A stretch of 64,000 nucleotides of DNA from Acutalibacteraceae bacterium (GCA_045587645.1 JAZNCO010000099.1:63398-127397); one strand, 5' to 3'. Positions 1 to 64,000 are shown, counted from the stretch's first letter. Numbers and translations: made by a program. Notes: generated by a model from the letters alone, not told the origin.

Positions 1-1454
1 TTGCAGATGCAGGTTATCAGTATGTCAACATCGATGACTGCTGGCAGTCTTCCATGCGAGATGAGCAAGGCAGAATGCAAAGCGATTTTACAACTTTCCC
101 GTCCGGCATTCCTGCACTTTGCAAAAAAGTCAATGATTTAGGATTGAAGCTCGGTATCTATTCCTCAAACGGTTCTCTGACCTGTGAAGATCTTCCTGCA
201 AGCCTCGGCAACGAGCGTATAGATGCAGAAACCTTTGCACGATGGGGTGTCGAGTATTTCAAATATGATTTCTGTCACAATACACCTGTTTCTCAGCTTG
301 CTCCCGAAATTGAAAATATCCGGATTGAAATTCCAGGTGAGGTTGCCGAAAAGATATACACAGCCGATATGGCTATGCTCACCGGCAATGCAAAACTGCA
401 TGATGATGAAAACCTGCCGACAGGCAAATATGTCGGCGGTCTGTGTTCCGGCAACGGAAAAATGATATTTACCAATGTGGAAGCAGAAAAAGATGGTGAA
501 TATGCACTCACCATCAGCATCCGCAAAGCATTGTTCGTAAAAAAATATGCAGAAGTGGTTGTCAATGAAACAGATGTGTATCCTGTTCATGCCGGTGCAA
601 CACTTGCTCCGTCCGCAGAAGGCAGATTGCAGACCCGCATTCAGCTGAAGGAAGGCAAAAACACCATCATGATTCATAATCCCATCGGCTCACGAATGGA
701 CAGTGCCGCAAAGCAGTACACCAATATGGGTAAAGAACTCAAAAGAGCAACAAAACTTGTGGCAGAAGAAACAGGCAATCCTGAAAAGCCCATCACCTAT
801 TCCATTTGTGAATGGGGCAGCAATATGCCGTGGAAATGGGGCGCAGCAGCAGGCAATCTGTGGAGAACAACCATGGATATCAAACCGACATGGCTCTCCA
901 TTCTGTCCATTTATGAGTTCAATGTCAGACTGTGGAAATATGCCACCATCGGCGGATGGAATGACCCTGACATGCTCGAAGTCGGCAACGGCAATCTGAC
1001 CGATGATGAAAACAGAGCACATTTCTCACTGTGGTGTATGATGGCAGCGCCCCTGATTCTCGGCAATGATCTGCGCACTTTCCTTAAAGAAGACGGCACT
1101 GCAGATACCGAAAACAAAACCTTGAAGATTGTTACCAATAAAGATGCCATTGCAATTGATCAGGACAAGCGCGGTCTGCAATGTCGCCGCATTCAGTTTG
1201 GTACGGTTGATATTCTCGCCAAACCGCTTGAAAACAAAGAACTGGCACTTTGTGTATTCAACAAAACAAGCAAGGAAATTGAACAGGATATTGACATTGA
1301 AGATATTATTGAACTCGGCTGGATCGATCTTCCCGAAGCATTGCAGTATGAAGTATATGATATCTGGAACGACAAAACAATTGTCACAAAAGAAGACTTT
1401 GAAACGACTGTACCGGGGCATGGTGTCAGCCTGTTCAGAATCAAAGCACTGTGA
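1..1454 (+). CDS. GH27 alpha-galactosidase / alpha-N-acetylgalactosaminidase family enzyme, 5' end outside the window
   Basis: The frame reads ADAGYQYVNIDDCW from nt 3, with no start codon in the window. KYDFC, YSICEWG and GWNDPDMLEVGNG motifs are typical of GH27. Stop codon at 1452-1454. Confidence 0.85.
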   Translation, partial: ADAGYQYVNIDDCWQSSMRDEQGRMQSDFTTFPSGIPALCKKVNDLGLKLGIYSSNGSLTCEDLPASLGNERIDAETFARWGVEYFKYDFCHNTPVSQLAPEIENIRIEIPGEVAEKIYTADMAMLTGNAKLHDDENLPTGKYVGGLCSGNGKMIFTNVEAEKDGEYALTISIRKALFVKKYAEVVVNETDVYPVHAGATLAPSAEGRLQTRIQLKEGKNTIMIHNPIGSRMDSAAKQYTNMGKELKRATKLVAEETGNPEKPITYSICEWGSNMPWKWGAAAGNLWRTTMDIKPTWLSILSIYEFNVRLWKYATIGGWNDPDMLEVGNGNLTDDENRAHFSLWCMMAAPLILGNDLRTFLKEDGTADTENKTLKIVTNKDAIAIDQDKRGLQCRRIQFGTVDILAKPLENKELALCVFNKTSKEIEQDIDIEDIIELGWIDLPEALQYEVYDIWNDKTIVTKEDFETTVPGHGVSLFRIKAL

Positions 1455-1464
1455 GGTGAAAACA

Positions 1465-3705
1465 ATGCATCTTTTACATCTTGAAAACATTGCAGAAAAA
1501 TGGGATAACGGCACACCGATCGGCAACGGTCATATGGGGTGCATGCTCTATGGTGATCCGAACTGTGAAAAACTGTATCTCTGCGAAGAAAGTATCTGGT
1601 CACAAAAGGATGAAAACGGTCTGAATCCGGCCTTTGCAGAAAAAATGGATCATATTAAAAAGTTATATTTGGAGTCCTCCCCCGTTGAAGCAGAAAAATG
1701 GGCAATTGAAAATCTGAAGGATGATTTTCACACCATTGCCTCTTATGAATATGCAGGCTTGATCACTCTGCAGTTTGCTGCAAAAAGTAAAGTCACATCA
1801 TACAACAGAGATCTGCATCTTGACACAGCAGTTGCTGAAGTAAGCTACAAACGCAACGGGAAGGCATTCAGGCATGAAGCATTTTCTTCCAATCCCGACA
1901 AAATCATGGCCTATCGCATTGAATCAGAAAGTAAGCATGGATTCACCCTGCAATACAAGCGAGAGTATATCCGCAATATTACAACAGACAACAATGCTTT
2001 ATTTGCGGTTTGCGATACTGCAATCGGTAATCATCCGTTCTGTGTCGGTATAAAAATACAGACCAACGGAATCGCTGAAAATTGCCAAAATGATATCATT
2101 GTCAAGAATGCCACCGAAACCAGCATTTGGATCAGCATTGTAACAAGCTTCCGCTGTGATAATTTTGAAGAAGAGTGCAAAAACAGACTTACAGCCGCAA
2201 GCAAAGGCTATGAAGCGATCAAAGCAGAGCACATTGCCGATTATCAAAAAATCTATAACAAGAGCGAAATCAGTTTTTCTGATTCTTCCGACAGACAAAA
2301 GTTGCCTGTCAATAAAAGATTGAATTATCTGAAATTGCATCCGCTGAAAAACGATCATGCTCTTGCAGCAACCTATTTCAATTTCGGTAAATATCTTCTG
2401 ATTTCTTCCAGTCGAGAAGGCAGTCTGCCTGCAAATCTGCAGGGCATCTGGGTCGAAAAAATGCAGAATCCGTGGAATGCGGATTTCCACACAAACATCA
2501 ATCTGCAGATGAATTACTGGCCCGTTGAAGCGGCCAACATTCAGGAATGCGCTGAACCGCTGTTCTCTTACATGAATAATGTGCTGCTCCCTTACGGACA
2601 GAAAACTGCCGAAGTCAACTACAAGGCAAGAGGTCTTGTGGTTCATCATCTGAGTGATCCTTACGGATTTACCGCCGCTGCTGACGGTATTTGGGGGCTG
2701 TGGCCGCTTGGTGGTGCCTGGCTTGCTTTTCATATGTGGGAGCATTACCTTTATACAAAGGATGTTACTTTCCTCAAAGAAACCGCCTATGAGTATATTA
2801 AAAATGCTGCTTTGTTCTTCATCGACACCATGTTTGAAGATAAGCAAGGCAGGCTCTTATCCGGTCCGTCCACATCACCCGAAAACAATTTCTATGTCGG
2901 CAAAGAAAGCTGCAACATGTGCATGTCACCGACAATGGATATAGAAATCATCGGCGGACTTCTTCGTTTTTATATTGAAACAGAAAATATTCTGCACATA
3001 GATGCGCAAACAGCAAATACAGCGAAAGAAAAGCTTGCCAAAATGCCGCCTTTGCAGATCGGCAAGCACGGCCAGCTAATGGAATGGCTTGAAGATTATG
3101 ACGAACCCGAACCGGGGCATCGCCATATTTCGCATGCATTTGCATTGTATCCGGATCATGCAATCAACAGAAACACCCCCGAATTTTACAAAGCAATCCG
3201 CAAAACCATCGATCGCAGACTTTCACACGGCGGCGGTCATACGGGTTGGAGCAGAGCATGGCTGCTTTGCCTGTTTGCAAGACTGCATGATGCAAAGGCT
3301 TTTGAAAAGAATCTGCGCCTGCTGTTCACAAAATCAACACTCGGAAATTTGCTTGACACCCATCCCCCGTTCCAGATCGACGGTAACTTCGGTGCCACGG
3401 CCGGAATTTGCGAAGCACTTGTGCAGGGACATGAAGACAGAATCTGTCTGCTTCCTGCTGTGAGTGAAAAAAGAAGCGGTTATTTCAAAGGTCTGCTTGT
3501 GCATGGCGGGTATGAGGTTGATTGTGTTTTTGAAAATGCAAAAGTGATTTCCTGCACAATTAAATCCGCCTTTGACGGAACAATCCGTCTTGAACTGCCC
3601 GCCACACAAAACGGTGTAACAATAAACGGAAAAACCGCCGATGCAGACGGAATTTTCACATTCCCCTGCAACAGCGGCAATACATATCATTTTGAAATTC
3701 AGTAA
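1465..3705 (+). CDS. GH95 alpha-L-fucosidase
   Basis: The ATG at 1465 lies 10 nt after the GH27 stop and is preceded by GAGGTGA. The N-terminus MHLLHLENIAEKWDNGTPIGNGHMGCMLYGD matches the GH95 N-terminal domain. The protein is about 746 aa. The longer ORF from 1129 would overlap the upstream gene. Confidence 0.8.
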   Translation: MHLLHLENIAEKWDNGTPIGNGHMGCMLYGDPNCEKLYLCEESIWSQKDENGLNPAFAEKMDHIKKLYLESSPVEAEKWAIENLKDDFHTIASYEYAGLITLQFAAKSKVTSYNRDLHLDTAVAEVSYKRNGKAFRHEAFSSNPDKIMAYRIESESKHGFTLQYKREYIRNITTDNNALFAVCDTAIGNHPFCVGIKIQTNGIAENCQNDIIVKNATETSIWISIVTSFRCDNFEEECKNRLTAASKGYEAIKAEHIADYQKIYNKSEISFSDSSDRQKLPVNKRLNYLKLHPLKNDHALAATYFNFGKYLLISSSREGSLPANLQGIWVEKMQNPWNADFHTNINLQMNYWPVEAANIQECAEPLFSYMNNVLLPYGQKTAEVNYKARGLVVHHLSDPYGFTAAADGIWGLWPLGGAWLAFHMWEHYLYTKDVTFLKETAYEYIKNAALFFIDTMFEDKQGRLLSGPSTSPENNFYVGKESCNMCMSPTMDIEIIGGLLRFYIETENILHIDAQTANTAKEKLAKMPPLQIGKHGQLMEWLEDYDEPEPGHRHISHAFALYPDHAINRNTPEFYKAIRKTIDRRLSHGGGHTGWSRAWLLCLFARLHDAKAFEKNLRLLFTKSTLGNLLDTHPPFQIDGNFGATAGICEALVQGHEDRICLLPAVSEKRSGYFKGLLVHGGYEVDCVFENAKVISCTIKSAFDGTIRLELPATQNGVTINGKTADADGIFTFPCNSGNTYHFEIQ

Positions 3706-4682
3706 AGACTGATTTCTGCAATTTTCAGATACCGACAGTCCATTGTTTCGTAAAGAACAAAGGCGCTGTCGGTTATTTTATTGTAACACACATCTGCATA
3801 CCCGCCCGAACAAGCAAGTAACAAAGAATCCCATGTTTCGCCATCATCGTTTGATTTATATAATGTAAGATTCTCACGGGCATTTTGCGAATTGCAGTTT
3901 ACAAATAACAAACCGTCAGAACAGTTACACATACCGCCGAAGCAGACGGGATCGGGCAAATTTCGATCAAGCACCGGAGTGTCCCATGCAGAAAATCCGT
4001 CTTTGCTTTTGCTTACAGCACGGCAATGCTCCGCATTTTCATTGCGGATATTCATCAACACACTACCGTCCTGCAATTCACAAAGTGTTGCTTCACTCGG
4101 ATCAACAAGATATTCATCAAACACATTGACAAGCATCCAAGTTTTTCCTTGGTCTTTACTGCAGATGATACCACACTTTGACGGATGATGAGAGAACATA
4201 TCTTTCTGATTGAATGCCATCCATACGCTTGCTAATAAATTACCGTTTGAATGTACAAGTCCGTGTCCCGGACCGGCCGCAATACAGCTCCAGTATTGTG
4301 AATCAAAAATATCGGTTATCTCAAGCGGTTCTGACCATGTGATCCCATAGTCTTCACTTAGAATATGAAACATTCTTTTATAATTTTCACAATACAGCAA
4401 GTGCAAGGTGTTGCCATCGGCAAGCAGTGTCGGATTATTGACAGCATTTCTTCCCTTTCCGCTGACGGGAATTCTGCGTTGTGACCAGTTTTTTCCGCCG
4501 TCTGTACTGACTCTCAGACCAATATCAATAACTGACCAGTCGGAATTCTGTCTGCATTCATAACATACGACCATTGTGCCGTTCTCAAATGCTGCGATTC
4601 CGGGGATGCGGTAAACCGGATAATCCGATGCGGCATTATTAAATGACGATGATTCAAGAATATTGCAATTCAATATATGCAT
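3699..4682 (-). CDS. GH33 exo-alpha-sialidase (BNR/Asp-box), no signal peptide
   Basis: YRIPGI (RIP motif) lies near the N-terminus. Asp-box repeats are STDGGKNW, SKDQGKTW and SNDDGETW. Confidence 0.85.
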   Translation of the reverse strand: MHILNCNILESSSFNNAASDYPVYRIPGIAAFENGTMVVCYECRQNSDWSVIDIGLRVSTDGGKNWSQRRIPVSGKGRNAVNNPTLLADGNTLHLLYCENYKRMFHILSEDYGITWSEPLEITDIFDSQYWSCIAAGPGHGLVHSNGNLLASVWMAFNQKDMFSHHPSKCGIICSKDQGKTWMLVNVFDEYLVDPSEATLCELQDGSVLMNIRNENAEHCRAVSKSKDGFSAWDTPVLDRNLPDPVCFGGMCNCSDGLLFVNCNSQNARENLTLYKSNDDGETWDSLLLACSGGYADVCYNKITDSAFVLYETMDCRYLKIAEISLY

Positions 4683-4733
4683 AATCTTACCTCAAAAAAT
4701 GAGCTGCCGAAAACCGACAGCTCACATTTTTAA

Positions 4734-6845
4734 TTATTCAGCAGTTACTTCTTCTGCAGCAGCAGCTTCAGCAGCTTCGTTTTCCTTAGCCTTGGCGATC
4801 ATTTCGTCAATGGACATGGTAACAGGAGCATCGTCAACTTCTTCTTCAACAACTTCTTCAACTTCCTTGACAGGAGCTTCAAGAAGAGCCTTGATGGAAA
4901 GGCTGATGTGCTTCTTTTCAAAGTCAACCTTGAGAAGCTGCACTCTGACAGTTTCGCCGATGGAAAGAACATCCTGCGGCTTAGCAATGCGTTCATAGGA
5001 GATTTCGGAAATGTGGATAAGACCTTCCATACCGGGGAAGATTTCAGCAAAAGCGCCGAAAGTGGTAAGGGACACGATCTTTACATCGAAATCGCTGCCG
5101 ACGGGATAATCTCTCTTGAGGATTTCCCACGGATTGTCTTCAGTTCTCTTGTAGCCGAGAGAGATCTTTTTCTTTTCAGTGTCAAGACCCTTGATGTAAA
5201 CATCAACAATGTCACCGACATTGACGATTTCAGAGGGATGCTTGATGCGTTTCCAGGAAAGTTCGCTTCTGTGGATCATGCCGACAACATTGCCGCCGAG
5301 ATCTACGAATGCACCGAAATCGGTAAGAGAAACAACGGTACCGGTGAAGCGATCTTCAACAGCAGCGGTTTCCCAGAACTTAGCCTGTGCAGCCTTATTC
5401 TGTTCTCTTGCAGCGTCACGGATGGAACCGACAGCGCCTCTTCTTCTATCAAATTCAATAACCTTGAAAGTAACAGTCTTGTCGAGCATTTCTTCAAGAC
5501 GGCCGTTTCTCGGAACGGTGGACAGAGATGCGGGGATGAAAACGCGGAAGCCGTTGGAGAAAACGATGAGACCCTTGCTGATAACTTCAACAACAGTGCC
5601 TTCAAGGATTGCTCCGTCCTTAGCAGCCTGTTCAATTTCCGCTCTGCGCTTCTTTTCGTCAAGGCGCTTCTTGGAAAGAAGAATTGTGCCTTCAACGTCA
5701 TTGGTCTTCATGATGAAGAGTTCAATTTCATCGCCAACCTTGAGTTCCTTCATGGGATCTGCAGAGGGATCTGCGCTGTACTCGTCGAGAGGGATAATGC
5801 CGGTCTGTTTACGACCGATGTCAACCTGAATTTCATTGGGAGCGATGTGCATTACGATACCCATGACAGTCTGGCTGTAGTTCAGGTTTTTGTAGGATTC
5901 TTCAAGACCCTGCTCGAAGGACCAGTCTTCTGTTGCCTCAGCAGCCACGTTGAGAGCATGTCCTTCGCTCTCGACTGCCGGTACGGCGTTTTCATTGATG
6001 ATGTCGGACATAGTTTTTTGTACCTCCTTTATTATACAAACAGGCGTTGATGCGCCTGCAGTAAGCCCAATGGACTTCATGCCTGAAAAATCAATTTCAT
6101 GTAATTCTTCGGCACTTTCAACCTGATATGTTTTGCATATCTTACTGCACAGCTGTGTCAGCTTTGCGGTGTTGGAAGAATTCTTGCCACCAACTACGAT
6201 CATGCAATCACTTTCTGCAGCAAGAGCAATTGCTTCTTCCTGTCGTTTTGAAGTAGCGGAACATATTGTATCAAATATTTTCGGATTTGTACATAGTAAT
6301 TTTTGATTTTTTAAACTTTTTTTTAGTTCAATTGAGTTAAAAGTCGTTTGAGACACGACAATCGGTGCTTTTTCGCTATTCGTGTCTAATTTGTCAATTA
6401 AAACAGAAAGAGCTTCATTATTCTCAAAGACATAAGAATCGGCATTACAGCAGCTGCGGATACCGACAACCTCCGGATGATTTGCGTCACCTGCAATCAA
6501 TACAGGACTTCCGTCAAGAGATTGTTCATGCACAATTTTGCGGATTTTTTCAACAAATGGACAGGTTGCATCGTAATAGCGGATGTTTGTTTTGTTCAGC
6601 TGTTCAATTATGTTTCGCTCAACACCATGCGTACGCAAAACAAGAGTATATCCGTCCGGTACTTCGTCTATACTCTTGACAACCTTTGCACCGCGTTCTG
6701 CAAGCTGAGCAATGAACAACGGATTATGAATCAACGGTCCGAGTGTGCATACCGGAATTCCCTGCTCAAGAAATTCTTCGACCGTCTGCACGGCTCTTGC
6801 AACACCGAAGCAAAAGCCTGCTGTCTGTGCAAGCTTCACACTCAT
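4734..6845 (-). CDS. ispH: Bifunctional 4-hydroxy-3-methylbut-2-enyl diphosphate reductase (IspH/LytB) fused to ribosomal protein S1 repeats
   Basis: The N-terminus AGFCFGVARAV...THGV is IspH-like. The C-terminal half has four S1-type OB repeats (G.V......GAFVDLG...G..H.SE). A 4-nt overlap with the cmk stop indicates an operon. Confidence 0.9.
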   Translation of the reverse strand: MSVKLAQTAGFCFGVARAVQTVEEFLEQGIPVCTLGPLIHNPLFIAQLAERGAKVVKSIDEVPDGYTLVLRTHGVERNIIEQLNKTNIRYYDATCPFVEKIRKIVHEQSLDGSPVLIAGDANHPEVVGIRSCCNADSYVFENNEALSVLIDKLDTNSEKAPIVVSQTTFNSIELKKSLKNQKLLCTNPKIFDTICSATSKRQEEAIALAAESDCMIVVGGKNSSNTAKLTQLCSKICKTYQVESAEELHEIDFSGMKSIGLTAGASTPVCIIKEVQKTMSDIINENAVPAVESEGHALNVAAEATEDWSFEQGLEESYKNLNYSQTVMGIVMHIAPNEIQVDIGRKQTGIIPLDEYSADPSADPMKELKVGDEIELFIMKTNDVEGTILLSKKRLDEKKRRAEIEQAAKDGAILEGTVVEVISKGLIVFSNGFRVFIPASLSTVPRNGRLEEMLDKTVTFKVIEFDRRRGAVGSIRDAAREQNKAAQAKFWETAAVEDRFTGTVVSLTDFGAFVDLGGNVVGMIHRSELSWKRIKHPSEIVNVGDIVDVYIKGLDTEKKKISLGYKRTEDNPWEILKRDYPVGSDFDVKIVSLTTFGAFAEIFPGMEGLIHISEISYERIAKPQDVLSIGETVRVQLLKVDFEKKHISLSIKALLEAPVKEVEEVVEEEVDDAPVTMSIDEMIAKAKENEAAEAAAAEEVTAE

Positions 6846-7507
6846 TTCACAGCCTCCGCCATTTTTACGATCATATCTGTGATTTCATCGATCGACAACC
6901 CGGTTGAATCAATTTCAACAGCATCAACAGCCTTTTTCAGAGGTGCTGCTGCACGGTGAGAATCATTATAATCACGCTGTACGATTTCTGCAAGCAATGT
7001 ATCATAATCAACGGGAGTTCCCTTTTGCTCAAGCTCAAGATATCGTCTTCTTGTTCTTTCTTCTGCAGTTGCAGTCAGAAATACCTTAACCTGCGCATCG
7101 GGCAGAACAACTGTTCCGATATCTCTGCCGTCCATGATGCAGTTTGTGGAATTTGCAATATTCTTTTGCAGATCAAACAAATAAGCACGCACTTCAGGAA
7201 TGGCTGAAACATTGGAAGCCGCCATGGAAGCCTCCGGCAGACGTATATCATGTGACACATCTTCTTTGTTGAGAAGAATATGCTGTTCTCCGTTCAGATA
7301 TGTAAGCTCAATCTGTGCATCATACAAAACAGAAAGCACTGCTTGTACATCATTGGTCGGCAGATTGTTACGCATGACATGCACACCGATCGCACGATAC
7401 ATAGCACCCGTATCAACATACACAAAACCGAGTTTTTCAGCAACCATTCGTGCAATTGTACTTTTGCCGGCACCGGAAGGGCCGTCTATAGCAATGTTAA
7501 TCATCAT
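6842..7507 (-). CDS. cmk: Cytidylate kinase
   Basis: IAIDGPSGAGKSTIARMVAEKLGFVYVDTGAMYRA is the classic Cmk N-terminus. Length is 221 aa. Confidence 0.9.
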   Translation of the reverse strand: MMINIAIDGPSGAGKSTIARMVAEKLGFVYVDTGAMYRAIGVHVMRNNLPTNDVQAVLSVLYDAQIELTYLNGEQHILLNKEDVSHDIRLPEASMAASNVSAIPEVRAYLFDLQKNIANSTNCIMDGRDIGTVVLPDAQVKVFLTATAEERTRRRYLELEQKGTPVDYDTLLAEIVQRDYNDSHRAAAPLKKAVDAVEIDSTGLSIDEITDMIVKMAEAVK

Positions 7508-7515
7508 AATTCTCC

Positions 7516-8757
7516 TTATTCAATTGCTGCACTTGTTCCTGCAAGATTACCTGTTGCAAATGCAATCTGCAGATTGAATCCGCCTGTATAAGCATCCACA
7601 TCAAGGACTTCACCTGCAAAATACAGGCCTTTCAGCAGCTTGGATTCCATGGTTTTCGGACTGACCTGCGAAACATTGACGCCGCCTGCTGTGACAATCG
7701 CTTCCTCAATGGGTCTTTTCTTTGTTACGGTCAACGGAAGCTCTTTTATCAGTGAACCGAGTGACTGACGATCATCACGGGTGATCTGATTGACACGCAG
7801 ATCAGACGGAATACCCGACAAGCGTACAATCACGGGAATCAGACTCTTGGGCAATAATTTAGCAAGCGCATTAGCAAGTGCTTTGTTCGGCATTTCAGCA
7901 AAATCACGCAAAATGCGTGCATCAAGCTGTTCATGTGACAGTGCAGGCTTTAAATCGATCAGCAATTGATATTTATCAGGCTTTATATCTGGCAGATGTG
8001 CCGATGCACTCAAAATAATCGGTCCCGAAACGCCGAAATGTGTAAAAAGCATTTCACCGAAATCAGTATACACTTCGCTGAATTTTTCGTTATCGTAAAC
8101 AGTGATGCGGACATTTTTCAGTGCAAGCCCTTGCGCTTCCCTAACCCATTTTTCCTGTGTTTCAAGAGGGACCAGAGATGGTCTCGGATCAACAATGCTG
8201 TGACCTGCCTGTTTTGCAAGTGCATATCCGTCACCTGTTGAACCCGTCAAAGGATAAGACATACCGCCCGTTGCAACAATAACCGCATCTGCATGATATG
8301 TATTGCCGCTTTCACATTTGACACCTGCAATGCAGCCGTCCTCATGCAACAAAGCAACAACGCGTTCTTCTTGTCGTTTTACACCGTTTTGCTTACAAAA
8401 TTTATCCAATGCATCTACAACATCAACAGCCTTATCCGATTCCGGAAAAACCCGATTTCCTCTTTCAATTTTCATGGAAACACCAAGATTTTCAAAAAAG
8501 TCAATCACATCATAAGGCATCATTCTTGAAAAAGCGGAATATAAAAACCTGCCGTTGGAAGGAATGAAATCCATCAGATCATTCAAAAGAGTACAGGCAT
8601 TGGTGACATTGCAACGCCCTTTCCCTGTTATCATCAACTTTCTGCCGGGACGGCTGTTGCGATCAAGCAACAAAACCTGTGCACCGAGCGAAGCGGCTTG
8701 TCCTGCAGCCATCATGCCTGCGGCACCTGCGCCGACAACAATAATTTTTTTGCTCAT
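7516..8757 (-). CDS. NAD(P)/FAD-dependent oxidoreductase, HI0933/BaiN-like flavoprotein
   Basis: KIIVVGAGAAGMMAAG is a dinucleotide-binding motif, and the C-terminal GEVLDVDAYTGGFNLQ motif is typical of the HI0933 family. The ATG at 8757 is preceded by GGAGG. The ORF-track start at 8778 is less likely. Confidence 0.8.
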   Translation of the reverse strand: MSKKIIVVGAGAAGMMAAGQAASLGAQVLLLDRNSRPGRKLMITGKGRCNVTNACTLLNDLMDFIPSNGRFLYSAFSRMMPYDVIDFFENLGVSMKIERGNRVFPESDKAVDVVDALDKFCKQNGVKRQEERVVALLHEDGCIAGVKCESGNTYHADAVIVATGGMSYPLTGSTGDGYALAKQAGHSIVDPRPSLVPLETQEKWVREAQGLALKNVRITVYDNEKFSEVYTDFGEMLFTHFGVSGPIILSASAHLPDIKPDKYQLLIDLKPALSHEQLDARILRDFAEMPNKALANALAKLLPKSLIPVIVRLSGIPSDLRVNQITRDDRQSLGSLIKELPLTVTKKRPIEEAIVTAGGVNVSQVSPKTMESKLLKGLYFAGEVLDVDAYTGGFNLQIAFATGNLAGTSAAIE

Positions 8758-8821
8758 AATCCTCCGCCTTTCATACATTCATAAAATATTATACACATCG
8801 GCAGATGTAATTGCAAGTAAA

Positions 8822-8868
8822 ATAAAAATATAAAAAGATTGCATCGACATGCAGCCGTTTGCAATCTT
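8822..8868 (-). terminator. Rho-independent terminator after the mazF-like gene
   Basis: On the minus strand a 9-bp stem (AAGATTGCA/TGCAATCTT) is followed by TTTTTATATTTTT. Confidence 0.6.
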
Positions 8869-8886
8869 ACATAAAAATATTACAAG

Positions 8887-9231
8887 TTACTCAAGTCCGA
8901 AGCTGACAAACAACGCCCGATCAACGCGATTCATATCTGTTGTGTCAAGACATCCCATGTGTTCACGCAGGCGTCTTTTATCAATCGTACGCACCTGTTC
9001 AAGCAAAACAATTGAATCCTTTTGCAGACCGCATCCGTCTGCATTGACCTGAATATGCGTGGGAAGCTTTGTTTTATCCTTCTGACTTGTTATTGCCGCC
9101 GCAATCACGGTCGGGCTGAATTTGTTACCGACATCATTCTGCACAATCAGCACCGGGCGGATGCCGCCTTGCTCCGATCCGACAACAGGGCTGAGATCAG
9201 CATAATAGATATCTCCCCTTTTAACGGTCAT
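8887..9231 (-). CDS. ndoA: PemK/MazF (EndoA-type) mRNA interferase toxin
   Basis: MTVKRGDIYYADLSPVVGSEQGGIRPVLIVQNDVGNKFSPT...LPTH...LLEQVRTIDKRRL is closely similar to Bacillus EndoA. The start at 9231 has AAGGAG 9 nt upstream. Confidence 0.85.
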   Translation of the reverse strand: MTVKRGDIYYADLSPVVGSEQGGIRPVLIVQNDVGNKFSPTVIAAAITSQKDKTKLPTHIQVNADGCGLQKDSIVLLEQVRTIDKRRLREHMGCLDTTDMNRVDRALFVSFGLE

Positions 9232-9311
9232 GTACATATACTCCTTTTAATCTGAATCACACTTCTATTGTGCGCAGAAAACAAAGGAATTAAACATACA
9301 TAAGAAAATAA

Positions 9312-9575
9312 TCATTCTTCGTCAAAGATTTTTTCAAATGCGGTAGCAACACGATCAAACAGTTCGTCATCATCTATGGAAGAATATACTTCCTTACCGT
9401 TTGCACCCTCTGTAAACTGAAGCAGCACAACACTGTCATCATCCAGCTGCAGCAATGCCGCATACTCCCTTTGATCAATGACTGTCATTTCAAGAAATTC
9501 AAAAACAGCGCGATTGCCGTCCTGATCTGCAAGCAGAATATTGCCGTCCTTTTCACCGACTTTTATAAAATCCAT
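9312..9575 (-). CDS. DUF1292 (YrzB-like) small, highly acidic protein
   Basis: 87 aa, very rich in D/E. The pattern ..DGN...FE.L......EY..L.........V.L..F matches my recollection of DUF1292. GGAGGTG RBS upstream. Confidence 0.65.
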   Translation of the reverse strand: MDFIKVGEKDGNILLADQDGNRAVFEFLEMTVIDQREYAALLQLDDDSVVLLQFTEGANGKEVYSSIDDDELFDRVATAFEKIFDEE

Positions 9576-9595
9576 TGTGCAACACCTCCGTTATC

Positions 9596-9623
9596 ATTTT
9601 ACTTTAAATTCACCGTTTGTCAA
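9596..9623 (-). promoter_or_regulatory. Sigma-A type promoter for the DUF1292-mazF pair
   Basis: Minus strand reads TTGACA (9623-9618), a 16-nt spacer, then TAAAAT (9601-9596). It lies immediately downstream of the spoIIIAH stop. Confidence 0.5.
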
Positions 9624-9628
9624 GTTTG

Positions 9629-10168
9629 TTATGCACCCGTAATTCTTATATTTTCAACATTTTCACAATTTGCATAAACAATATCACTGATTGCAAGAAC
9701 AGATTCATCATTCAGAATTTCATCTTCAACGATAATCTCTATAGCAGTTTCTTCAATTTTACAGATGCAATTGCTGTTCACTTTGGCTGTTATCAGGCTT
9801 TCCACTTCATTCTCAAGCAAAATAGATGAGTTCAGTGCGCTTAACTCAAGAACGGCAGCAACGGCAGCTTCAGATGACGGATCACACGAATCAATTACAG
9901 TCTGCAGTGTTTCAACTGCTTCATCCCGAGCAGTTGTACGATCCAGCTTGGCGGCAGCAAAATATTCATCGGCATTCAGTTCAGCCGTATTATCAACAAA
10001 TTCCGCAACCCCTTGAATTTCCTGTTGAGAAGATTCATTTGCAGAAACCTTTTCTCCGTCAAGCATGCTGTCATTACCGGTGTAATACCAATTGACAAAC
10101 ACAGCAAGCCCAAGCGCTGCCACAAGTGTCGCCATAACAATTTGCTTTTTGCCGATAATCAAATTCAT
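9629..10168 (-). CDS. spoIIIAH: Stage III sporulation protein AH
   Basis: Last gene of the spoIIIA cluster. It has an N-terminal TM helix (IVMATLVAALGLAVFVNWYY) followed by a soluble domain. The ATG at 10168 is preceded by GGAGG. Confidence 0.75.
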   Translation of the reverse strand: MNLIIGKKQIVMATLVAALGLAVFVNWYYTGNDSMLDGEKVSANESSQQEIQGVAEFVDNTAELNADEYFAAAKLDRTTARDEAVETLQTVIDSCDPSSEAAVAAVLELSALNSSILLENEVESLITAKVNSNCICKIEETAIEIIVEDEILNDESVLAISDIVYANCENVENIRITGA

Positions 10169-10190
10169 AATAATATCCTCCGAATCAATT

Positions 10191-10706
10191 TTATTTTTTA
10201 ACCGTTTGTGGTGATACATGCACTCTGTTGGCAGAAATCCCCAATGAAGCTGTCAACAAAGCTGTTATTTCATTTCTTACTTTTGCACTTGCACCACCCT
10301 CACAGGACACCGCAACACCACGAATCTGCGGTGCGCGTATACAAATCGGAAGTCCGGCTTCACTTCCGTCTGCATTTTTAATGATTACATACTCTGCAGT
10401 CATCTCATTATCGTCGATTTCGTCATTTGTGGCATACGCGGTTTCGGCAAGCTGATCAAATATTATGCAGACCTCAACCTTACCAACTCCGTCCACGGTT
10501 TTCAGAAAATCTTCCATTCTTTGCTCAAGCTCCTCTTCCATTACAAGCAATTCCGTTGCAGCTTCATTTGTTTTTTCATCTGTTTTGCCGAAGATCTCGC
10601 CACCGCACAACACCATCAAAACAAAAACAGCTATACATAGTATGCATATTTGTTTTTTATTATTTTTATTCATCGAAGTCAGCATTGTCATAAGCCTATT
10701 CAACAT
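10191..10706 (-). CDS. spoIIIAG: Stage III sporulation protein AG
   Basis: Its position in the operon, its N-terminal TM helix and the C-terminal region GVAVSCEGG...V...I..A......GI....V.V are typical of SpoIIIAG. The exact start among several Met codons is uncertain. Confidence 0.75.
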   Translation of the reverse strand: MLNRLMTMLTSMNKNNKKQICILCIAVFVLMVLCGGEIFGKTDEKTNEAATELLVMEEELEQRMEDFLKTVDGVGKVEVCIIFDQLAETAYATNDEIDDNEMTAEYVIIKNADGSEAGLPICIRAPQIRGVAVSCEGGASAKVRNEITALLTASLGISANRVHVSPQTVKK

Positions 10707-11190
10707 TATTTTTCACCTCCTGCCTGATAATAATTTCGCAGGTAGGAAAATAACTTTCCAGAGCATTTTGCAATTCTGACAGATTTTCAGTTTCAGATAA
10801 AAGCATGATTCGAATCTGTTTTATATGTATGCAGTTGTCAGACAGAATATCCGTTTCCGCTTTAATTTCATATTCACCGGAATAATACATATTCAGAATT
10901 GCTTCCGATTGCGCACAAACAACAGCTTCGGTTTCAGTTATCAACAGACTGTAATCGATGCTGCTGCGCACGTCCAACACTTTCTCATCAGGTGAAAAAA
11001 TATCGTCAGGAAGCATATCAATAGAGAAATCAGAATAACTAAGCGGCAAGAATATAAGACTCAGTAAAACAAAACGCAAAACTGTCTTTACTGTGCCGGA
11101 TATTCGGTCGTGTGGTAAAAACAGATACAGAACGCTGCTTGCAATTGTGAAAGCACAAACACTGAACAACCACTCTTTCAAATTATCCAT
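10696..11190 (-). CDS. spoIIIAF: Stage III sporulation protein AF
   Basis: Called from operon position and two N-terminal TM helices. Length is 164 aa. Confidence 0.7.
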   Translation of the reverse strand: MDNLKEWLFSVCAFTIASSVLYLFLPHDRISGTVKTVLRFVLLSLIFLPLSYSDFSIDMLPDDIFSPDEKVLDVRSSIDYSLLITETEAVVCAQSEAILNMYYSGEYEIKAETDILSDNCIHIKQIRIMLLSETENLSELQNALESYFPTCEIIIRQEVKNNVE

Positions 11191-11194
11191 GTCT

Positions 11195-12292
11195 TTACCC
11201 CATTCCTGATATCATTATCAGCAAGCTGACGGCAATAATATATAAGAAAACCTGAAAAATCAAAACAGCTCCCATGATTGAAAAGATGCTTTCAAATGCT
11301 GCAATCAGTTTGCAATCATTGTCCCTGCCGAGTAATCCAGCAACCGCATTGAGAAGCTTCAATGCAATACTCCACATCAATAGTTCAATCAGCGTTGGCA
11401 GATTTATAAAAACAAGGATCATGATTGCCATAATGCCGATCGTTGATTTTAACAGAGAGATGCCTGTAATCACGGAGTTCAGCGCATCTGCCAAAGCACC
11501 GCCGACAACGGGAACAGCATTTCCAACAATAAATTTTGCCCCCTTGATTGCTACAGAATCTGCACAACCTGCTATAACAGATTTGACTGAAAGCAATGCT
11601 GAAAACAAGACCGAAGCCAAGGAAAGCAGCATCGTATAACCCTTTTTTATTAATTCGGCAAGCTTTTCCGTATTGGCTATGGCTGAAACACATCCGCATA
11701 CCGACAAGGATGTATATACAGAACAGACACCGGGCAGGCTGCTGTTGAATAATGAAGTCAACCCCTGCGCTGCGGAAAAACAAAACGACTGAAAGCACAA
11801 TGCAAGTGTCGGTTTGCCCGCAACACTTACAATGCTTGCCAAAACAGGGATCAGCACTTTTGTGAAATCACTTGTTCCGTTTCCTGCACTCAATACGGAA
11901 GACACACAATCTGCAATTGAAACAAAAAGTGAAAAAGCCAATATAACTGTCCCGATTGCCGCAATCATTTCATGCACCGAATCATCGGCAGATGCAAGAG
12001 ATTGTATAACAGTCAATACAATCAACAACAAAAAGGTGCGCAATATCGCAGACAGAGGTTCCGTCATCTCGTTTCTGCACATTGCAAGAAACTGTCGGAC
12101 AATGTTGTCAAAATTCATATTCAGAATTTCTTCATAAGTGCCGTTTTCAAGACCGAAATTTTCAAGCAAATCCTTCGTTTCAGATCCAACATCATCAAGC
12201 AGATTTTCATAATACATTTCTGATGTTCGGGATGCGCAAACAGGCACTGAGAAAAAGATAAACAGAAGAAAAATAATTCCTAATTTTTTCAC
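11195..12292 (-). CDS. spoIIIAE: Stage III sporulation protein AE (polytopic membrane protein)
   Basis: Signal-like N-terminus and multiple TM segments. Position and size fit SpoIIIAE. Confidence 0.8.
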   Translation of the reverse strand: MKKLGIIFLLFIFFSVPVCASRTSEMYYENLLDDVGSETKDLLENFGLENGTYEEILNMNFDNIVRQFLAMCRNEMTEPLSAILRTFLLLIVLTVIQSLASADDSVHEMIAAIGTVILAFSLFVSIADCVSSVLSAGNGTSDFTKVLIPVLASIVSVAGKPTLALCFQSFCFSAAQGLTSLFNSSLPGVCSVYTSLSVCGCVSAIANTEKLAELIKKGYTMLLSLASVLFSALLSVKSVIAGCADSVAIKGAKFIVGNAVPVVGGALADALNSVITGISLLKSTIGIMAIMILVFINLPTLIELLMWSIALKLLNAVAGLLGRDNDCKLIAAFESIFSIMGAVLIFQVFLYIIAVSLLIMISGMG

Positions 12293-12681
12293 AGCAGCTT
12301 CTCCACAAATGCGGCTATTACGCCGTACAGCGCCTTAAAAACAGGCATTGCATTGATTAGAATAAGTACTTTTGCACTCAATTCGAATTTTACTGCAAGT
12401 GCTTGCTCTCCGGCATCTTTACAAAGTTCACACACAAGACGGGAAACTATGGCAATTCCGCAGATTTTGACCAATAATTCAGAAAAATCAAAATCAATTT
12501 TCACAACATCCGATATTTCAGAAAACAGATTTATCAGTTCTTCCATGTACGGCAGAATAAAAAGCAATAATCCTGCCGTTGTGCAAACCTCTAATACAAA
12601 AGCAAAATCTGCTCTGTCTTTTTTCAGTAACACAAATGCGATTGCTGCAATCAGCGCAATGCCGGCAATTTTCAGTATCAA
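12289..12681 (-). CDS. spoIIIAD: Stage III sporulation protein AD
   Basis: 130-aa membrane protein whose coding region overlaps both AC and AE. Confidence 0.75.
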   Translation of the reverse strand: MILKIAGIALIAAIAFVLLKKDRADFAFVLEVCTTAGLLLFILPYMEELINLFSEISDVVKIDFDFSELLVKICGIAIVSRLVCELCKDAGEQALAVKFELSAKVLILINAMPVFKALYGVIAAFVEKLL

Positions 12682-12872
12682 AGATCAAACACCGACCTTA
12701 TATATGAAAACAAGGTAGAAACATACGGCAAAATCATCATCAGTGCAATAATAAGCCCTGCGATCGTAGTGATCATTGTATATTCATCTCTGCCGCTTCG
12801 TGAAAGAATCTGATTCAGAACAGCAACAATTATGCCGACAGCTGCTATTTTAAAAATAACATCAATTTCCAT
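12678..12872 (-). CDS. spoIIIAC: Stage III sporulation protein AC
   Basis: 64-aa protein with two TM helices, in the canonical operon position. Confidence 0.75.
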   Translation of the reverse strand: MEIDVIFKIAAVGIIVAVLNQILSRSGRDEYTMITTIAGLIIALMMILPYVSTLFSYIRSVFDL

Positions 12873-12891
12873 TTAAAACTCCTGCAGATTA

Positions 12892-13392
12892 CTATTGCAT
12901 TAAAATTAACACCAGAGCACCGAAAAGCAAGCTACCTGATAAATACAATTTTCCGTTTTTGGCAAGATTGCTTTTTCTCTTATTTATTGCATAATTGCAG
13001 AATTGCGCAAAACGTTTACAGATTTTTATCTGTTCATCAACAGAACCAAACCCGAAAGATTCTGCAAATGATAATAATTCAGTTTTTTCAACTACGGACA
13101 ATAAATCACTTGCGACGATATCAATTGCACTTCCCCATGCTTCACAAAATGTATCCCCCGATAAAAAACCGTTATAAACCATAGCACTGAAAGTCGGAAA
13201 TATATTTCTGTCACACAGTGCACAAAACAAAGTAATTGTATCCGGTGTGCTTCCGCTGAGTATAAAACTGATCTGTTCAAACAATTGTTTTAAGTTTTTT
13301 AAAAGCTCTATGCATTTGTATATCTTAATAAATTGAAGTAACGTCAAAGCACATGGTATACAACAGCACAACGGCAATATTAAACCTTGCAA
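12892..13392 (-). CDS. spoIIIAB: Stage III sporulation protein AB
   Basis: 166 aa, in the canonical position between AA and AC. Confidence 0.7.
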   Translation of the reverse strand: MQGLILPLCCCIPCALTLLQFIKIYKCIELLKNLKQLFEQISFILSGSTPDTITLFCALCDRNIFPTFSAMVYNGFLSGDTFCEAWGSAIDIVASDLLSVVEKTELLSFAESFGFGSVDEQIKICKRFAQFCNYAINKRKSNLAKNGKLYLSGSLLFGALVLILMQ

Positions 13393-14306
13393 GACTTCAT
13401 CTCCGCTGTATCAATATATTCTGTTATTCTGCCCGGCAAAGAAAATGAATCCAGAAAAACAAGACGTTCAAAAACCTTCTTTTCATAAAGACATGAAAAG
13501 CAATTTCTTTGAAACAGTTCAGAACGATTACCGGCATGCATGGAACAGATAAATTTTACGCCACTGTTAAGACTGTCGAGAATTGCCTTCGCCTCCGACA
13601 AGGTACCTATTTCATCACATATAATAACCTGCGGTGAGCATAAACGCAAAGCAGTGTTGATTCCTGATTCCTTTTTCAGTCCGGATATAACATCAACACA
13701 AGCTGCTTGTATCAAGCCATCAGGAAAAATCTCATTTCGTTCATCAATAACAGCCACCCTGTAAAAATCACCGCAGGTACCGTTTGAAAGATTCATTGCT
13801 ATACTCCGAAGAATGGTTGTTTTTCCGCTTGCCGGCGGTCCGACCAATAAAGCAGACAACAACTTGTCCGAAGAAAACAAAAAATCCGTGTTTGTTTTCA
13901 AATATCGCCCGATACGAAGCCTTACGGCTGTTACGGATGACAGATCGGCAGGTGCATCATGCACTGTTCCGAGTTTTCCGGTTATTGCCATGCGGCAACC
14001 ATTGCCGAGACTTATGTACCCGTTTATGATTTCATCTTTATGTGCGTACAGTGCATAACCGCATGCTCGCAAAACAGCTTCACGAATCTCATAAAATGAA
14101 ACCTGATATGCATTTTTCGGATTACAACGAAAGCATGTCCCCTGATTATCAACAAATCGGATTCCGTCGGTACAGATCAAATACAATGATTGTTGTGAAC
14201 GCAAGACTATTTCCATCGTTTTTTCTTTAAGCTCTTCCGGGATATTGAACAAGACTTCCCGTGTCTTTCTGTGCAGATAACTGCATGCTGCATTGAAAGC
14301 CTGCAT
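13380..14306 (-). CDS. spoIIIAA: Stage III sporulation protein AA (secretion-type ATPase)
   Basis: Walker A GPPASGKTTILR and Walker B VIICDEIG. First gene of the eight-gene cluster. Confidence 0.85.
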   Translation of the reverse strand: MQAFNAACSYLHRKTREVLFNIPEELKEKTMEIVLRSQQSLYLICTDGIRFVDNQGTCFRCNPKNAYQVSFYEIREAVLRACGYALYAHKDEIINGYISLGNGCRMAITGKLGTVHDAPADLSSVTAVRLRIGRYLKTNTDFLFSSDKLLSALLVGPPASGKTTILRSIAMNLSNGTCGDFYRVAVIDERNEIFPDGLIQAACVDVISGLKKESGINTALRLCSPQVIICDEIGTLSEAKAILDSLNSGVKFICSMHAGNRSELFQRNCFSCLYEKKVFERLVFLDSFSLPGRITEYIDTAEMKSCKV

Positions 14307-14331
14307 CAGACATCACCTCTTCTATGGTCAA

Positions 14332-14360
14332 TATATATGAGTGCCTGTCCCTGAATATGC
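14332..14360 (-). promoter_or_regulatory. Candidate sigma-E type promoter of the spoIIIA operon
   Basis: Minus strand reads GCATATT, a 14-nt spacer, then CATATATA. This resembles the sigma-E consensus (kmATATT / CATACAhT) and lies about 25 nt upstream of the spoIIIAA start. Confidence 0.45.
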
Positions 14361-14370
14361 AAAAAAAAGA

Positions 14371-14399
14371 TTGCAAACAATCAATACCTATGGTATATT
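14371..14399 (+). promoter_or_regulatory. Sigma-A type promoter for the YfhO-family gene
   Basis: TTGCAA (14371-14376), a 17-nt spacer, then TGgTATATT, an extended -10 (14391-14399). Confidence 0.5.
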
Positions 14400-14436
14400 T
14401 ATAATAATTTATTTCTAATATTTAGGAGTCGTTTTT

Positions 14437-17400
14437 ATGTTTTCAACACAGCAGACCGCTGAATCAAACAAAATCAGATCACCCTTGATGAAAAAACCTG
14501 CTTTCCGCTTGTCGGATGCTGCTTTTTTCGCATGGATTGCAGCAATACTTGCTGTTTTTGTATTGTATGTCGTCTACCTTTTGCAAATGCAGACCGTTGC
14601 CGGCGGTGACAATACTGTCATGCGCATGGATCTTTATCATCAATACGGGCCGCTTTATGCCGAACTGTATGATCGATTAACATCCGGAGAAAGTCTGGTC
14701 TACTCATGGAATTCCGGTCTGGGTAGCAGTTTTCTCGGCAATCTGTTTAATTATTGCTGCAGTCCGTTCACACTGTTGATTCTTGTATTCGGACACTACT
14801 ATATTCCCGAATCAATAGCCTTGATCATTTTGCTCAAAGCTGCTGCTGCGGCTTTTGCTTTTACATTTTTTGTAAACAAGATTTACGGCACCCGTAAGGC
14901 AAGTATTGCATTCGGCTTGTTATATGCATTCAGCGGATATTTTGTTGCTTATTCATGGAATGTGATGTGGTTGGATGCATTCCTTATGTTCCCGATCGTT
15001 ATGCTCGGAATTGCGTATATCATCCGAAAAGGAAAGCCTGCAGTTTATATTGCAGCGCTGACATACACCATGATTACCAATTATTATATGGCATACATGG
15101 TTTGTATTCTGAGCGTAATATACTTCCTCTATTATTATTTCAGTTATTTTAAATTCACTTCAAAGCTTAAAGAATTTTCTCAGGATGAACAACCGCAAAG
15201 CGGATATCTTGCCGAACTTCGCAACTCTCGCTTCATGGCTGCAGGATTCAAATTTGCATTCAGTTCAGTATTATCTTTCTTGTTGGCAGCATTTGCATTG
15301 CTGCCGGTTTACTACATTCTGACAGGCAGCTCTGCGACCAATTCATCAGGCGCACCTGATTTTTCTGCATGGAATGAATATTTCAACATTTTTGACTTCC
15401 TTGTAAATCACCTTGCTAATCTTGAGCCGACCATCCGTAGCAGCGGTGATGATATTCTGCCGAACATTTATTGCGGTATTATGACACTGTTCCTTGTACC
15501 GGCATTCATTTTCAGCAAAAAGATAAGCAAAAGGAGAAAGGCATTGACCTGCGGTCTGCTTATATTCTTCTATGCAAGCTTCGTTCTGAACTTTTTGAAT
15601 TACTTCTGGCATGGCATGCACTATCCGAATGACCTGCCTTACCGCTATTCCTTTGCTTATTCTTTTATTTTGCTTTCACTTTCTTATGAAGCATTCCTGC
15701 ATATCAAAGAGCATTCAGAGAAATTCTTCATCGGTACCGGTGTTGCACTACTGGCATTTATTGTTCTCGTGCAGGAGCTTGGCTCTAAAAATATCGGCGA
15801 ATATACCCTTATGGTCAACATAGCTTTTGTAATTGTTTTTACTGCTGTGCTGACATTGATTGCTGCAGGCAGATTCAAAAAAGATACTGTTTCCATGTTG
15901 CTTGTTTGCCTGATACTCTGCGAATTGACAGTTGCAAACACTGCTAATTATGTTATGTCGCAGCCCAAGGATTCTTACGCTGGTGACTATTATGATTTTC
16001 AGGACATTTCGGCAACAATAGATGCTTATGAATCTGAAAATGATAATGAATTATTCTTCCGCGAAGAACGCTCAAGATTGCTGACACGAATGGACGCCAG
16101 CTGGCTGGATTACAACGGAATCTCCATTTTCTCCTCCATGGCCTATGAAACAACATCCAAACTGCACAGACAGTTCGGCTTATTCAGCAACGGTATCAAC
16201 AGCTACACATACAATCCGCAGACAGCTGTATACAATACCATGTTCGGCTTGAAATATATCTATGATAAAAATGACCTTCTTCAGGAAGGTGCCATGTATT
16301 CATATGTAACAAGCAATGATACATTCGATGCATATGAATACAACTATTATCTACCCCTTGCTTTTTCGGTCAATAATGACATGAGCACATGGGCTGATTA
16401 CGGCGGCACGGATCCGTTTGTAAATCAGAACCGATTCTTTGAGCTGGCCACAGGAATAACGGATGTACTTGAAAGTGTTGTCCCTGATTCTGAAATATCT
16501 GTTACCGGAGGGCTTACTGCAAGTGCAGATAACCTTGCAAACGGCAGCTTCCGTTTTGATTCTTCATCGAGCGAAGGCACTGCTACCATAACATTCATTG
16601 CTAAAACCGCCGGTGAATATTGCTTCTATTTCAAATCCCCAAATTGTCTTGGTTATAATATCAGTGCAGACAACGGAATCCAGACCTCAACCCGCTATGC
16701 AAGCGGTTCTACTGTATATTTTTCTCTGAATGTGGGTTATCTTGCAGAAGGCCAAAGTGCAAGAATCGCACTCACCTATCCTGCAAATGTCAGCGGAACC
16801 GCATATATGTATGGTGTGCGACTGGATGAGGATAAGTTTGCAGAAGGTTATAACAAAATTCTCACAAACGGAATGCTCAACATTACACGCTTTGACGAAA
16901 CGTATATTGAAGGTACTATAAATGTTACCAATGAAGATGCACTTCTTTATACATCCATCCCTTATGACAAGAGCTGGAAGATCAAAATTGACGGTGTTGA
17001 GGTTGCTGATGAAGATATAACACCTATCGCAGATGCACTGCTTGCTGTCAAGATCGATCAGGGTGAACACATTGTCACACTCAGCTATGAGGCACGCGGA
17101 CTGAAGGTTGGCATCGCTCTGTCGCTCGCAGGAGTGATGATCGTACTGATTCTTTTACTGACCTCACTGATATCCAAAAAGTGTTCATCCGGTTCCGCTG
17201 CTTTGCCGTCATTCTTTATGCCTGCAGATGATGCAACCATGCATACATTTGAAGACACAACTCCCGATGATGAGGAGTCAATGATTGACATCTTCAAGCC
17301 CAGAACAGTCTTATGGAGAATCTGTGCCTGCTATCTGACACTTGGTATCTACTATTTTGCTTGGAAATACACAGTATTCAACGATATGGATCGCTTTGCA

Positions 17401-18069
17401 AAACAATATGACAAGCGGAAAGAAGTCAATCCCCTTCTATTCTTATTCATTCCGGTCTATGCTCCCTTCTGGATTGCAATCAGATCAGTTCGTATTGCAA
17501 AAACTGCAAAAGAATATGGCATTGAAATTGAAGTAAGCTTTGCATGGCGCTTCCTGCTCGGCTTGTTGGGCGGCGGCTTCTTTGCACTTGCCGAATTGCA
17601 GGATGACCTCAATTTCTTCTATGCGCATATTGAAGAAGCAAAACAACAAACTGCAAATCATAAAGCAGAGATTGCTTCTCCTCATCTGACAGAGCTATCA
17701 ACAGATGATGAACAGACAGATGCTGAATCCGAAATTACAGAAAAGACAGAATGTGCAGAACAGAATGTCAATGTATCAAAAGATACGTGCAAAGAAACTC
17801 CCGTATGGTTTACAAAGAAATCGGACTTCTTTGCAAAAATAATCAGTATCGGTGTTGTATTTTTCTTCATTCTTGCTGCATATCTTGGTCTTGCTTTAGG
17901 TATACAAAAGTGGAAGCAGGATAATGCACCGATTGTTGAAACAACGCAAGAAACGGTCACCTATGCAACAACCACCACATTGATTACCGTTCCCGATACA
18001 AATGCAACGGATGCATCATCTGACAGTATCTCGCTGCCTGCAACCGATACCACAAATTCCCTCGGTTAA
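14437..18069 (+). CDS. YfhO-family polytopic membrane protein (putative glycosyltransferase) with a C-terminal DUF4234-like extension
   Basis: 1210 aa with many TM helices and YfhO-like N-terminal and beta-rich extracytoplasmic parts. The extra tail carries a TLGIYYFAWKY motif plus a final TM helix and a Thr-rich end. Confidence 0.7.
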   Translation: MFSTQQTAESNKIRSPLMKKPAFRLSDAAFFAWIAAILAVFVLYVVYLLQMQTVAGGDNTVMRMDLYHQYGPLYAELYDRLTSGESLVYSWNSGLGSSFLGNLFNYCCSPFTLLILVFGHYYIPESIALIILLKAAAAAFAFTFFVNKIYGTRKASIAFGLLYAFSGYFVAYSWNVMWLDAFLMFPIVMLGIAYIIRKGKPAVYIAALTYTMITNYYMAYMVCILSVIYFLYYYFSYFKFTSKLKEFSQDEQPQSGYLAELRNSRFMAAGFKFAFSSVLSFLLAAFALLPVYYILTGSSATNSSGAPDFSAWNEYFNIFDFLVNHLANLEPTIRSSGDDILPNIYCGIMTLFLVPAFIFSKKISKRRKALTCGLLIFFYASFVLNFLNYFWHGMHYPNDLPYRYSFAYSFILLSLSYEAFLHIKEHSEKFFIGTGVALLAFIVLVQELGSKNIGEYTLMVNIAFVIVFTAVLTLIAAGRFKKDTVSMLLVCLILCELTVANTANYVMSQPKDSYAGDYYDFQDISATIDAYESENDNELFFREERSRLLTRMDASWLDYNGISIFSSMAYETTSKLHRQFGLFSNGINSYTYNPQTAVYNTMFGLKYIYDKNDLLQEGAMYSYVTSNDTFDAYEYNYYLPLAFSVNNDMSTWADYGGTDPFVNQNRFFELATGITDVLESVVPDSEISVTGGLTASADNLANGSFRFDSSSSEGTATITFIAKTAGEYCFYFKSPNCLGYNISADNGIQTSTRYASGSTVYFSLNVGYLAEGQSARIALTYPANVSGTAYMYGVRLDEDKFAEGYNKILTNGMLNITRFDETYIEGTINVTNEDALLYTSIPYDKSWKIKIDGVEVADEDITPIADALLAVKIDQGEHIVTLSYEARGLKVGIALSLAGVMIVLILLLTSLISKKCSSGSAALPSFFMPADDATMHTFEDTTPDDEESMIDIFKPRTVLWRICACYLTLGIYYFAWKYTVFNDMDRFAKQYDKRKEVNPLLFLFIPVYAPFWIAIRSVRIAKTAKEYGIEIEVSFAWRFLLGLLGGGFFALAELQDDLNFFYAHIEEAKQQTANHKAEIASPHLTELSTDDEQTDAESEITEKTECAEQNVNVSKDTCKETPVWFTKKSDFFAKIISIGVVFFFILAAYLGLALGIQKWKQDNAPIVETTQETVTYATTTTLITVPDTNATDASSDSISLPATDTTNSLG

Positions 18070-18087
18070 TCCATGAATCAAGAAAAG

Positions 18088-18128
18088 CCTGTCGATTGAC
18101 AAATGATCGATCGACAGACTTTTTTTTG
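18088..18128 (+). terminator. Rho-independent terminator
   Basis: Stem CTGTCGAT...ATCGACAG followed by a run of 8 T. Confidence 0.65.
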
Positions 18129-18270
18129 TATAAAAAAACCATCCACACACAGAAACCATATCTGCATGAGGATGGAGGCGAATAAAGGTTTAATAAGCAA
18201 ACGCAATCAAAATATCTTCATTCGCTGTAAACAGTATATACCATAATTACGCGATATATACATTATAATT

Positions 18271-20511
18271 TTAAACAAGTGAAATTTGTTCACCAGTGTC
18301 ATCAGGCGAGATAGTTGCACCTGCCGATGGCAAGGTTTTGGTTCGATAACGTGATGGCTTCACAAACTGTCCATCCTTATATGCAACAGCTGAGAGCAGA
18401 CGATGTCCTTTTTTAAGCTTCATGACCGCAACACCTTGCGTGTCTTTTGTGGTTTTTGATGCAATAACAGCAGAGTTCATAAGAAGAATTCTGCCGTTGG
18501 ATGAGGTCAGAACAAACTCAGCATCCTGCGAAATATGAGCAAAGGCTGCAATTTCAGATTTATCGGAATATGCCTTGAGGAGCTTTTTACGATTGGTCTT
18601 GGTTTCATAGGAAGCCATTTCGACCTTTGCAACCTTACCGTTTTCAAAGAAAAACAGCATCTGACCGCTGTAATCTTTTGTCACAGCCATAAAGATCGCA
18701 TTTTCGCCTTCATCCATTTTCAATTTTGATGCAACAAAATCACCGAGCACGGAAGCCTTGCATTCCTCAAAATCATTGCATTTTGCCTTGTATACCTGCT
18801 GGCGGTTCGTAAAGAACAACAAATCCACATTGTTGTTTGATTCAAAGCTTGCAATAATTTCGTCGCCCTCCTTGAGCTTGTGGTTATTGCCCATACGCCA
18901 GGATTGCGGTGTGATCTTTTTGAAGTAACCCTCTCTTGTAAAGAACAGCAAAACGTGATAATCGGGAATTTCTTCCTCAACATCTGCAACATCCTCATCT
19001 GCTTCATAAATGATTTCCGTTCTGCGCTCCTGACCGAATTTCTTGATTACATCGGTCAGTTCATCAACAATGATCTTCTTAATTCTTGCCTTGTGCGCCA
19101 GAATGTCTTCCATGTCAGCGATGTCTTTTTCAAGCTGTTCAACATCCTGCAGACGCTTGAGAATATATTCACGGTTCAGATGACGCAGTTTGATCTCGGC
19201 AACATATTCAGCCTGAATCTGATCAATACCGAAGCCGATCATCAGGTTCGGCACAACCTGACTTTCTTCTTCCGTTTCACGAACAATACGGATCGCTTTG
19301 TCTATATCAAGCAGAATCTTCTGCAATGCCTTCAACAAATGCAGACGGTCACGCGCTTTATTCAGATCAAAATAAACGCGTCTTTGCACGCATTCCGTAC
19401 GATAAGCAATCCATTCAAGTAGCAGATCCTTTACACCGAGCACCATCGGAGTGCCTGCTATCAGCACATTGAAGTTGCAGGTAAAGGTGTCTTCAAGCGG
19501 TGTCTTTTTGAACAGATTCTGCATGAGCTTTTCAGGATCGGCACCGCGTTTGAGATCGATCGTGATTTTCAGACCCGCCTTATCGGTTTCATCACGCACA
19601 TCGCTGATTTCACGAACCTTTCCCGTTTTGACAAGGTCTATGATTTTATCAATAATTGCTTCGCAGGTTGTGGTTGCAGGGATTTCTTTAATGTCAATAC
19701 AATTGTTGGACTTATCATATTCATATTTGGCACGCAATCTTATGGGGCCTCTGCCGCTTGCATAAACTTCAGCCATTTTCTGACGATCATAAATGACCTG
19801 TCCGCCACCTCTGAAATCGGGTGCAAGCATCGTATCCAAAACATCATGCTCAGGATTTTTAATCAGCGCAATGGTGGTTTCGCAAACCTCGCGCAGATTG
19901 AACGAGCAGATATTGCTTGCCATACCGACAGCAATACCCATGTTACTGTTTACAAGTATAGACGGAAATGTAACGGGAAACAGTGTTGGTTCCGTGGTTG
20001 TATTGTCATAGTTCGGAACAAAATCAACCGTATCCTTGTCAATATCGCGGAACAATTCAGCGCAGAAGCTTTCCAATTTTGCTTCCGTGTAACGGGATGC
20101 TGCGTACTGCATATTTTTTGAATATGCCTTACCGAAGTTACCCTTTGAATCAACATACGGATGAAGCAGTGCTTCATTGCCTCTCGTCAGACGGACCATG
20201 GTTTCATAAATAGCCGCATCACCGTGGGGATTGAGCTTCATTGTGCTGCCGACAATATTTGCGGACTTTGTTCTTGCACCGTTGAGAAGTCCCATTTTAT
20301 ACATTGTATAGAGGAGCTTTCTGTGAGAAGGCTTGAAGCCGTCGATTTCGGGGATTGCACGGGACATGATAACGCTCATGCAATACGGCATATAGTTGAT
20401 TTCAAGCGTATCGGTGATAAGCTGACTTTCAACAATCCCGGCACCTTGTATATGCGCACGATTGTCAACAGGCTGTTTTTCTTCTTCTTGCTTTTTCGGT
20501 TTTCTTGCCAT
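18271..20511 (-). CDS. parC: Type IIA DNA topoisomerase subunit A (topo IV ParC-like)
   Basis: MPYCMSVIMSRAIPEIDGFKPSHRKLLY and the active-site region AASRYTEAKL are present. No GyrA-box (QRRGGKG) was seen. The ATG at 20511 is preceded by GAGGAGG; the track start at 20529 is a TTG. Confidence 0.8.
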   Translation of the reverse strand: MARKPKKQEEEKQPVDNRAHIQGAGIVESQLITDTLEINYMPYCMSVIMSRAIPEIDGFKPSHRKLLYTMYKMGLLNGARTKSANIVGSTMKLNPHGDAAIYETMVRLTRGNEALLHPYVDSKGNFGKAYSKNMQYAASRYTEAKLESFCAELFRDIDKDTVDFVPNYDNTTTEPTLFPVTFPSILVNSNMGIAVGMASNICSFNLREVCETTIALIKNPEHDVLDTMLAPDFRGGGQVIYDRQKMAEVYASGRGPIRLRAKYEYDKSNNCIDIKEIPATTTCEAIIDKIIDLVKTGKVREISDVRDETDKAGLKITIDLKRGADPEKLMQNLFKKTPLEDTFTCNFNVLIAGTPMVLGVKDLLLEWIAYRTECVQRRVYFDLNKARDRLHLLKALQKILLDIDKAIRIVRETEEESQVVPNLMIGFGIDQIQAEYVAEIKLRHLNREYILKRLQDVEQLEKDIADMEDILAHKARIKKIIVDELTDVIKKFGQERRTEIIYEADEDVADVEEEIPDYHVLLFFTREGYFKKITPQSWRMGNNHKLKEGDEIIASFESNNNVDLLFFTNRQQVYKAKCNDFEECKASVLGDFVASKLKMDEGENAIFMAVTKDYSGQMLFFFENGKVAKVEMASYETKTNRKKLLKAYSDKSEIAAFAHISQDAEFVLTSSNGRILLMNSAVIASKTTKDTQGVAVMKLKKGHRLLSAVAYKDGQFVKPSRYRTKTLPSAGATISPDDTGEQISLV

Positions 20512-20525
20512 AGAATCCCCTCCTC

Positions 20526-22511
20526 TCAATAAATATCGGCCAATTCAATATACAGATGGCCATAATCAGCAATATGCTGTTTTCTTGCTGCAAGGTTATC
20601 TCCGAGCAGCATTTCAAATGTATCGTCAATCTGTGTCGGGTCTGAATTCGGTTCAACCTTAATGAGCCTTCTGGTCTGCGGATTCATGGTGGTCAGCCAC
20701 ATCATGTCGGCATCGTTTTCACCAAGACCCTTTGAGCGTTGGATAGTGTATTTTTTATCACCTATCTGCTCTAGCGCATCCTGCTTCTCTTTTTCAGTAT
20801 AGCAGAACCATGTTTCATCCTTGCAGGTGATTTCATAAAGCGGAGATTCAGCAATAAAAACCTTGCCTTCTGAAATCAATGACGGCATCAATGCATAGAA
20901 CATGGAAAGAATCAGCGTTCTGATCTGAAAGCCGTCCACATCCGCGTCGGTACAGATGATAACCTTGCTCCAGCGCAGGTTGTCAATATTGAATTCAGCA
21001 ACACCTTTAGCAGATTTATCCTTGATTTCAACACCGCATCCGAGAACCTTAATAAGGTCTGTAATGATTTCGCTCTTGAAAATCTTACTGTATTCGGCTT
21101 TAAGACAGTTCAGGATTTTACCGCGCACGGGAATAACAGCCTGAAAAGCGGAATCTCTTGCCTGCTTACAGGCACCCAATGCCGAATCGCCCTCCACGAT
21201 GAATATTTCGCGTTCGTTTACATCCTTACTGCGGCAATCGACAAACTTTTCAACCCTGTTTGCCATATCATTGGATGCAGTCAGAGTCTTTTTGAGATTC
21301 ATTCTTGTGGCTTCAGAACGAACACGCGAACGCATATTGATCAGAATCCGATCGCAGATTTTCTGCGCTTCCATTGGATTCTCAATGAAATAGATTTCCA
21401 GTTGATGACGGAAAAATTCGGTCATTGCTTCCTGGATAAACTTGTTTGTTATCGCCTTTTTTGTCTGATTTTCATACGAAGTCTGTGTAGAAAAAGATGA
21501 AATAACAAGAACAAGACAATCCTCAATGTCCTGGAATGTGATCTTGGAATCGGTTTTTGCATACTTTCCATTCTGTTTCAGATAGGCATCAATCTGAGAA
21601 ACAAAAGCACTGCGAACGGCCTTTTCGGGCGCACCGCCGTATTCAAGATAGCTTGAATTATGATAATATTCTTTTAATTGTATTTTTTCGGAGAACGAAA
21701 GTGCAGCATTGATTTTCAGTTTATAGTCGGGCTTGTCCGCGCGGTCGCGACCGACTCGTTCAGCAAACCAGATCTGAGCAGGTACAATACCTTTATCACC
21801 GAGAAATTCATTGATATAATCCTCAATGCCGTGCTCATACAAATATTCAAATGTTTCAAATTTACTTTCCGTCAGCTGGTTTTTGAGTACAAACTTAATA
21901 CCGGGATTAACAACTGACTGTCTTTTCAGCACATCCTGATAATAATCAAGCGGAATAGCAATATCGGTAAATACCTCAAGATCCGGTTTCCATCTGATGC
22001 GTGTACCCGTATCTCTCTTTTCATAAGACTCCTTGTGAAGTCCGCCGATATTCTCACCATGTTCAAAATGCAATTTATACAAAAATCCGCCGGAATGAAT
22101 TTCTGCATCCATAAATTCAGAAGCATACTGTGTTGAACAAAGTCCCAAGCCGTTAAGTCCTATGGAAAACTCATAATTACCACCGGAATTGGTATCATAC
22201 TTACCGCCTGCATACATTTCACAGAACAGCAGTTCCCAATTGTATCTTTGTTCATTATTATTGAAATCAACAGGCATACCGCGGCCAAAATCCTGGACTT
22301 CAATACTGCGGTCAAGATACCGTGTGATAACAATTTTATCGCCGTAACCCTCTCTTGCTTCGTCTACAGAGTTAGAAATGATTTCAAAAACAGAATGCTT
22401 ACAGCCTTCAAGACCGTCATCACCAAAGATAACAGCAGGACGTTTTCTGACTCGGTCAGCACCCTTTAACGAAACAATACTGTCATTTCCGTATTCGCTC
22501 TTCTTTGCCAT
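20526..22511 (-). CDS. parE: Type IIA DNA topoisomerase subunit B (topo IV ParE-like)
   Basis: LKGADRVRKRPAVIFG forms the GHKL ATPase N-terminus, and the Toprim region has EGDSALG and ICTDADVDGFQI. It lies immediately upstream of the A subunit. Confidence 0.8.
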   Translation of the reverse strand: MAKKSEYGNDSIVSLKGADRVRKRPAVIFGDDGLEGCKHSVFEIISNSVDEAREGYGDKIVITRYLDRSIEVQDFGRGMPVDFNNNEQRYNWELLFCEMYAGGKYDTNSGGNYEFSIGLNGLGLCSTQYASEFMDAEIHSGGFLYKLHFEHGENIGGLHKESYEKRDTGTRIRWKPDLEVFTDIAIPLDYYQDVLKRQSVVNPGIKFVLKNQLTESKFETFEYLYEHGIEDYINEFLGDKGIVPAQIWFAERVGRDRADKPDYKLKINAALSFSEKIQLKEYYHNSSYLEYGGAPEKAVRSAFVSQIDAYLKQNGKYAKTDSKITFQDIEDCLVLVISSFSTQTSYENQTKKAITNKFIQEAMTEFFRHQLEIYFIENPMEAQKICDRILINMRSRVRSEATRMNLKKTLTASNDMANRVEKFVDCRSKDVNEREIFIVEGDSALGACKQARDSAFQAVIPVRGKILNCLKAEYSKIFKSEIITDLIKVLGCGVEIKDKSAKGVAEFNIDNLRWSKVIICTDADVDGFQIRTLILSMFYALMPSLISEGKVFIAESPLYEITCKDETWFCYTEKEKQDALEQIGDKKYTIQRSKGLGENDADMMWLTTMNPQTRRLIKVEPNSDPTQIDDTFEMLLGDNLAARKQHIADYGHLYIELADIY

Positions 22512-22736
22512 GGAATCCTCCATTATAATATTTCATTATATAATATTACACTACATCATGTTCTTTCGTCAAGTATTATTTTCCATATATCATTAATACC
22601 ATCGGCATGTTTAAAAAAATTTTTCAAAAAAAATGAAAAATATCAAAAAAAGACTTGATTTCTTGAAAAGTTTATGCTAATATAATCGGGCACCAAGTGA
22701 GAGTGCTCAAACGTAAAGTGAAAGGTCGGTATAATA

Positions 22737-23006
22737 ATGCCTATTTACGAATATATCTTTGGTTTCATTATGATTGCTTTGGCAATCGGACTTATTGTTT
22801 TGATTCTCTTCCAGCAGAGCCGTAACTCCGGTCTTTCCGGTGCTATTGCAGGTGGTTCCGATAACTTCTTCGGAAAGAACAAAAGCAACAGCAAAGACGA
22901 AAAACTTGCAAGACTTACCAAGATTCTTGCTGTCGTTTTCTTTGTTATCACATTGTTTGCAACTTTCTTCTTCGCTTTTATGAAGGGTAAGTACGGCATA
23001 GCCTGA
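22737..23006 (+). CDS. secG: Preprotein translocase subunit SecG
   Basis: 89 aa with two TM helices and the SGLSGAIAGGSDNFFG motif. Confidence 0.85.
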   Translation: MPIYEYIFGFIMIALAIGLIVLILFQQSRNSGLSGAIAGGSDNFFGKNKSNSKDEKLARLTKILAVVFFVITLFATFFFAFMKGKYGIA

Positions 23007-23080
23007 TCCAGTAGCTCAGCAGGCAGAGCACCTGCCTTTTAAGCAGGGTGTCCGGAGTTCGAATCTCCGCTGGATCACCA
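23005..23080 (+). tRNA. tRNA-Lys (anticodon UUU) with encoded CCA
   Basis: Hand-folded cloverleaf: acceptor GATCCAG/CTGGATC, D arm GCTC..GAGC, anticodon stem CCTGC/GCAGG with loop CTTTTAA, T arm CGGAG-TTCGAAT-CTCCG, discriminator A and CCA. Confidence 0.9.
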
Positions 23081-23086
23081 AAAAAA

Positions 23087-23120
23087 ATCCGAAAAGCTTA
23101 TGCTTTTCGGATTTTTTCTT
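23087..23120 (+). terminator. Rho-independent terminator after tRNA-Lys
   Basis: Stem ATCCGAAAAGC, loop TTAT, stem GCTTTTCGGAT, followed by TTTTTTC. Confidence 0.8.
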
Positions 23121-23148
23121 TATCTTTTCTTAATTTTTGGAGCTGCAT

Positions 23149-23856
23149 ATGACTGAAAATCAATCCTTTGCCATACAACCGATTGCTCATATAAAAACAG
23201 ACTTCCCTGCCAAATTCGGTATTCCGCGCCAAAGTATGCTTGTGAATTCCCTGTACGGTGAAATTATTTTTGAAGCACAATACAGAAATCCCGACGCATT
23301 ACGAGGGCTGGAGGATTTTTCACATCTGTGGCTTATCTGGCAATTTTCGCAAGCTGTAACAGATGAATGGTCACCGACTGTCAGGCCACCGCGACTTGGC
23401 GGTAATAAACGAATGGGTGTTTTTGCTACCCGCGCTCCGTTTCGACCTAATTCACTTGCATTATCGGTTGTAAAAATTGAGAAAATCGACCTACACACAT
23501 CGCAAGGTCCCGTCATAACGGTCAGCGGCATTGATATGCTTGATAATACACCTATTTTTGATATAAAGCCATATCTGCCTCATATAGACAGCATTCCTGA
23601 TGCATCAGGTGGCTTTGCGTTACCGTCTGCATATCAGAAATTAGAGGTTATATTCACTGATGCTGCCATGGCTGTTCTTCCGTCTGACATGTTAAGTACA
23701 CTTCATGCTGTTCTCGAACAGGATCCTCGTCCGCATTATCAGGATGATGCAAACAGAATATACGGCTTTTCTTTTAATAAATTTGAAATACAATTTCAGG
23801 TGAAAGAAAACAAACTGATCGTCATTTCAGCTTCAAAAAAAACTAATTTACGGTAA
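23149..23856 (+). CDS. trmO: tRNA m6t6A37 methyltransferase TrmO/TsaA family (YaeB-like)
   Basis: IAHIKTDFPAKFGIPRQ, FSHLWLIWQF and RPNSLALSVVKI motifs. The ATG at 23149 follows GGAG. Confidence 0.8.
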   Translation: MTENQSFAIQPIAHIKTDFPAKFGIPRQSMLVNSLYGEIIFEAQYRNPDALRGLEDFSHLWLIWQFSQAVTDEWSPTVRPPRLGGNKRMGVFATRAPFRPNSLALSVVKIEKIDLHTSQGPVITVSGIDMLDNTPIFDIKPYLPHIDSIPDASGGFALPSAYQKLEVIFTDAAMAVLPSDMLSTLHAVLEQDPRPHYQDDANRIYGFSFNKFEIQFQVKENKLIVISASKKTNLR

Positions 23857-24199
23857 AGTTTTTACTGACCGGCGCAAACAAAATTGCAAAAAAGCAACCC
23901 AATCCGAGAATTGATTTCACATTCTCAATCAAAGCTTCAAAATAATACATACTTATATAATATTCTTCTGTTCTGCCTGCTGATAATGCAAAATACATTG
24001 CAAGCATCAGCAATATAAATACAATCGCTGTGGTCCCTTTTAATATTGTTTTGGATATCGGATTCAATTCAGATATAAATTCACAGAATTCATTCAGTGT
24101 TTTCATTTTGATCACCATGTATACATTAGCAAATACACTGTTGTTTTTCAATGCAGAATATTTGGAAATAAAAACGCAACAAATTGACATTTTTTTCAT
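23843..24199 (-). CDS. Hypothetical small membrane protein (weak call)
   Basis: The ORF has two hydrophobic segments, no recognisable family and no clear RBS. The true start may be internal, at about 24106. Confidence 0.3.
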   Translation of the reverse strand: MKKMSICCVFISKYSALKNNSVFANVYMVIKMKTLNEFCEFISELNPISKTILKGTTAIVFILLMLAMYFALSAGRTEEYYISMYYFEALIENVKSILGLGCFFAILFAPVSKNFTVN

Positions 24200-24206
24200 T
24201 TTCTGA

Positions 24207-24235
24207 TTGCAAGTAACAATATCTTGTGCTATAAT
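24207..24235 (+). promoter_or_regulatory. Sigma-A promoter of nrdR
   Basis: TTGCAA, a 17-nt spacer, then TGcTATAAT (extended -10). Confidence 0.55.
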
Positions 24236-24263
24236 GAATCTAATAATTTAAGGTGGTAACATT

Positions 24264-24719
24264 ATGAGATGTCCGTTTTGTGCTTATAGCGAAAGCAAAG
24301 TCATTGACTCCAGACCTGCAGATGACGGTCAGAAAATCCGTCGTCGCAGAGAGTGTATGCAATGTGCGAAAAGATTTACAACCTACGAAGCAATTGAAAG
24401 TATGCCTGTTATTGTTGTCAAACGCGATAAGTCCAGACAAGTATTTGACCGCAATAAATTGCTAAGCGGAATGCTCAGAGCCTGTGTAAAACGACCTGTC
24501 ACTCTTGAACAGATTGAATCTGCGATTGATGAAATTGAAACAGGCCTTCAGAATTCATTGGAAAGAGAAATCAGTTCTACGCATTTGGGTGAGCTTACAT
24601 TACAAAAGCTCAAGGATATTGATGAAATTGCTTATGTTCGATTTGCTTCGGTTTATCGTGATTTCAAGGATATTGATTCATTTTTGAGTGAATTGAATAA
24701 TCTTCGGAGAAATAAATAA
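24264..24719 (+). CDS. nrdR: Transcriptional repressor NrdR
   Basis: MRCPFCAYSESKVIDSRP...RRRRECMQCAKRFTTYE zinc ribbon plus an ATP-cone domain. Confidence 0.92.
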   Translation: MRCPFCAYSESKVIDSRPADDGQKIRRRRECMQCAKRFTTYEAIESMPVIVVKRDKSRQVFDRNKLLSGMLRACVKRPVTLEQIESAIDEIETGLQNSLEREISSTHLGELTLQKLKDIDEIAYVRFASVYRDFKDIDSFLSELNNLRRNK

Positions 24720-24772
24720 TAAAGGAGCCGATTTTGAAATCGGCTCTCATTTATAATTAAAGGAGTGTTTTT

Positions 24773-25579
24773 ATGACAATCGGCTTTATCGGTTGCGGCA
24801 ATATGGCTCAGCCAATCATCAGAAGTGTTATAGAAAAAGGATTATTTGACAAAGACAATATTCATGTGTATGATACTGATACTGAAAAACTGAACATCTT
24901 CTGTAATGCAACGGGCTGCAAAGCTATGAAGAGCGCAGAAGATACCATTCGTTGTGTTAAAACCGTTTTTCTGTGCATCAAACCGCAGGGCTTTGCCGAT
25001 CTGCTGCAAAAAACGAAAGAGGTACTCACTGAATGCAAGCCGTTTGTTGTTTCAATAGCAGCAGGCAAAGAAATTGCTTTTATTGAAAATCACACATCAG
25101 CGGATCTTCGCATTGGCCGCGTATTTCCGAATCTGAATGCAAGTGTTTGTCAATCTGCATCTGCATACTGCATCAACGCTGCCTGCACACAGGCCGACAA
25201 AGAGCTGCTGGGGGATATCGTTTCATGCTTCGGAACAGCACTGTATTATCCTGAATCCATGTTTCCGCAATTCGGTGTTCTTGGTGGTTGCTCACCGGCT
25301 TACACATTTATGTACATTGATTCACTTGCAAAAGCTGCCGAAAAAAACGGTGTTTCAAGAGACGTTGCCATAAATACAGCAATTCAGGCTGTATTGGGAA
25401 GTGCGCTGTATATGCAACAATCAGGTATTGAAGCTGATGTTCTGATAGATCGCGTATGCTCCAAGGGCGGCACGACCATAGAGGGAGTTACTTCTTTACG
25501 TGCAGATGGTATGACTGCCATTATCTGCAACGCATACGAAGCATCTCTTAAAAGAGACCGTGAATTAAGTCAAAATTAA
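24773..25579 (+). CDS. proC: Pyrroline-5-carboxylate reductase
   Basis: IGFIGCGNMAQPI Rossmann N-terminus and the C-terminal SKGGTTIEG motif. Confidence 0.85.
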   Translation: MTIGFIGCGNMAQPIIRSVIEKGLFDKDNIHVYDTDTEKLNIFCNATGCKAMKSAEDTIRCVKTVFLCIKPQGFADLLQKTKEVLTECKPFVVSIAAGKEIAFIENHTSADLRIGRVFPNLNASVCQSASAYCINAACTQADKELLGDIVSCFGTALYYPESMFPQFGVLGGCSPAYTFMYIDSLAKAAEKNGVSRDVAINTAIQAVLGSALYMQQSGIEADVLIDRVCSKGGTTIEGVTSLRADGMTAIICNAYEASLKRDRELSQN

Positions 25580-25700
25580 ATAAAAAATATAAAAAATTTA
25601 AAAAAACTCTTGTACTTTTTTAAAATATATAATATAATATTTAACCGTGTGGAAATTTATTATTTCCAATGAAGTTTATATTGTTGAAAGGTGTATCACA

Positions 25701-27560
25701 ATGGAAAACAAGAAACCCGAAAATGATTACCGTGCAGAAAGAAAGGCAAGACTTGCCAAAAATGCTGCAAAAGGTAAAAAGAAAACACTTGATACTTACA
25801 AGCTCGTAAAGGGTATCCTTTGCGTTGTCTGTGCCGTGATTGTTGCGGCGGCTGCCGTTGGTATCTGCTTCGCTTACGGTGTACCGCAGAGATTGCTCCC
25901 TGCTGTTACTGTAGGTGACAGAACTTATTCCGTTGCGGAATATGAATATTACTACTCAACTGTTTACGGCACCTATGCGCAGCAGTCTTATGAAACAGCG
26001 CAACAGTACGGCAGCCCTGCTCTTCTCGCTGCACTCGGTCAGTATGATTATTCCGTGCATCCCGAAAAGCAGAGCAAGACCGAAGGTGAAGAAACCATCA
26101 CATGGGCAGCATACTTTGATAAATATATCATTGATATGTTCCAGACTTATGAATACTATTTTGCACAGTGCGAAGAACTCGGCATTGAACTGGACGAAGA
26201 TGACATGGCTGAAATTGATGAAGCGGTTGCCTCCATTAAGACTTATGCAGATATGTACAGCGTTTCTTTGAATCGTTACCTGGGCTCCTACTACGGCAAC
26301 GGTATGACCGAAAAGCTTTACAGAGAAACATTGAAGGATCAGAAGCTTGCCGAAAAATATCTTGAATTTGTCGAAGAAGAAAATGAAGCAGCAGTAACAG
26401 ATGAAGCAATTGAAGAAGCTTACAATGCTGATCCGACAGCATATCAGGTTGCTGACCTTCGTGTATTCGGCTTTGCTGCAGACGGCTCCTCTGTCACCGG
26501 TGCCGAAAAAGATGCAACGAACACCGATACCGCTGTTTCTGATGGTGATGTTGCTGTATCTGACGGTGATGTCAATGAAGCTAATGACATTCTTAAGAAA
26601 GCAGAAGAATTCTGCAATCGAATCACTGATGAACAGTCGTTCATCGACCTTTCAGTTGAATATGCAGCAGAAGCAGATAAGGAAACATTTAAAAATGAAT
26701 CTGCAACAATTGTTACCGCAATCAGCAAATCAATCGTCACATCCAATATTTCCGAAGAATTGGCAGAATGGCTGTTTGCTGAAGACAGAGCTGAAGGTGA
26801 TAAGACCTTTATTGAAGCCGATGACGGTGATTACATTTATGTGGTTTATGTAACCAAGCCTGCTTATCGTGAAGACCGTCCCAAGGTTGATGTCCGTCAT
26901 ATCCTTGTTTCTTACGAAACCGGTGTCAATCACATGACCGAGCACGAAGAAGACGGCAGCGAACATACTGCAGAAGAATCCGAATTATTCGCTGCTGAAG
27001 TTGCAAATGCTGTTGAAGAATTCAACCTTATCGTTGATTATGATCTGGCACTTACACAGAATGAAAATTACACAGAGGATGTTGTAAACGCAACTTATTC
27101 CGCAACTTATGACATCTATGAAGCTTATCTTGAAAATGTAAGCGAAGAAAACTTTGCAGAGCTGGCTGATAATTACAGCGCAGATACCTCCTCCACTGCA
27201 GCTACGGAAGATGGCAACACAGGTGGTTTGTACGAAGATGTTGCAAAGGGATCCATGGTTGCTAATTTCGACAACTGGATTTATGATGAAAGCAGAAAAG
27301 CCGGTGATGTCGGCATCGTTCAGACTGAATACGGCTTCCATATCATCTACTTCATTGCTCAGAATGAAAGAGCCGATTGGCAAGACGCTGTGGTTAGCGC
27401 ACTGACCAGCGAAACCAGCGAAACCTTTAACACAATGCTTGAAGAAATTGCTGCAGATGACAGCAATGTGAAGGCTTCATCTTTTAAAAATTATGCATAT
27501 AAAAAGTCCATCGAACTTATCGAAAACATTTACGGTGGCAACTATTTTGAGGTTGAATAA
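25701..27560 (+). CDS. Membrane-anchored parvulin-type peptidyl-prolyl isomerase (PrsA/SurA-like)
   Basis: N-terminal TM anchor. PpiC motifs RHILVSY ... FAELADNYSAD ... GGLYEDV ... EYGFHIIYF. The ATG at 25701 follows GAAAGG. Confidence 0.75.
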   Translation: MENKKPENDYRAERKARLAKNAAKGKKKTLDTYKLVKGILCVVCAVIVAAAAVGICFAYGVPQRLLPAVTVGDRTYSVAEYEYYYSTVYGTYAQQSYETAQQYGSPALLAALGQYDYSVHPEKQSKTEGEETITWAAYFDKYIIDMFQTYEYYFAQCEELGIELDEDDMAEIDEAVASIKTYADMYSVSLNRYLGSYYGNGMTEKLYRETLKDQKLAEKYLEFVEEENEAAVTDEAIEEAYNADPTAYQVADLRVFGFAADGSSVTGAEKDATNTDTAVSDGDVAVSDGDVNEANDILKKAEEFCNRITDEQSFIDLSVEYAAEADKETFKNESATIVTAISKSIVTSNISEELAEWLFAEDRAEGDKTFIEADDGDYIYVVYVTKPAYREDRPKVDVRHILVSYETGVNHMTEHEEDGSEHTAEESELFAAEVANAVEEFNLIVDYDLALTQNENYTEDVVNATYSATYDIYEAYLENVSEENFAELADNYSADTSSTAATEDGNTGGLYEDVAKGSMVANFDNWIYDESRKAGDVGIVQTEYGFHIIYFIAQNERADWQDAVVSALTSETSETFNTMLEEIAADDSNVKASSFKNYAYKKSIELIENIYGGNYFEVE

Positions 27561-27568
27561 AGAAAATC

Positions 27569-27600
27569 GGCGCTGTCAGCAATGACAGCGCCTTATTCTA
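27569..27600. terminator. Bidirectional terminator hairpin between convergent genes
   Basis: Stem GGCGCTGTCA, loop GCAA, stem TGACAGCGCC, then TTATTCT. Confidence 0.6.
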
Positions 27601-27635
27601 TTACAATGCCCCCGATATCACTCGGGGGCATTCTA

Positions 27636-29111
27636 TTATTCTGCAGAAAGCTTTCTGATATACAGCTTAAAGAAACGGACAGCATCCTCAAGGGCAGCCA
27701 CCGGAATGCGTTCATTTGTACCATGCGTACAGAGAAGAAGCTGTGTGTCAACAAGGAACGGAGAATATCGATAAATATTTTCACAAACAGCCTCATAATG
27801 ACAAGCATCGGTTCCGCCCATAACAAGATACGGAGCAATTATGCTTTTGGGATTCATCTGCGAACAGATTTCACGCAATGCATTGAAGCATCTTGAGTCT
27901 GTCGGAGAAATAGCAGAGGGATTCTTCCATCCCGGCTTAACAGTGATTTCAGCTTTTTTATTTCTGATGACCTTACGAAGATGCTTTTCTACATCTTCAA
28001 TTGTTTCCCCCGGATACATTCTGAAATTGACATTGACACTCGCCTTCTGCGGCAACACATTCGGAGCAGGACTGCCGCTTGCCATTGTAACACCCGTCGT
28101 TGTTCTGACCATGCTTGCAGCAGGTGGAATCAAGGTCATAACCTTCTGAATTACAGGCTTGAGCAACGGCAGATTGCACATCACAAGACGCAAAGGATAT
28201 GTCATTCGTCTGCCGACAGAATCAAAAAGTTCCATCATCATAGGCGACAGCTCTTCCTTGAACTGATGATTTTCAATGTCCTGAATTACACCTGCAAGCT
28301 CTCCGATTGCAGAATGCTTGGGCGGCTGCGACGAATGTCCGCCTTTTGCAGAAATCGAGACCTCGACATCTGCATATCCTTTTTCAGCAACACCGATTCC
28401 GGCAAGCTGTGCATCAATGACTCCTTTTATATGAACAGGCAATATTGCACCGCCCTCATCAATAACACAATCAAGATGAATGCCGCGTTCCTTGAAATAC
28501 TGACACATTACTACAGCACCGGAATACTCAGCAGTCATAACCTCTTCATTATGACCGAAGCAAAGATATACATCACGGATCGGCTCAAAGCCTTCCTCAA
28601 GCAAGGACTCAACACTTTCCATCACACCGATCAGATGGTTTTTCATATCAAGCGTACCGCGACCCCATATAAACACCCCGTCATCAATACCATCAAACGG
28701 AGCATACGTCCAATCCTGCAAGGTACCGTCAGAAATCGGCACAACATCCTGATGCGATAATAACGCAATAGGATCAAGATCGTCTCTTTTACCCTTCCAA
28801 CGATAAAGCAAACTGCCTCGAACAGGTTCCTCAAGAGTCAGATGCTCATGAATCAAGGGGTAACGTTCCTTTAAAAATGCATGAAATCTGTCAAACGGCT
28901 CCCAATTTATATCGTCAGGATTTTTTTCAGCTATCGTCGGAATTTTAACAGCATCCGACAAATTCCTTCTGAAACGATCAAGATCAACAGCCTCAGGAGT
29001 GTATGCAGTAATTTCCTTTTTCTCAGGTTTGTATGCAGCTGCACGAACAGCATTGATACCTGCCAATGCTGCAACCGCTGCAGAAGCACCGATAATCTTT
29101 TTCTTATCCAT
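27636..29111 (-). CDS. M20 family metallopeptidase / carboxypeptidase with an N-terminal anchor
   Basis: LLSHQDVVP, GRGTLDMK, HNEE and a dimerisation-domain pattern typical of M20/M25/M40. Confidence 0.75.
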   Translation of the reverse strand: MDKKKIIGASAAVAALAGINAVRAAAYKPEKKEITAYTPEAVDLDRFRRNLSDAVKIPTIAEKNPDDINWEPFDRFHAFLKERYPLIHEHLTLEEPVRGSLLYRWKGKRDDLDPIALLSHQDVVPISDGTLQDWTYAPFDGIDDGVFIWGRGTLDMKNHLIGVMESVESLLEEGFEPIRDVYLCFGHNEEVMTAEYSGAVVMCQYFKERGIHLDCVIDEGGAILPVHIKGVIDAQLAGIGVAEKGYADVEVSISAKGGHSSQPPKHSAIGELAGVIQDIENHQFKEELSPMMMELFDSVGRRMTYPLRLVMCNLPLLKPVIQKVMTLIPPAASMVRTTTGVTMASGSPAPNVLPQKASVNVNFRMYPGETIEDVEKHLRKVIRNKKAEITVKPGWKNPSAISPTDSRCFNALREICSQMNPKSIIAPYLVMGGTDACHYEAVCENIYRYSPFLVDTQLLLCTHGTNERIPVAALEDAVRFFKLYIRKLSAE

Positions 29112-29128
29112 ATTATAAATCTCCTTTC

Positions 29129-30508
29129 TTATTTCGTCTTTTTCTTATCAATCACTTCGTAGCCTTTGACGGTATGTATATTCTTGCCTTTGAATTTTTT
29201 TGAGGGAGAAAAGAAATACATATAACCGAAAAATATGCCGGCTGCGAGGACAAGAATGCCAACAATAATTAAAAACACAGGATGTGTAATAAGATCAGTC
29301 AGACTTTCACTGATGAATCTTGAATAACTTCGTTCCACATCAAATGAAGCCACAAGGTCAACTCTCGCAATTTCCTCATCTGCATAATAAATTGCAGCCG
29401 TACCAAGCACATCTCCCTTGTGTACAGGGGCATCCACTTCCGTTTTTGTCAATTCTTTAATGGAACGGATGTAAACCGAATCAGCATCAATTCCTTCCGG
29501 AACAAGAGCACTGACCTCTATCATGGGAACAAGACTGACATAATCGTAATCAGCAGAGTGTTTAACCTTGACTTCATCTACTACGGTTGATGTTCTGACA
29601 ACTACGCGAAGCTTCACATTGTCAAATATCCAATCGTACAATTTAGCAGTATCAACCATTGCCATATTTTCCGTACTTTCATCTTCATCATAGTCAAAAT
29701 CCGGTCCGGCAAGCACAACAGCAAGATAAGAATAACCGTCTTTCGTTGCTGTGGTAACGGCATATCCGAGATTATTGCTGTCAGTTGCAACCTTTCCCGT
29801 TACAACCTCGGGACAGTAATAATCAGAATAATTATAATCCATACACAGATTCGTAGTGTGAAGATAGCGTGTTTCATAATATAAGTTGGTTGCAGGCATT
29901 TTATAATAATCCATTCCTGCCAGCTGTGCAAAATAATCACCCAAGAGGCATTTTTCATAAATCAAAGCAAAATCTTTTGCTGTGGTATACTGATCCATAT
30001 CCTCCAGACCATTCGGATCTGCAAAGTGGGTGTTTTCACAGCCAAGCTCAGTTGCAAATGAATTCATCTTGTCAACAAACGCGGAAATCGATTCACCGCC
30101 AAAGTGATAAGCCAGCACATTACCGGCATCCGCAGCATTTGCAATCATCATACAATATAATAATTCCTGTACAGAAATAACCTCACCCACCAGAATACCG
30201 ACACGAGTACAGGAAACCGTATCAAGAGCCCTGATAGGCGTAGCAGGAACAGTAATCAGCTGTGAATAATCATCACATAATGTTATGACAAGATATGCAG
30301 TAACGACCTTTGCAAGAGATGAGCAATTGACAATTTTTTCTGCATTCTTTTCATAAATTACAGTTCTGTCAGCATCAAGACTGTAAACATAAGCAACTTC
30401 TGATTTTGTTTCAATTGCACTCGTAAAAGCCGCATTGGCAGAAAAAGGCATACAAGCAAACAGAATTCCAAAAATAATTGAGAAAACAGCAAATTTTTTC
30501 ATAGACAA
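29129..30508 (-). CDS. D-alanyl-D-alanine carboxypeptidase (S11 serine peptidase) with a C-terminal TM anchor
   Basis: Signal peptide ending SANA, an SxxK motif (SLAK), and a C-terminal hydrophobic helix followed by a basic tail. Confidence 0.75.
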   Translation of the reverse strand: MSMKKFAVFSIIFGILFACMPFSANAAFTSAIETKSEVAYVYSLDADRTVIYEKNAEKIVNCSSLAKVVTAYLVITLCDDYSQLITVPATPIRALDTVSCTRVGILVGEVISVQELLYCMMIANAADAGNVLAYHFGGESISAFVDKMNSFATELGCENTHFADPNGLEDMDQYTTAKDFALIYEKCLLGDYFAQLAGMDYYKMPATNLYYETRYLHTTNLCMDYNYSDYYCPEVVTGKVATDSNNLGYAVTTATKDGYSYLAVVLAGPDFDYDEDESTENMAMVDTAKLYDWIFDNVKLRVVVRTSTVVDEVKVKHSADYDYVSLVPMIEVSALVPEGIDADSVYIRSIKELTKTEVDAPVHKGDVLGTAAIYYADEEIARVDLVASFDVERSYSRFISESLTDLITHPVFLIIVGILVLAAGIFFGYMYFFSPSKKFKGKNIHTVKGYEVIDKKKTK

Positions 30509-30562
30509 CCACCACCAAATGATGTATTATAATAATGAAAATTTATTTTGAGAGGATTTACA

Positions 30563-31255
30563 ATGATATATATTACAGGCGATATGCACGGCGATGAAAA
30601 CAGAGTTTCCAAAAGCAGACTCAGCATGATGAAAAAAGGAGATACACTCATCGTCTGCGGTGACTTCGGTTTTCTGTGGGATGACTCACAGCAAGAAAGA
30701 ACAATCAGAAAAAAACTTGAAAAGCGAGATTATACAATCTGCTTTATTGACGGTACACATGAAAACTTTTCCTTACTGAACCGCTTCCCTGTTGTAGAGT
30801 GGAACGGAGGTCTGGCTCGGAAGATTCAATCTAACATTTATCACCTGATGCGTGGACAGATGTATACAATTGACGGAAAAAGAGTATTCACCATGGGTGG
30901 CGGTGAATCTCCTGATGTTGATATTCTTGAAGGTGATATCAGTGATAATGACAGATTGGCTATCCCTACAGACAGAGAGCTGCTTGACGGCGTCAATCGA
31001 ATGGAGCAGGCAGGCTTTTTATGTGATTACATCATCACACACGAGCCACCGTCAAAAATCAAGGATTTCCTTCTTCTCGGTGAACGCACACCGAGCCGCA
31101 TAACGGCACTCAATGCCTATTTTGATGAATTACAGGCACAATGCACATACAAATGCTGGTATTTTGGCAGTATGCACATTGATAAATTCATCTCTTCCTC
31201 ACATTGTGCAGTATTCAAAACCATCATCAATGCAAGGACCGGTGAAAGACTTTAA
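30563..31255 (+). CDS. Metallophosphoesterase family protein
   Basis: IYITGDMHGD, VCGDFGF and ITHEPP motifs. The ATG at 30563 follows GAGAGGA. Confidence 0.7.
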   Translation: MIYITGDMHGDENRVSKSRLSMMKKGDTLIVCGDFGFLWDDSQQERTIRKKLEKRDYTICFIDGTHENFSLLNRFPVVEWNGGLARKIQSNIYHLMRGQMYTIDGKRVFTMGGGESPDVDILEGDISDNDRLAIPTDRELLDGVNRMEQAGFLCDYIITHEPPSKIKDFLLLGERTPSRITALNAYFDELQAQCTYKCWYFGSMHIDKFISSSHCAVFKTIINARTGERL

Positions 31256-32370
31256 TTTCGCAGTGCAAGCAATCCGCTGACAGCCTCCTGCGGTGTATAA
31301 CCACCCGGAGTGCGATCAAAATTTTTGACAGCAGATATCCAACGCGAACAATACAATTCAGCATCTTCCCTGCTGATGTCAATGCAAACATCCGTTAACG
31401 AAGATATAACAGCATTGATTCCATCCTTATCTGTATCAAACAAGACGCAAACCGCTTCGAGTTTTTCGGGGCGGTATTTTTCTGCCTTCTCAAGCAGTTG
31501 CGGATGAAACGCAGTGCAGGCTTTGCCGTGAGGAACATTGTATTTTTCGGTCAGAATGTAACCTGCTGTATGCGGAAAAGCGGTTCCCGTAACATTGATA
31601 GCAAGTCCTGCATAAAGTGAAGCGGCATATAATTCATTTCGCATGGACGAATCTATTGAAATTTGCTTACTCTCATTCAGCTTTTTCAGATTCAGCCAAA
31701 GAAGCGACAACGCTTTGATTGCATACAATTCAGACAAATCATTGGCTGTATTGGAAAAATAAGACTCCAACGCATGTGCGTATGCATCAAGTGCAGTTGA
31801 AACGGTAATATTATAATTCGCAGTTGATGTATATTCAGCATCACAAAACGATACAGCTGCATAGCAATCAGCACCTGAAATGCTTTTTTTGAATCCGTCT
31901 GCATCTGTCAACACTGCAACACCCGTTACTTCACTGCCGGTACCGGCTGTAGTGCCGACAAGATATAAGGGCAGTCTTGCAGAAGGAATTTCGCGTTTGT
32001 ATATTGACCTGCAATCCAGTTTTTCATCAGCAGCAAAAATAGCAACAGCCTTGGAAGCATCCAATGCAGAACCGCCACCGATGCCGACTATAAAATCAGC
32101 TCCGAAATCACGTGCAATTTCACCTGCTTTATAACATGACTCTACCGTGGGATTTTCATTTATTTCAGAAAAAATGCGATATTCTGTATTTATCGAATCA
32201 AGAACATTGCATACATCAGCAAGCGCACCGCTTTTGAGGGCACCGCTTTTCCCCGTAACTAAAAGACATCTTTTACCGGCATTGCTCCAGATTTCAGCAT
32301 TATTTTTTACACAATTTTTTCCGCTAATCACTTTGACGGGCATATAATGGTTGATGATTCTCTGATCCAT
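31252..32370 (-). CDS. Iron-containing (group III) alcohol dehydrogenase family protein
   Basis: GIGGGSALDASKAVA and metal-binding His motifs. Divergent from glpK. Confidence 0.75.
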   Translation of the reverse strand: MDQRIINHYMPVKVISGKNCVKNNAEIWSNAGKRCLLVTGKSGALKSGALADVCNVLDSINTEYRIFSEINENPTVESCYKAGEIARDFGADFIVGIGGGSALDASKAVAIFAADEKLDCRSIYKREIPSARLPLYLVGTTAGTGSEVTGVAVLTDADGFKKSISGADCYAAVSFCDAEYTSTANYNITVSTALDAYAHALESYFSNTANDLSELYAIKALSLLWLNLKKLNESKQISIDSSMRNELYAASLYAGLAINVTGTAFPHTAGYILTEKYNVPHGKACTAFHPQLLEKAEKYRPEKLEAVCVLFDTDKDGINAVISSLTDVCIDISREDAELYCSRWISAVKNFDRTPGGYTPQEAVSGLLALRN

Positions 32371-32456
32371 AATCAGAACTCCCTTTTAAATTTATAAATA
32401 TTATATCTAAACAATATAGAAAAGTAAATTGTTTTTTTAATTTTTTTAATATTTTC

Positions 32457-32485
32457 TTGACAAACGCTGTTCATGAGCGTAAAAT
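32457..32485 (+). promoter_or_regulatory. Sigma-A promoter of glpK
   Basis: TTGACA, a 17-nt spacer, then TAAAAT. Confidence 0.55.
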
Positions 32486-32516
32486 CATTTTAATAATCAT
32501 AAAGGCAGGGTTGCAT

Positions 32517-34025
32517 ATGGCAAAATACATCCTTTCCCTCGACCAAGGCACAACAAGTTCACGTGCAATTGTTTTTGATAAAACCGGCAGCATTGTTGCC
32601 AAGGCTCAACACGAGTATCCGCAGATCTATCCGAAGGCAGGATGGGTTGAACACAATCCTTTTGACATCTTGAAAAGTCAGTTACGCGCGTTGGCAGATG
32701 CACTTATCAACGGACAGATCGAAGCCAAGGATATTGCTGCGATCGGTATCACAAATCAGCGTGAAACCACCATACTTTGGGATAAAACCACCGGAAAGCC
32801 CGTTTACAATGCCATTGTGTGGCAGTGTCGCAGAACTGCTGAAATGTGCGAAGCTTTGAAGAACGAAGGCTTGGGAGAATACATTCAGGATCATACGGGA
32901 CTTATCATCGATGCTTATTTCTCAGGCACAAAAATAAAATGGATCCTTGATAATGTACCCGAAGCAAAGAAGCTGGCTGACGAAGGCAAGCTTTTGTTCG
33001 GAACGGTTGACACATGGCTGATCTGGAATCTTACAGGCGGTCGAGTTCATGTTACCGACTATTCAAATGCAGCAAGAAGCATGCTGTTTGATGTAGATGC
33101 ATTAAAATGGGACGAATTCCTCTGTGATAAACTCGGCATACCCATGAGTCTGTTGCCGCGTGTTGTTCCGTCAAGTGATGTCTACGGTGCTGTTGCCCCC
33201 GGGATTCCCGGCATAGAAGCATTGGCTGGTGTGCCGATCTGTTCAGCAATCGGTGATCAGCAGGCTGCATTGTTCGGTCAGGCTTGCTTCAAACCCGGTC
33301 AGGCTAAGAACACATACGGTACAGGTTGCTTCCTGTTGATGAACACCGGTGAAAAGCGTGTTCGCTCCAGAAATAATCTTATTACCGGTATTGCATGGGG
33401 ATTGAACGGCAAGATTGAATATTGCATAGAAGGCAGTGCCTTCAATGCAGGCAGTGTTATTCAGTGGTTGCGTGATGAAATGCAGCTTATAAAAAGCGCA
33501 CCCGAATGTGACAAGCTTGCAGAAAGTGTTCCGGATGCAAACGGCATCTATCTTGTTCCTGCATTCACCGGCATGGGCGCTCCTTATTGGGATATGTATG
33601 CAAGAGGAGCCATTGTCGGCATGACAAGAGGCACCAATCGCAAGCATATCGCAAGAGCAGTTCTTGAATCGATCGCATATCAGATGACAGATCTGCTTGA
33701 AGCCATGACAGCCGATTCCGGCATTCAGCTTGAAGAACTCCGTGTAGACGGCGGTGCATCTGTCAGCAATATCATGATGCAGATTCAGGCAAATATGATC
33801 AATACAAAGGTCAATCGTCCAAAGACAGTTGAAACCACAGCACTCGGCGCTGCTTACCTGGCAGGTCTTGCAGTCAACTTCTGGGACAACAAAGCAGAAA
33901 TTGAAGCAATCCGTGAAGTTGATCGTGAATTTACTCCGCAGATTGAACAATCCGAACGCAATCGCATTTATGCCGGCTGGAAAAAAGCCGTTACTCGTGC
34001 AAGCGATTGGGAAGAACACAAATAA
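32517..34025 (+). CDS. glpK: Glycerol kinase
   Basis: [29 protein letters not shown] and [10 protein letters not shown] motifs. Confidence 0.93.
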
Positions 34026-34057
34026 GTATATTTTTACCCTTTGGAGGTTATTTAATA

Positions 34058-35140
34058 ATGGCAAGAGTTTACAATTTTTCCGCAGGTCCTTCCATGTTAC
34101 CGGAAGAGGTTCTCAAAAAAGCGGCTGCAGAAATGCTTGATTACGAAGGCTGCGGTCAGTCCGTCATGGAAATGTCACATCGATCCAAAACCTTTGATAA
34201 GATAATCAAAGATGCTGAACAGCTTTTCCGTGAACTGATGAATATTCCTGACAATTATAAGGTTCTGTTCCTGCAGGGCGGTGCGTCCACACAGTTTGCA
34301 GCCATTCCCATGAACTTCATGAACAAGAACAAGAAGGCTGACTTCATCATCACAGGTCAGTGGGCAAAGAAGGCATATCAGGAAGCTGCAAAATACGGCG
34401 CTGCACGTGCAGTTGCATCTTCGGCAGACAAGACATTCTCTTATATCCCCAAGACCACGGCGGCTGATTTTGACAAGGATGCCGACTATGTTTATATCTG
34501 CATGAACAATACAATTTACGGCACAAAATTCCCCGAGCTTCCTGATGTCGGCGATATTCCGCTGATTGCAGATATTTCCTCCATGTTCCTCTCCGAGCCT
34601 GTTGATGTCAGCAAGTTTGCCGTTATTTACGGCGGCGCACAGAAGAATATTGCTCCTGCAGGTCTTACGGTTGTCATCATCCGCGAGGATATGCTCGGCA
34701 ACGCAATGGACATCACGCCCACCATGCTTAATTACAAAGTCATGGCTGACAATGATTCTCTTTACAACACTCCCCCTTGCTATACCATTTATATGTGCAA
34801 GCTTGTTCTTGAGTGGATCAAGGAACAGGGCGGCGTTGAAGCAGTTCATGCTACCAATATCAAGAAGGCTGACATTCTTTACAATTATCTTGATTCTTCT
34901 TCCATGTTCAGCTCTACCGTTGCAAAAGAAGATCGTTCTCTCATGAATGTTCCTTTTGTGACAGGAAACGATGAACTGGATGCTAAATTCGTCAAAGAAG
35001 CAACTGCAGCAGGTTTTGTGAATCTCAAGGGACATCGCTCTGTTGGCGGTATGCGTGCTTCCATATACAATGCAATGCCTGTTGAAGGCGTTGAGAAGCT
35101 TGTTGAATTCATGAAAGAATTCGAAAAAGCAAACAGCTAA
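34058..35140 (+). CDS. serC: Phosphoserine aminotransferase
   Basis: MARVYNFSAGPSMLPEEVL... is a typical SerC N-terminus. The ATG follows GGAGG. Confidence 0.9.
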   Translation: MARVYNFSAGPSMLPEEVLKKAAAEMLDYEGCGQSVMEMSHRSKTFDKIIKDAEQLFRELMNIPDNYKVLFLQGGASTQFAAIPMNFMNKNKKADFIITGQWAKKAYQEAAKYGAARAVASSADKTFSYIPKTTAADFDKDADYVYICMNNTIYGTKFPELPDVGDIPLIADISSMFLSEPVDVSKFAVIYGGAQKNIAPAGLTVVIIREDMLGNAMDITPTMLNYKVMADNDSLYNTPPCYTIYMCKLVLEWIKEQGGVEAVHATNIKKADILYNYLDSSSMFSSTVAKEDRSLMNVPFVTGNDELDAKFVKEATAAGFVNLKGHRSVGGMRASIYNAMPVEGVEKLVEFMKEFEKANS

Positions 35141-35157
35141 GAAAGGTCAAATTGATT

Positions 35158-36315
35158 ATGTATAACATTCTCACTCTCAACAAGATATCCGAAAAAGGTC
35201 TTGCGCGTCTTGATGCTGAAAAATATACCTGCATGAACGAAACCGATACTCCTGATGCCGTTATCGTCCGTTCTGCATCCATGCATGACATGGAAATGCC
35301 TTCTTCTCTGCTTGCAATAGCAAGAGCCGGTGCAGGTTACAACAATATTCCCGTAGCCGCTTGTACCGAAAAGGGCATCTGTGTGTTCAACACCCCCGGT
35401 GCAAATGCAAATGCTGTCAAAGAACTGGTTATCTGCGGCTTGTTCCTTGCCTCCCGTCGCATTGTTCCTGCAATCGAATGGTGCCGCACACTCAAAGGTA
35501 ACGGCGCTGAAGTCGGCAAAATGGTCGAAAAGGGAAAAGGCAATTTTGCAGGTCCCGAAATTCTCGGCAAAACCCTTGGCGTATATGGCATGGGCGCAAT
35601 CGGTGTTCTTGTTGCCAATGCAGCGGCTGCACTCGGCATGAAAGTCATCGGTTATGATCCCTATATTTCCGACAAGGCAGTTGCCGCCCTCAATAAATCC
35701 GTTTCATTGACCGCAAACGAAGAAGATCTCTTTGTTCTTTCTGACTATCTGACACTGCATGCACCCTTAACAGATTCCACCAGAGGTGTTGTCAATGCTG
35801 CAAACCTTGCAAAAGCAAAAGACGGTATCCGTGTTCTGAACTTTGCACGCGGTGAGCTTGTTGATTCCGCTGACATTATTGAAGCTGTGAACTCCGGCAA
35901 ATGTGCAGCATATGCAACAGACTTCCCCACCGATGAGCAGCTTGGAGTAGATGGCATCATCGCCATTCCGCATCTCGGTGCCTCCTCTCCCGAATCAGAA
36001 GAAAACTGTGCTATGATGGCAGCAGATCAGATCAGTCTGTATCTTGAAACCGGTAATGTAGTAAACTCCGTCAATCTCCCCTGCATCAGCAAGGAAGCCG
36101 ACGGCACTGCAAGATTGACCGTTATTTCTGCTGACAACAAAACAGAAGCAGTTCTCTCCGCACTGAATGAAAACGGCATCACAGTTAAATCACATATTGA
36201 TGCAGTTCGCGCCAATATCGGCTATGCAATCATTGATACTGATGACGCAATCAGCGAAGTAGCAACCAATGCTGTTAAGGCTGTAGACGGTGTCATTGCT
36301 GTCCGAGTAATCTGA
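35158..36315 (+). CDS. serA: D-3-phosphoglycerate dehydrogenase
   Basis: 2-hydroxyacid dehydrogenase fold (GVYGMGAIG NAD-binding motif) with an ACT-like C-terminus, directly downstream of serC. Confidence 0.8.
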   Translation: MYNILTLNKISEKGLARLDAEKYTCMNETDTPDAVIVRSASMHDMEMPSSLLAIARAGAGYNNIPVAACTEKGICVFNTPGANANAVKELVICGLFLASRRIVPAIEWCRTLKGNGAEVGKMVEKGKGNFAGPEILGKTLGVYGMGAIGVLVANAAAALGMKVIGYDPYISDKAVAALNKSVSLTANEEDLFVLSDYLTLHAPLTDSTRGVVNAANLAKAKDGIRVLNFARGELVDSADIIEAVNSGKCAAYATDFPTDEQLGVDGIIAIPHLGASSPESEENCAMMAADQISLYLETGNVVNSVNLPCISKEADGTARLTVISADNKTEAVLSALNENGITVKSHIDAVRANIGYAIIDTDDAISEVATNAVKAVDGVIAVRVI

Positions 36316-36327
36316 ATATAACATAAA

Positions 36328-36359
36328 AGACTTGCGCCATTGCGTGCAAGTCTTTTTTT
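36328..36359 (+). terminator. Rho-independent terminator after serA
   Basis: Stem AGACTTGC...GCAAGTCT followed by TTTTTTT. Confidence 0.7.
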
Positions 36360-36369
36360 GGGAGAAAAC

Positions 36370-37200
36370 ATGAATATCATAAAAACAAATATAAATATTG
36401 AAAATGTTGAACCTTTCACACTCATCCACATGAGTGATACGCACTTATGCCTTGCAGACAATCGAAATGATGAAAGAAAAATCGAGCTTGCTGAACGCAG
36501 AACAAAATCATTTCCGCAAGCCGAGAAAATGATTCAAGATGTCAATGCATTCAATCGTGACACCAATTATACAATTGTACATACGGGTGATTTGATTGAT
36601 TTTGTTTCATTTGCAAACCTTGATGCTGCAAGAGCGTTCACAGACCAAAATGATGTGTTTATGGCTGCCGGCAACCATGAATTCAGTCTGTATGTAGGTG
36701 AAGCGTTTGAAGATGAAGCCTACCGCAATCAGAGTCTTGCACTTGTACAAGACTCATTCAAGAACAACATACGGTTTGCATCGAGAAAAATCAACGGTAT
36801 AAACCTGATTGCGATAGACAATTCATATTATCGTATCGATCAGGAACAGCTTGAGCAGCTGAAAGCCGAATTATCTTTACCGATGCCTGCGATTCTGTTT
36901 TTACATGTGCCGTTATATACACCTGCAATGTACAACTGCATGCTCTGCGATCACCAAAGCAAGGATGCAGCACTGATGAATGTTCCTGAAGAAAAAATGA
37001 GCAGTTACAGCGACTACAGATACCGTCAGCAAAAGGCTGACAAAACGACAAAACAAGCATACGATCTGATTGTCAGCAGTAAAAATATAAAAGCAATTTT
37101 TACGGGTCATCTTCATTTTGACTATGAAGATAAAATTACCGAAACACTGACACAGTATATCACCGGCTGCACAACAAGCCGCATCATTTCATTTAACTGA
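36370..37200 (+). CDS. Metallophosphoesterase family protein
   Basis: HMSDTHL, HTGDLID, GNHE and LHVP motifs. Confidence 0.7.
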   Translation: MNIIKTNINIENVEPFTLIHMSDTHLCLADNRNDERKIELAERRTKSFPQAEKMIQDVNAFNRDTNYTIVHTGDLIDFVSFANLDAARAFTDQNDVFMAAGNHEFSLYVGEAFEDEAYRNQSLALVQDSFKNNIRFASRKINGINLIAIDNSYYRIDQEQLEQLKAELSLPMPAILFLHVPLYTPAMYNCMLCDHQSKDAALMNVPEEKMSSYSDYRYRQQKADKTTKQAYDLIVSSKNIKAIFTGHLHFDYEDKITETLTQYITGCTTSRIISFN

Positions 37201-37212
37201 ATAATAAAATTT

Positions 37213-37248
37213 AACAGCGTGTACTGCAACAAAACAGTACACGCTGTT
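37213..37248. terminator. Strong hairpin between convergent genes (probable bidirectional terminator)
   Basis: 14-bp perfect stem AACAGCGTGTACTG / CAGTACACGCTGTT. The flanking U-tracts are weak. Confidence 0.5.
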
Positions 37249-37255
37249 ATCTTAA

Positions 37256-38725
37256 TTATTGAACAGGAACAGCTTCAAGTTCTTTTTCAGCCTCCAGTTT
37301 CGCTCTGCGCTCTTTCAGGGTTGCCTCAATGTGCTCTCTCTTTTGTTTATCATCCTTCACAAAACTGATAATGATAAGATAAAGAACTGCGCCTACAACA
37401 GGACCAAGCACAAACATCGGCCACTGCCATTTGATAAATGTTTCATTCTGCGGTCTTCCCTGTTCCTTCGCATAACTGTCATAACCGAGACGTTTGAGTA
37501 TTTGGCCTTCAAGCATGGACGCGACACCGCTTTGCATTTTGGTTGTAAAGTTCTGCATGGAGAACGAAACACCTTCCGAACGGATGCCTGTCTTGTATTC
37601 AACCTCATCAATCGAGTCGCTGGTCAAGGAACGATGTGCAATATCCATCATGCTGCCGGGAAGATTGATGAGTGAAGTCAACACTGTCATGATAATAAAC
37701 TTCGGTAAAGAATTATAACCGACAAAATAAATAGCAACACGCAAGGCAATTGCCATAAACTGTGACGAAAGAAGAATCTTCTTCATGCCGCCCATTTTGT
37801 CTGCAATTTTGTTAGCAAAGAACATTGCAAATGCACCGGGAATACCTGCAAACAGACCATACATAAACTCCGCTGTCATGCCGTCAATTGTGCTTTCACC
37901 GACTTTCAGAGTGACACAATTCTCAAAGAAATATGCATTCTGAACCTTGGGGCTGAATGCCTGCGAAAAACGCGCAAACGAAATAAGAAGCAAAGTCGGA
38001 TTATGACGAAGAATGGTCAGTGATTGCCACAGGCTTTCTTCTTCCGGTAACTCGGCATGAATGCGTTCATGCATGCGATATGCATTCATGGAAAGTAATT
38101 CACCGCCAAGACCGAATACAAATGCACAGATGAGGAAAATATGGACATCCGAGACTCCCATCCCACCCAAAATGGAACGAACCTGTTGGAATGTGCCGAC
38201 TATGGCACCACCTGCGCCTGCACCGATGGAAACCCATTGTGCAACACGAGATCGCTCCTGTGAATGCGGTGAGGATAGTGCTATCATACCCCACAAGCTG
38301 ACATCCTGGAATGAATAGAACAAGTCAAACAGGAAGTACAGAACAAGAATATAGGCAACTTTTCCGTTTTCACTGAAATTGACATTAACAAACATCAATG
38401 AAACAAGAATGCCGAGAATGGGCGGTGTGAAAAGCAGATAGGGGCGCAGCTTCATATACGGCTTATACTTTCTTCTGTCCACAAAGCCGCCGACAATCGG
38501 GTCATTGATTGCATCCCAGACATGACTGAGTGAAAAAATGGCACCGACCTTGGCAGGGTCCATGTGCAAAAGATTGACACAGAAATACTTAAGCCAGCTT
38601 GAGGTATAGCTATAAGTCAGATTCTGTCCGGTCAGCCCCGATGCCAATGCAAAGATTTCATTGTTGGGGACATAGCCTTCCCCTTTTGTTTCTTTGGAAA
38701 ACAAAAAGAATGATTTCATAAGCAC
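37256..38725 (-). CDS. GPH/MFS-type glycoside-pentoside-hexuronide:cation symporter family transporter
   Basis: About 12 TM segments. The D..G...DR.....G..RP-like motif (DPIVGGFVDRRKYKPYMKLRP) is typical of MelB/GPH carriers. Confidence 0.7.
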   Translation of the reverse strand: MLMKSFFLFSKETKGEGYVPNNEIFALASGLTGQNLTYSYTSSWLKYFCVNLLHMDPAKVGAIFSLSHVWDAINDPIVGGFVDRRKYKPYMKLRPYLLFTPPILGILVSLMFVNVNFSENGKVAYILVLYFLFDLFYSFQDVSLWGMIALSSPHSQERSRVAQWVSIGAGAGGAIVGTFQQVRSILGGMGVSDVHIFLICAFVFGLGGELLSMNAYRMHERIHAELPEEESLWQSLTILRHNPTLLLISFARFSQAFSPKVQNAYFFENCVTLKVGESTIDGMTAEFMYGLFAGIPGAFAMFFANKIADKMGGMKKILLSSQFMAIALRVAIYFVGYNSLPKFIIMTVLTSLINLPGSMMDIAHRSLTSDSIDEVEYKTGIRSEGVSFSMQNFTTKMQSGVASMLEGQILKRLGYDSYAKEQGRPQNETFIKWQWPMFVLGPVVGAVLYLIIISFVKDDKQKREHIEATLKERRAKLEAEKELEAVPVQ

Positions 38726-38882
38726 CTCCGTAAATATTTACTTACAGTATAACATTTAAAACAAAAAATGTAAATAAAATTTTTAAAATTACTGCATATT
38801 TCCATTGAAAACACAGAATAATTATGATAATATTGAGAAGTTGTAATTAACGACTAATCAATATTCTCACGGAGAATTTTAA

Positions 38883-39830
38883 ATGAAAAATACAATCTGC
38901 TTCATCTGCACATTATTGTTAATTTCTGTCTGTCTGACATCTTGTTCTTTTTTACAGGTACCGCAGCCGACAACAGTTCAAACGGAACCGCCAACCATTG
39001 TGGAACCGACGCCGCCACCAACGGCCCCCCCTACTCTACCTCCCGCACCGGCAATCGATGCAGCTGCTTCGATTGTATATGATCTGAAAAATCACAAATA
39101 TTTACATCAGCAATCATCGCAAGCAAAAATTGCACCTGCATCCATTACAAAGCTGCTGACGGCATGTCTTACATTGGAATATCTGAACACTGACGATGCA
39201 ATTACCGTCGGTACAGAGCTGAAGCTTTTACAACCGAATTCAAGCGTCTGTCTGTTGGCACAAGGACATCGTCTTACTGTTTTGGATTTATTATACGGTC
39301 TTTTACTTCAATCCGGCAATGATGCAGCATATACGCTTGCTGTCAATGTAGCAAGAAAAGATACCGGTGATTCCTCTATGAGTGATGCTGCAGCAGTCGA
39401 GCATTTCATCTCTCTTATGAATACCTTTGCACAAGAAATCGGAATGAAAAACAGTCATTTTGTAAGTCCAGACGGGTATGACACCCCGGAGCAGTATGTT
39501 ACCGCAGATGATGTATTGTTGCTCGCTATGAAAACAAAGCAATATCCTGTAATCAATATGATCACAGCAACACAAAAAATAGATGTTCAATTCCTGTCCG
39601 GCGAAACAATCACATGGACCAACTCAAATATGTTTCTTGATACAACAAGCATTTATCACAACCCGTATGTTGTCGGAATGAAAACAGGCACCACAGAGAA
39701 TGCCGGCACTTGTCTGCTCACCAGTTACAATGACGGAGATTATGATCTTATCATTTTTGTAGCAGGCTGCAAAACGGATGAATCGCGCTATACCGAAACC
39801 GCAACATTGATTTCATGGGCAATACAATAA
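38883..39830 (+). CDS. D-alanyl-D-alanine carboxypeptidase family lipoprotein (S11)
   Basis: Lipobox LTSC, a Pro/Thr-rich linker, an SxxK motif (SITK) and an SGN motif (QSGND). Confidence 0.75.
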   Translation: MKNTICFICTLLLISVCLTSCSFLQVPQPTTVQTEPPTIVEPTPPPTAPPTLPPAPAIDAAASIVYDLKNHKYLHQQSSQAKIAPASITKLLTACLTLEYLNTDDAITVGTELKLLQPNSSVCLLAQGHRLTVLDLLYGLLLQSGNDAAYTLAVNVARKDTGDSSMSDAAAVEHFISLMNTFAQEIGMKNSHFVSPDGYDTPEQYVTADDVLLLAMKTKQYPVINMITATQKIDVQFLSGETITWTNSNMFLDTTSIYHNPYVVGMKTGTTENAGTCLLTSYNDGDYDLIIFVAGCKTDESRYTETATLISWAIQ

Positions 39831-39835
39831 GTCAA

Positions 39836-39858
39836 AGCACCGCATCAGCGGTGCTTTT
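39836..39858 (+). terminator. Rho-independent terminator abutting the helicase gene stop
   Basis: Stem AGCACCGC, loop ATCA, stem GCGGTGCT, then TTTTGTT. It ends 1 nt before the convergent stop codon at 39860. Confidence 0.65.
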
Positions 39859-39859
39859 G

Positions 39860-42097
39860 TTATATCGCATCAGATTGCCAGGATTCAATTCTCTCTTTCA
39901 TGCCTGCAATATCGAGAATCCCATAGGCAAAGCCCTTCCTTACAAGTGAAACCGGTAAAAATTCATCATATTTTTCAAATAGAGGCACTTCATTTTCATA
40001 AACAAGCTCAAGAGGATCGAATTCCTTGTCACTCTCCGCTTTTAACACTTTAAAAAATGTTGCCGCATCGGCATTCATTCTAAATTGTATAAAATATGGC
40101 CTTGAAGCATCCAAACCTTTTAGTCCGAGTGCATCTGCACATTTTATCTTTAAGAAGCGTTCCAATGCAAGAAATGCATAACTTCCGAGCCACGGAAACA
40201 AACACCACATATCGCCGCCGAGATTGATAAGCGATTGCGACACAACACCTGAATAAACTGCCGTTTGTCGCGACTGTTGAAGTCGAACAGCGGCATTTTT
40301 CATTATGTATGGATATGACTTATCTTCCGCAAGTACCATACGCATGCGTTCAAGCACCTTCGTATGCACTGCGCCCGGACATTCTCCGAAATAAGCAGGA
40401 ACCTTCCCCCTTACCTGCAGACAATAGACCAATCTGCGCTTATGATCCACTTCATCAACAAGCCATACATGACCGGCAATGGCTATTTTTTCACCCGGAG
40501 GTGGCGGCATAACAAGAGTACCGAGCTCATGCGAACCACAACGTACAGTATATTCTTCACTTTCCTGAAAAACAGCATAGAATTTGAATGAATTGATCTG
40601 TCTTTCTCCTGCAAGTCCAACGATCAAGCCACCTTCATCTGTTCTCTGTATATGATTTGTATCCAATAAGTGTCTCAATAAAACTTTATAATCATCCTGC
40701 GTAATACGTCGGAATGCCTGCAGCGGTAACACTTTGGATGCCAGCTGTGCCGCAGACATTTCTCCGCAGGAAGCAAGCGTTGACATGGTCTGATGATATA
40801 AAAGGCTGAACGGTAATCTGTCAAGCTTCGGCGGCTCAACCCACCTTTCCTCCAGATACAATTGAATTAAAGCAATTCCCTGCAAAAGCTTCCAAGGAAC
40901 GGTTTCAGGCAACATTGCGCGTGCCTCTGCAATGTCTTCACGGATAACAAACCACATTTCAGGCGGCAAATCACGACGGCCTGTTCTTCCGAGGCGTTGT
41001 AAGAAGGAGGAAACTGTAAAAGGTGCATCAATCTGAAAAGCCCGTTCCAATCGACCGATGTCGATACCCAATTCAAGCGTAGCCGTTGTAATGGTTGTTT
41101 GAAACTGTTCATCGTCCTTCATAACAGCTTCTGCTGTTTCACGATAAGATGCGGAGAGATTACCGTGATGAATCAAAAAACGATCAGGCTCATGATTCAA
41201 CTCGCAATAGCTGCGCAAGGTTGTCGTGACTGCCTCGCACTCCTCTCTTGAATTCACAAAAACAAGACACTTGCGATCTCTTGTATGCTCAAATACATAC
41301 CCAAAACCGGGATCTGCATGATCAGGAGCATGATCTGTCGGAGCACTCAGCACAGGCAAAACAGACTCTGTCTGTAATGCCGATTCGGATTGCTCACCTT
41401 GCACATAAAAATGCTCCATCGAAATTCGCCATCGAACCTTTTCTGCCTGCAATTGCGGAATCAATGTTTTTCTACCGGTTCCGGAAGATAAATAATCACC
41501 CATTTTCTGCGGTTCACCGAGTGTTGCCGACAAACCGATTCGGCGCGGATTTACCCCTGCAAGCTTCGACAAACGTTCAATCAGGCATATAGTTTGTCCA
41601 CCACGGTCACCGCGTAAAATAGCGTGAACCTCATCGATCACAATATATCGAAGATCACAGAACAGCTTGTTAATATGCGAATGCTTACGCATAAGCAAGG
41701 CCTCAAGAGATTCAGGGGTGATCTGCAGGATCCCCGACGGATTTTTTAATAGCTTATTTTTGTGTGATTGAGAAACATCACCGTGCCAGTGCCATACAGG
41801 AATATCTGCCTCACGACAAAGATCTGCAAGTCGGTAAAACTGATCATTTATAAGTGCTTTTAGTGGGCCTATATACAAAGCACCGATTGAACAAGGTGGA
41901 TTTTCATACAGGTCTGTTAATATCGGAAAGAAGGCAGCTTCTGTTTTTCCGGAAGCGGTTGAAGCACACAATAAAAGATTATCATCGGTTTCAAAAATCG
42001 CTTCTGAGGCAGCAATCTGCACAGCACGCAGGGATTGCCATTCATTGCTGTAAATAAAATCCTTAATGAATGGTGCATAGCGGTCAAAATAGTTCAT
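39860..42097 (-). CDS. Lhr/BrxHI-like DEAD/DEAH (DEVH) SF2 helicase, Shango SngC-like
   Basis: Motif I ASTASGKTEAAF, motif II IVIDEVHAIL, motif III GLSATLG and motif VI QRLGRTGRR, with a long C-terminal domain. It starts 2 nt after the upstream ATPase gene. Confidence 0.85.
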   Translation of the reverse strand: MNYFDRYAPFIKDFIYSNEWQSLRAVQIAASEAIFETDDNLLLCASTASGKTEAAFFPILTDLYENPPCSIGALYIGPLKALINDQFYRLADLCREADIPVWHWHGDVSQSHKNKLLKNPSGILQITPESLEALLMRKHSHINKLFCDLRYIVIDEVHAILRGDRGGQTICLIERLSKLAGVNPRRIGLSATLGEPQKMGDYLSSGTGRKTLIPQLQAEKVRWRISMEHFYVQGEQSESALQTESVLPVLSAPTDHAPDHADPGFGYVFEHTRDRKCLVFVNSREECEAVTTTLRSYCELNHEPDRFLIHHGNLSASYRETAEAVMKDDEQFQTTITTATLELGIDIGRLERAFQIDAPFTVSSFLQRLGRTGRRDLPPEMWFVIREDIAEARAMLPETVPWKLLQGIALIQLYLEERWVEPPKLDRLPFSLLYHQTMSTLASCGEMSAAQLASKVLPLQAFRRITQDDYKVLLRHLLDTNHIQRTDEGGLIVGLAGERQINSFKFYAVFQESEEYTVRCGSHELGTLVMPPPPGEKIAIAGHVWLVDEVDHKRRLVYCLQVRGKVPAYFGECPGAVHTKVLERMRMVLAEDKSYPYIMKNAAVRLQQSRQTAVYSGVVSQSLINLGGDMWCLFPWLGSYAFLALERFLKIKCADALGLKGLDASRPYFIQFRMNADAATFFKVLKAESDKEFDPLELVYENEVPLFEKYDEFLPVSLVRKGFAYGILDIAGMKERIESWQSDAI

Positions 42098-42099
42098 TC

Positions 42100-43413
42100 T
42101 TATACCTCAAATTCTGCAAAGGAACCTGCCTCTGCCTCTTGCAGCGGCGTTTTTGCAAATGAGAAATCCTGTGATGACAATAATTGAGAAATGCTTGTTT
42201 GCGGATTTTGCTGAATAATATTCAGTAATTCAATAAAATCACGGATCACTTCACGGGGAGTGATACTTGAATCGGCTCCGATCCTTCCGTATTCAATTCT
42301 GATAAACGAAATCAGATCAGCCTGCGTCAAAATCGGGTCATAAGAATACAATACTGCATGAATATCACGAAGTTTCTCTACAAGAATCAGCATTTCTTCA
42401 TTCGTCAGAGCATTCAGACGGATAACAGGTGCAAGAAGATCGGTCATCTTACTATCCGAAAATCGGCCTGCCTGCAAACGGGAACGAAGTGCTTCATAAC
42501 TGAAGATACCGCGGTGTCTGTCTTCCATTGCCTGGGGTGTCGCACACATAATAAATCCCATATACTGCGACTTTCCCTGCAATGCATCATTGTATATTGT
42601 CAGCAATTTTTCATAATTATATTGCCGCGTGATACTGTTCGGAATTTTATAGATATTCACCAATTCATCAATCAATATCAGCATTCCGTTATAACCTGCC
42701 AATTTCAAAAATGCAGAAAAGAGTTTAAGATAATCATACCAGTCCTCATCCGTTATACAGATATTGATACCAAGTTCGGCTTTTACCTCTGTCTTGTTCA
42801 CATATTCACCGCGAAACCATTTTAAAACAGCAGCCCGTTTTTCCTGTTCATCATTCTTTACTGCAAAATAATAAACAGATAGAAGCTTTCCGAAATCAAA
42901 TCCGTGAACAAATTCAGTCAAAGAATCAATAATGGAGTGAATCTTCAGTAAAACAAGTTCATCAAATACATCATTTTGCAGCTGTGCACCATGCTTTGTA
43001 ATGACTTCATGCTGAATACCACTGATCCAGCGATCCAGGATCAAAGGCAAAGCACCGCCTTCAGGTCTTGTTTTTGTAGACATATTACGAATCAACTCAC
43101 GATATGTTGCCAGACCTTGTCCTTTGGTTCCCTGCAATCTTCTTTCAGGCGAAAGATCTGCATCCAGAACAACAAAATTGCGATCCATGCAATACGCTCG
43201 GATGGTTTGCAATAAAAAACTCTTACCGCTGCCATACTTACCCACAATGAATCGAAATGCCGAACCACCCTCGGCAATAATATCAACATCATGTAACAAA
43301 GCATTGATTTCATCTTTTCTGCCGACCGTAATATACGGCAGACCGATTCGAGGTACAACGCCGCCTTTCAACGCATTCATGAGTGTTTGAGCAATTCTTT
43401 TCGGTATATTCAT
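42100..43413 (-). CDS. DUF2791/BrxD-like P-loop ATPase, Shango SngB-like
   Basis: GGVVPRIGLPYITVGRKDE...FRFIVGKYGSGKSFLLQ contains the Walker A motif, and MLILIDELVN is the Walker B motif. It has a 4-nt overlap with the upstream gene. Confidence 0.8.
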   Translation of the reverse strand: MNIPKRIAQTLMNALKGGVVPRIGLPYITVGRKDEINALLHDVDIIAEGGSAFRFIVGKYGSGKSFLLQTIRAYCMDRNFVVLDADLSPERRLQGTKGQGLATYRELIRNMSTKTRPEGGALPLILDRWISGIQHEVITKHGAQLQNDVFDELVLLKIHSIIDSLTEFVHGFDFGKLLSVYYFAVKNDEQEKRAAVLKWFRGEYVNKTEVKAELGINICITDEDWYDYLKLFSAFLKLAGYNGMLILIDELVNIYKIPNSITRQYNYEKLLTIYNDALQGKSQYMGFIMCATPQAMEDRHRGIFSYEALRSRLQAGRFSDSKMTDLLAPVIRLNALTNEEMLILVEKLRDIHAVLYSYDPILTQADLISFIRIEYGRIGADSSITPREVIRDFIELLNIIQQNPQTSISQLLSSQDFSFAKTPLQEAEAGSFAEFEV

Positions 43414-44882
43414 AAACCAAGATATCCTTTCAAAAAATCTTCATAATCTTCCGGGATTATGGGTTTGTCATCCTCGAAAATAATGACTGTATCATTGCAT
43501 TCATCAAACAACAACTCATTGATTTCATCACATAAAAGTCCAATCGTTGTATTATTTTCTTTCAGAAGCTCAGAAAACGGTTCATTGTTAAGAAGATGTA
43601 TAAGAAACTTTGTCTGCAACGGATTCAGGATTGCAGGTTCACATTCCGTTTTATCTGCTTTTAGCAGCAGTTCTTCTTTTGCATCATCATTATAAATCAA
43701 AAGTCGTTCCTGTGTAACAGCAGCATCATTTCTGATTACATTCAACATGTGCAGATCTATTTCAATTTTTGGAGCTTTTTCATATTGTTCACGGATTATA
43801 TAGTTTTCGATGCAACGCTGAACAGTTTCTTCCCATTCAATCGGAATTGAGCCACCTTTTAAGCTGTGATTAAAGTGATATTGTCTTCGTAAAAAACAGT
43901 CAATGGTTCTCAAAAGCTCTCCGACACGCTGTAATCTTCCGGCAAAAGGGATAAACTGTATGCATTGCCATTGCCCTTTTGTATAAAAATATTCTTCTGC
44001 ATCACTGACCTTATATTCATAGTCTTCTCTGCGAATTCGGTCATAAAAGACAGCTCCGGCAAACAAAGATCGCTTACCGGTGTTAAAAGAACCGAAAAAG
44101 AAATCACGATCAGGAAACAAGCTGCTGCTTTTATAATACTTATTCAGTTCTCTCACAACATCTGCAATAACGGCAATACACACATCACTTTTGTATTTAA
44201 AAAACCGAGAAGCCTGCATGTTATAAGAAGAAATTTTCTGTAAAGCATCATAAACATCACGATCAGGGTGATTTTCTGCATCAACTAAAATCACCATATC
44301 TGATTTATCATTAAATGAAGGAATTTTTTTCAGGAACTCTGCATTCAGATTATAATATATACAATAATCCTTCAGCCATCTGTTCATATAAGTTTCAATA
44401 TAATAATCCAGTGTACGATATTCCTGAAAAAAATCAAACAGCTTCAAAAAACCATCCTCTGCATTTGTTGCACCAATACCGTTTATCAATTCATAAATGT
44501 AAACATAAGCAAATGAAAGAGATGTTTTGTGTATTTCACCTTTTCTAACTTTTGTACGCCATGTGAAATAATAACGCAGTTGTGCATCAGACATTGATGA
44601 ATAGGTCGGATAATACCGTAAAAATTCGACATTGTGCTCATAATAATCCTCATGATGCTCCATAAAACGCGCTTGTTTATAAAAAATCTGATTTTCAGGC
44701 TCGTTATAAGCTTTTCTTGCAATATCGCGCATATTTCTGTAGACAGGTGGTGTAAAATTTGCCATCTGAGATGCGGTCATCAAAATCGGTTCATCACGAT
44801 ATATTTTTTGTGACAAATTCTCTTTTTCAGATAAATGACTTTCCGCTAATACTCTGTTTAACAGATCCTGATCCGATGCCAT
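43410..44882 (-). CDS. TerB-N plus TerB-C domain protein, Shango SngA-like
   Basis: TerB-N signature YYPTYSSMSDAQLRYYFTWRTKVRKGE...FAYVYIYELINGIG. The C-terminal region LLCDEINELLFDECNDTVIIFEDD is TerB-C-like. No TM segment was seen. Confidence 0.75.
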   Translation of the reverse strand: MASDQDLLNRVLAESHLSEKENLSQKIYRDEPILMTASQMANFTPPVYRNMRDIARKAYNEPENQIFYKQARFMEHHEDYYEHNVEFLRYYPTYSSMSDAQLRYYFTWRTKVRKGEIHKTSLSFAYVYIYELINGIGATNAEDGFLKLFDFFQEYRTLDYYIETYMNRWLKDYCIYYNLNAEFLKKIPSFNDKSDMVILVDAENHPDRDVYDALQKISSYNMQASRFFKYKSDVCIAVIADVVRELNKYYKSSSLFPDRDFFFGSFNTGKRSLFAGAVFYDRIRREDYEYKVSDAEEYFYTKGQWQCIQFIPFAGRLQRVGELLRTIDCFLRRQYHFNHSLKGGSIPIEWEETVQRCIENYIIREQYEKAPKIEIDLHMLNVIRNDAAVTQERLLIYNDDAKEELLLKADKTECEPAILNPLQTKFLIHLLNNEPFSELLKENNTTIGLLCDEINELLFDECNDTVIIFEDDKPIIPEDYEDFLKGYLGL

Positions 44883-44917
44883 AATATACTCCGTAAGATA
44901 AATCGAATGTTTGTTCT

Positions 44918-44946
44918 ATTATAGCAAACTTTTGTTTGCTTTTCAA
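44918..44946 (-). promoter_or_regulatory. Near-consensus sigma-A promoter of the three-gene operon, with an embedded palindrome
   Basis: Minus strand reads TTGAAA (44946-44941), a 17-nt spacer, then TATAAT (44923-44918). The spacer is the palindrome AGCAAAC-AAAA-GTTTGCT. GGAG lies 7 nt before the ATG at 44882. Confidence 0.6.
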
Positions 44947-45032
44947 GATAAAAAATGGAATCAGGTTTATTTTTTTTATTTTTATTCAAAAAAAAATAGT
45001 AGATAAAAAAATTTTAATGATGAACAAAAATC

Positions 45033-45061
45033 TTGCACAGATGCCTTTAGTATGATATAAT
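45033..45061 (+). promoter_or_regulatory. Sigma-A promoter of the YfcC-family gene
   Basis: TTGCAC, a 17-nt spacer, then TATAAT. Confidence 0.55.
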
Positions 45062-45100
45062 GATCAAAAAATTGCTGTCTTCATTTGAAGGAGAATAAAG

Positions 45101-46579
45101 ATGAATAATCCAGTCGAAAAAAAAGATACCGTTGCAGAAGGCATTCGTCTGAACCTCAAAACGGTACTGATGATCAGCATTCTTGCGATTGTTCTTGTCA
45201 TTGCAGCAGGTGTGCTGTCACATGTAATTCCGCAAGGTGCTTACACCGCTTCTCAGATCGTTGACAATGTTGAAATTTTTGATCCCGATTCTTATGTTCA
45301 GTTTACGGATCAGGAGCCTCTTGCTTGGTGGCGGATTTTACTTTCTCCGTTTCTGGCATTAAATCCCGCAAACGATTATTTTCTGACGGGCATTATTATT
45401 GTTGTATTTATTGTTGTTATCGGCGGTACATTTCTGATTGTGGACGAATGCGGTGTACTGAAATACATCATGGGTATCGTGGTTGAGAAATTCTCAAACA
45501 GAAAGTATTTCTTATTGGCTCTTATAGTATTTATCTGCATGCTTTTAAGTTCTACTGCCGGCATTCTTGAAGAAGCGATAACACTTGTCCCCATTGCTGT
45601 TGCAATTTCCTTGGCATTAGGCTGGGACTCACTTGTCGGACTTGGTATGAGCTTGATTGCAATAGCCTTCGGCTTTACTGCTGCAACATTCAATCCGTTC
45701 AATGTAGTAACAATACAAAAAATGGCAGGATTGGAAATTTATTCAGGTCTTGGTTTCCGCATTATCGTATTATTTGTGGTTTATGCTATTCTTGCAGCTT
45801 TTCTGATTCTGTATGCAAAGCGAATTGAAAAAGATCCGCAGAAATCACTTTGCTATGAAAGCGATTTGCAGATGCGTGATAAGTATCCGATAGATGTTTG
45901 CAAACAAGCGCTACAGAACAAAAAAATTGCCAAAGCAAGTAAAGCATTCGGCATTTGTCTCGGCTGTGTTTTTCTGCTGATTGCACTTGATTTTGCACTT
46001 GGCATGGGAGGAACTATTTCATCTGCAGCAATGCCTGTAATGTTTGCAGCAGGTGCCGTTCTGGCAGCAGTTTTCTCAGGTATGAGCAAAAGTGACTTCT
46101 TTAAAAACTTCGGCAAAGGAATTAAAACAATTCTTCCCATATTGCCGTTCTTTGTTCTCATTCTTGCAATCATATATGTTTTAACGGAAGGACAGATTCT
46201 GCCGACCATCCTTCATTATGCCTATACGCATATTCAGGGATTGAATCCTTATATATGCATTCTTGTTATCTTCTTATTGATCATGGCATTGGAATTTTTC
46301 ATCGGCAGCGGTTCCATCAAGGCACTGCTGACAATGCCTGTAATTCTGCCGCTTGCAAATATGCTGGGTATAACAAGTCAGAGTGTTATTCTTTCCTTCT
46401 GTCTTGGTGATGGCTTCACAAACCTTCTTTATCCTACCAGCGGTATTATGATCATTGCGATCGGTATGGTGGGTGTTACATATAAAAAATGGTTAAAATT
46501 CTCTGCTCCGTTGTTTATAGCAGAATTTGCAGCATCGATCATATTTATGATGCTTGCAATTTCTTGCAATTACAAATAA
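45101..46579 (+). CDS. YfcC-family (DcuC/ArcD-superfamily) membrane transporter
   Basis: 492 aa, polytopic. The N-terminal segment ending in VIPQGAY and the overall topology resemble YfcC-type carriers. Confidence 0.65.
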   Translation: MNNPVEKKDTVAEGIRLNLKTVLMISILAIVLVIAAGVLSHVIPQGAYTASQIVDNVEIFDPDSYVQFTDQEPLAWWRILLSPFLALNPANDYFLTGIIIVVFIVVIGGTFLIVDECGVLKYIMGIVVEKFSNRKYFLLALIVFICMLLSSTAGILEEAITLVPIAVAISLALGWDSLVGLGMSLIAIAFGFTAATFNPFNVVTIQKMAGLEIYSGLGFRIIVLFVVYAILAAFLILYAKRIEKDPQKSLCYESDLQMRDKYPIDVCKQALQNKKIAKASKAFGICLGCVFLLIALDFALGMGGTISSAAMPVMFAAGAVLAAVFSGMSKSDFFKNFGKGIKTILPILPFFVLILAIIYVLTEGQILPTILHYAYTHIQGLNPYICILVIFLLIMALEFFIGSGSIKALLTMPVILPLANMLGITSQSVILSFCLGDGFTNLLYPTSGIMIIAIGMVGVTYKKWLKFSAPLFIAEFAASIIFMMLAISCNYK

Positions 46580-46655
46580 AAATGATAAAATTTGACTTGA
46601 TATTATACTTTTGCAGAGTTATAATATAGACAATAATCCAAAGGAGTGTTGATTT

Positions 46656-47810
46656 ATGGCCAATATTAGTACATATATTGAAAATTTCGGCAATATTCCT
46701 TTTTCAGAATTGCCTTATACCGATGGTGATGATTTTTCACTGAATAACATTTTTTATATGCCTCTTGAAAAAGTGGCTCCTTCTGAATTTGAGAAAAAGC
46801 CTAAAACGCTCGGTCATTATGCACAGGCGTTTTATGCTATGAACAACTATAAAATGGTATCTGCCGGACTTGTTTTACCAAAGCACATTTGCCGTCGTTT
46901 GGTGAAAATGTCATACAGCAGACGCTTTGCCGCTATCAAGCTGACCGGCGTTCGCTCTGTTCTTGACAACGAAAATACGGTTCAATTTGCTGCGGCAACA
47001 TTCATTCTTCCGAACAAGGTCAATGTCCTTGCATTTCGCGGAACTGATGACACCATTTTAGGCTGGATAGAAGATTTTGATCTTCTGCTGAAAGGAAAAA
47101 CAGGATCGCATGATCTGGCAGTTCAATACCTTGAAGAAGCAGCTGCAAATCTTGAGGGCGATATTTTTGTGACGGGACACTCAAAGGGCGGTCACCTGGC
47201 TCTGTATGCGGCATTACATTGTTCTGAAGAAACCCGTAAGCGCATCAAAAGAGTGTACAATAATGACGGACCCGGCTTTGCAGACGATGCGTATCTTTAC
47301 AGTGATGAATATAAAGAGATCCGTCCCGTTTATCGTCATTTTATTCCTGACAGTTCCCTGTTTGGACTTATGCTCAAGCATGATAATGATTTCAAGGTAG
47401 TAAAGAGCAGCGTTCCGTTCCTTGGTCTTGTACAGCATGATATATGCACATGGCAACTTGACGGTGCCTTACCTGTTCTCACAGATGATATTACCGCCGT
47501 TGGTAAGGTGCAGGGTGAAGCTTTTGCAAACACCATTGAACAAGCTACCCATGAAGATATCAATGGATTCAGAACCATACTCAATGATACATTCATGGCA
47601 ACCGGTACGGAAAATCTCTCGGGTTTTGCAAAAAATATCGTCACCTCTGTTCCTAAAATGATTGTTAATTATTTTGACCATGACAAAGATACGAGAAAGC
47701 ATTTCTGGAATGCAACTACTACTATTCTCGTCAATTTCGGCAAATCTGCAGTATCAGCAGCAAAGGGTGAAATCGTTTATCCTGTTATCATACAGACTGA
47801 AAATATTTAA
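46656..47810 (+). CDS. Mbeg1-like / DUF2974 alpha/beta-hydrolase-fold protein
   Basis: FRGTDDTILGWIEDF and the nucleophile elbow VTGHSKGGHLALYAA. Confidence 0.65.
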   Translation: MANISTYIENFGNIPFSELPYTDGDDFSLNNIFYMPLEKVAPSEFEKKPKTLGHYAQAFYAMNNYKMVSAGLVLPKHICRRLVKMSYSRRFAAIKLTGVRSVLDNENTVQFAAATFILPNKVNVLAFRGTDDTILGWIEDFDLLLKGKTGSHDLAVQYLEEAAANLEGDIFVTGHSKGGHLALYAALHCSEETRKRIKRVYNNDGPGFADDAYLYSDEYKEIRPVYRHFIPDSSLFGLMLKHDNDFKVVKSSVPFLGLVQHDICTWQLDGALPVLTDDITAVGKVQGEAFANTIEQATHEDINGFRTILNDTFMATGTENLSGFAKNIVTSVPKMIVNYFDHDKDTRKHFWNATTTILVNFGKSAVSAAKGEIVYPVIIQTENI

Positions 47811-47833
47811 TTACGAATCGATAGGTATACAAT

Positions 47834-48592
47834 ATGCTAATGGTTTTTATGACGGCACTCGGGGTCGGATTTGCAACCGTTTTCGGTGCAATCATCGGGT
47901 TCATTATAAAAAAGCCGTCACACAAATTCAATGATATTATACTTGCTTTTGCTGCAGGTGTAATGTTGTCTGCCGCATTATTCGGCCTGATTGCCGAATC
48001 AATTGCTCTCGGCGGCAAACATGCCATATTTATAACAATTTTCGGCATTGTTGCTGGTGCCGCATGCATGATTCTGGTTGATAAACTGCTTCCTCATTTG
48101 CATAACTTATCGGGAAGCGAACAAGAATCGCATCCGAAGAACACGAATAGCATCAACAAGGTGTTGCTTTTTGTCATTGCAATCGCAATTCACAATCTCC
48201 CGGAGGGTCTTGCTGCAGGTGTTGGTTTCGGAACAGGTAACAATGCGCAAGCACTAAGCATAGCCGCAGGGATTGCATTACAGAATATTCCTGAAGGCAT
48301 GGTAATCATTGCACCAATGCTCTCAGTAGGCATTAAAAGACGGCGTGCATTTCTGATTGCATTGTTTACCGGTCTTATCGAAGTGATCGGTACACTCATC
48401 GGCTATCTCGGTGTGCATTTTTCTGAAGCTGCACTCCCCTTGGGGCTTGCTTTTGCAGGCGGTACCATGCTTTATGTTGTCAGCGATGAAATCATTCCGG
48501 AAACACACGCACACGGCAACGAACGAGCCGCTACACTCTCTCTTCTGATCGGATTCTGTGTTATGCTGTTGTTTGATTCGTTCGTAAGTTAA
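47834..48592 (+). CDS. ZIP family metal (zinc) transporter
   Basis: IAIHNLPEGLA and LQNIPEGM motifs, about 8 TM segments, 252 aa. Confidence 0.8.
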   Translation: MLMVFMTALGVGFATVFGAIIGFIIKKPSHKFNDIILAFAAGVMLSAALFGLIAESIALGGKHAIFITIFGIVAGAACMILVDKLLPHLHNLSGSEQESHPKNTNSINKVLLFVIAIAIHNLPEGLAAGVGFGTGNNAQALSIAAGIALQNIPEGMVIIAPMLSVGIKRRRAFLIALFTGLIEVIGTLIGYLGVHFSEAALPLGLAFAGGTMLYVVSDEIIPETHAHGNERAATLSLLIGFCVMLLFDSFVS

Positions 48593-48648
48593 TCTCTTCA
48601 TCAACTTTTATGTTTTTTACTTTACTTAATTCATTCTCATTATGCAAT

Positions 48649-48680
48649 AAACCGGGCTCAATGAACCCGGTTTATTTTTT
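48649..48680 (+). terminator. Rho-independent terminator after the ZIP transporter gene
   Basis: Stem AAACCGGG...CCCGGTTT followed by ATTTTTT. Confidence 0.75.
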
Positions 48681-48860
48681 ACTTTATAGGAAACTGCGTT
48701 CCTATAAAGCAAAAAAAATTATATGTCCCTCCGTCGCCCGTTGCACGTGCTCGGAGATGGACGAATCGAAAACGGTCGCCGCGTTACGGCGAAGCCGTTT
48801 TCTTGTGAATAAGTATATATTGATACAGAAATTATCGTACTATTTAGGTCCGAATAAAAA

Positions 48861-49577
48861 CTATATATCTTCTTTTTCGATTTCTTTTTTTAGTCTTTTC
48901 AGTATTTTCTTCTCAAGGCGTGAAATATAGCTTTGAGATATTCCCATCAAATCAGCAACCTCCTTTTGTGTATACTCTTTATTGCCGAACAGTCCGAAAC
49001 GAAGGGTAATGATATCCTTTTCTCTTGAAGGCAGCCTTGCAACACATTGCATCAACAATTGAATATCATCCTCATTTTCAAGATCAGCACCGACATTCTG
49101 CACAGGGTCTGTCAAAACATCACTGAAATGCAATTCATTGCCGTCCCAATCCGTATTCAACGGTTCGTCCAGCGAGACCTCATTACGAAGATTGCCATTC
49201 TTACGCAGATACATCAATATCTCATTACTGATACATCTACTTGCGTATGTAGCCAATTTAATATTTTTATCTGGGCAGAATGTATTTACAGCTTTGATCA
49301 AACCGATCGTGCCGATCGAAACAAGATCCTCTTGAGCAACACCTGTATTGTCAAATTTTTGCGCTATATAAACAACAAGGCGCAAATTATGCACAATTAA
49401 CGGCTCTCTCGCTGAATTATCACCATTTAATATTCGTTCAAGTAAATCATTTTCTTCATTGTTTTTAAGTGGAGCAGGAAGCACCTGCGGACCACTGACA
49501 TAATAGACTCCTCTATTTCCGATAAGCCATAAATATAATTTATAGATTCCTGACAGATTATCTGTTGCTATTTTCAT
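48861..49577 (-). CDS. sigE: Sporulation sigma factor pro-sigma-E
   Basis: Pro-sequence followed by [45 protein letters not shown] and [18 protein letters not shown]. It lies directly downstream of spoIIGA. Confidence 0.9.
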
Positions 49578-50478
49578 TCAAACCCTCCTGTATGTCACCG
49601 GATATCAACAAAGACGGATGAAGCAGCATCCGACAATGTAATTCCTCAAAAGTATTATCAGTCAATGCAAGAATGCAATCATTGCTATTTATGATCTGCC
49701 TTCCCTTTATAATTTCCAAACGGTCAGGCTTTATCGTTGGCAACAAAGCACTGCCGGCTGCAAATCGAGTATAAACAACTGCTACGCGTGATTCCCAACC
49801 GTGTTCAAATGATTCTTCAAGCTGTGTATTTCCGTTTACAAAAAACCGCACTTGTTTTGGCATTAAAGGCAGCAATACATCTTTATTCAAAATACAAACC
49901 GGTTTACCGCTGAAGGGATCCAACAATGTATTACCACTATCAAACATTGCTGTCGTTTCAACATATACTCCATCAATATAGATTCTGACAGTGTATATCT
50001 CATTTGACGGCATTCGTTGGAAAAATAATATTATAAATTTCAACAACAAATAACATATACACATACCTATCAACAGAAACGGAAATTCAACATGGATATA
50101 AATATTAGCATTTTTAACATACACAAGAGAATTTTGAAAAAGATTCTCAAGCAAGAGCAATAATCCTGAAAATGAAATATTTACTGCAAAAAATGATATG
50201 GAAAATCTGACAATTTTACGAATGCTTCTTAAACTGAATGTCAGACACACAATACTTGTACACATAAAAAACTTTAACAAAACAGAGAGTAAGAAATGTA
50301 TTTCAGGAGCCAACACAATCAGCGAATAAATAGCACCGATAACTGAGCCGATGAACAATCGCAACTTTTTAACATACGTTCTTAATACAGCGCAAGTCAA
50401 CATCAATAAGACATAGGTAATCAACAGATTTACGATCAATAAAACATCGACATATATTATAGTTTTCAAATAATGCAC
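49558..50478 (-). CDS. spoIIGA: Sigma-E processing peptidase SpoIIGA
   Basis: Five N-terminal TM helices and a C-terminal aspartic protease region with DSGN ([11 protein letters not shown]). It overlaps the sigE start. Confidence 0.85.
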
Positions 50479-50528
50479 TCATTTCAGCTTCAACTGTACG
50501 TATTATATATCTATTGTTATCTGAAACA

Positions 50529-50535
50529 TGTCGAA
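50529..50535. promoter_or_regulatory. Candidate Spo0A box upstream of spoIIGA
   Basis: Exact TGTCGAA heptamer about 50 nt upstream of the spoIIGA start codon. Confidence 0.3.
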
Positions 50536-50546
50536 ACACGGTATCA

Positions 50547-50583
50547 ACAAAAAAAAGAGTGTTTGCCCTAAGACAAACACTCT
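50547..50583 (-). terminator. Rho-independent terminator after the M23 peptidase gene
   Basis: Minus strand has stem GAGTGTTTG...CAAACACTC followed by TTTTTTTT. Confidence 0.75.
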
Positions 50584-50596
50584 CATGTATTAAGTT

Positions 50597-51976
50597 TTAG
50601 TCGATAGAAACATAATTCAGCGGATTAACTTTTTCACCGTTTACACGAACCTCAAAGTGAACGTGCGCACCTGTAACATAGCCGGTGGAGCCGGACAATG
50701 CCACGACCTCCCCCTGAGAAACACGCTGACCTTCGCTGACAAGCAAAGAATTATTGTGTGCCATCAATGTGTAAACCCCTGTGTCGTGTGCAATCAGAAC
50801 ATAATATCCGTAAGAGGAATGCCATTCGGCTGTAACGACCGTACCGTCAGCCGCCGCAACAACATTCTGATTGGATGTGCCTGAATAACGGCAAAGGTCA
50901 ATTGCATAATGGTATTTATATGCACCTGTAGCAGGGTCTGTTCTTCCACCATACCCCGAAGAAATATAAACGTCGGAATACTGCGAAAGCGGATGAATAT
51001 AAGTACTGGAATAGTTACCACCGGTAGACGGCTCTTCAGACGGATCATCCGATGCTGGGGGGGTGGGATTAGAAGCACTGTATTCAGCAATCAAACGATC
51101 GATTTCATTATCAAACTCTTCACGCTCTGCATAATACATTTCAACAAGTGTATCATAGCCTTCCATATCGGAATTGAGCTTATCAATATTCATCATAGCT
51201 TCATGATAAAGCTCCTGCTGCTGTGACTGCGTATCCTCAAGCTTTGTTCTTGCGGCAATCACTTCATTCTGTTGTGCTTCAATGGCAGCCGTGTCTTTTT
51301 CAAGTTCCGTAATAACCACTTGTTGCTCATCAGCCTTTTCGCGGAATTTACCTTCAGCTTCGTTTGCACCTTCGATACTTTCCTGCATTGTGTTGATCAA
51401 TTTATCATCGCGTTCAGCAATAGAGTTAATCAACTCCAGACGAAGCAGGAAGGAATACAAGGACTGTGAATCAAGCAATGCTTCCAACTCAGTTGTTTCA
51501 CCGGTCATATACATATAACGCAATCTTTCAAGAAGAAGATTGTATGTATCCTCACTCAACTGCTGCAGGTCAAGTGCCTGCTTGCGGTACGTATACATAT
51601 CATTCTCAATACCGGCAAGAATAATTTCATTTTCACCGATTTTACCTTCAAGGACTACAATTTCTTCCTCGTAAGCATTGATGCTGGCATTCAATACATC
51701 AATCTGTGCAGACAAGTTATCCAGCTGCAATGTCAATTGTTCAACATAAGCCTGCTCATTTTCAATATCATCTGCAAGCTCATCCATTTTGGCTTCAGCG
51801 TCTGCAATTTTGTCATCCAATTCAGCTTGCTGATTGCGAAGATCTTCAATTTCTGCTCTCTCTTCATCAGAAAGATCTGCTTCACTGGCACCTGCAAGAA
51901 ATGCAAAAGAACCGAAAGCAACGAGCAGCGCAGTACACAATGCAAGAATACGAGTATACTTTTTATTCATTTTCAT
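50597..51976 (-). CDS. Coiled-coil M23 (LytM) peptidase, EnvC/PcsB-like partner of FtsEX
   Basis: Signal/anchor, a long heptad-rich region and a C-terminal M23 domain (HYAIDL...GAHVHFEV). It overlaps the ftsX stop. The start among the clustered Met codons is uncertain. Confidence 0.8.
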   Translation of the reverse strand: MKMNKKYTRILALCTALLVAFGSFAFLAGASEADLSDEERAEIEDLRNQQAELDDKIADAEAKMDELADDIENEQAYVEQLTLQLDNLSAQIDVLNASINAYEEEIVVLEGKIGENEIILAGIENDMYTYRKQALDLQQLSEDTYNLLLERLRYMYMTGETTELEALLDSQSLYSFLLRLELINSIAERDDKLINTMQESIEGANEAEGKFREKADEQQVVITELEKDTAAIEAQQNEVIAARTKLEDTQSQQQELYHEAMMNIDKLNSDMEGYDTLVEMYYAEREEFDNEIDRLIAEYSASNPTPPASDDPSEEPSTGGNYSSTYIHPLSQYSDVYISSGYGGRTDPATGAYKYHYAIDLCRYSGTSNQNVVAAADGTVVTAEWHSSYGYYVLIAHDTGVYTLMAHNNSLLVSEGQRVSQGEVVALSGSTGYVTGAHVHFEVRVNGEKVNPLNYVSID

Positions 51977-52901
51977 CATTGAGAACCACACCTCCCTGTT
52001 CCTTTAAATACTTTCCAATGCTGAATACACTACCCAAACCACCTGTAAATACGCTGACAACAAGGAAACCAAGGAAAATCGGAATAGCATATATTGCGAA
52101 ACCTACAACTTCGGAATTGAAAATACTGAATACATTCTGCAGTGCTGTACCTGCAATTGTATACAGCCCGAAAAGCAGAAGAATGCTGATGCAGGCTGAA
52201 ATAACACCGATCACAACACCCTCAACAATGAAAGGCAGACGGATAAACCAATTTGTTGCACCAACAGCCTTCATAATGCTGATTTCAAGCCTTCTCGAGT
52301 GCATGGTGATACGGATGGTGTTAGCGATAATAAACAAAGCAACGAAGAACAGCATCAGAATGATAGCAATGCTGATATATGTAATTGCTTCGCTGATATT
52401 CTGCAAACGTACAGCAAGGTCAGAATTCTGACGAACATGAATCACCTGCGGCAATTCCTGAATCTGTGCAACCGTATTTTCAAACAGATCCATGTCTTTT
52501 ACAGTCACTTTAAAACCGTCAGGCAAAAAGTCTGCATCTGCTTCCGATAAGACAGAAGCGTTTTCATTCAACTCTTCAACAATTGTCTGAAAACCTTCTT
52601 CACGGCTTACGAAAACAATTTCATCGATATTATCAATATTTTTTATTGCAATTTCACATGTGTCAATATATGATTCTCTGTTAACATCTTCCGGTGCATC
52701 ATCAACAAAAACCATAATAACATTCTGTTGACCTACCTGCTCAACGGCTGATTGCACATTTATGAAAATCATACAAGCGCTTCCGATCATAACCAGACAA
52801 GCAACCAGAACCGCTATGGATGCAACAGACATCAGTCTGTTTGCATGAATATTTCTGAATCCTTCCGAAATCAGATATCGGATACTACCTCTTTGTCTCA
52901 T
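51963..52901 (-). CDS. ftsX: Cell division permease-like protein FtsX
   Basis: Four-TM topology with a large extracellular loop, in the position after ftsE. The ATG at 52901 is preceded by GAGGAG. Confidence 0.85.
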   Translation of the reverse strand: MRQRGSIRYLISEGFRNIHANRLMSVASIAVLVACLVMIGSACMIFINVQSAVEQVGQQNVIMVFVDDAPEDVNRESYIDTCEIAIKNIDNIDEIVFVSREEGFQTIVEELNENASVLSEADADFLPDGFKVTVKDMDLFENTVAQIQELPQVIHVRQNSDLAVRLQNISEAITYISIAIILMLFFVALFIIANTIRITMHSRRLEISIMKAVGATNWFIRLPFIVEGVVIGVISACISILLLFGLYTIAGTALQNVFSIFNSEVVGFAIYAIPIFLGFLVVSVFTGGLGSVFSIGKYLKEQGGVVLNDENE

Positions 52902-52915
52902 ATTGCCATCTCCTC

Positions 52916-53842
52916 TCAATTCTCTGCATTGCTGTCAGCATCACCTGCATCAGTTACAACAGGCGGACGGAGATCGGCTGTAATTTCAACATTGATATCC
53001 TCAGACATATCGGCAAACATGACTTCTGCTGTATCTTCGTCATCTTCACCGTCTTCATGACCGTAGGACTGCAGGAAATCTTCAATTTCCACATTTTCTG
53101 TGGGGGGATGATAAAATCCGCTGGGTGCAGCGAGATTCACATCTTCAACATCACCGATTTCTTCAGCGATTTCGGGATGTGCGGTATCAGATACAACGCA
53201 ACCGCTTTTAATCGTAATCGTTCTTTTGTTGTACTGTTTGACAAGGTCATGCTCATGCGTAACCATAACAATAGTTGTTCCGTTGTTGATGTTGATATGA
53301 TTCAGCAGATCAACAATTTCTTTGGACATTTCAGGGTCAATATTACCCGTCGGCTCGTCGGCAATGATAATTTCAGCCTTATTGACCAATGCTCTTGCAA
53401 GAGCAACACGCTGCTGTTCACCACCCGAAAGCTCATTCGGATAATTCTTCGCTTTGCCGGTAAGACCGACAAGGCTGAGCGCGTATGCCACACGGCGGGA
53501 AATTTCTTTTGATTTTGCGCCTGTACAGTACAATGCAAAAGCCACATTGTCATATACGGTCATCGTAGGAATCAGACGGAAATCCTGAAAAACGATACCG
53601 AGTGTTCTTCTGAAATAGGGAATTTTTCTGGGCTTGATGTGAACGAGATCCACACCGTTGACCACTACAGAGCCGGAGCTGGGTAATTCTTCACGCATCA
53701 GCGTTTTCAGGAAGGTACTCTTTCCTGCACCGGATGCACCGAGAATAAAAACGAACTCACCCTTTTCAATATGCAAGGAAACATCATTCAGGGCTTTTGT
53801 GCCGTTTTTGTACGTTTTTGTTACATTTTTAAATTCAATCAT
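52916..53842 (-). CDS. ftsE: Cell division ATP-binding protein FtsE with an acidic C-terminal extension
   Basis: MIEFKNVTKTY, Walker A GASGAGKST, signature LSGGEQQR and Walker B IIIADEPTG. The ATG at 53842 is preceded by GGGAGG. About 80-90 extra acidic residues follow the ABC domain. Confidence 0.85.
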   Translation of the reverse strand: MIEFKNVTKTYKNGTKALNDVSLHIEKGEFVFILGASGAGKSTFLKTLMREELPSSGSVVVNGVDLVHIKPRKIPYFRRTLGIVFQDFRLIPTMTVYDNVAFALYCTGAKSKEISRRVAYALSLVGLTGKAKNYPNELSGGEQQRVALARALVNKAEIIIADEPTGNIDPEMSKEIVDLLNHININNGTTIVMVTHEHDLVKQYNKRTITIKSGCVVSDTAHPEIAEEIGDVEDVNLAAPSGFYHPPTENVEIEDFLQSYGHEDGEDDEDTAEVMFADMSEDINVEITADLRPPVVTDAGDADSNAEN

Positions 53843-53942
53843 AAATCCTCCCGGTTTGTTAAAACCGTATCGGGGGTGCCATTCCCCGTTTGTATTCAAA
53901 TCCAATATATAATTTTACAATTTATTCTTAAATATTACTGAA

Positions 53943-55028
53943 TCAATATTTGATGGGCGAAGTATCGATATACTTCTTAACCATCAAAGCAACCTTAAAT
54001 ACGATTGCGTCATCAAATTCACGCAGATCCAATCCGGTTAACTTGCGAATTTTTTCAAGACGATACACTAGGGTATTTCTGTGAACAAACAGTTTTCTGG
54101 AGGTTTCAGATACATTCAGGTTGTTTTCAAAGAACTTCTGAATTGTGAACAAAGTTTCATGATCGAGCGTTTCAATAGAGCCGCGTTTGAATACTTCACG
54201 CAAGAACATGTCACAAAGTGTGGTAGGCAACTGATAAATCAGACGAGCAATACCGAGATTCTCATAACTGACAATTGTCTTTTCGGTATCAAAGACCTTG
54301 CCGACCTCAAGCGACATCTGCGCCTCCTTGAAGCTCTTTGCAAGTTCGCGGATACTTCTGATGACAGTACCGATACCGGCAACAATCTGAACGGTGGTTT
54401 CAGCGGCAAGTGCATCAACAATGGAGCGAGCAAGTTTTTCAAGATCCTTTGCTTCTGTTCCGGCAGCAACTTCTTTTATAATTGCAATATCCGTTTCATT
54501 GATATTAACAACAAAGTCCTTGTTCTTATCCGGGAACAAGCTTTGTACGGTATCAAACAAGGAAGCATCTCCGCTTTCGGCAAGTCTGATAAGAATAACA
54601 CAACGCTGTGCCTCATTATTAAAATGCAATTCTCTTGATTTAAGATAAATATCACCGGGCAGAATATTATCAAGCATTACATTTTTAATAAAATTACTGC
54701 GGTCATATTTCTCATCATAAAACTGCTTGATACTCATCAAAGAAACGACAAGAATGGATGCATATTTTTCGGAAAGCATGTCAGTTCCTTCAACAAAAAC
54801 AGCATATTCAGGCTGAACGGGAGAGCCGAAGCAACAATATGTATACCCCCCTGTAGTCAGGGTCTGTCCTGCTGAAAAAACAGTTATAGGAGCAACACCA
54901 CTGCTTTCTCCAATTTTGCTGAGCTCGCTGCATGCAATCACGGTTCCGCCTTCATCAACAATACCGATCGTGCGACCGACCGAATCCTTCATCTGATGAA
55001 TAACACCTTGAAACAGTCTGTTCGACAT
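53943..55028 (-). CDS. PucR/CdaR family transcriptional regulator
   Basis: C-terminal HTH region SETSRKLFVHRNTLVYRLEKIRKLTGLDL. Confidence 0.75.
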   Translation of the reverse strand: MSNRLFQGVIHQMKDSVGRTIGIVDEGGTVIACSELSKIGESSGVAPITVFSAGQTLTTGGYTYCCFGSPVQPEYAVFVEGTDMLSEKYASILVVSLMSIKQFYDEKYDRSNFIKNVMLDNILPGDIYLKSRELHFNNEAQRCVILIRLAESGDASLFDTVQSLFPDKNKDFVVNINETDIAIIKEVAAGTEAKDLEKLARSIVDALAAETTVQIVAGIGTVIRSIRELAKSFKEAQMSLEVGKVFDTEKTIVSYENLGIARLIYQLPTTLCDMFLREVFKRGSIETLDHETLFTIQKFFENNLNVSETSRKLFVHRNTLVYRLEKIRKLTGLDLREFDDAIVFKVALMVKKYIDTSPIKY

Positions 55029-55294
55029 AAGAAATCTCCTTTGTTTTGGATTTTATGCAAAATCACAACATTTCAAGATTATTATACATTTACTTTTTCC
55101 AAATTGCAAGTCTTTTTTGAGAAATTAGTACAATATTTTCGTTTTTCTTTGAGCAATTTGCATTATAAATGCCCTTTTAGACAAAAAAGTTCACAACATT
55201 TTGTAGTGTTTTTTAAGCATATTGTCCATTGTGAAAAATGACCAACCACAATATATTGTTATGCATCAGAAAAAATATACCTTAAACATTTTGA

Positions 55295-55338
55295 CCAAAA
55301 ATAAGAAAGACTTGCCGACATTTTTTTTCGACAAGTCT
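55295..55338 (-). terminator. Rho-independent terminator after the pyridoxal kinase gene
   Basis: Minus strand has a 10-bp stem AGACUUGUCG/CGGCAAGUCU (one G-U pair) followed by TTCTTATTTTT. Confidence 0.6.
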
Positions 55339-55359
55339 GCATTTTTATCATATTATCAA

Positions 55360-56190
55360 TTATTTCGTAAGCAGATGAAGGCACTTTTCAAACTTCACTG
55401 AATACCAATGTCTTTCAATATCATCCATGGTTGCCTTAACACATTCACATACAAAGTCACATGCAAGCGCCGCAGAATCAAGCAAGGATTTTCCGTTCAT
55501 ATAGGCACCTGTAAAAACAGAGGCATACACATCACCTGTACCATGCATTGCAACCGGCAATCTTTCTGTAAAGTATTCACCGTATTCGCCTGTCAAAGAA
55601 TCATAGGTGGTACAACCTAGTTTATGTTCCTCGTAACTGACACCGGTCAAAACAACCTTTTTTGCTCCAAGCTCTGCAAGACGAAGAAGCAATGCCTTAA
55701 TGCCGTCACGATCATAATTTTCATTATATTCTTCGCCAAGCATAAATGTAGCTTCGGTAAGATTTGGTACAATAACATCAGCCTTTGCACAAAGCTTTCC
55801 CATTTCGATTGCAAACTCAGGAGTAAACCCCGGATAAAGCTTGCCATGATCTGCCATAACAGGATCAATAACTACATTCAAGGAATCAGTTTTAAAATCA
55901 TCAATCATATCGGAAACAAAACGAAGCTGTGATAAAGAACCGAGGTATCCGGTGTAAATTGCATCCAATTCCACCTTTTCCTTTTTCCAATGTGCAGTAA
56001 TTTTCGGCAACTCATCCGTTAGATCATGAAATGTATAACCATTGAAGCCAGTGGTATGGGTCGATAAAACAGCAGTCGGAACACAGGCAACTTCAATTCC
56101 CATGGCTGATAAAACAGGCAAAGCAACTGTCAGTGAGCACTTTCCTATACAAGAAATATCATGTACGGCAGCACAACGCTTGATTCTCAT
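55360..56190 (-). CDS. pdxK: Pyridoxal/pyridoxamine kinase
   Basis: Ribokinase-like fold. HDISCIGKCSLTVALPVLSAMG and the C-terminal GTGDVYASVF motif are present. Confidence 0.75.
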   Translation of the reverse strand: MRIKRCAAVHDISCIGKCSLTVALPVLSAMGIEVACVPTAVLSTHTTGFNGYTFHDLTDELPKITAHWKKEKVELDAIYTGYLGSLSQLRFVSDMIDDFKTDSLNVVIDPVMADHGKLYPGFTPEFAIEMGKLCAKADVIVPNLTEATFMLGEEYNENYDRDGIKALLLRLAELGAKKVVLTGVSYEEHKLGCTTYDSLTGEYGEYFTERLPVAMHGTGDVYASVFTGAYMNGKSLLDSAALACDFVCECVKATMDDIERHWYSVKFEKCLHLLTK

Positions 56191-56364
56191 TATACACCCT
56201 TCGTTTCCTGATAGTTTCATTTTATATCCATATTATACACAAAATTCAAACTGAAATAAATAGTCAGTATCCGTATTTATTAAAAGGTCAGTTTACTTTA
56301 GCAAAATTCATAAAAATGCATCAGGATTAGTTAAAAATATTTTAATTTTTTCTTAATCTGTTGA

Positions 56365-56393
56365 TTGACTTAATGAAATGAACATTGTATAAT
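56365..56393 (+). promoter_or_regulatory. Sigma-A promoter of guaB
   Basis: TTGACT, a 17-nt spacer, then TATAAT. Confidence 0.6.
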
Positions 56394-56435
56394 GTATGCT
56401 AATATAAAATCAACTTAATGAGGAGGAATACCGTA

Positions 56436-57938
56436 ATGGCACACTACTACAACGAACCGTCTCATACCTTCAGTGAGTATCTTCTGATTCCCGGGTACAC
56501 AAGCGAAACCTGCATCCCTGCAAATGTTTCGCTGCGCACACCACTTGTCAAATTCAAAAAAGGTGAAGAACCCGCTATTTCTCTGAACATTCCAATGACA
56601 TCCGCAATCATGCAATCTGTTTCCAATGATACACTCGCAATTGCTCTTGCAAAAGAAGGCGGTATGTCCTTTATCTATGGCTCACAGTCCATTGAAGATG
56701 AAGCAGCCATGGTTGCCCGCGTCAAAAACTACAAAGCCGGCTTTGTTGTCAGCGACTCCAATCTGACCCCCGATCACACCCTTGCTGATGTTCTTTCTCT
56801 GTTTGAACTGACCCATCATTCCACAGTTGCAGTAACCGACAACGGTGAAGCAAACGGCAAGCTGCTCGGTGTTGTCACAAGCCGTGACTACCGTGTCAGC
56901 CGTATGGATCCCGAAACCAAGGTCAATGAGTTCATGACTCCCATTGAAAAACTCATCACGGCTCCCCTGTCCACAACTCTCAAGGAAGCCAATGATATCA
57001 TCTGGGAACACAAACTTAATTCCCTTCCTATTGTTGATGATAAGGGTAATCTTGTTTACTTCGTATTCCGCAAAGACTATTCAAGCCACAAAGAAAATCC
57101 CAACGAGCTGCTTGACTCTCAGAAAAGGTTTATGGTCGGTGCTGGTATCAACACCAAGGACTACGAGGAACGCGTTCCTGCTCTTGTTGAAGCCGGAGCG
57201 GATGTTCTGTGTATTGACTCATCCGAAGGATATTCCATCTGGCAGAAGCGTACAATCGATTTTATCCGTGAAAAATACGGCGACTCTGTCAAGGTCGGTG
57301 CCGGTAATGTAGTTGATGCTGACGGCTTCCGTTTTCTTGCAGATGCAGGTGCAGACTTTATTAAAATCGGTATCGGCGGCGGATCCATCTGCATCACCCG
57401 TGAACAAAAGGGTATCGGCAGAGGCCAGGCAACTGCAGTAATTGAAGTGGCTGCCGAACGCGATAAATATTTTGAAGAAACCGGTGTTTATATTCCGCTT
57501 TGTTCAGACGGCGGTATTGTTCATGACTACCATATGACACTCGCCCTTGCAATGGGAGCAGACTTCATGATGCTCGGCAGATACTTTGCCCGCTTTGATG
57601 AAAGCCCCACAAACAAGCTTATCGTAAACGGCCAGTATGTGAAGGAATATTGGGGAGAAGGCTCCAACCGCGCTCGCAATTGGCAGCGTTATGACCTCGG
57701 CGGCAAAACAACTCTTTCATTTGAAGAAGGTGTTGACTCCTATGTAACTTATGCCGGTTCCCTTCGTGACAATGTGGCAAAGAGTCTTTATAAAGTGAAA
57801 TCCACCATGTGCAACTGCGGCGTTACCAATATTCCCGATCTGCAGAGAGATGCAAAGATGACACTCGTTTCAGCTACCAGTATTGTTGAAGGCGGTTATC
57901 ACGATGTAACGCTCAAGAATGCAAGCACACCTATCTGA
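56436..57938 (+). CDS. guaB: IMP dehydrogenase
   Basis: [12 protein letters not shown], a CBS pair and the catalytic loop [24 protein letters not shown]. The ATG at 56436 follows GAGGAGG. Confidence 0.88.
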
Positions 57939-57967
57939 TTAAATTTGATTATACGGAGGTTTCAGAA

Positions 57968-59635
57968 ATGCTTACAGATATTGAAATAGCACAGTCAGTT
58001 ACTCCGAAACATATTACAGAAATTGCAGCAACCGCCGGTGTTGATGAAAAATATCTTGAATTGTATGGCAGAAACAAAGCAAAGGTTGATTTGTCCCTAC
58101 TTAAAGAAAGCAACAGAAAAGATGGAAAATTGATTCTTGTTACAGCCATTACCCCGACTCCTGCAGGCGAAGGAAAAACAACCACCACGATCGGTCTTGC
58201 AGACGGACTACGCAAAATCGGCAAGAATGTTGTTGTTGCTTTGCGAGAGCCTTCCCTCGGTCCCGTTTTCGGTATCAAGGGTGGTGCAGCAGGCGGTGGC
58301 TGGGCTCAGGTTATTCCAATGGAAGACATCAATCTGCACTTCACGGGCGACTTCCATGCAATCGGCGCAGCAAACAATCTGCTTGCAGCTATGCTTGATA
58401 ATCATATTTATCAGGGCAACGCACTGAATATTGATCCGAGAAGAATCACCTGGAAACGCTGCGTTGACATGAACGACAGACAGTTGCGTTTTGTAACCGA
58501 CGGTCTCGGCGGCAGAGTCAACGGCGTGCCCCGTGAAGACGGTTATGACATCACGGTTGCAAGTGAAATCATGGCAGTGCTTTGTCTTTCCTCATCCATT
58601 ACAGATCTCAAAGAAAGACTGTCCCGTATTATTGTGGGTTATACTTATAACGAAGAACCTGTCACAGCAGGTCAGCTGAATGCAGCAGGTGCAATGGCAG
58701 CCCTGCTCAAGGATGCACTCAAGCCGAATCTTGTGCAGACTCTTGAAGGCACACCTGCCTTTGTACACGGCGGTCCCTTTGCAAACATTGCACACGGCTG
58801 CAACTCCGTTATTGCAACAAGAATGGCAATGAAACTCGGTGATTATGCTGTTACGGAAGCAGGCTTCGGTGCTGACCTCGGCGCACAGAAATTCCTTGAC
58901 ATCAAGTGCCGTTATGCAGGTCTCAAGCCCTCAGCAGTTGTTATGGTAGCCACCATCCGTGCGCTTAAAATGCATGGCGGTCTTGCAAAAACCGAGCTTG
59001 CCAATGAAAATCTGGAAGCACTCGAAAAAGGACTTCCCAATCTCCTGCGACATGTTTCCAATATCCGCAATGTTTACAAGCTTCCTTGTGTGGTGGCTGT
59101 CAACCGCTTCCCCACTGATACAGATGCGGAAATCAATCTTGTTATTGAAAAATGCCGTGCATTGGGTGTAAATACCGTTCTTTCCACTGTTTGGGCTGAC
59201 GGCGGCAATGGCGGCACAGAACTTGCTGAAGAAGTTGTCAAGCTTTGTGAAGAAGAAAATGATTTCTCATTCAGCTATGACCTTGATTGCAGCATTGAAG
59301 AAAAGATTGAAGCAGTTGTCAAGCGTGTTTATGGTGGCAAGGGTGTCAACATTCTGCCTACCGCAAAGAAGCAGATCGACAATCTGACAAAACTCGGGTT
59401 TGATAAACTACCCATCTGTGTTGCAAAAACACAGTACAGCTTTTCGGATGATGCAACAAAGGCAGGTGCACCCGAAAACTTTGATATTACAGTAAAAAAT
59501 GTCAAGATTTCCAATGGTGCAGGCTTTATTGTCATCCTCACAGGTGACATCATGACCATGCCCGGCCTTCCGAAGGTGCCGGCAGCCGAAAGAATTGATG
59601 TGGATGAAAACGGTGTTATCTCCGGTCTGTTCTGA
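57968..59635 (+). CDS. fhs: Formate-tetrahydrofolate ligase
   Basis: LTDIEIAQ..., [16 protein letters not shown] and [13 protein letters not shown] motifs. Confidence 0.93.
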
Positions 59636-59644
59636 TTTTAAACA

Positions 59645-59690
59645 TAAAAAATCAAGACTTGCAGTTTTTACATCTGCAAGTCTTTTTTAT
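59645..59690. terminator. Bidirectional rho-independent terminator between fhs and tyrS
   Basis: 11-bp stem AAGACTTGCAG/CTGCAAGTCTT flanked by an A-run and a T-run. Confidence 0.75.
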
Positions 59691-59698
59691 AATTTTTC

Positions 59699-60925
59699 TT
59701 ATTCAATAACCACTTTCAGGAATATCTTTTTGCCTTTTTTGACAACAATGTAACCCTTTTCAAAAGCATCCTTGGAAATAACAGTATTGGGTGCTGTCAT
59801 TTTTTCATCGTCAACAGAAATACCGCCCTGTTCAATGAGTCTTCTGGCTTCACCCTTGGAGGGGGCAAGCTTGGTTGTTGCAAGAAGAGCAGTCAGCATA
59901 ATGCCGCCGTCAACGAAATCTGTTTCGCTGATTGCTGCGCTGGGCATCGTGGAAACATCTGCGCTGTTGGAAAACAGAGCCTTTGCAGTAGCTCTTGCCT
60001 TTTCAGCTTCTTCTTCACCATGGATGAGCTTGGTTACTTCGTATGCAAGTCTTTCCTTAACCGCATTCAGTTCGCTGCCGGTGCACTTTTCATATTCGAC
60101 AATTTCTTCAAGAGAAACGAATGTGAGCATCTTCAGGCACTTGATAACATCGGCATCGTCAACGTTTCTCCAGTACTGATAGAATTCATATGGAGAAGTC
60201 TTTTCGGGATCAAGCCAGACGGCACCTCCTTCGGTTTTGCCCATCTTCTTGCCTTCACTTGTAAGCAGAAGATTAAAGGTCATACCGTAGACTTCCCTGC
60301 CGTCACAACGGCGATTCAGCTCAATACCGCCGATGATATTGCTCCACTGGTCATCACCGCCGAGCTGCATAATACAGTTCTGTGTGCGTGCAAGATGCAG
60401 GAAGTCATAGCTCTGCATGATCATGTAGTTCATTTCAAAGAAGGTAAGTCCCTTTTCCATTCTCTGCTTGTAGCATTCAGCAGCAAGCATACGATTGACA
60501 GAGAAATGCACACCGATTTCACGCATGAAATTGATGTAGTTGAGATTCAGAAGCCAATCGGCATTATTAACCATAATGGCTTTTCCGTCAGAAAAGTCAA
60601 CAAGACGGGACATCTGCTTGCGGAAGCATTCAATGTTGTGATCAATGGTTTCACGGGTGAGCATTTTTCTCATATCGGTCTTACCCGAGGGATCACCGAC
60701 CATACCCGTACCGCCACCAAACAGTGCAATGGGTGTGTGACCTGCTCTCTGCATGTGTGCCATTACCATAACCTGCACAAAGTGTCCGACATGAAGGCTG
60801 TCTGCCGTGGGATCAAAGCCGATATAAAAACGAATCTTTTCATTGGTGATAAGATCCTTGATTTTTTCTTCATCCGTAGTCTGTGCAATCAAACCTCTTG
60901 CTTTGAGTTCTTCAAAAACAGTCAT
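59699..60925 (-). CDS. tyrS: Tyrosine-tRNA ligase
   Basis: HVGH motif (SLHVGHF), a KMSKS-like KKMGKTE motif and a C-terminal S4 domain. Confidence 0.92.
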
Positions 60926-60939
60926 TTGTTTTTCCTCCT

Positions 60940-61195
60940 AAAAAATAACGTCCCCGGAAATACTCCGAGGACGCAGAATAAGCGTGGTACCACCTCAGTT
61001 TATCATACCCTCACGGATATGACCTTACGAAGTCAAAAAACTTCCGGCGCTGTAACGTGCGCACACGACAATACCTACTATCAGTTCAGCATTGCAGCTC
61101 AGGGATGTATTTCTACTGTTCCTCACGGTTTCTTACACCAACCGAAACCTCTCTTCGCATCAGACATCAGTTTACTTCTTCCCGTCTCAGCCATT
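60940..61195 (-). promoter_or_regulatory. T-box leader (tRNA-Tyr sensing) of tyrS
   Basis: On the minus strand: stem I region with GCGAAGAGAGG; specifier loop AGTAGAAA-TAC-A, with the UAC Tyr codon at 61109-61107; T-box GGTGGTACCACG at 60994-60983; and terminator GTCCTCGGA...TCCGGGGAC plus TTATTTTTT at 60972-60940. Confidence 0.85.
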
Positions 61196-61201
61196 GAAAG
61201 T

Positions 61202-61230
61202 ATTATACACACAAGATAAATGATTGTCAA
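61202..61230 (-). promoter_or_regulatory. Consensus sigma-A promoter driving the tyrS T-box leader
   Basis: Minus strand reads TTGACA, a 17-nt spacer, then TATAAT, an exact consensus. Confidence 0.7.
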
Positions 61231-61235
61231 GTGTT

Positions 61236-62894
61236 TTATTTTAACACACCTGCATCCACAAGCAACTGCCTTGCAGCATCCCGATGCACCTGTGTAAGTG
61301 TTATACCGCCATTCATACGGGCAAGCTCATTGATTCTGCCATCCGTATCAAGTGCTGTTATGGATGTATATGTCTTATCATCACGAACAGTTTTTTCAAT
61401 CAGAAAATGTTCGTCTGCACGGCAGGCAATCTGCGAAAGATGTGTAATACACAGCACCTGCCTGTTAATAGCAGCTTGTTTAAGTTTTTTTCCGATCTTT
61501 TCTGCTGCCCTGCCGCTGACACCGGCATCAATTTCATCAAAAATCAAAGTACCGACAATATCCTTATCCGCAAGAGCATTCTTGATTGCCAGCATCACAC
61601 GGGACAATTCACCACCTGAAGCAACCTTTGTCAAGGGTTTTGCATCTTCTCCGGGGTTAGCGGTAATATAGAATTCAATGGCATCCGTACCCGTTTCGGA
61701 TGGTTCAATCGGAGTAAACACAACAGAAAATTCCGCATTGGGCATATCCAGAAAATGCAATTCGTTTTCTATACAAATACGAAGCTTTTCAGCAGCTAAT
61801 CTGCGATTGTCAGAAAGCACTTTTGCAGCTTCTTGCAACGCCTGCTCTGCTTTATCACATTTTACCTGTAATTTCTCTATAACTGCTTGTGCATTCAACA
61901 AATTATCATATTCATCCCGACAATTCTGCAGAAACGCAAGCATTTGTTCTTCATCATTACCATACTTTTTAGAAAGCCGGTACAATAGATCCAGGCGCTC
62001 TTCAATCTGATCCAGATCTGCACCTGCTCCGTCGACCTGGGACAATACAGAAGCGGTTTCGTCACGGCAATCGGATAAAATTGCAATTGCTTCATGGATA
62101 CTGTTATTCAGTGCAGATACAGAAGGACTGACCTTTGCCGCAGATTCGATACAATGCACGGCATCATCAGCAGATGAAACAGCCGTGTCAAGTGAAGCAA
62201 AAGCACCGTTGAGAGCTTTGTTGAGTTTATCGAGATTGCGGATCATCTTTTTTTGCGCATTCAACTGATCGCGCTCACCGACTTTGATATCGGCAACCTC
62301 CAGTTCACGGATCTGATATTGCAAAAGATCCATTCTGCGGTCTTTATCCGCTTCTGCCTGCAGCGCTTTTTTAAATTCAGCTTTGCATGTAGACCAAGAT
62401 GTAAAAGCATCTGTATAAGCATTGAAATTATCTTCAAGATCACCATATCGGTCTACATATTGATAATGTTGCTCTGCATTCAACAAATCCTGACTATCAC
62501 GCTGACCGTGAATATTCATCAGCATCATTCCGATTTTGTGCAAAACAGAAACTGTGACCGTTGCACCGTTTACATGACAAATATTTCTGCCGTCCTTGTA
62601 CAGCTTACGGTTCAACAAAAGACTGCCATCCTTTTCAACAGGCAACCCCAACGAAAGCAGCATTTCGTTAACCTGTTCTGCGACAAAAGTAAAATAAGCC
62701 GAAACATGAGCCGAAGCACATCCTGTACGAATGAGTTCACGGGATGTCTTTTCGCCGAGAACGGCATTGATTGAGTCAATAATAATTGACTTACCTGCAC
62801 CTGTTTCACCAGTCAACACATTAAATCCGTTGACAAAATCAACAGATGCTTTTTCAATGATGGCAATATTTTCAATCTGTAAATTGAAAAGCAT
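61236..62894 (-). CDS. recN: DNA repair protein RecN
   Basis: N-terminal Walker A GETGAGKSIIIDS, a long coiled coil and the C-terminal signature ASGGELSRVMLA followed by LIFDEIDAGVSG. Confidence 0.92.
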   Translation of the reverse strand: MLFNLQIENIAIIEKASVDFVNGFNVLTGETGAGKSIIIDSINAVLGEKTSRELIRTGCASAHVSAYFTFVAEQVNEMLLSLGLPVEKDGSLLLNRKLYKDGRNICHVNGATVTVSVLHKIGMMLMNIHGQRDSQDLLNAEQHYQYVDRYGDLEDNFNAYTDAFTSWSTCKAEFKKALQAEADKDRRMDLLQYQIRELEVADIKVGERDQLNAQKKMIRNLDKLNKALNGAFASLDTAVSSADDAVHCIESAAKVSPSVSALNNSIHEAIAILSDCRDETASVLSQVDGAGADLDQIEERLDLLYRLSKKYGNDEEQMLAFLQNCRDEYDNLLNAQAVIEKLQVKCDKAEQALQEAAKVLSDNRRLAAEKLRICIENELHFLDMPNAEFSVVFTPIEPSETGTDAIEFYITANPGEDAKPLTKVASGGELSRVMLAIKNALADKDIVGTLIFDEIDAGVSGRAAEKIGKKLKQAAINRQVLCITHLSQIACRADEHFLIEKTVRDDKTYTSITALDTDGRINELARMNGGITLTQVHRDAARQLLVDAGVLK

Positions 62895-62905
62895 GGCAGT
62901 AAAAC

Positions 62906-63367
62906 TTATTTAATACTCGAAATTACTTCGTCGATCGTCTTTTTAATGTCAGCCGCACCTGCTTCATTGCGACAAAGTATAAAAATAGTATCATCGCCTG
63001 CAAGCGTACCGACCACACCGGGAAGATTCATGGAATCAATTGCAGCACAGGCTGCCTGCGCGGTACCGACATGGCACTTGACAAGACAGATTCCCATAGC
63101 ACAATCCGTATAAACGACAGATTCAGCAAAAATAGCATGATATTTATTAAGCTTGCTATCCGGATTATTTGCAGGAATACAGTATTTATATTCACCAGTT
63201 GCAGAAGATTGCTTCACGATACGAAGCTCTTTGATATCTCTTGAAACCGTTGCCTGTGTAACCTCAACACCTGCTTCACACAGTTTGTTCATCAGGTCTT
63301 CCTGTGTGCTGACACAATTCTGCTCAATAATCTGCACAATCAATGCCTGTCTGTTTTTTTTCAACAT
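62906..63367 (-). CDS. argR: Arginine repressor
   Basis: Winged-helix region TQEDLMNKLCEAGVEVTQATVSRDIKEL and C-terminal GTLAGDDTIF. The ATG at 63367 follows GAAGGA. Confidence 0.9.
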   Translation of the reverse strand: MLKKNRQALIVQIIEQNCVSTQEDLMNKLCEAGVEVTQATVSRDIKELRIVKQSSATGEYKYCIPANNPDSKLNKYHAIFAESVVYTDCAMGICLVKCHVGTAQAACAAIDSMNLPGVVGTLAGDDTIFILCRNEAGAADIKKTIDEVISSIK

Positions 63368-63386
63368 CACATTTCCTTCTTTCAAT

Positions 63387-64000
63387 TTACCGATTGAGTG
63401 ACATTTTGACATTCAGAACATCTACAAAGTTAATCGGTTTGATTTTTATAAATTCTGCCTTGATATCGGCTTTTGTAACCTTTATAACAGAGTTCTCATG
63501 CAAAGTAACGGGATCTTCACCATCATAAGATGCAACAAGTGTGCTTGTATCTCTGCGCTTTCCGCAGGATAATTCAAGCACGGAATCCGGTCTGAAAATA
63601 AACGGACGAAGATTCAGCTGATGAGGACAAACAGGCGTCAACAGCATGGCATCCAATGTAGGTTCAGCAATCGGCCCTCCTGCAGCCAATGTATAAGCTG
63701 TTGAGCCTGTCGGTGTTGAAACAATAACACCGTCTGCAATATAATCAGCAATCAATTGACCCGACAAACGAACTTCAATATCAACAAGACTCATGTTGTT
63801 CATTCCTCGTGAAACAACAAGATCATTGACACAGATACCGCTTGTAACAAGTTGGTCGTTTTCATAAAGATCAGCCCGAAGCAGCATCCGTTCTTCAATT
63901 TCATATTCACCCGTCAGCAGACAATGAAGCATCTGCAGTTCATCGGCATCGACTCCGCAAAGATAAGCAAGATGCCCTGCATTGATACCGAGTATACGCT
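63387..64000 (-). CDS. nadK: NAD kinase, N-terminus outside the window
   Basis: The reading frame stays open to the window edge (...GINAGHLAYL...). Motifs NDLVV and STPTGSTAYTLAAGGPI are present. Confidence 0.85.
   Translation of the reverse strand, partial: RILGINAGHLAYLCGVDADELQMLHCLLTGEYEIEERMLLRADLYENDQLVTSGICVNDLVVSRGMNNMSLVDIEVRLSGQLIADYIADGVIVSTPTGSTAYTLAAGGPIAEPTLDAMLLTPVCPHQLNLRPFIFRPDSVLELSCGKRRDTSTLVASYDGEDPVTLHENSVIKVTKADIKAEFIKIKPINFVDVLNVKMSLNR

Follow-up and report, generated by a model that had tools for sequence, protein, structure and literature searches.

The window, a 64-kb stretch of DNA from an Oscillospirales (Oscillospiraceae/Acutalibacteraceae-like) gut bacterium, carries at positions 39860-44882 an operon of three packed minus-strand genes with a single near-consensus promoter and a hairpin at its end, as read from the mechanical ORF list and the sequence. 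Its features, with the genes taken from the ORF list, Pfam and PADLOC, are as follows.

43410-44882, minus strand: sngA, 490 aa
42100-43413, minus strand: sngB, 437 aa
39860-42097, minus strand: sngC, 745 aa
44918-44946, minus strand: operon promoter, TTGAAA-17-TGcTATAAT, 11/12 consensus matches
44889-44892, minus strand: ribosome-binding site GGAG, 6 nt before the sngA ATG, read from the sequence
39834-39857, bidirectional: terminator-like hairpin with a 10-bp stem, 6 G-C pairs and a 4-nt loop

An earlier sequence-only reading had described three co-directional minus-strand genes with a 4-nt overlap and a 2-nt gap behind one strong promoter, and the ORF list and the sequence agree with it base for base. 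The overlap between sngA and sngB is an ATGA (43410-43413), and sngB and sngC are separated by positions 42098-42099. The promoter consists of a -35 element (TTGAAA, 44946-44941), a 17-nt spacer and an extended -10 element whose hexamer lies at 44923-44918, and it is the top promoter-like site of the region. The block from the -35 element to about +25 is kept in six related loci (L001, L002, L003, L005, L081 and L082), while the remaining intergenic DNA has diverged. The hairpin is common to sngC and the convergent dac gene. Among related loci that are complete, the gene order A-B-C was found in 55 out of 55.

All three Shango models of PADLOC matched these adjacent, co-directional genes far beyond chance (SngA, 3e-66; SngB, 1.1e-180; SngC, 2.5e-269) and scored above the models of BREX paralogues, which bears out the proposal that the trio is a Shango system. 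The trio is known as anti-phage under that name (Millman et al. 2022; Johnson et al. 2023): homologous systems from Escherichia coli and Pseudomonas aeruginosa PA14 protect against phage, with a reported effect that is modest (10-100-fold), and papers from 2025-26 still describe the mechanism as unknown. The profile matches support the assignment of this locus as a complete, ordinary copy of the known three-gene Shango (SngABC) defence system. The Pfam families expected for the trio were also found (TerB_N, TerB_C, BrxC_BrxD, DEAD and Helicase_C), except for DEAD_assoc, which was undetected.

SngA matches TerB_N (1.1e-30) and TerB_C (8e-12), both above the gathering scores, and its residues 43-486 align with positions 66-525 of the 528 in the PADLOC profile. 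The TerB-N motifs YYPTYSSMSDAQLRYYFTWRTKVRKGE (residues 90-116) and YVYIYELINGIG are present, as is the acidic tail LLCDEINELLFDECNDTVIIFEDD; residues 364-490 have a pI of 4.26, and no membrane segment was seen, the highest 19-residue Kyte-Doolittle mean being 0.93. These values uphold the TerB-N signature, the acidic TerB-C-like C-terminus and the lack of a membrane segment that had been ascribed to this protein. The N-terminus is disordered and contains an invariant YRDEPIL motif in the conservation map, and the AlphaFold2 model (pLDDT 85.7) has the following arrangement.

Residues ~37-252: helical TerB-N domain
Residues 264-312: beta-rich middle, followed by helices
Residues 398-415: acidic disordered linker
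Residues 421-487: C-terminal, winged-helix-like end of TerB-C

Apart from a wHTH-like match of about 70 residues, sequence and fold searches returned no PDB relative, and no structural relative was found in BFVD. The invariant residues are mostly aromatic or Arg and form no metal-chelating cluster. SngA is predicted to be a non-enzymatic cytoplasmic protein.

SngB matches BrxC_BrxD (PF10923, formerly DUF2791) over its full length (4e-162), and its Walker A (GKYGSGKS at 58, with K64) and Walker B (LILIDE at 245, with D249/E250) motifs are both intact, in line with the earlier description of a P-loop ATPase with the DUF2791/BrxD pattern. The PADLOC SngB model also matches over the full length, at 599 bits versus 150 bits (2.2e-44) for the BrxD model. 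Since the NCBIfam BREX_BrxD model reached 151 bits against a cut-off of 350, SngB is not BrxD proper, and it is best assigned by its motifs and profiles as a BrxD-family P-loop/AAA+ ATPase. Its mean column identity is 79% in 25 loci from several phyla.

In SngC, Pfam recognizes DEAD (2.7e-26) and Helicase_C (4.9e-16), and the helicase motifs are intact: motif I, ASTASGKT at 45 (K51); motif II, DEVH at 155-158; motif III, SAT at 190; and motif VI, QRLGRTGR at 367. Residues 3-736 align with positions 5-716 of the 720 in the PADLOC SngC profile (894 bits), and the BrxHI model also matches over the full length (4e-121), at 403 bits. The C-terminal half (~400-745) is family-specific and was assigned through this full-length BrxHI match alone. 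The best PDB sequence match is Lhr (5v9x, 1.9e-27), covering the motor domains only; the same entry is the top Foldseek match (6.5e-13), obtained from a low-confidence AlphaFold2 model (pLDDT 49.8). A WH_Lhr match after RecA2 is weak and sub-threshold (E = 0.01, 15.7 bits against a cut-off of 27), the Lhr-type models of NCBIfam gave 89-195 bits against cut-offs of 849-1496, none of which was reached, and neither DEAD_assoc nor DUF1998 was found in the Pfam profile searches. The description of gene 3 as a DEVH SF2 helicase of the Lhr/BrxHI type is therefore retained in the sense of BrxHI-like, and its Lhr part does not extend to orthology. SngC can be classified from these profiles as an SF2 DExH helicase of the BrxHI/Lhr-like clade; in the literature, it groups with BrxHI, DruE and DpdJ.

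Shango of E. coli (Millman et al. 2022) and of the cDHS1 region of P. aeruginosa PA14 (Johnson et al. 2023) comprises the same families in the same order, likewise without a recognizable effector domain: none was recognized in SngA, SngB or SngC, and no nuclease, toxin or membrane effector is encoded by the operon. In contrast to those hosts, the host here is an uncultured animal-gut Firmicute of the Clostridia. SngB is only ~37% identical to that of enterobacterial plasmid Shango, and SngA is short (490 aa, starting at position 66 of the PADLOC profile) compared with the 769-aa form of Klebsiella IncF plasmids and the 644-aa form of L064, another related locus. The operon does not lie in a defence island but is a solitary insertion among housekeeping genes.

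The second and third proteins correspond to the BrxD-BrxHI pair of type-2 BREX (Pgl), of which they are full-length homologues. One paper (PMC12839542) presents BrxD as a standalone ORC/Cdc6-type AAA+ ATPase and BrxHI as a protein with SF2, wHTH, beta-barrel and Lhr-CTD-like parts, the two forming a 'tightly linked dyad' proposed to act as a loader plus helicase. The solved structures closest to SngC, Lhr/Lhr-core of Mycobacterium smegmatis (PDB 5V9X) and MrfA (PDB 6ZNP), share the DExH motor, whereas the gene for SngC is accompanied by those for an AAA+ ATPase and a TerB-N protein. Bunzi BnzA and Dionysus DinB share a TerB-family module with SngA and have been proposed as sensors, but there the module is paired with transmembrane or pore-forming effectors and is thought to watch the membrane, while SngA accompanies DNA motors. 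Hachiman (HamAB) is a mechanistic analogue and no homologue; its SF2 helicase surveys the state of DNA and offers a precedent for a helicase acting as sensor, although HamA is a nuclease effector, of which Shango encodes none, and HamB is of the Ski2 type, a different clade from SngC.

The three genes differ markedly in their rate of change. In the same loci across phyla, the median identity is 29% for SngA versus 66% for both SngB and SngC, and the divergence rate of SngA is roughly threefold that of SngB, SngC and the flanking genes. Compared with L081, nucleotide identity drops from 0.94 to 0.72 and on to 0.58, and the drop sits precisely at the boundary between sngB and sngA. Values of dN are 0.19-0.22 for sngA versus 0.06-0.09 for sngB and sngC, and because dS is saturated (>1), dN/dS cannot prove positive selection on sngA. 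Such fast, gene-specific divergence is typical of an arms race, and the identity gap, together with a drop that starts at the gene junction, suggests that SngA is likely to be the specificity or sensor subunit.

Two putative operators lie within the conserved promoter block, 21 bp apart and bracketing the -10 element.

44926-44937, no strand assigned: putative LexA operator 1, in the promoter spacer and abutting the -10 element, AAACAAAAGTTT on the coding strand
44905-44916, no strand assigned: putative LexA operator 2, directly downstream of the -10 element, GAACAAACATTC on the coding strand

The clostridial LexA consensus is GAACnnnnGTTT/GTTC (PMC4234289). Box 1 is one mismatch from GAACnnnnGTTT, the exact form occurring in relatives, and box 2 fits the GAACnnnnnTTC form of the consensus when written as GAACnnnnGTTT/GTTC/nTTC; each box of the window has one non-consensus half-site (AAAC and ATTC). 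Operator 1 takes the forms GAACAAAAGTTT, GAACATAAGTTT or GCACAAATGTTT in relatives and operator 2 is AAACAAATGTTC in L003 and AAACAAAAGTTC in L005; both putative operators are kept in seven members of the lineage, with substitutions that preserve the half-sites. A comparable arrangement, AAACAAATGTTT and GAACAAATGTGC at 21 bp, is present at the lexA promoter of L016. The sngA promoter pair is the only one of its kind in the 64-kb window. Related loci totalling 1.4 Mb gave 20 pair calls, of which 10 fall at sngA promoters of the lineage (from 8 loci, two being counted twice) and 1 at a lexA promoter. At least one box lies within 160 bp upstream of sngA in 16 of the 65 loci, against a background of 0.064 per 160 bp. 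The lexA gene itself is directly upstream of sngA in L064 and adjoins the operon in L016; the 64-kb window contains no lexA gene, and its recN has no LexA box.

Outside the lineage, LexA-type boxes are weak or absent in the loci from Bacillus, Paenibacillus and a C. estertheticum plasmid, enterobacterial and most Bacillales Shango loci are without paired operators, and the LexA-type operators seen here are missing from the Klebsiella copy, one plasmid locus of which also has no E. coli-type SOS box. Given two clostridial LexA-type operators that are conserved in relatives and resemble a related lexA promoter, the operon is likely to be SOS-inducible in the host lineage. Alternatively, the boxes may represent direct repeats of GAACAAA, spaced 21 bp apart, to which a different regulator could bind.

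The operon occupies a segment that is variably present between the same neighbours.

39831-45100, no strand assigned: accessory segment of ~5.3 kb, from the dac stop codon to the yfcC start codon

The segment has the same neighbours on both sides in L001, L002 and L082/L083, and in L081 it lies next to YfcC. In the sister genome L087, the same dac/YfcC neighbourhood lacks the operon, dac and an ArgZ-like gene being 33 bp apart, and comparison with this empty site places the left boundary of the segment at the hairpin (39834-39857). The operon is also missing from L085, L088 and L089. This agrees with the earlier view of it as the only clearly accessory, conflict-type locus of the window, whose remaining 49 ORFs yielded no second complete defence system. 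Around it lie dac and genes for an MFS transporter, YfcC, an Mbeg1-like protein and Zip. Neither the ORF list nor the empty-site comparison revealed an integrase, a transposase or a target-site duplication at the segment. At least five related species retain the operon in synteny, so it is not a recent acquisition despite being accessory, and this retention could reflect a host-beneficial role other than defence. Beyond the lineage, SngB and SngC are 62-74% identical across phyla, and 696 plasmid records, including 542 conjugative ones (for example, Klebsiella IncF plasmids, where they adjoin Lit), contained homologues; no phage record did.

We favour, at somewhat better than even probability, the interpretation of the locus as a complete Shango operon inserted into the chromosome as an accessory element and acting as follows. 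In an undamaged cell, LexA bound to the two operators bracketing the -10 element would keep the operon low. DNA damage, phage replication intermediates or prophage induction might then activate RecA, leading to LexA cleavage and to production of the three proteins in a fixed proportion. SngA, which is hypervariable yet keeps its TerB-N core conserved and ends in an acidic, winged-helix tail, may serve as sensor or adaptor for a phage component or a state of phage DNA; SngB, as an ORC/Cdc6-like AAA+ ATPase, may use ATP for loading or licensing SngC; and SngC, as a BrxHI/Lhr-like DExH translocase, may track along phage DNA or RNA:DNA intermediates and dismantle replication or recombination structures. 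Phage DNA replication would thereby be stalled directly, or the DNA would be exposed to host nucleases, a blocking step that we purely infer, as no effector domain was recognized. Since the operon lacks genes for a nuclease, toxin or membrane effector, interference by motors appears more plausible than abortive infection by a toxin.

The operon might instead be an SOS-induced host module for processing or repairing damaged DNA, in which a Lhr-like helicase, its loader and an adaptor act together and the anti-phage effect reported elsewhere is a side effect. The LexA-type operators, the adjacency of lexA in L016 and L064, the synteny in at least five species and the lack of a toxin or nuclease are all compatible with this, and the closest solved relatives of SngC, Lhr and MrfA, are repair helicases; its best NCBIfam match, far under the cut-off, is the ligase-associated DNA-damage-response DEXH helicase. 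However, a repair function fits poorly with a locus that is cleanly missing from sister genomes with the same neighbourhood, that has spread across phyla and onto conjugative plasmids beside other exclusion genes, that shows rapid, arms-race-like divergence specific to sngA, and whose cloned homologues protect against phage, and we regard it as rather unlikely. Comparably low is the probability we give to a different target for the system, namely plasmids or further mobile DNA that arrives through conjugation or transformation, or induced resident prophages, in place of phages. Targeting of prophages would explain SOS gating, which would be timed to both prophage induction and the entry of single-stranded DNA; the presence of homologues on many plasmids and in no phage record fits competition between elements. 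The modest size of the reported anti-phage effect also speaks for a different target. Against this, published Shango phenotypes are anti-phage only, and the sequence itself does not discriminate between targets.

Two further possibilities follow from domain names and paralogy. A remnant or satellite of type-2 BREX, with the BrxD-BrxHI pair left without its methyltransferase/PglZ core beside an unrelated TerB-N gene, would account for the BrxD and BrxHI matches, for the Pfam family name of SngB and for a dyad that is typical of that system. Yet the Shango models exceed the BREX models ~2- to 4-fold in bits, the BrxD model of NCBIfam stays under its cut-off, and the 4-nt overlap of sngA with sngB and the constant A-B-C order tie the TerB-N/TerB-C gene to the pair. 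The methyltransferase, PglZ, BrxC and PglW are missing here: when the window's other 49 ORFs were scanned with PADLOC (E ≤ 1e-8), no BREX family and no match of the PglX, PglZ, BrxC or PglW type came up. This explanation is effectively refuted and very improbable. A tellurite or metal stress (Ter) system has its sole support in the names TerB_N and TerB_C and is the least credible of the four. Only these two domains were matched, with no match to the TerB domain proper and no genes of the terZ/A/C/D/E type among the neighbours; nor do the aromatic and Arg invariant residues of SngA, or its lack of a membrane segment, suit such a role.

As a minor point, the locus would be called automatically by standard defence finders.

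The sequence-only reading had described three co-directional genes on the minus strand, and a mechanical ORF list returned sngA, sngB and sngC at exactly the same coordinates. Their translational packing was also evident when the sequence was read, sngA and sngB overlapping by 4 nt (ATGA) and sngB and sngC being separated by a gap of 2 nt. The operon comprises the following features:

44946..44918, minus strand: promoter, TTGAAA-17-TGcTATAAT, 11/12 matches
6 nt before the sngA ATG, minus strand: GGAG of the ribosome-binding type, as read in the sequence
43410-44882, minus strand: sngA ORF, 490 aa
42100-43413, minus strand: sngB ORF, 437 aa
39860-42097, minus strand: sngC ORF, 745 aa
39834-39857: 10-bp hairpin between sngC and the convergent dac

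The promoter is the best promoter-like site in the region, in agreement with the single strong promoter that had been proposed. All the peptide motifs quoted earlier were found in the three proteins, and those of the ATPase and the helicase are intact: SngB has Walker A (GKYGSGKS, residue 58) and Walker B (LILIDE, 245), and SngC carries helicase motifs I (ASTASGKT, residue 45), II (DEVH, 155), III (SAT, 190) and VI (QRLGRTGR, 367). As had been noted, SngA lacks a membrane segment (its top 19-residue hydropathy mean is 0.93), and nothing membrane-like was found in any of the three proteins.

Profile searches against Pfam identified TerB_N (1.1e-30) and TerB_C (8e-12) in the first gene, BrxC_BrxD (PF10923, 4e-162, end to end) in the second, and DEAD (2.7e-26) and Helicase_C (4.9e-16) in the third, while the PADLOC Shango models matched SngA at 3e-66, SngB at 1.1e-180 and SngC at 2.5e-269. 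Given these family matches for all three genes, the locus is a complete Shango system under the definitions of Millman et al. 2022 and Johnson et al. 2023, whose homologous operons conferred modest to good phage protection. The earlier observation is thus confirmed and its Shango interpretation supported, the locus agreeing with Shango on every testable point of membership. The description of the helicase as of 'Lhr/BrxHI type' was borne out for BrxHI by a full-length profile match; SngC is related to Lhr, yet does not score as a member of that family at the equivalog level. The BrxD and Lhr-type helicase models of NCBIfam scored far under their own cut-offs. NCBIfam has no model for SngA, and RefSeq labels the homologues only as 'TerB N-terminal domain-containing protein', 'ATP-binding protein' and 'DEAD/DEAH box helicase'. 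In PHROGs, SngA and SngB had no match and SngC had only generic helicase matches, and exact-sequence look-ups of SngB, YfcC and dac returned no record.

PDB sequence and profile searches with SngA and SngB recovered no relative, only P-loop noise and a NusG fragment at E > 0.09; SngB has no relative of solved structure, even by profile search. The nearest solved relatives of SngC are Lhr (5v9x, 1.9e-27) and MrfA. The AlphaFold2 model of SngC was poor (pLDDT 49.8) because the alignment was shallow (75-91% identity), and a Foldseek search with this low-confidence model again placed Lhr on top; a WH_Lhr match directly after RecA2 was sub-threshold. SngC appears to share the layout of BrxHI, with an SF2 motor, a winged helix, a small beta-barrel and an Lhr-CTD-like domain, the best evidence being the full-length BrxHI profile match. 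The BrxD family has been described as a standalone ORC/Cdc6-type AAA+ ATPase that, in type-2 BREX, is tightly linked with BrxHI and for which a helicase-loading role was proposed (PMC12839542). SngB-SngC is probably the same loader-helicase pair as BrxD-BrxHI, an equivalence that ties together two unsolved systems.

The genomic context of the operon was compared by anchoring on orthologues of the YfcC transporter that are 80-95% identical; a metagenome scan with YfcC gave no relative. The operon adjoins YfcC in the related loci L081, L082/L083, L001 and L002. The sequence-only reading had regarded the operon as accessory, and the related genome L087 has the same neighbourhood, MFS - dac - (ArgZ-like) - YfcC - Mbeg1-like - Zip, with only 33 bp at the operon's place. 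It is also missing from three further relatives (L085, L088 and L089), and no integrase, transposase or target-site duplication was found at the insertion boundaries. Being absent from these genomes, kept beside YfcC in others and free of mobile-element marks, the operon is accessory, yet several species have inherited it at the same position. The dac-yfcC interval forms a minor hotspot of gene gain and loss. In the closest genome (L001:13705-17439), the stretch from sngC to dac contains four metabolic-looking genes, resembling by sequence a glycosyltransferase, a purine-nucleoside phosphorylase, an amidohydrolase and a nucleotidyltransferase; in L002 and L082, sngA and yfcC are separated by an ArgZ-like gene.

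The closest SngB copies (82-89% identical) belong to Oscillospiraceae, Acutalibacteraceae and Clostridia MAGs from animal guts, and a 99%-identical SngA is present on a short ENA contig. The three-gene unit was also found in Firmicutes, Desulfovibrio, Treponema and Chloroflexi MAGs. Shango occurs on 696 plasmid records (542 conjugative), with an SngB homologue in 449 Klebsiella and 144 Salmonella records of the plasmid collection; none of the phage records had a Shango homologue. Klebsiella IncFIB/IncFII conjugative plasmids (L095:2152-9470) carry a long-form Shango (SngA of 769 aa) with a Lit-family phage exclusion gene as its immediate neighbour. On the C. estertheticum plasmid pCF002-344 (L090), a relaxase gene lies upstream of sngA and an 848-aa ATP-binding-cassette-domain protein (L090:9575-12121) begins 18 nt past sngC, an arrangement that may represent an extended Shango variant. 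In another comparison locus (L016:9354-10570), an extra 182-aa ORF that shares 11 nt with the end of sngC is possibly a fourth Shango gene.

The comparison covered about 90 related loci. In 55 loci containing all three genes, the order was invariably A-B-C (55/55). The median identity to the window proteins across these 55 loci was 66% for both SngB and SngC and 29% for SngA. Among close relatives, dN was 0.19-0.22 for sngA, 0.06-0.09 for sngB and sngC, and 0.03-0.11 for the flanking housekeeping genes; as dS is saturated, dN/dS is unusable as a test of positive selection. Compared with the related locus L081, nucleotide identity is about 0.8-0.9 along yfcC, sngC and sngB, drops from 0.94 through 0.72 to 0.58 no more than 300 nt from the sngB/sngA junction, and remains at 0.58-0.79 throughout sngA. 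The L081 allele of sngA is 66% identical to that of the window, against 90-91% for sngB and sngC. Synonymous divergence between the two loci is 1.89 for sngA, about twice that of sngB (0.85) and yfcC (0.80), which hints at allele replacement in addition to fast protein evolution. The lowest G+C of the window (0.328 at 44001-45000, vs an average of about 0.42) corresponds to the 5' half of sngA and the promoter. We infer from these comparisons that SngA could confer specificity or act as a sensor, or be what phage counter-defence targets, mounted on a strongly constrained motor pair. Evolving about three times faster than its partners, with a sharp boundary at the gene junction, it is the likely phage-facing subunit.

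A confident AlphaFold2 model of SngA (mean pLDDT 85.7) predicts the following parts:

N-terminus: disordered, with the invariant motif Y28-R-D30-E-P-I-L
Residues about 37-252: all-helical TerB-N domain
Residues 264-312: four-stranded beta unit, followed by long helices
Residues 398-415: acidic disordered linker
Residues 421-487: helix-helix-helix-hairpin end

Foldseek searches of this model against the PDB and BFVD (viral models) found nothing at E <= 0.001 and no whole-protein relative; the sole match covered about 70 residues of LysR-type winged-helix DNA-binding domains and, judging by the predicted secondary structure, would correspond to the C-terminal end. The C-terminus had been called acidic, and its last 127 residues indeed have a pI of 4.26. 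With a pI of about 4, protein binding or DNA mimicry by this end seems more plausible than DNA binding. Conservation peaks in the TerB-N core (58-135), the N-terminal motif and residues 441-480. The family invariants are mostly aromatic residues and arginines (Y105, F106, W108, R109, R113, Y130, E131, W169 and others) and do not form a metal-chelating or catalytic constellation. A 43-residue 'TerB-C domain' fragment from a phage contig (BFVD A0A8S5LZC6, Siphoviridae sp. ctCsv15) aligns with the model at a TM of 0.75 on the target and 27% identity, at a non-significant E of 3.2, and might be a hint of phage-borne TerB-C pieces. Some SngAs (L064:8047-8540, and L090 upstream of 4382) possess an extra N-terminal domain with the motif ...W-D-x-x-T-G-x-E-x-x-x-C-D-x-x-C...P-Y-L-S-x-P-F-R-M, which the short SngA of the window lacks and which the RefSeq sngA start in L090 seems to truncate. 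In L082:8651-8762 (also L083 and L084), the database sngA call (527 aa) extends upstream across the conserved promoter and both LexA-type boxes; translation most likely starts at the ATG near 8674 (MSENNDLL...), for a protein of about 490 aa.

The promoter reads TTGAAA-AGCAAACAAAAGTTTGC-TATAAT-AGAACAAACATTCGATT and includes a pair of 12-mers typical of Gram-positive LexA sites (Cheo box), box 1 (44926-44937) in the spacer and abutting the -10, and box 2 (44905-44916) beginning one base past it, at a constant spacing of 21 bp.

Sequences of the two LexA-type boxes in the window and in related loci
Box 1, window: AAACAAAAGTTT
Box 1, L001, L002, L005 and L081: GAACAAAAGTTT
Box 1, L003: GAACATAAGTTT
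Box 1, L082: GCACAAATGTTT
Box 2, window: GAACAAACATTC
Box 2, L003: AAACAAATGTTC
Box 2, L005: AAACAAAAGTTC

The clostridial LexA consensus from a regulon study of C. difficile is GAACnnnnGTTT/GTTC, with GAACnnnnnTTC also accepted (PMC4234289). The block from the -35 to about +25 is kept and the remaining intergenic DNA has diverged, and the substitutions within the boxes leave at least one good half-site per box. A scan of the 64-kb window for such box pairs returned a single location, the sngA promoter, and composition-matched shuffles gave 0.24 pairs per window. Across 1.4 Mb of related loci, the scan made 20 pair calls, 10 of them at sngA promoters of this lineage (8 loci, since L001 and L002 were each counted twice) and one at lexA's own promoter in L016, where the boxes are likewise 21 bp apart and one of them abuts the -10. 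Single GAAC-N4-GTTC sites are not enriched in the window (18 vs 22 expected), and only the paired promoter arrangement is distinctive. At least one box lies within 160 bp upstream of sngA in 16 of 65 loci (background 0.064), an enrichment that is modest once related loci are collapsed. The boxes are weak, variable or absent in the Shango loci of Bacillus, Paenibacillus and the C. estertheticum plasmid, and one Klebsiella plasmid Shango locus has no E. coli-type SOS box, so a universal SOS link of Shango was rejected.

In other Firmicutes recN belongs to the classical SOS genes, yet the recN-like gene of the window (SMC family; 61236-62894, minus strand) has no LexA-type box before it and follows a 168-aa gene after an 11-nt gap; box-less and directly behind an upstream gene, it provides no internal SOS calibration. 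On balance, we lean towards placing the operon in the LexA regulon in this lineage, LexA/SOS transcriptional control being a likely input signal in Firmicutes. In a Clostridia MAG (L064:7420-9981), a lexA-like gene (197 aa, S24 peptidase end), whose product is 37% identical to an approximate B. subtilis LexA sequence and whose leader carries GAAACATTTGTTTC, stops 33 nt short of a co-oriented long-form sngA (644 aa), and Shango may there be co-transcribed with lexA. In L016, a convergent lexA (224 aa) follows the 182-aa ORF and adjoins the operon.

The mechanism of Shango had been described as unknown, and papers up to 2025-26 still call the working of TerB-containing defence proteins unclear. 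We can envisage LexA repression followed by SOS induction of the operon. SngA would then serve as sensor or adaptor, SngB would use ATP to load or license the helicase, and SngC would be a translocase that dismantles phage replication or recombination intermediates, or exposes them to host nucleases. Because no nuclease, toxin or membrane effector is encoded, according to Pfam, PADLOC and the hydropathy of the three proteins, direct interference is favoured over toxin-type abortive infection. Our tentative proposal is that Oscillospirales Shango may be SOS-gated, two LexA operators shutting a very strong promoter until RecA is active, and at the same time modular, an SngA cassette setting target specificity. 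Gating would deploy the defence only on sensing DNA damage, phage replication or prophage induction. Modularity would combine a motor pair of the BrxD/BrxHI kind that hardly varies (about 66% identical across phyla) with a hypervariable TerB-N/TerB-C subunit, exchanged or diversified as a cassette like type I restriction specificity subunits.

The LexA-type boxes and the helicase would also suit an SOS repair module, a reading that we consider unlikely beside the phage protection conferred by homologous operons. A role against plasmids or prophages would fit the presence of homologues on many plasmids, but we likewise consider it unlikely. The kinship of SngB and SngC with BrxD and BrxHI could recall a BREX-2 remnant; the PADLOC models of these BREX paralogues were far weaker (BrxD 2.2e-44 for SngB, BrxHI 4e-121 for SngC) and the locus falls outside type-2 BREX by its membership, making a remnant very improbable. 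The names TerB_N and TerB_C are all that points to a Ter metal-stress system, and such a system is scarcely credible here, as the locus does not belong with the Ter cluster either.

This copy contains no new Shango component, and standard tools would annotate the locus automatically. What is new is contextual: the empty-site proof of accessory status, the short form of SngA and its sharp hypervariability, together with the explicit equivalence of the SngB-SngC and BrxD-BrxHI dyads and the LexA-type dual operator. Shango is one of many validated defence systems of unsolved mechanism, which this locus alone does not open. SOS gating and the role of SngA as specificity subunit would be moderately interesting if true, and both hypotheses are cheap to test; an SOS link, if it holds, would bring a helicase-based defence under DNA-damage control in gut Clostridia and would bear on how SOS-inducing antibiotics reshape gut phage-host dynamics.

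The operon had been singled out as the only conflict-type locus of the window, and no second complete defence system was found there. PADLOC matches to mad3, mad8, MzaA, LmuB, PtuA and AbiLi were rejected as a second defence, since RecN, an ABC ATPase and one short local match account for them. A 238-aa protein (48861-49577, minus strand) has a short local match to MzaA (residues 54-120, 4.5e-18), with no other Mza component nearby. The window also contains a type II topoisomerase subunit pair (18271-22523, minus strand; GyrA/ParC-like, 752 aa, and GyrB/ParE-like, 665 aa), a tRNA-Lys(ttt) at 23005-23080, and a T-box leader (60964-61197, minus strand; Rfam RF00230, 122.9 bits) upstream of a 408-aa gene at 59699-60925.
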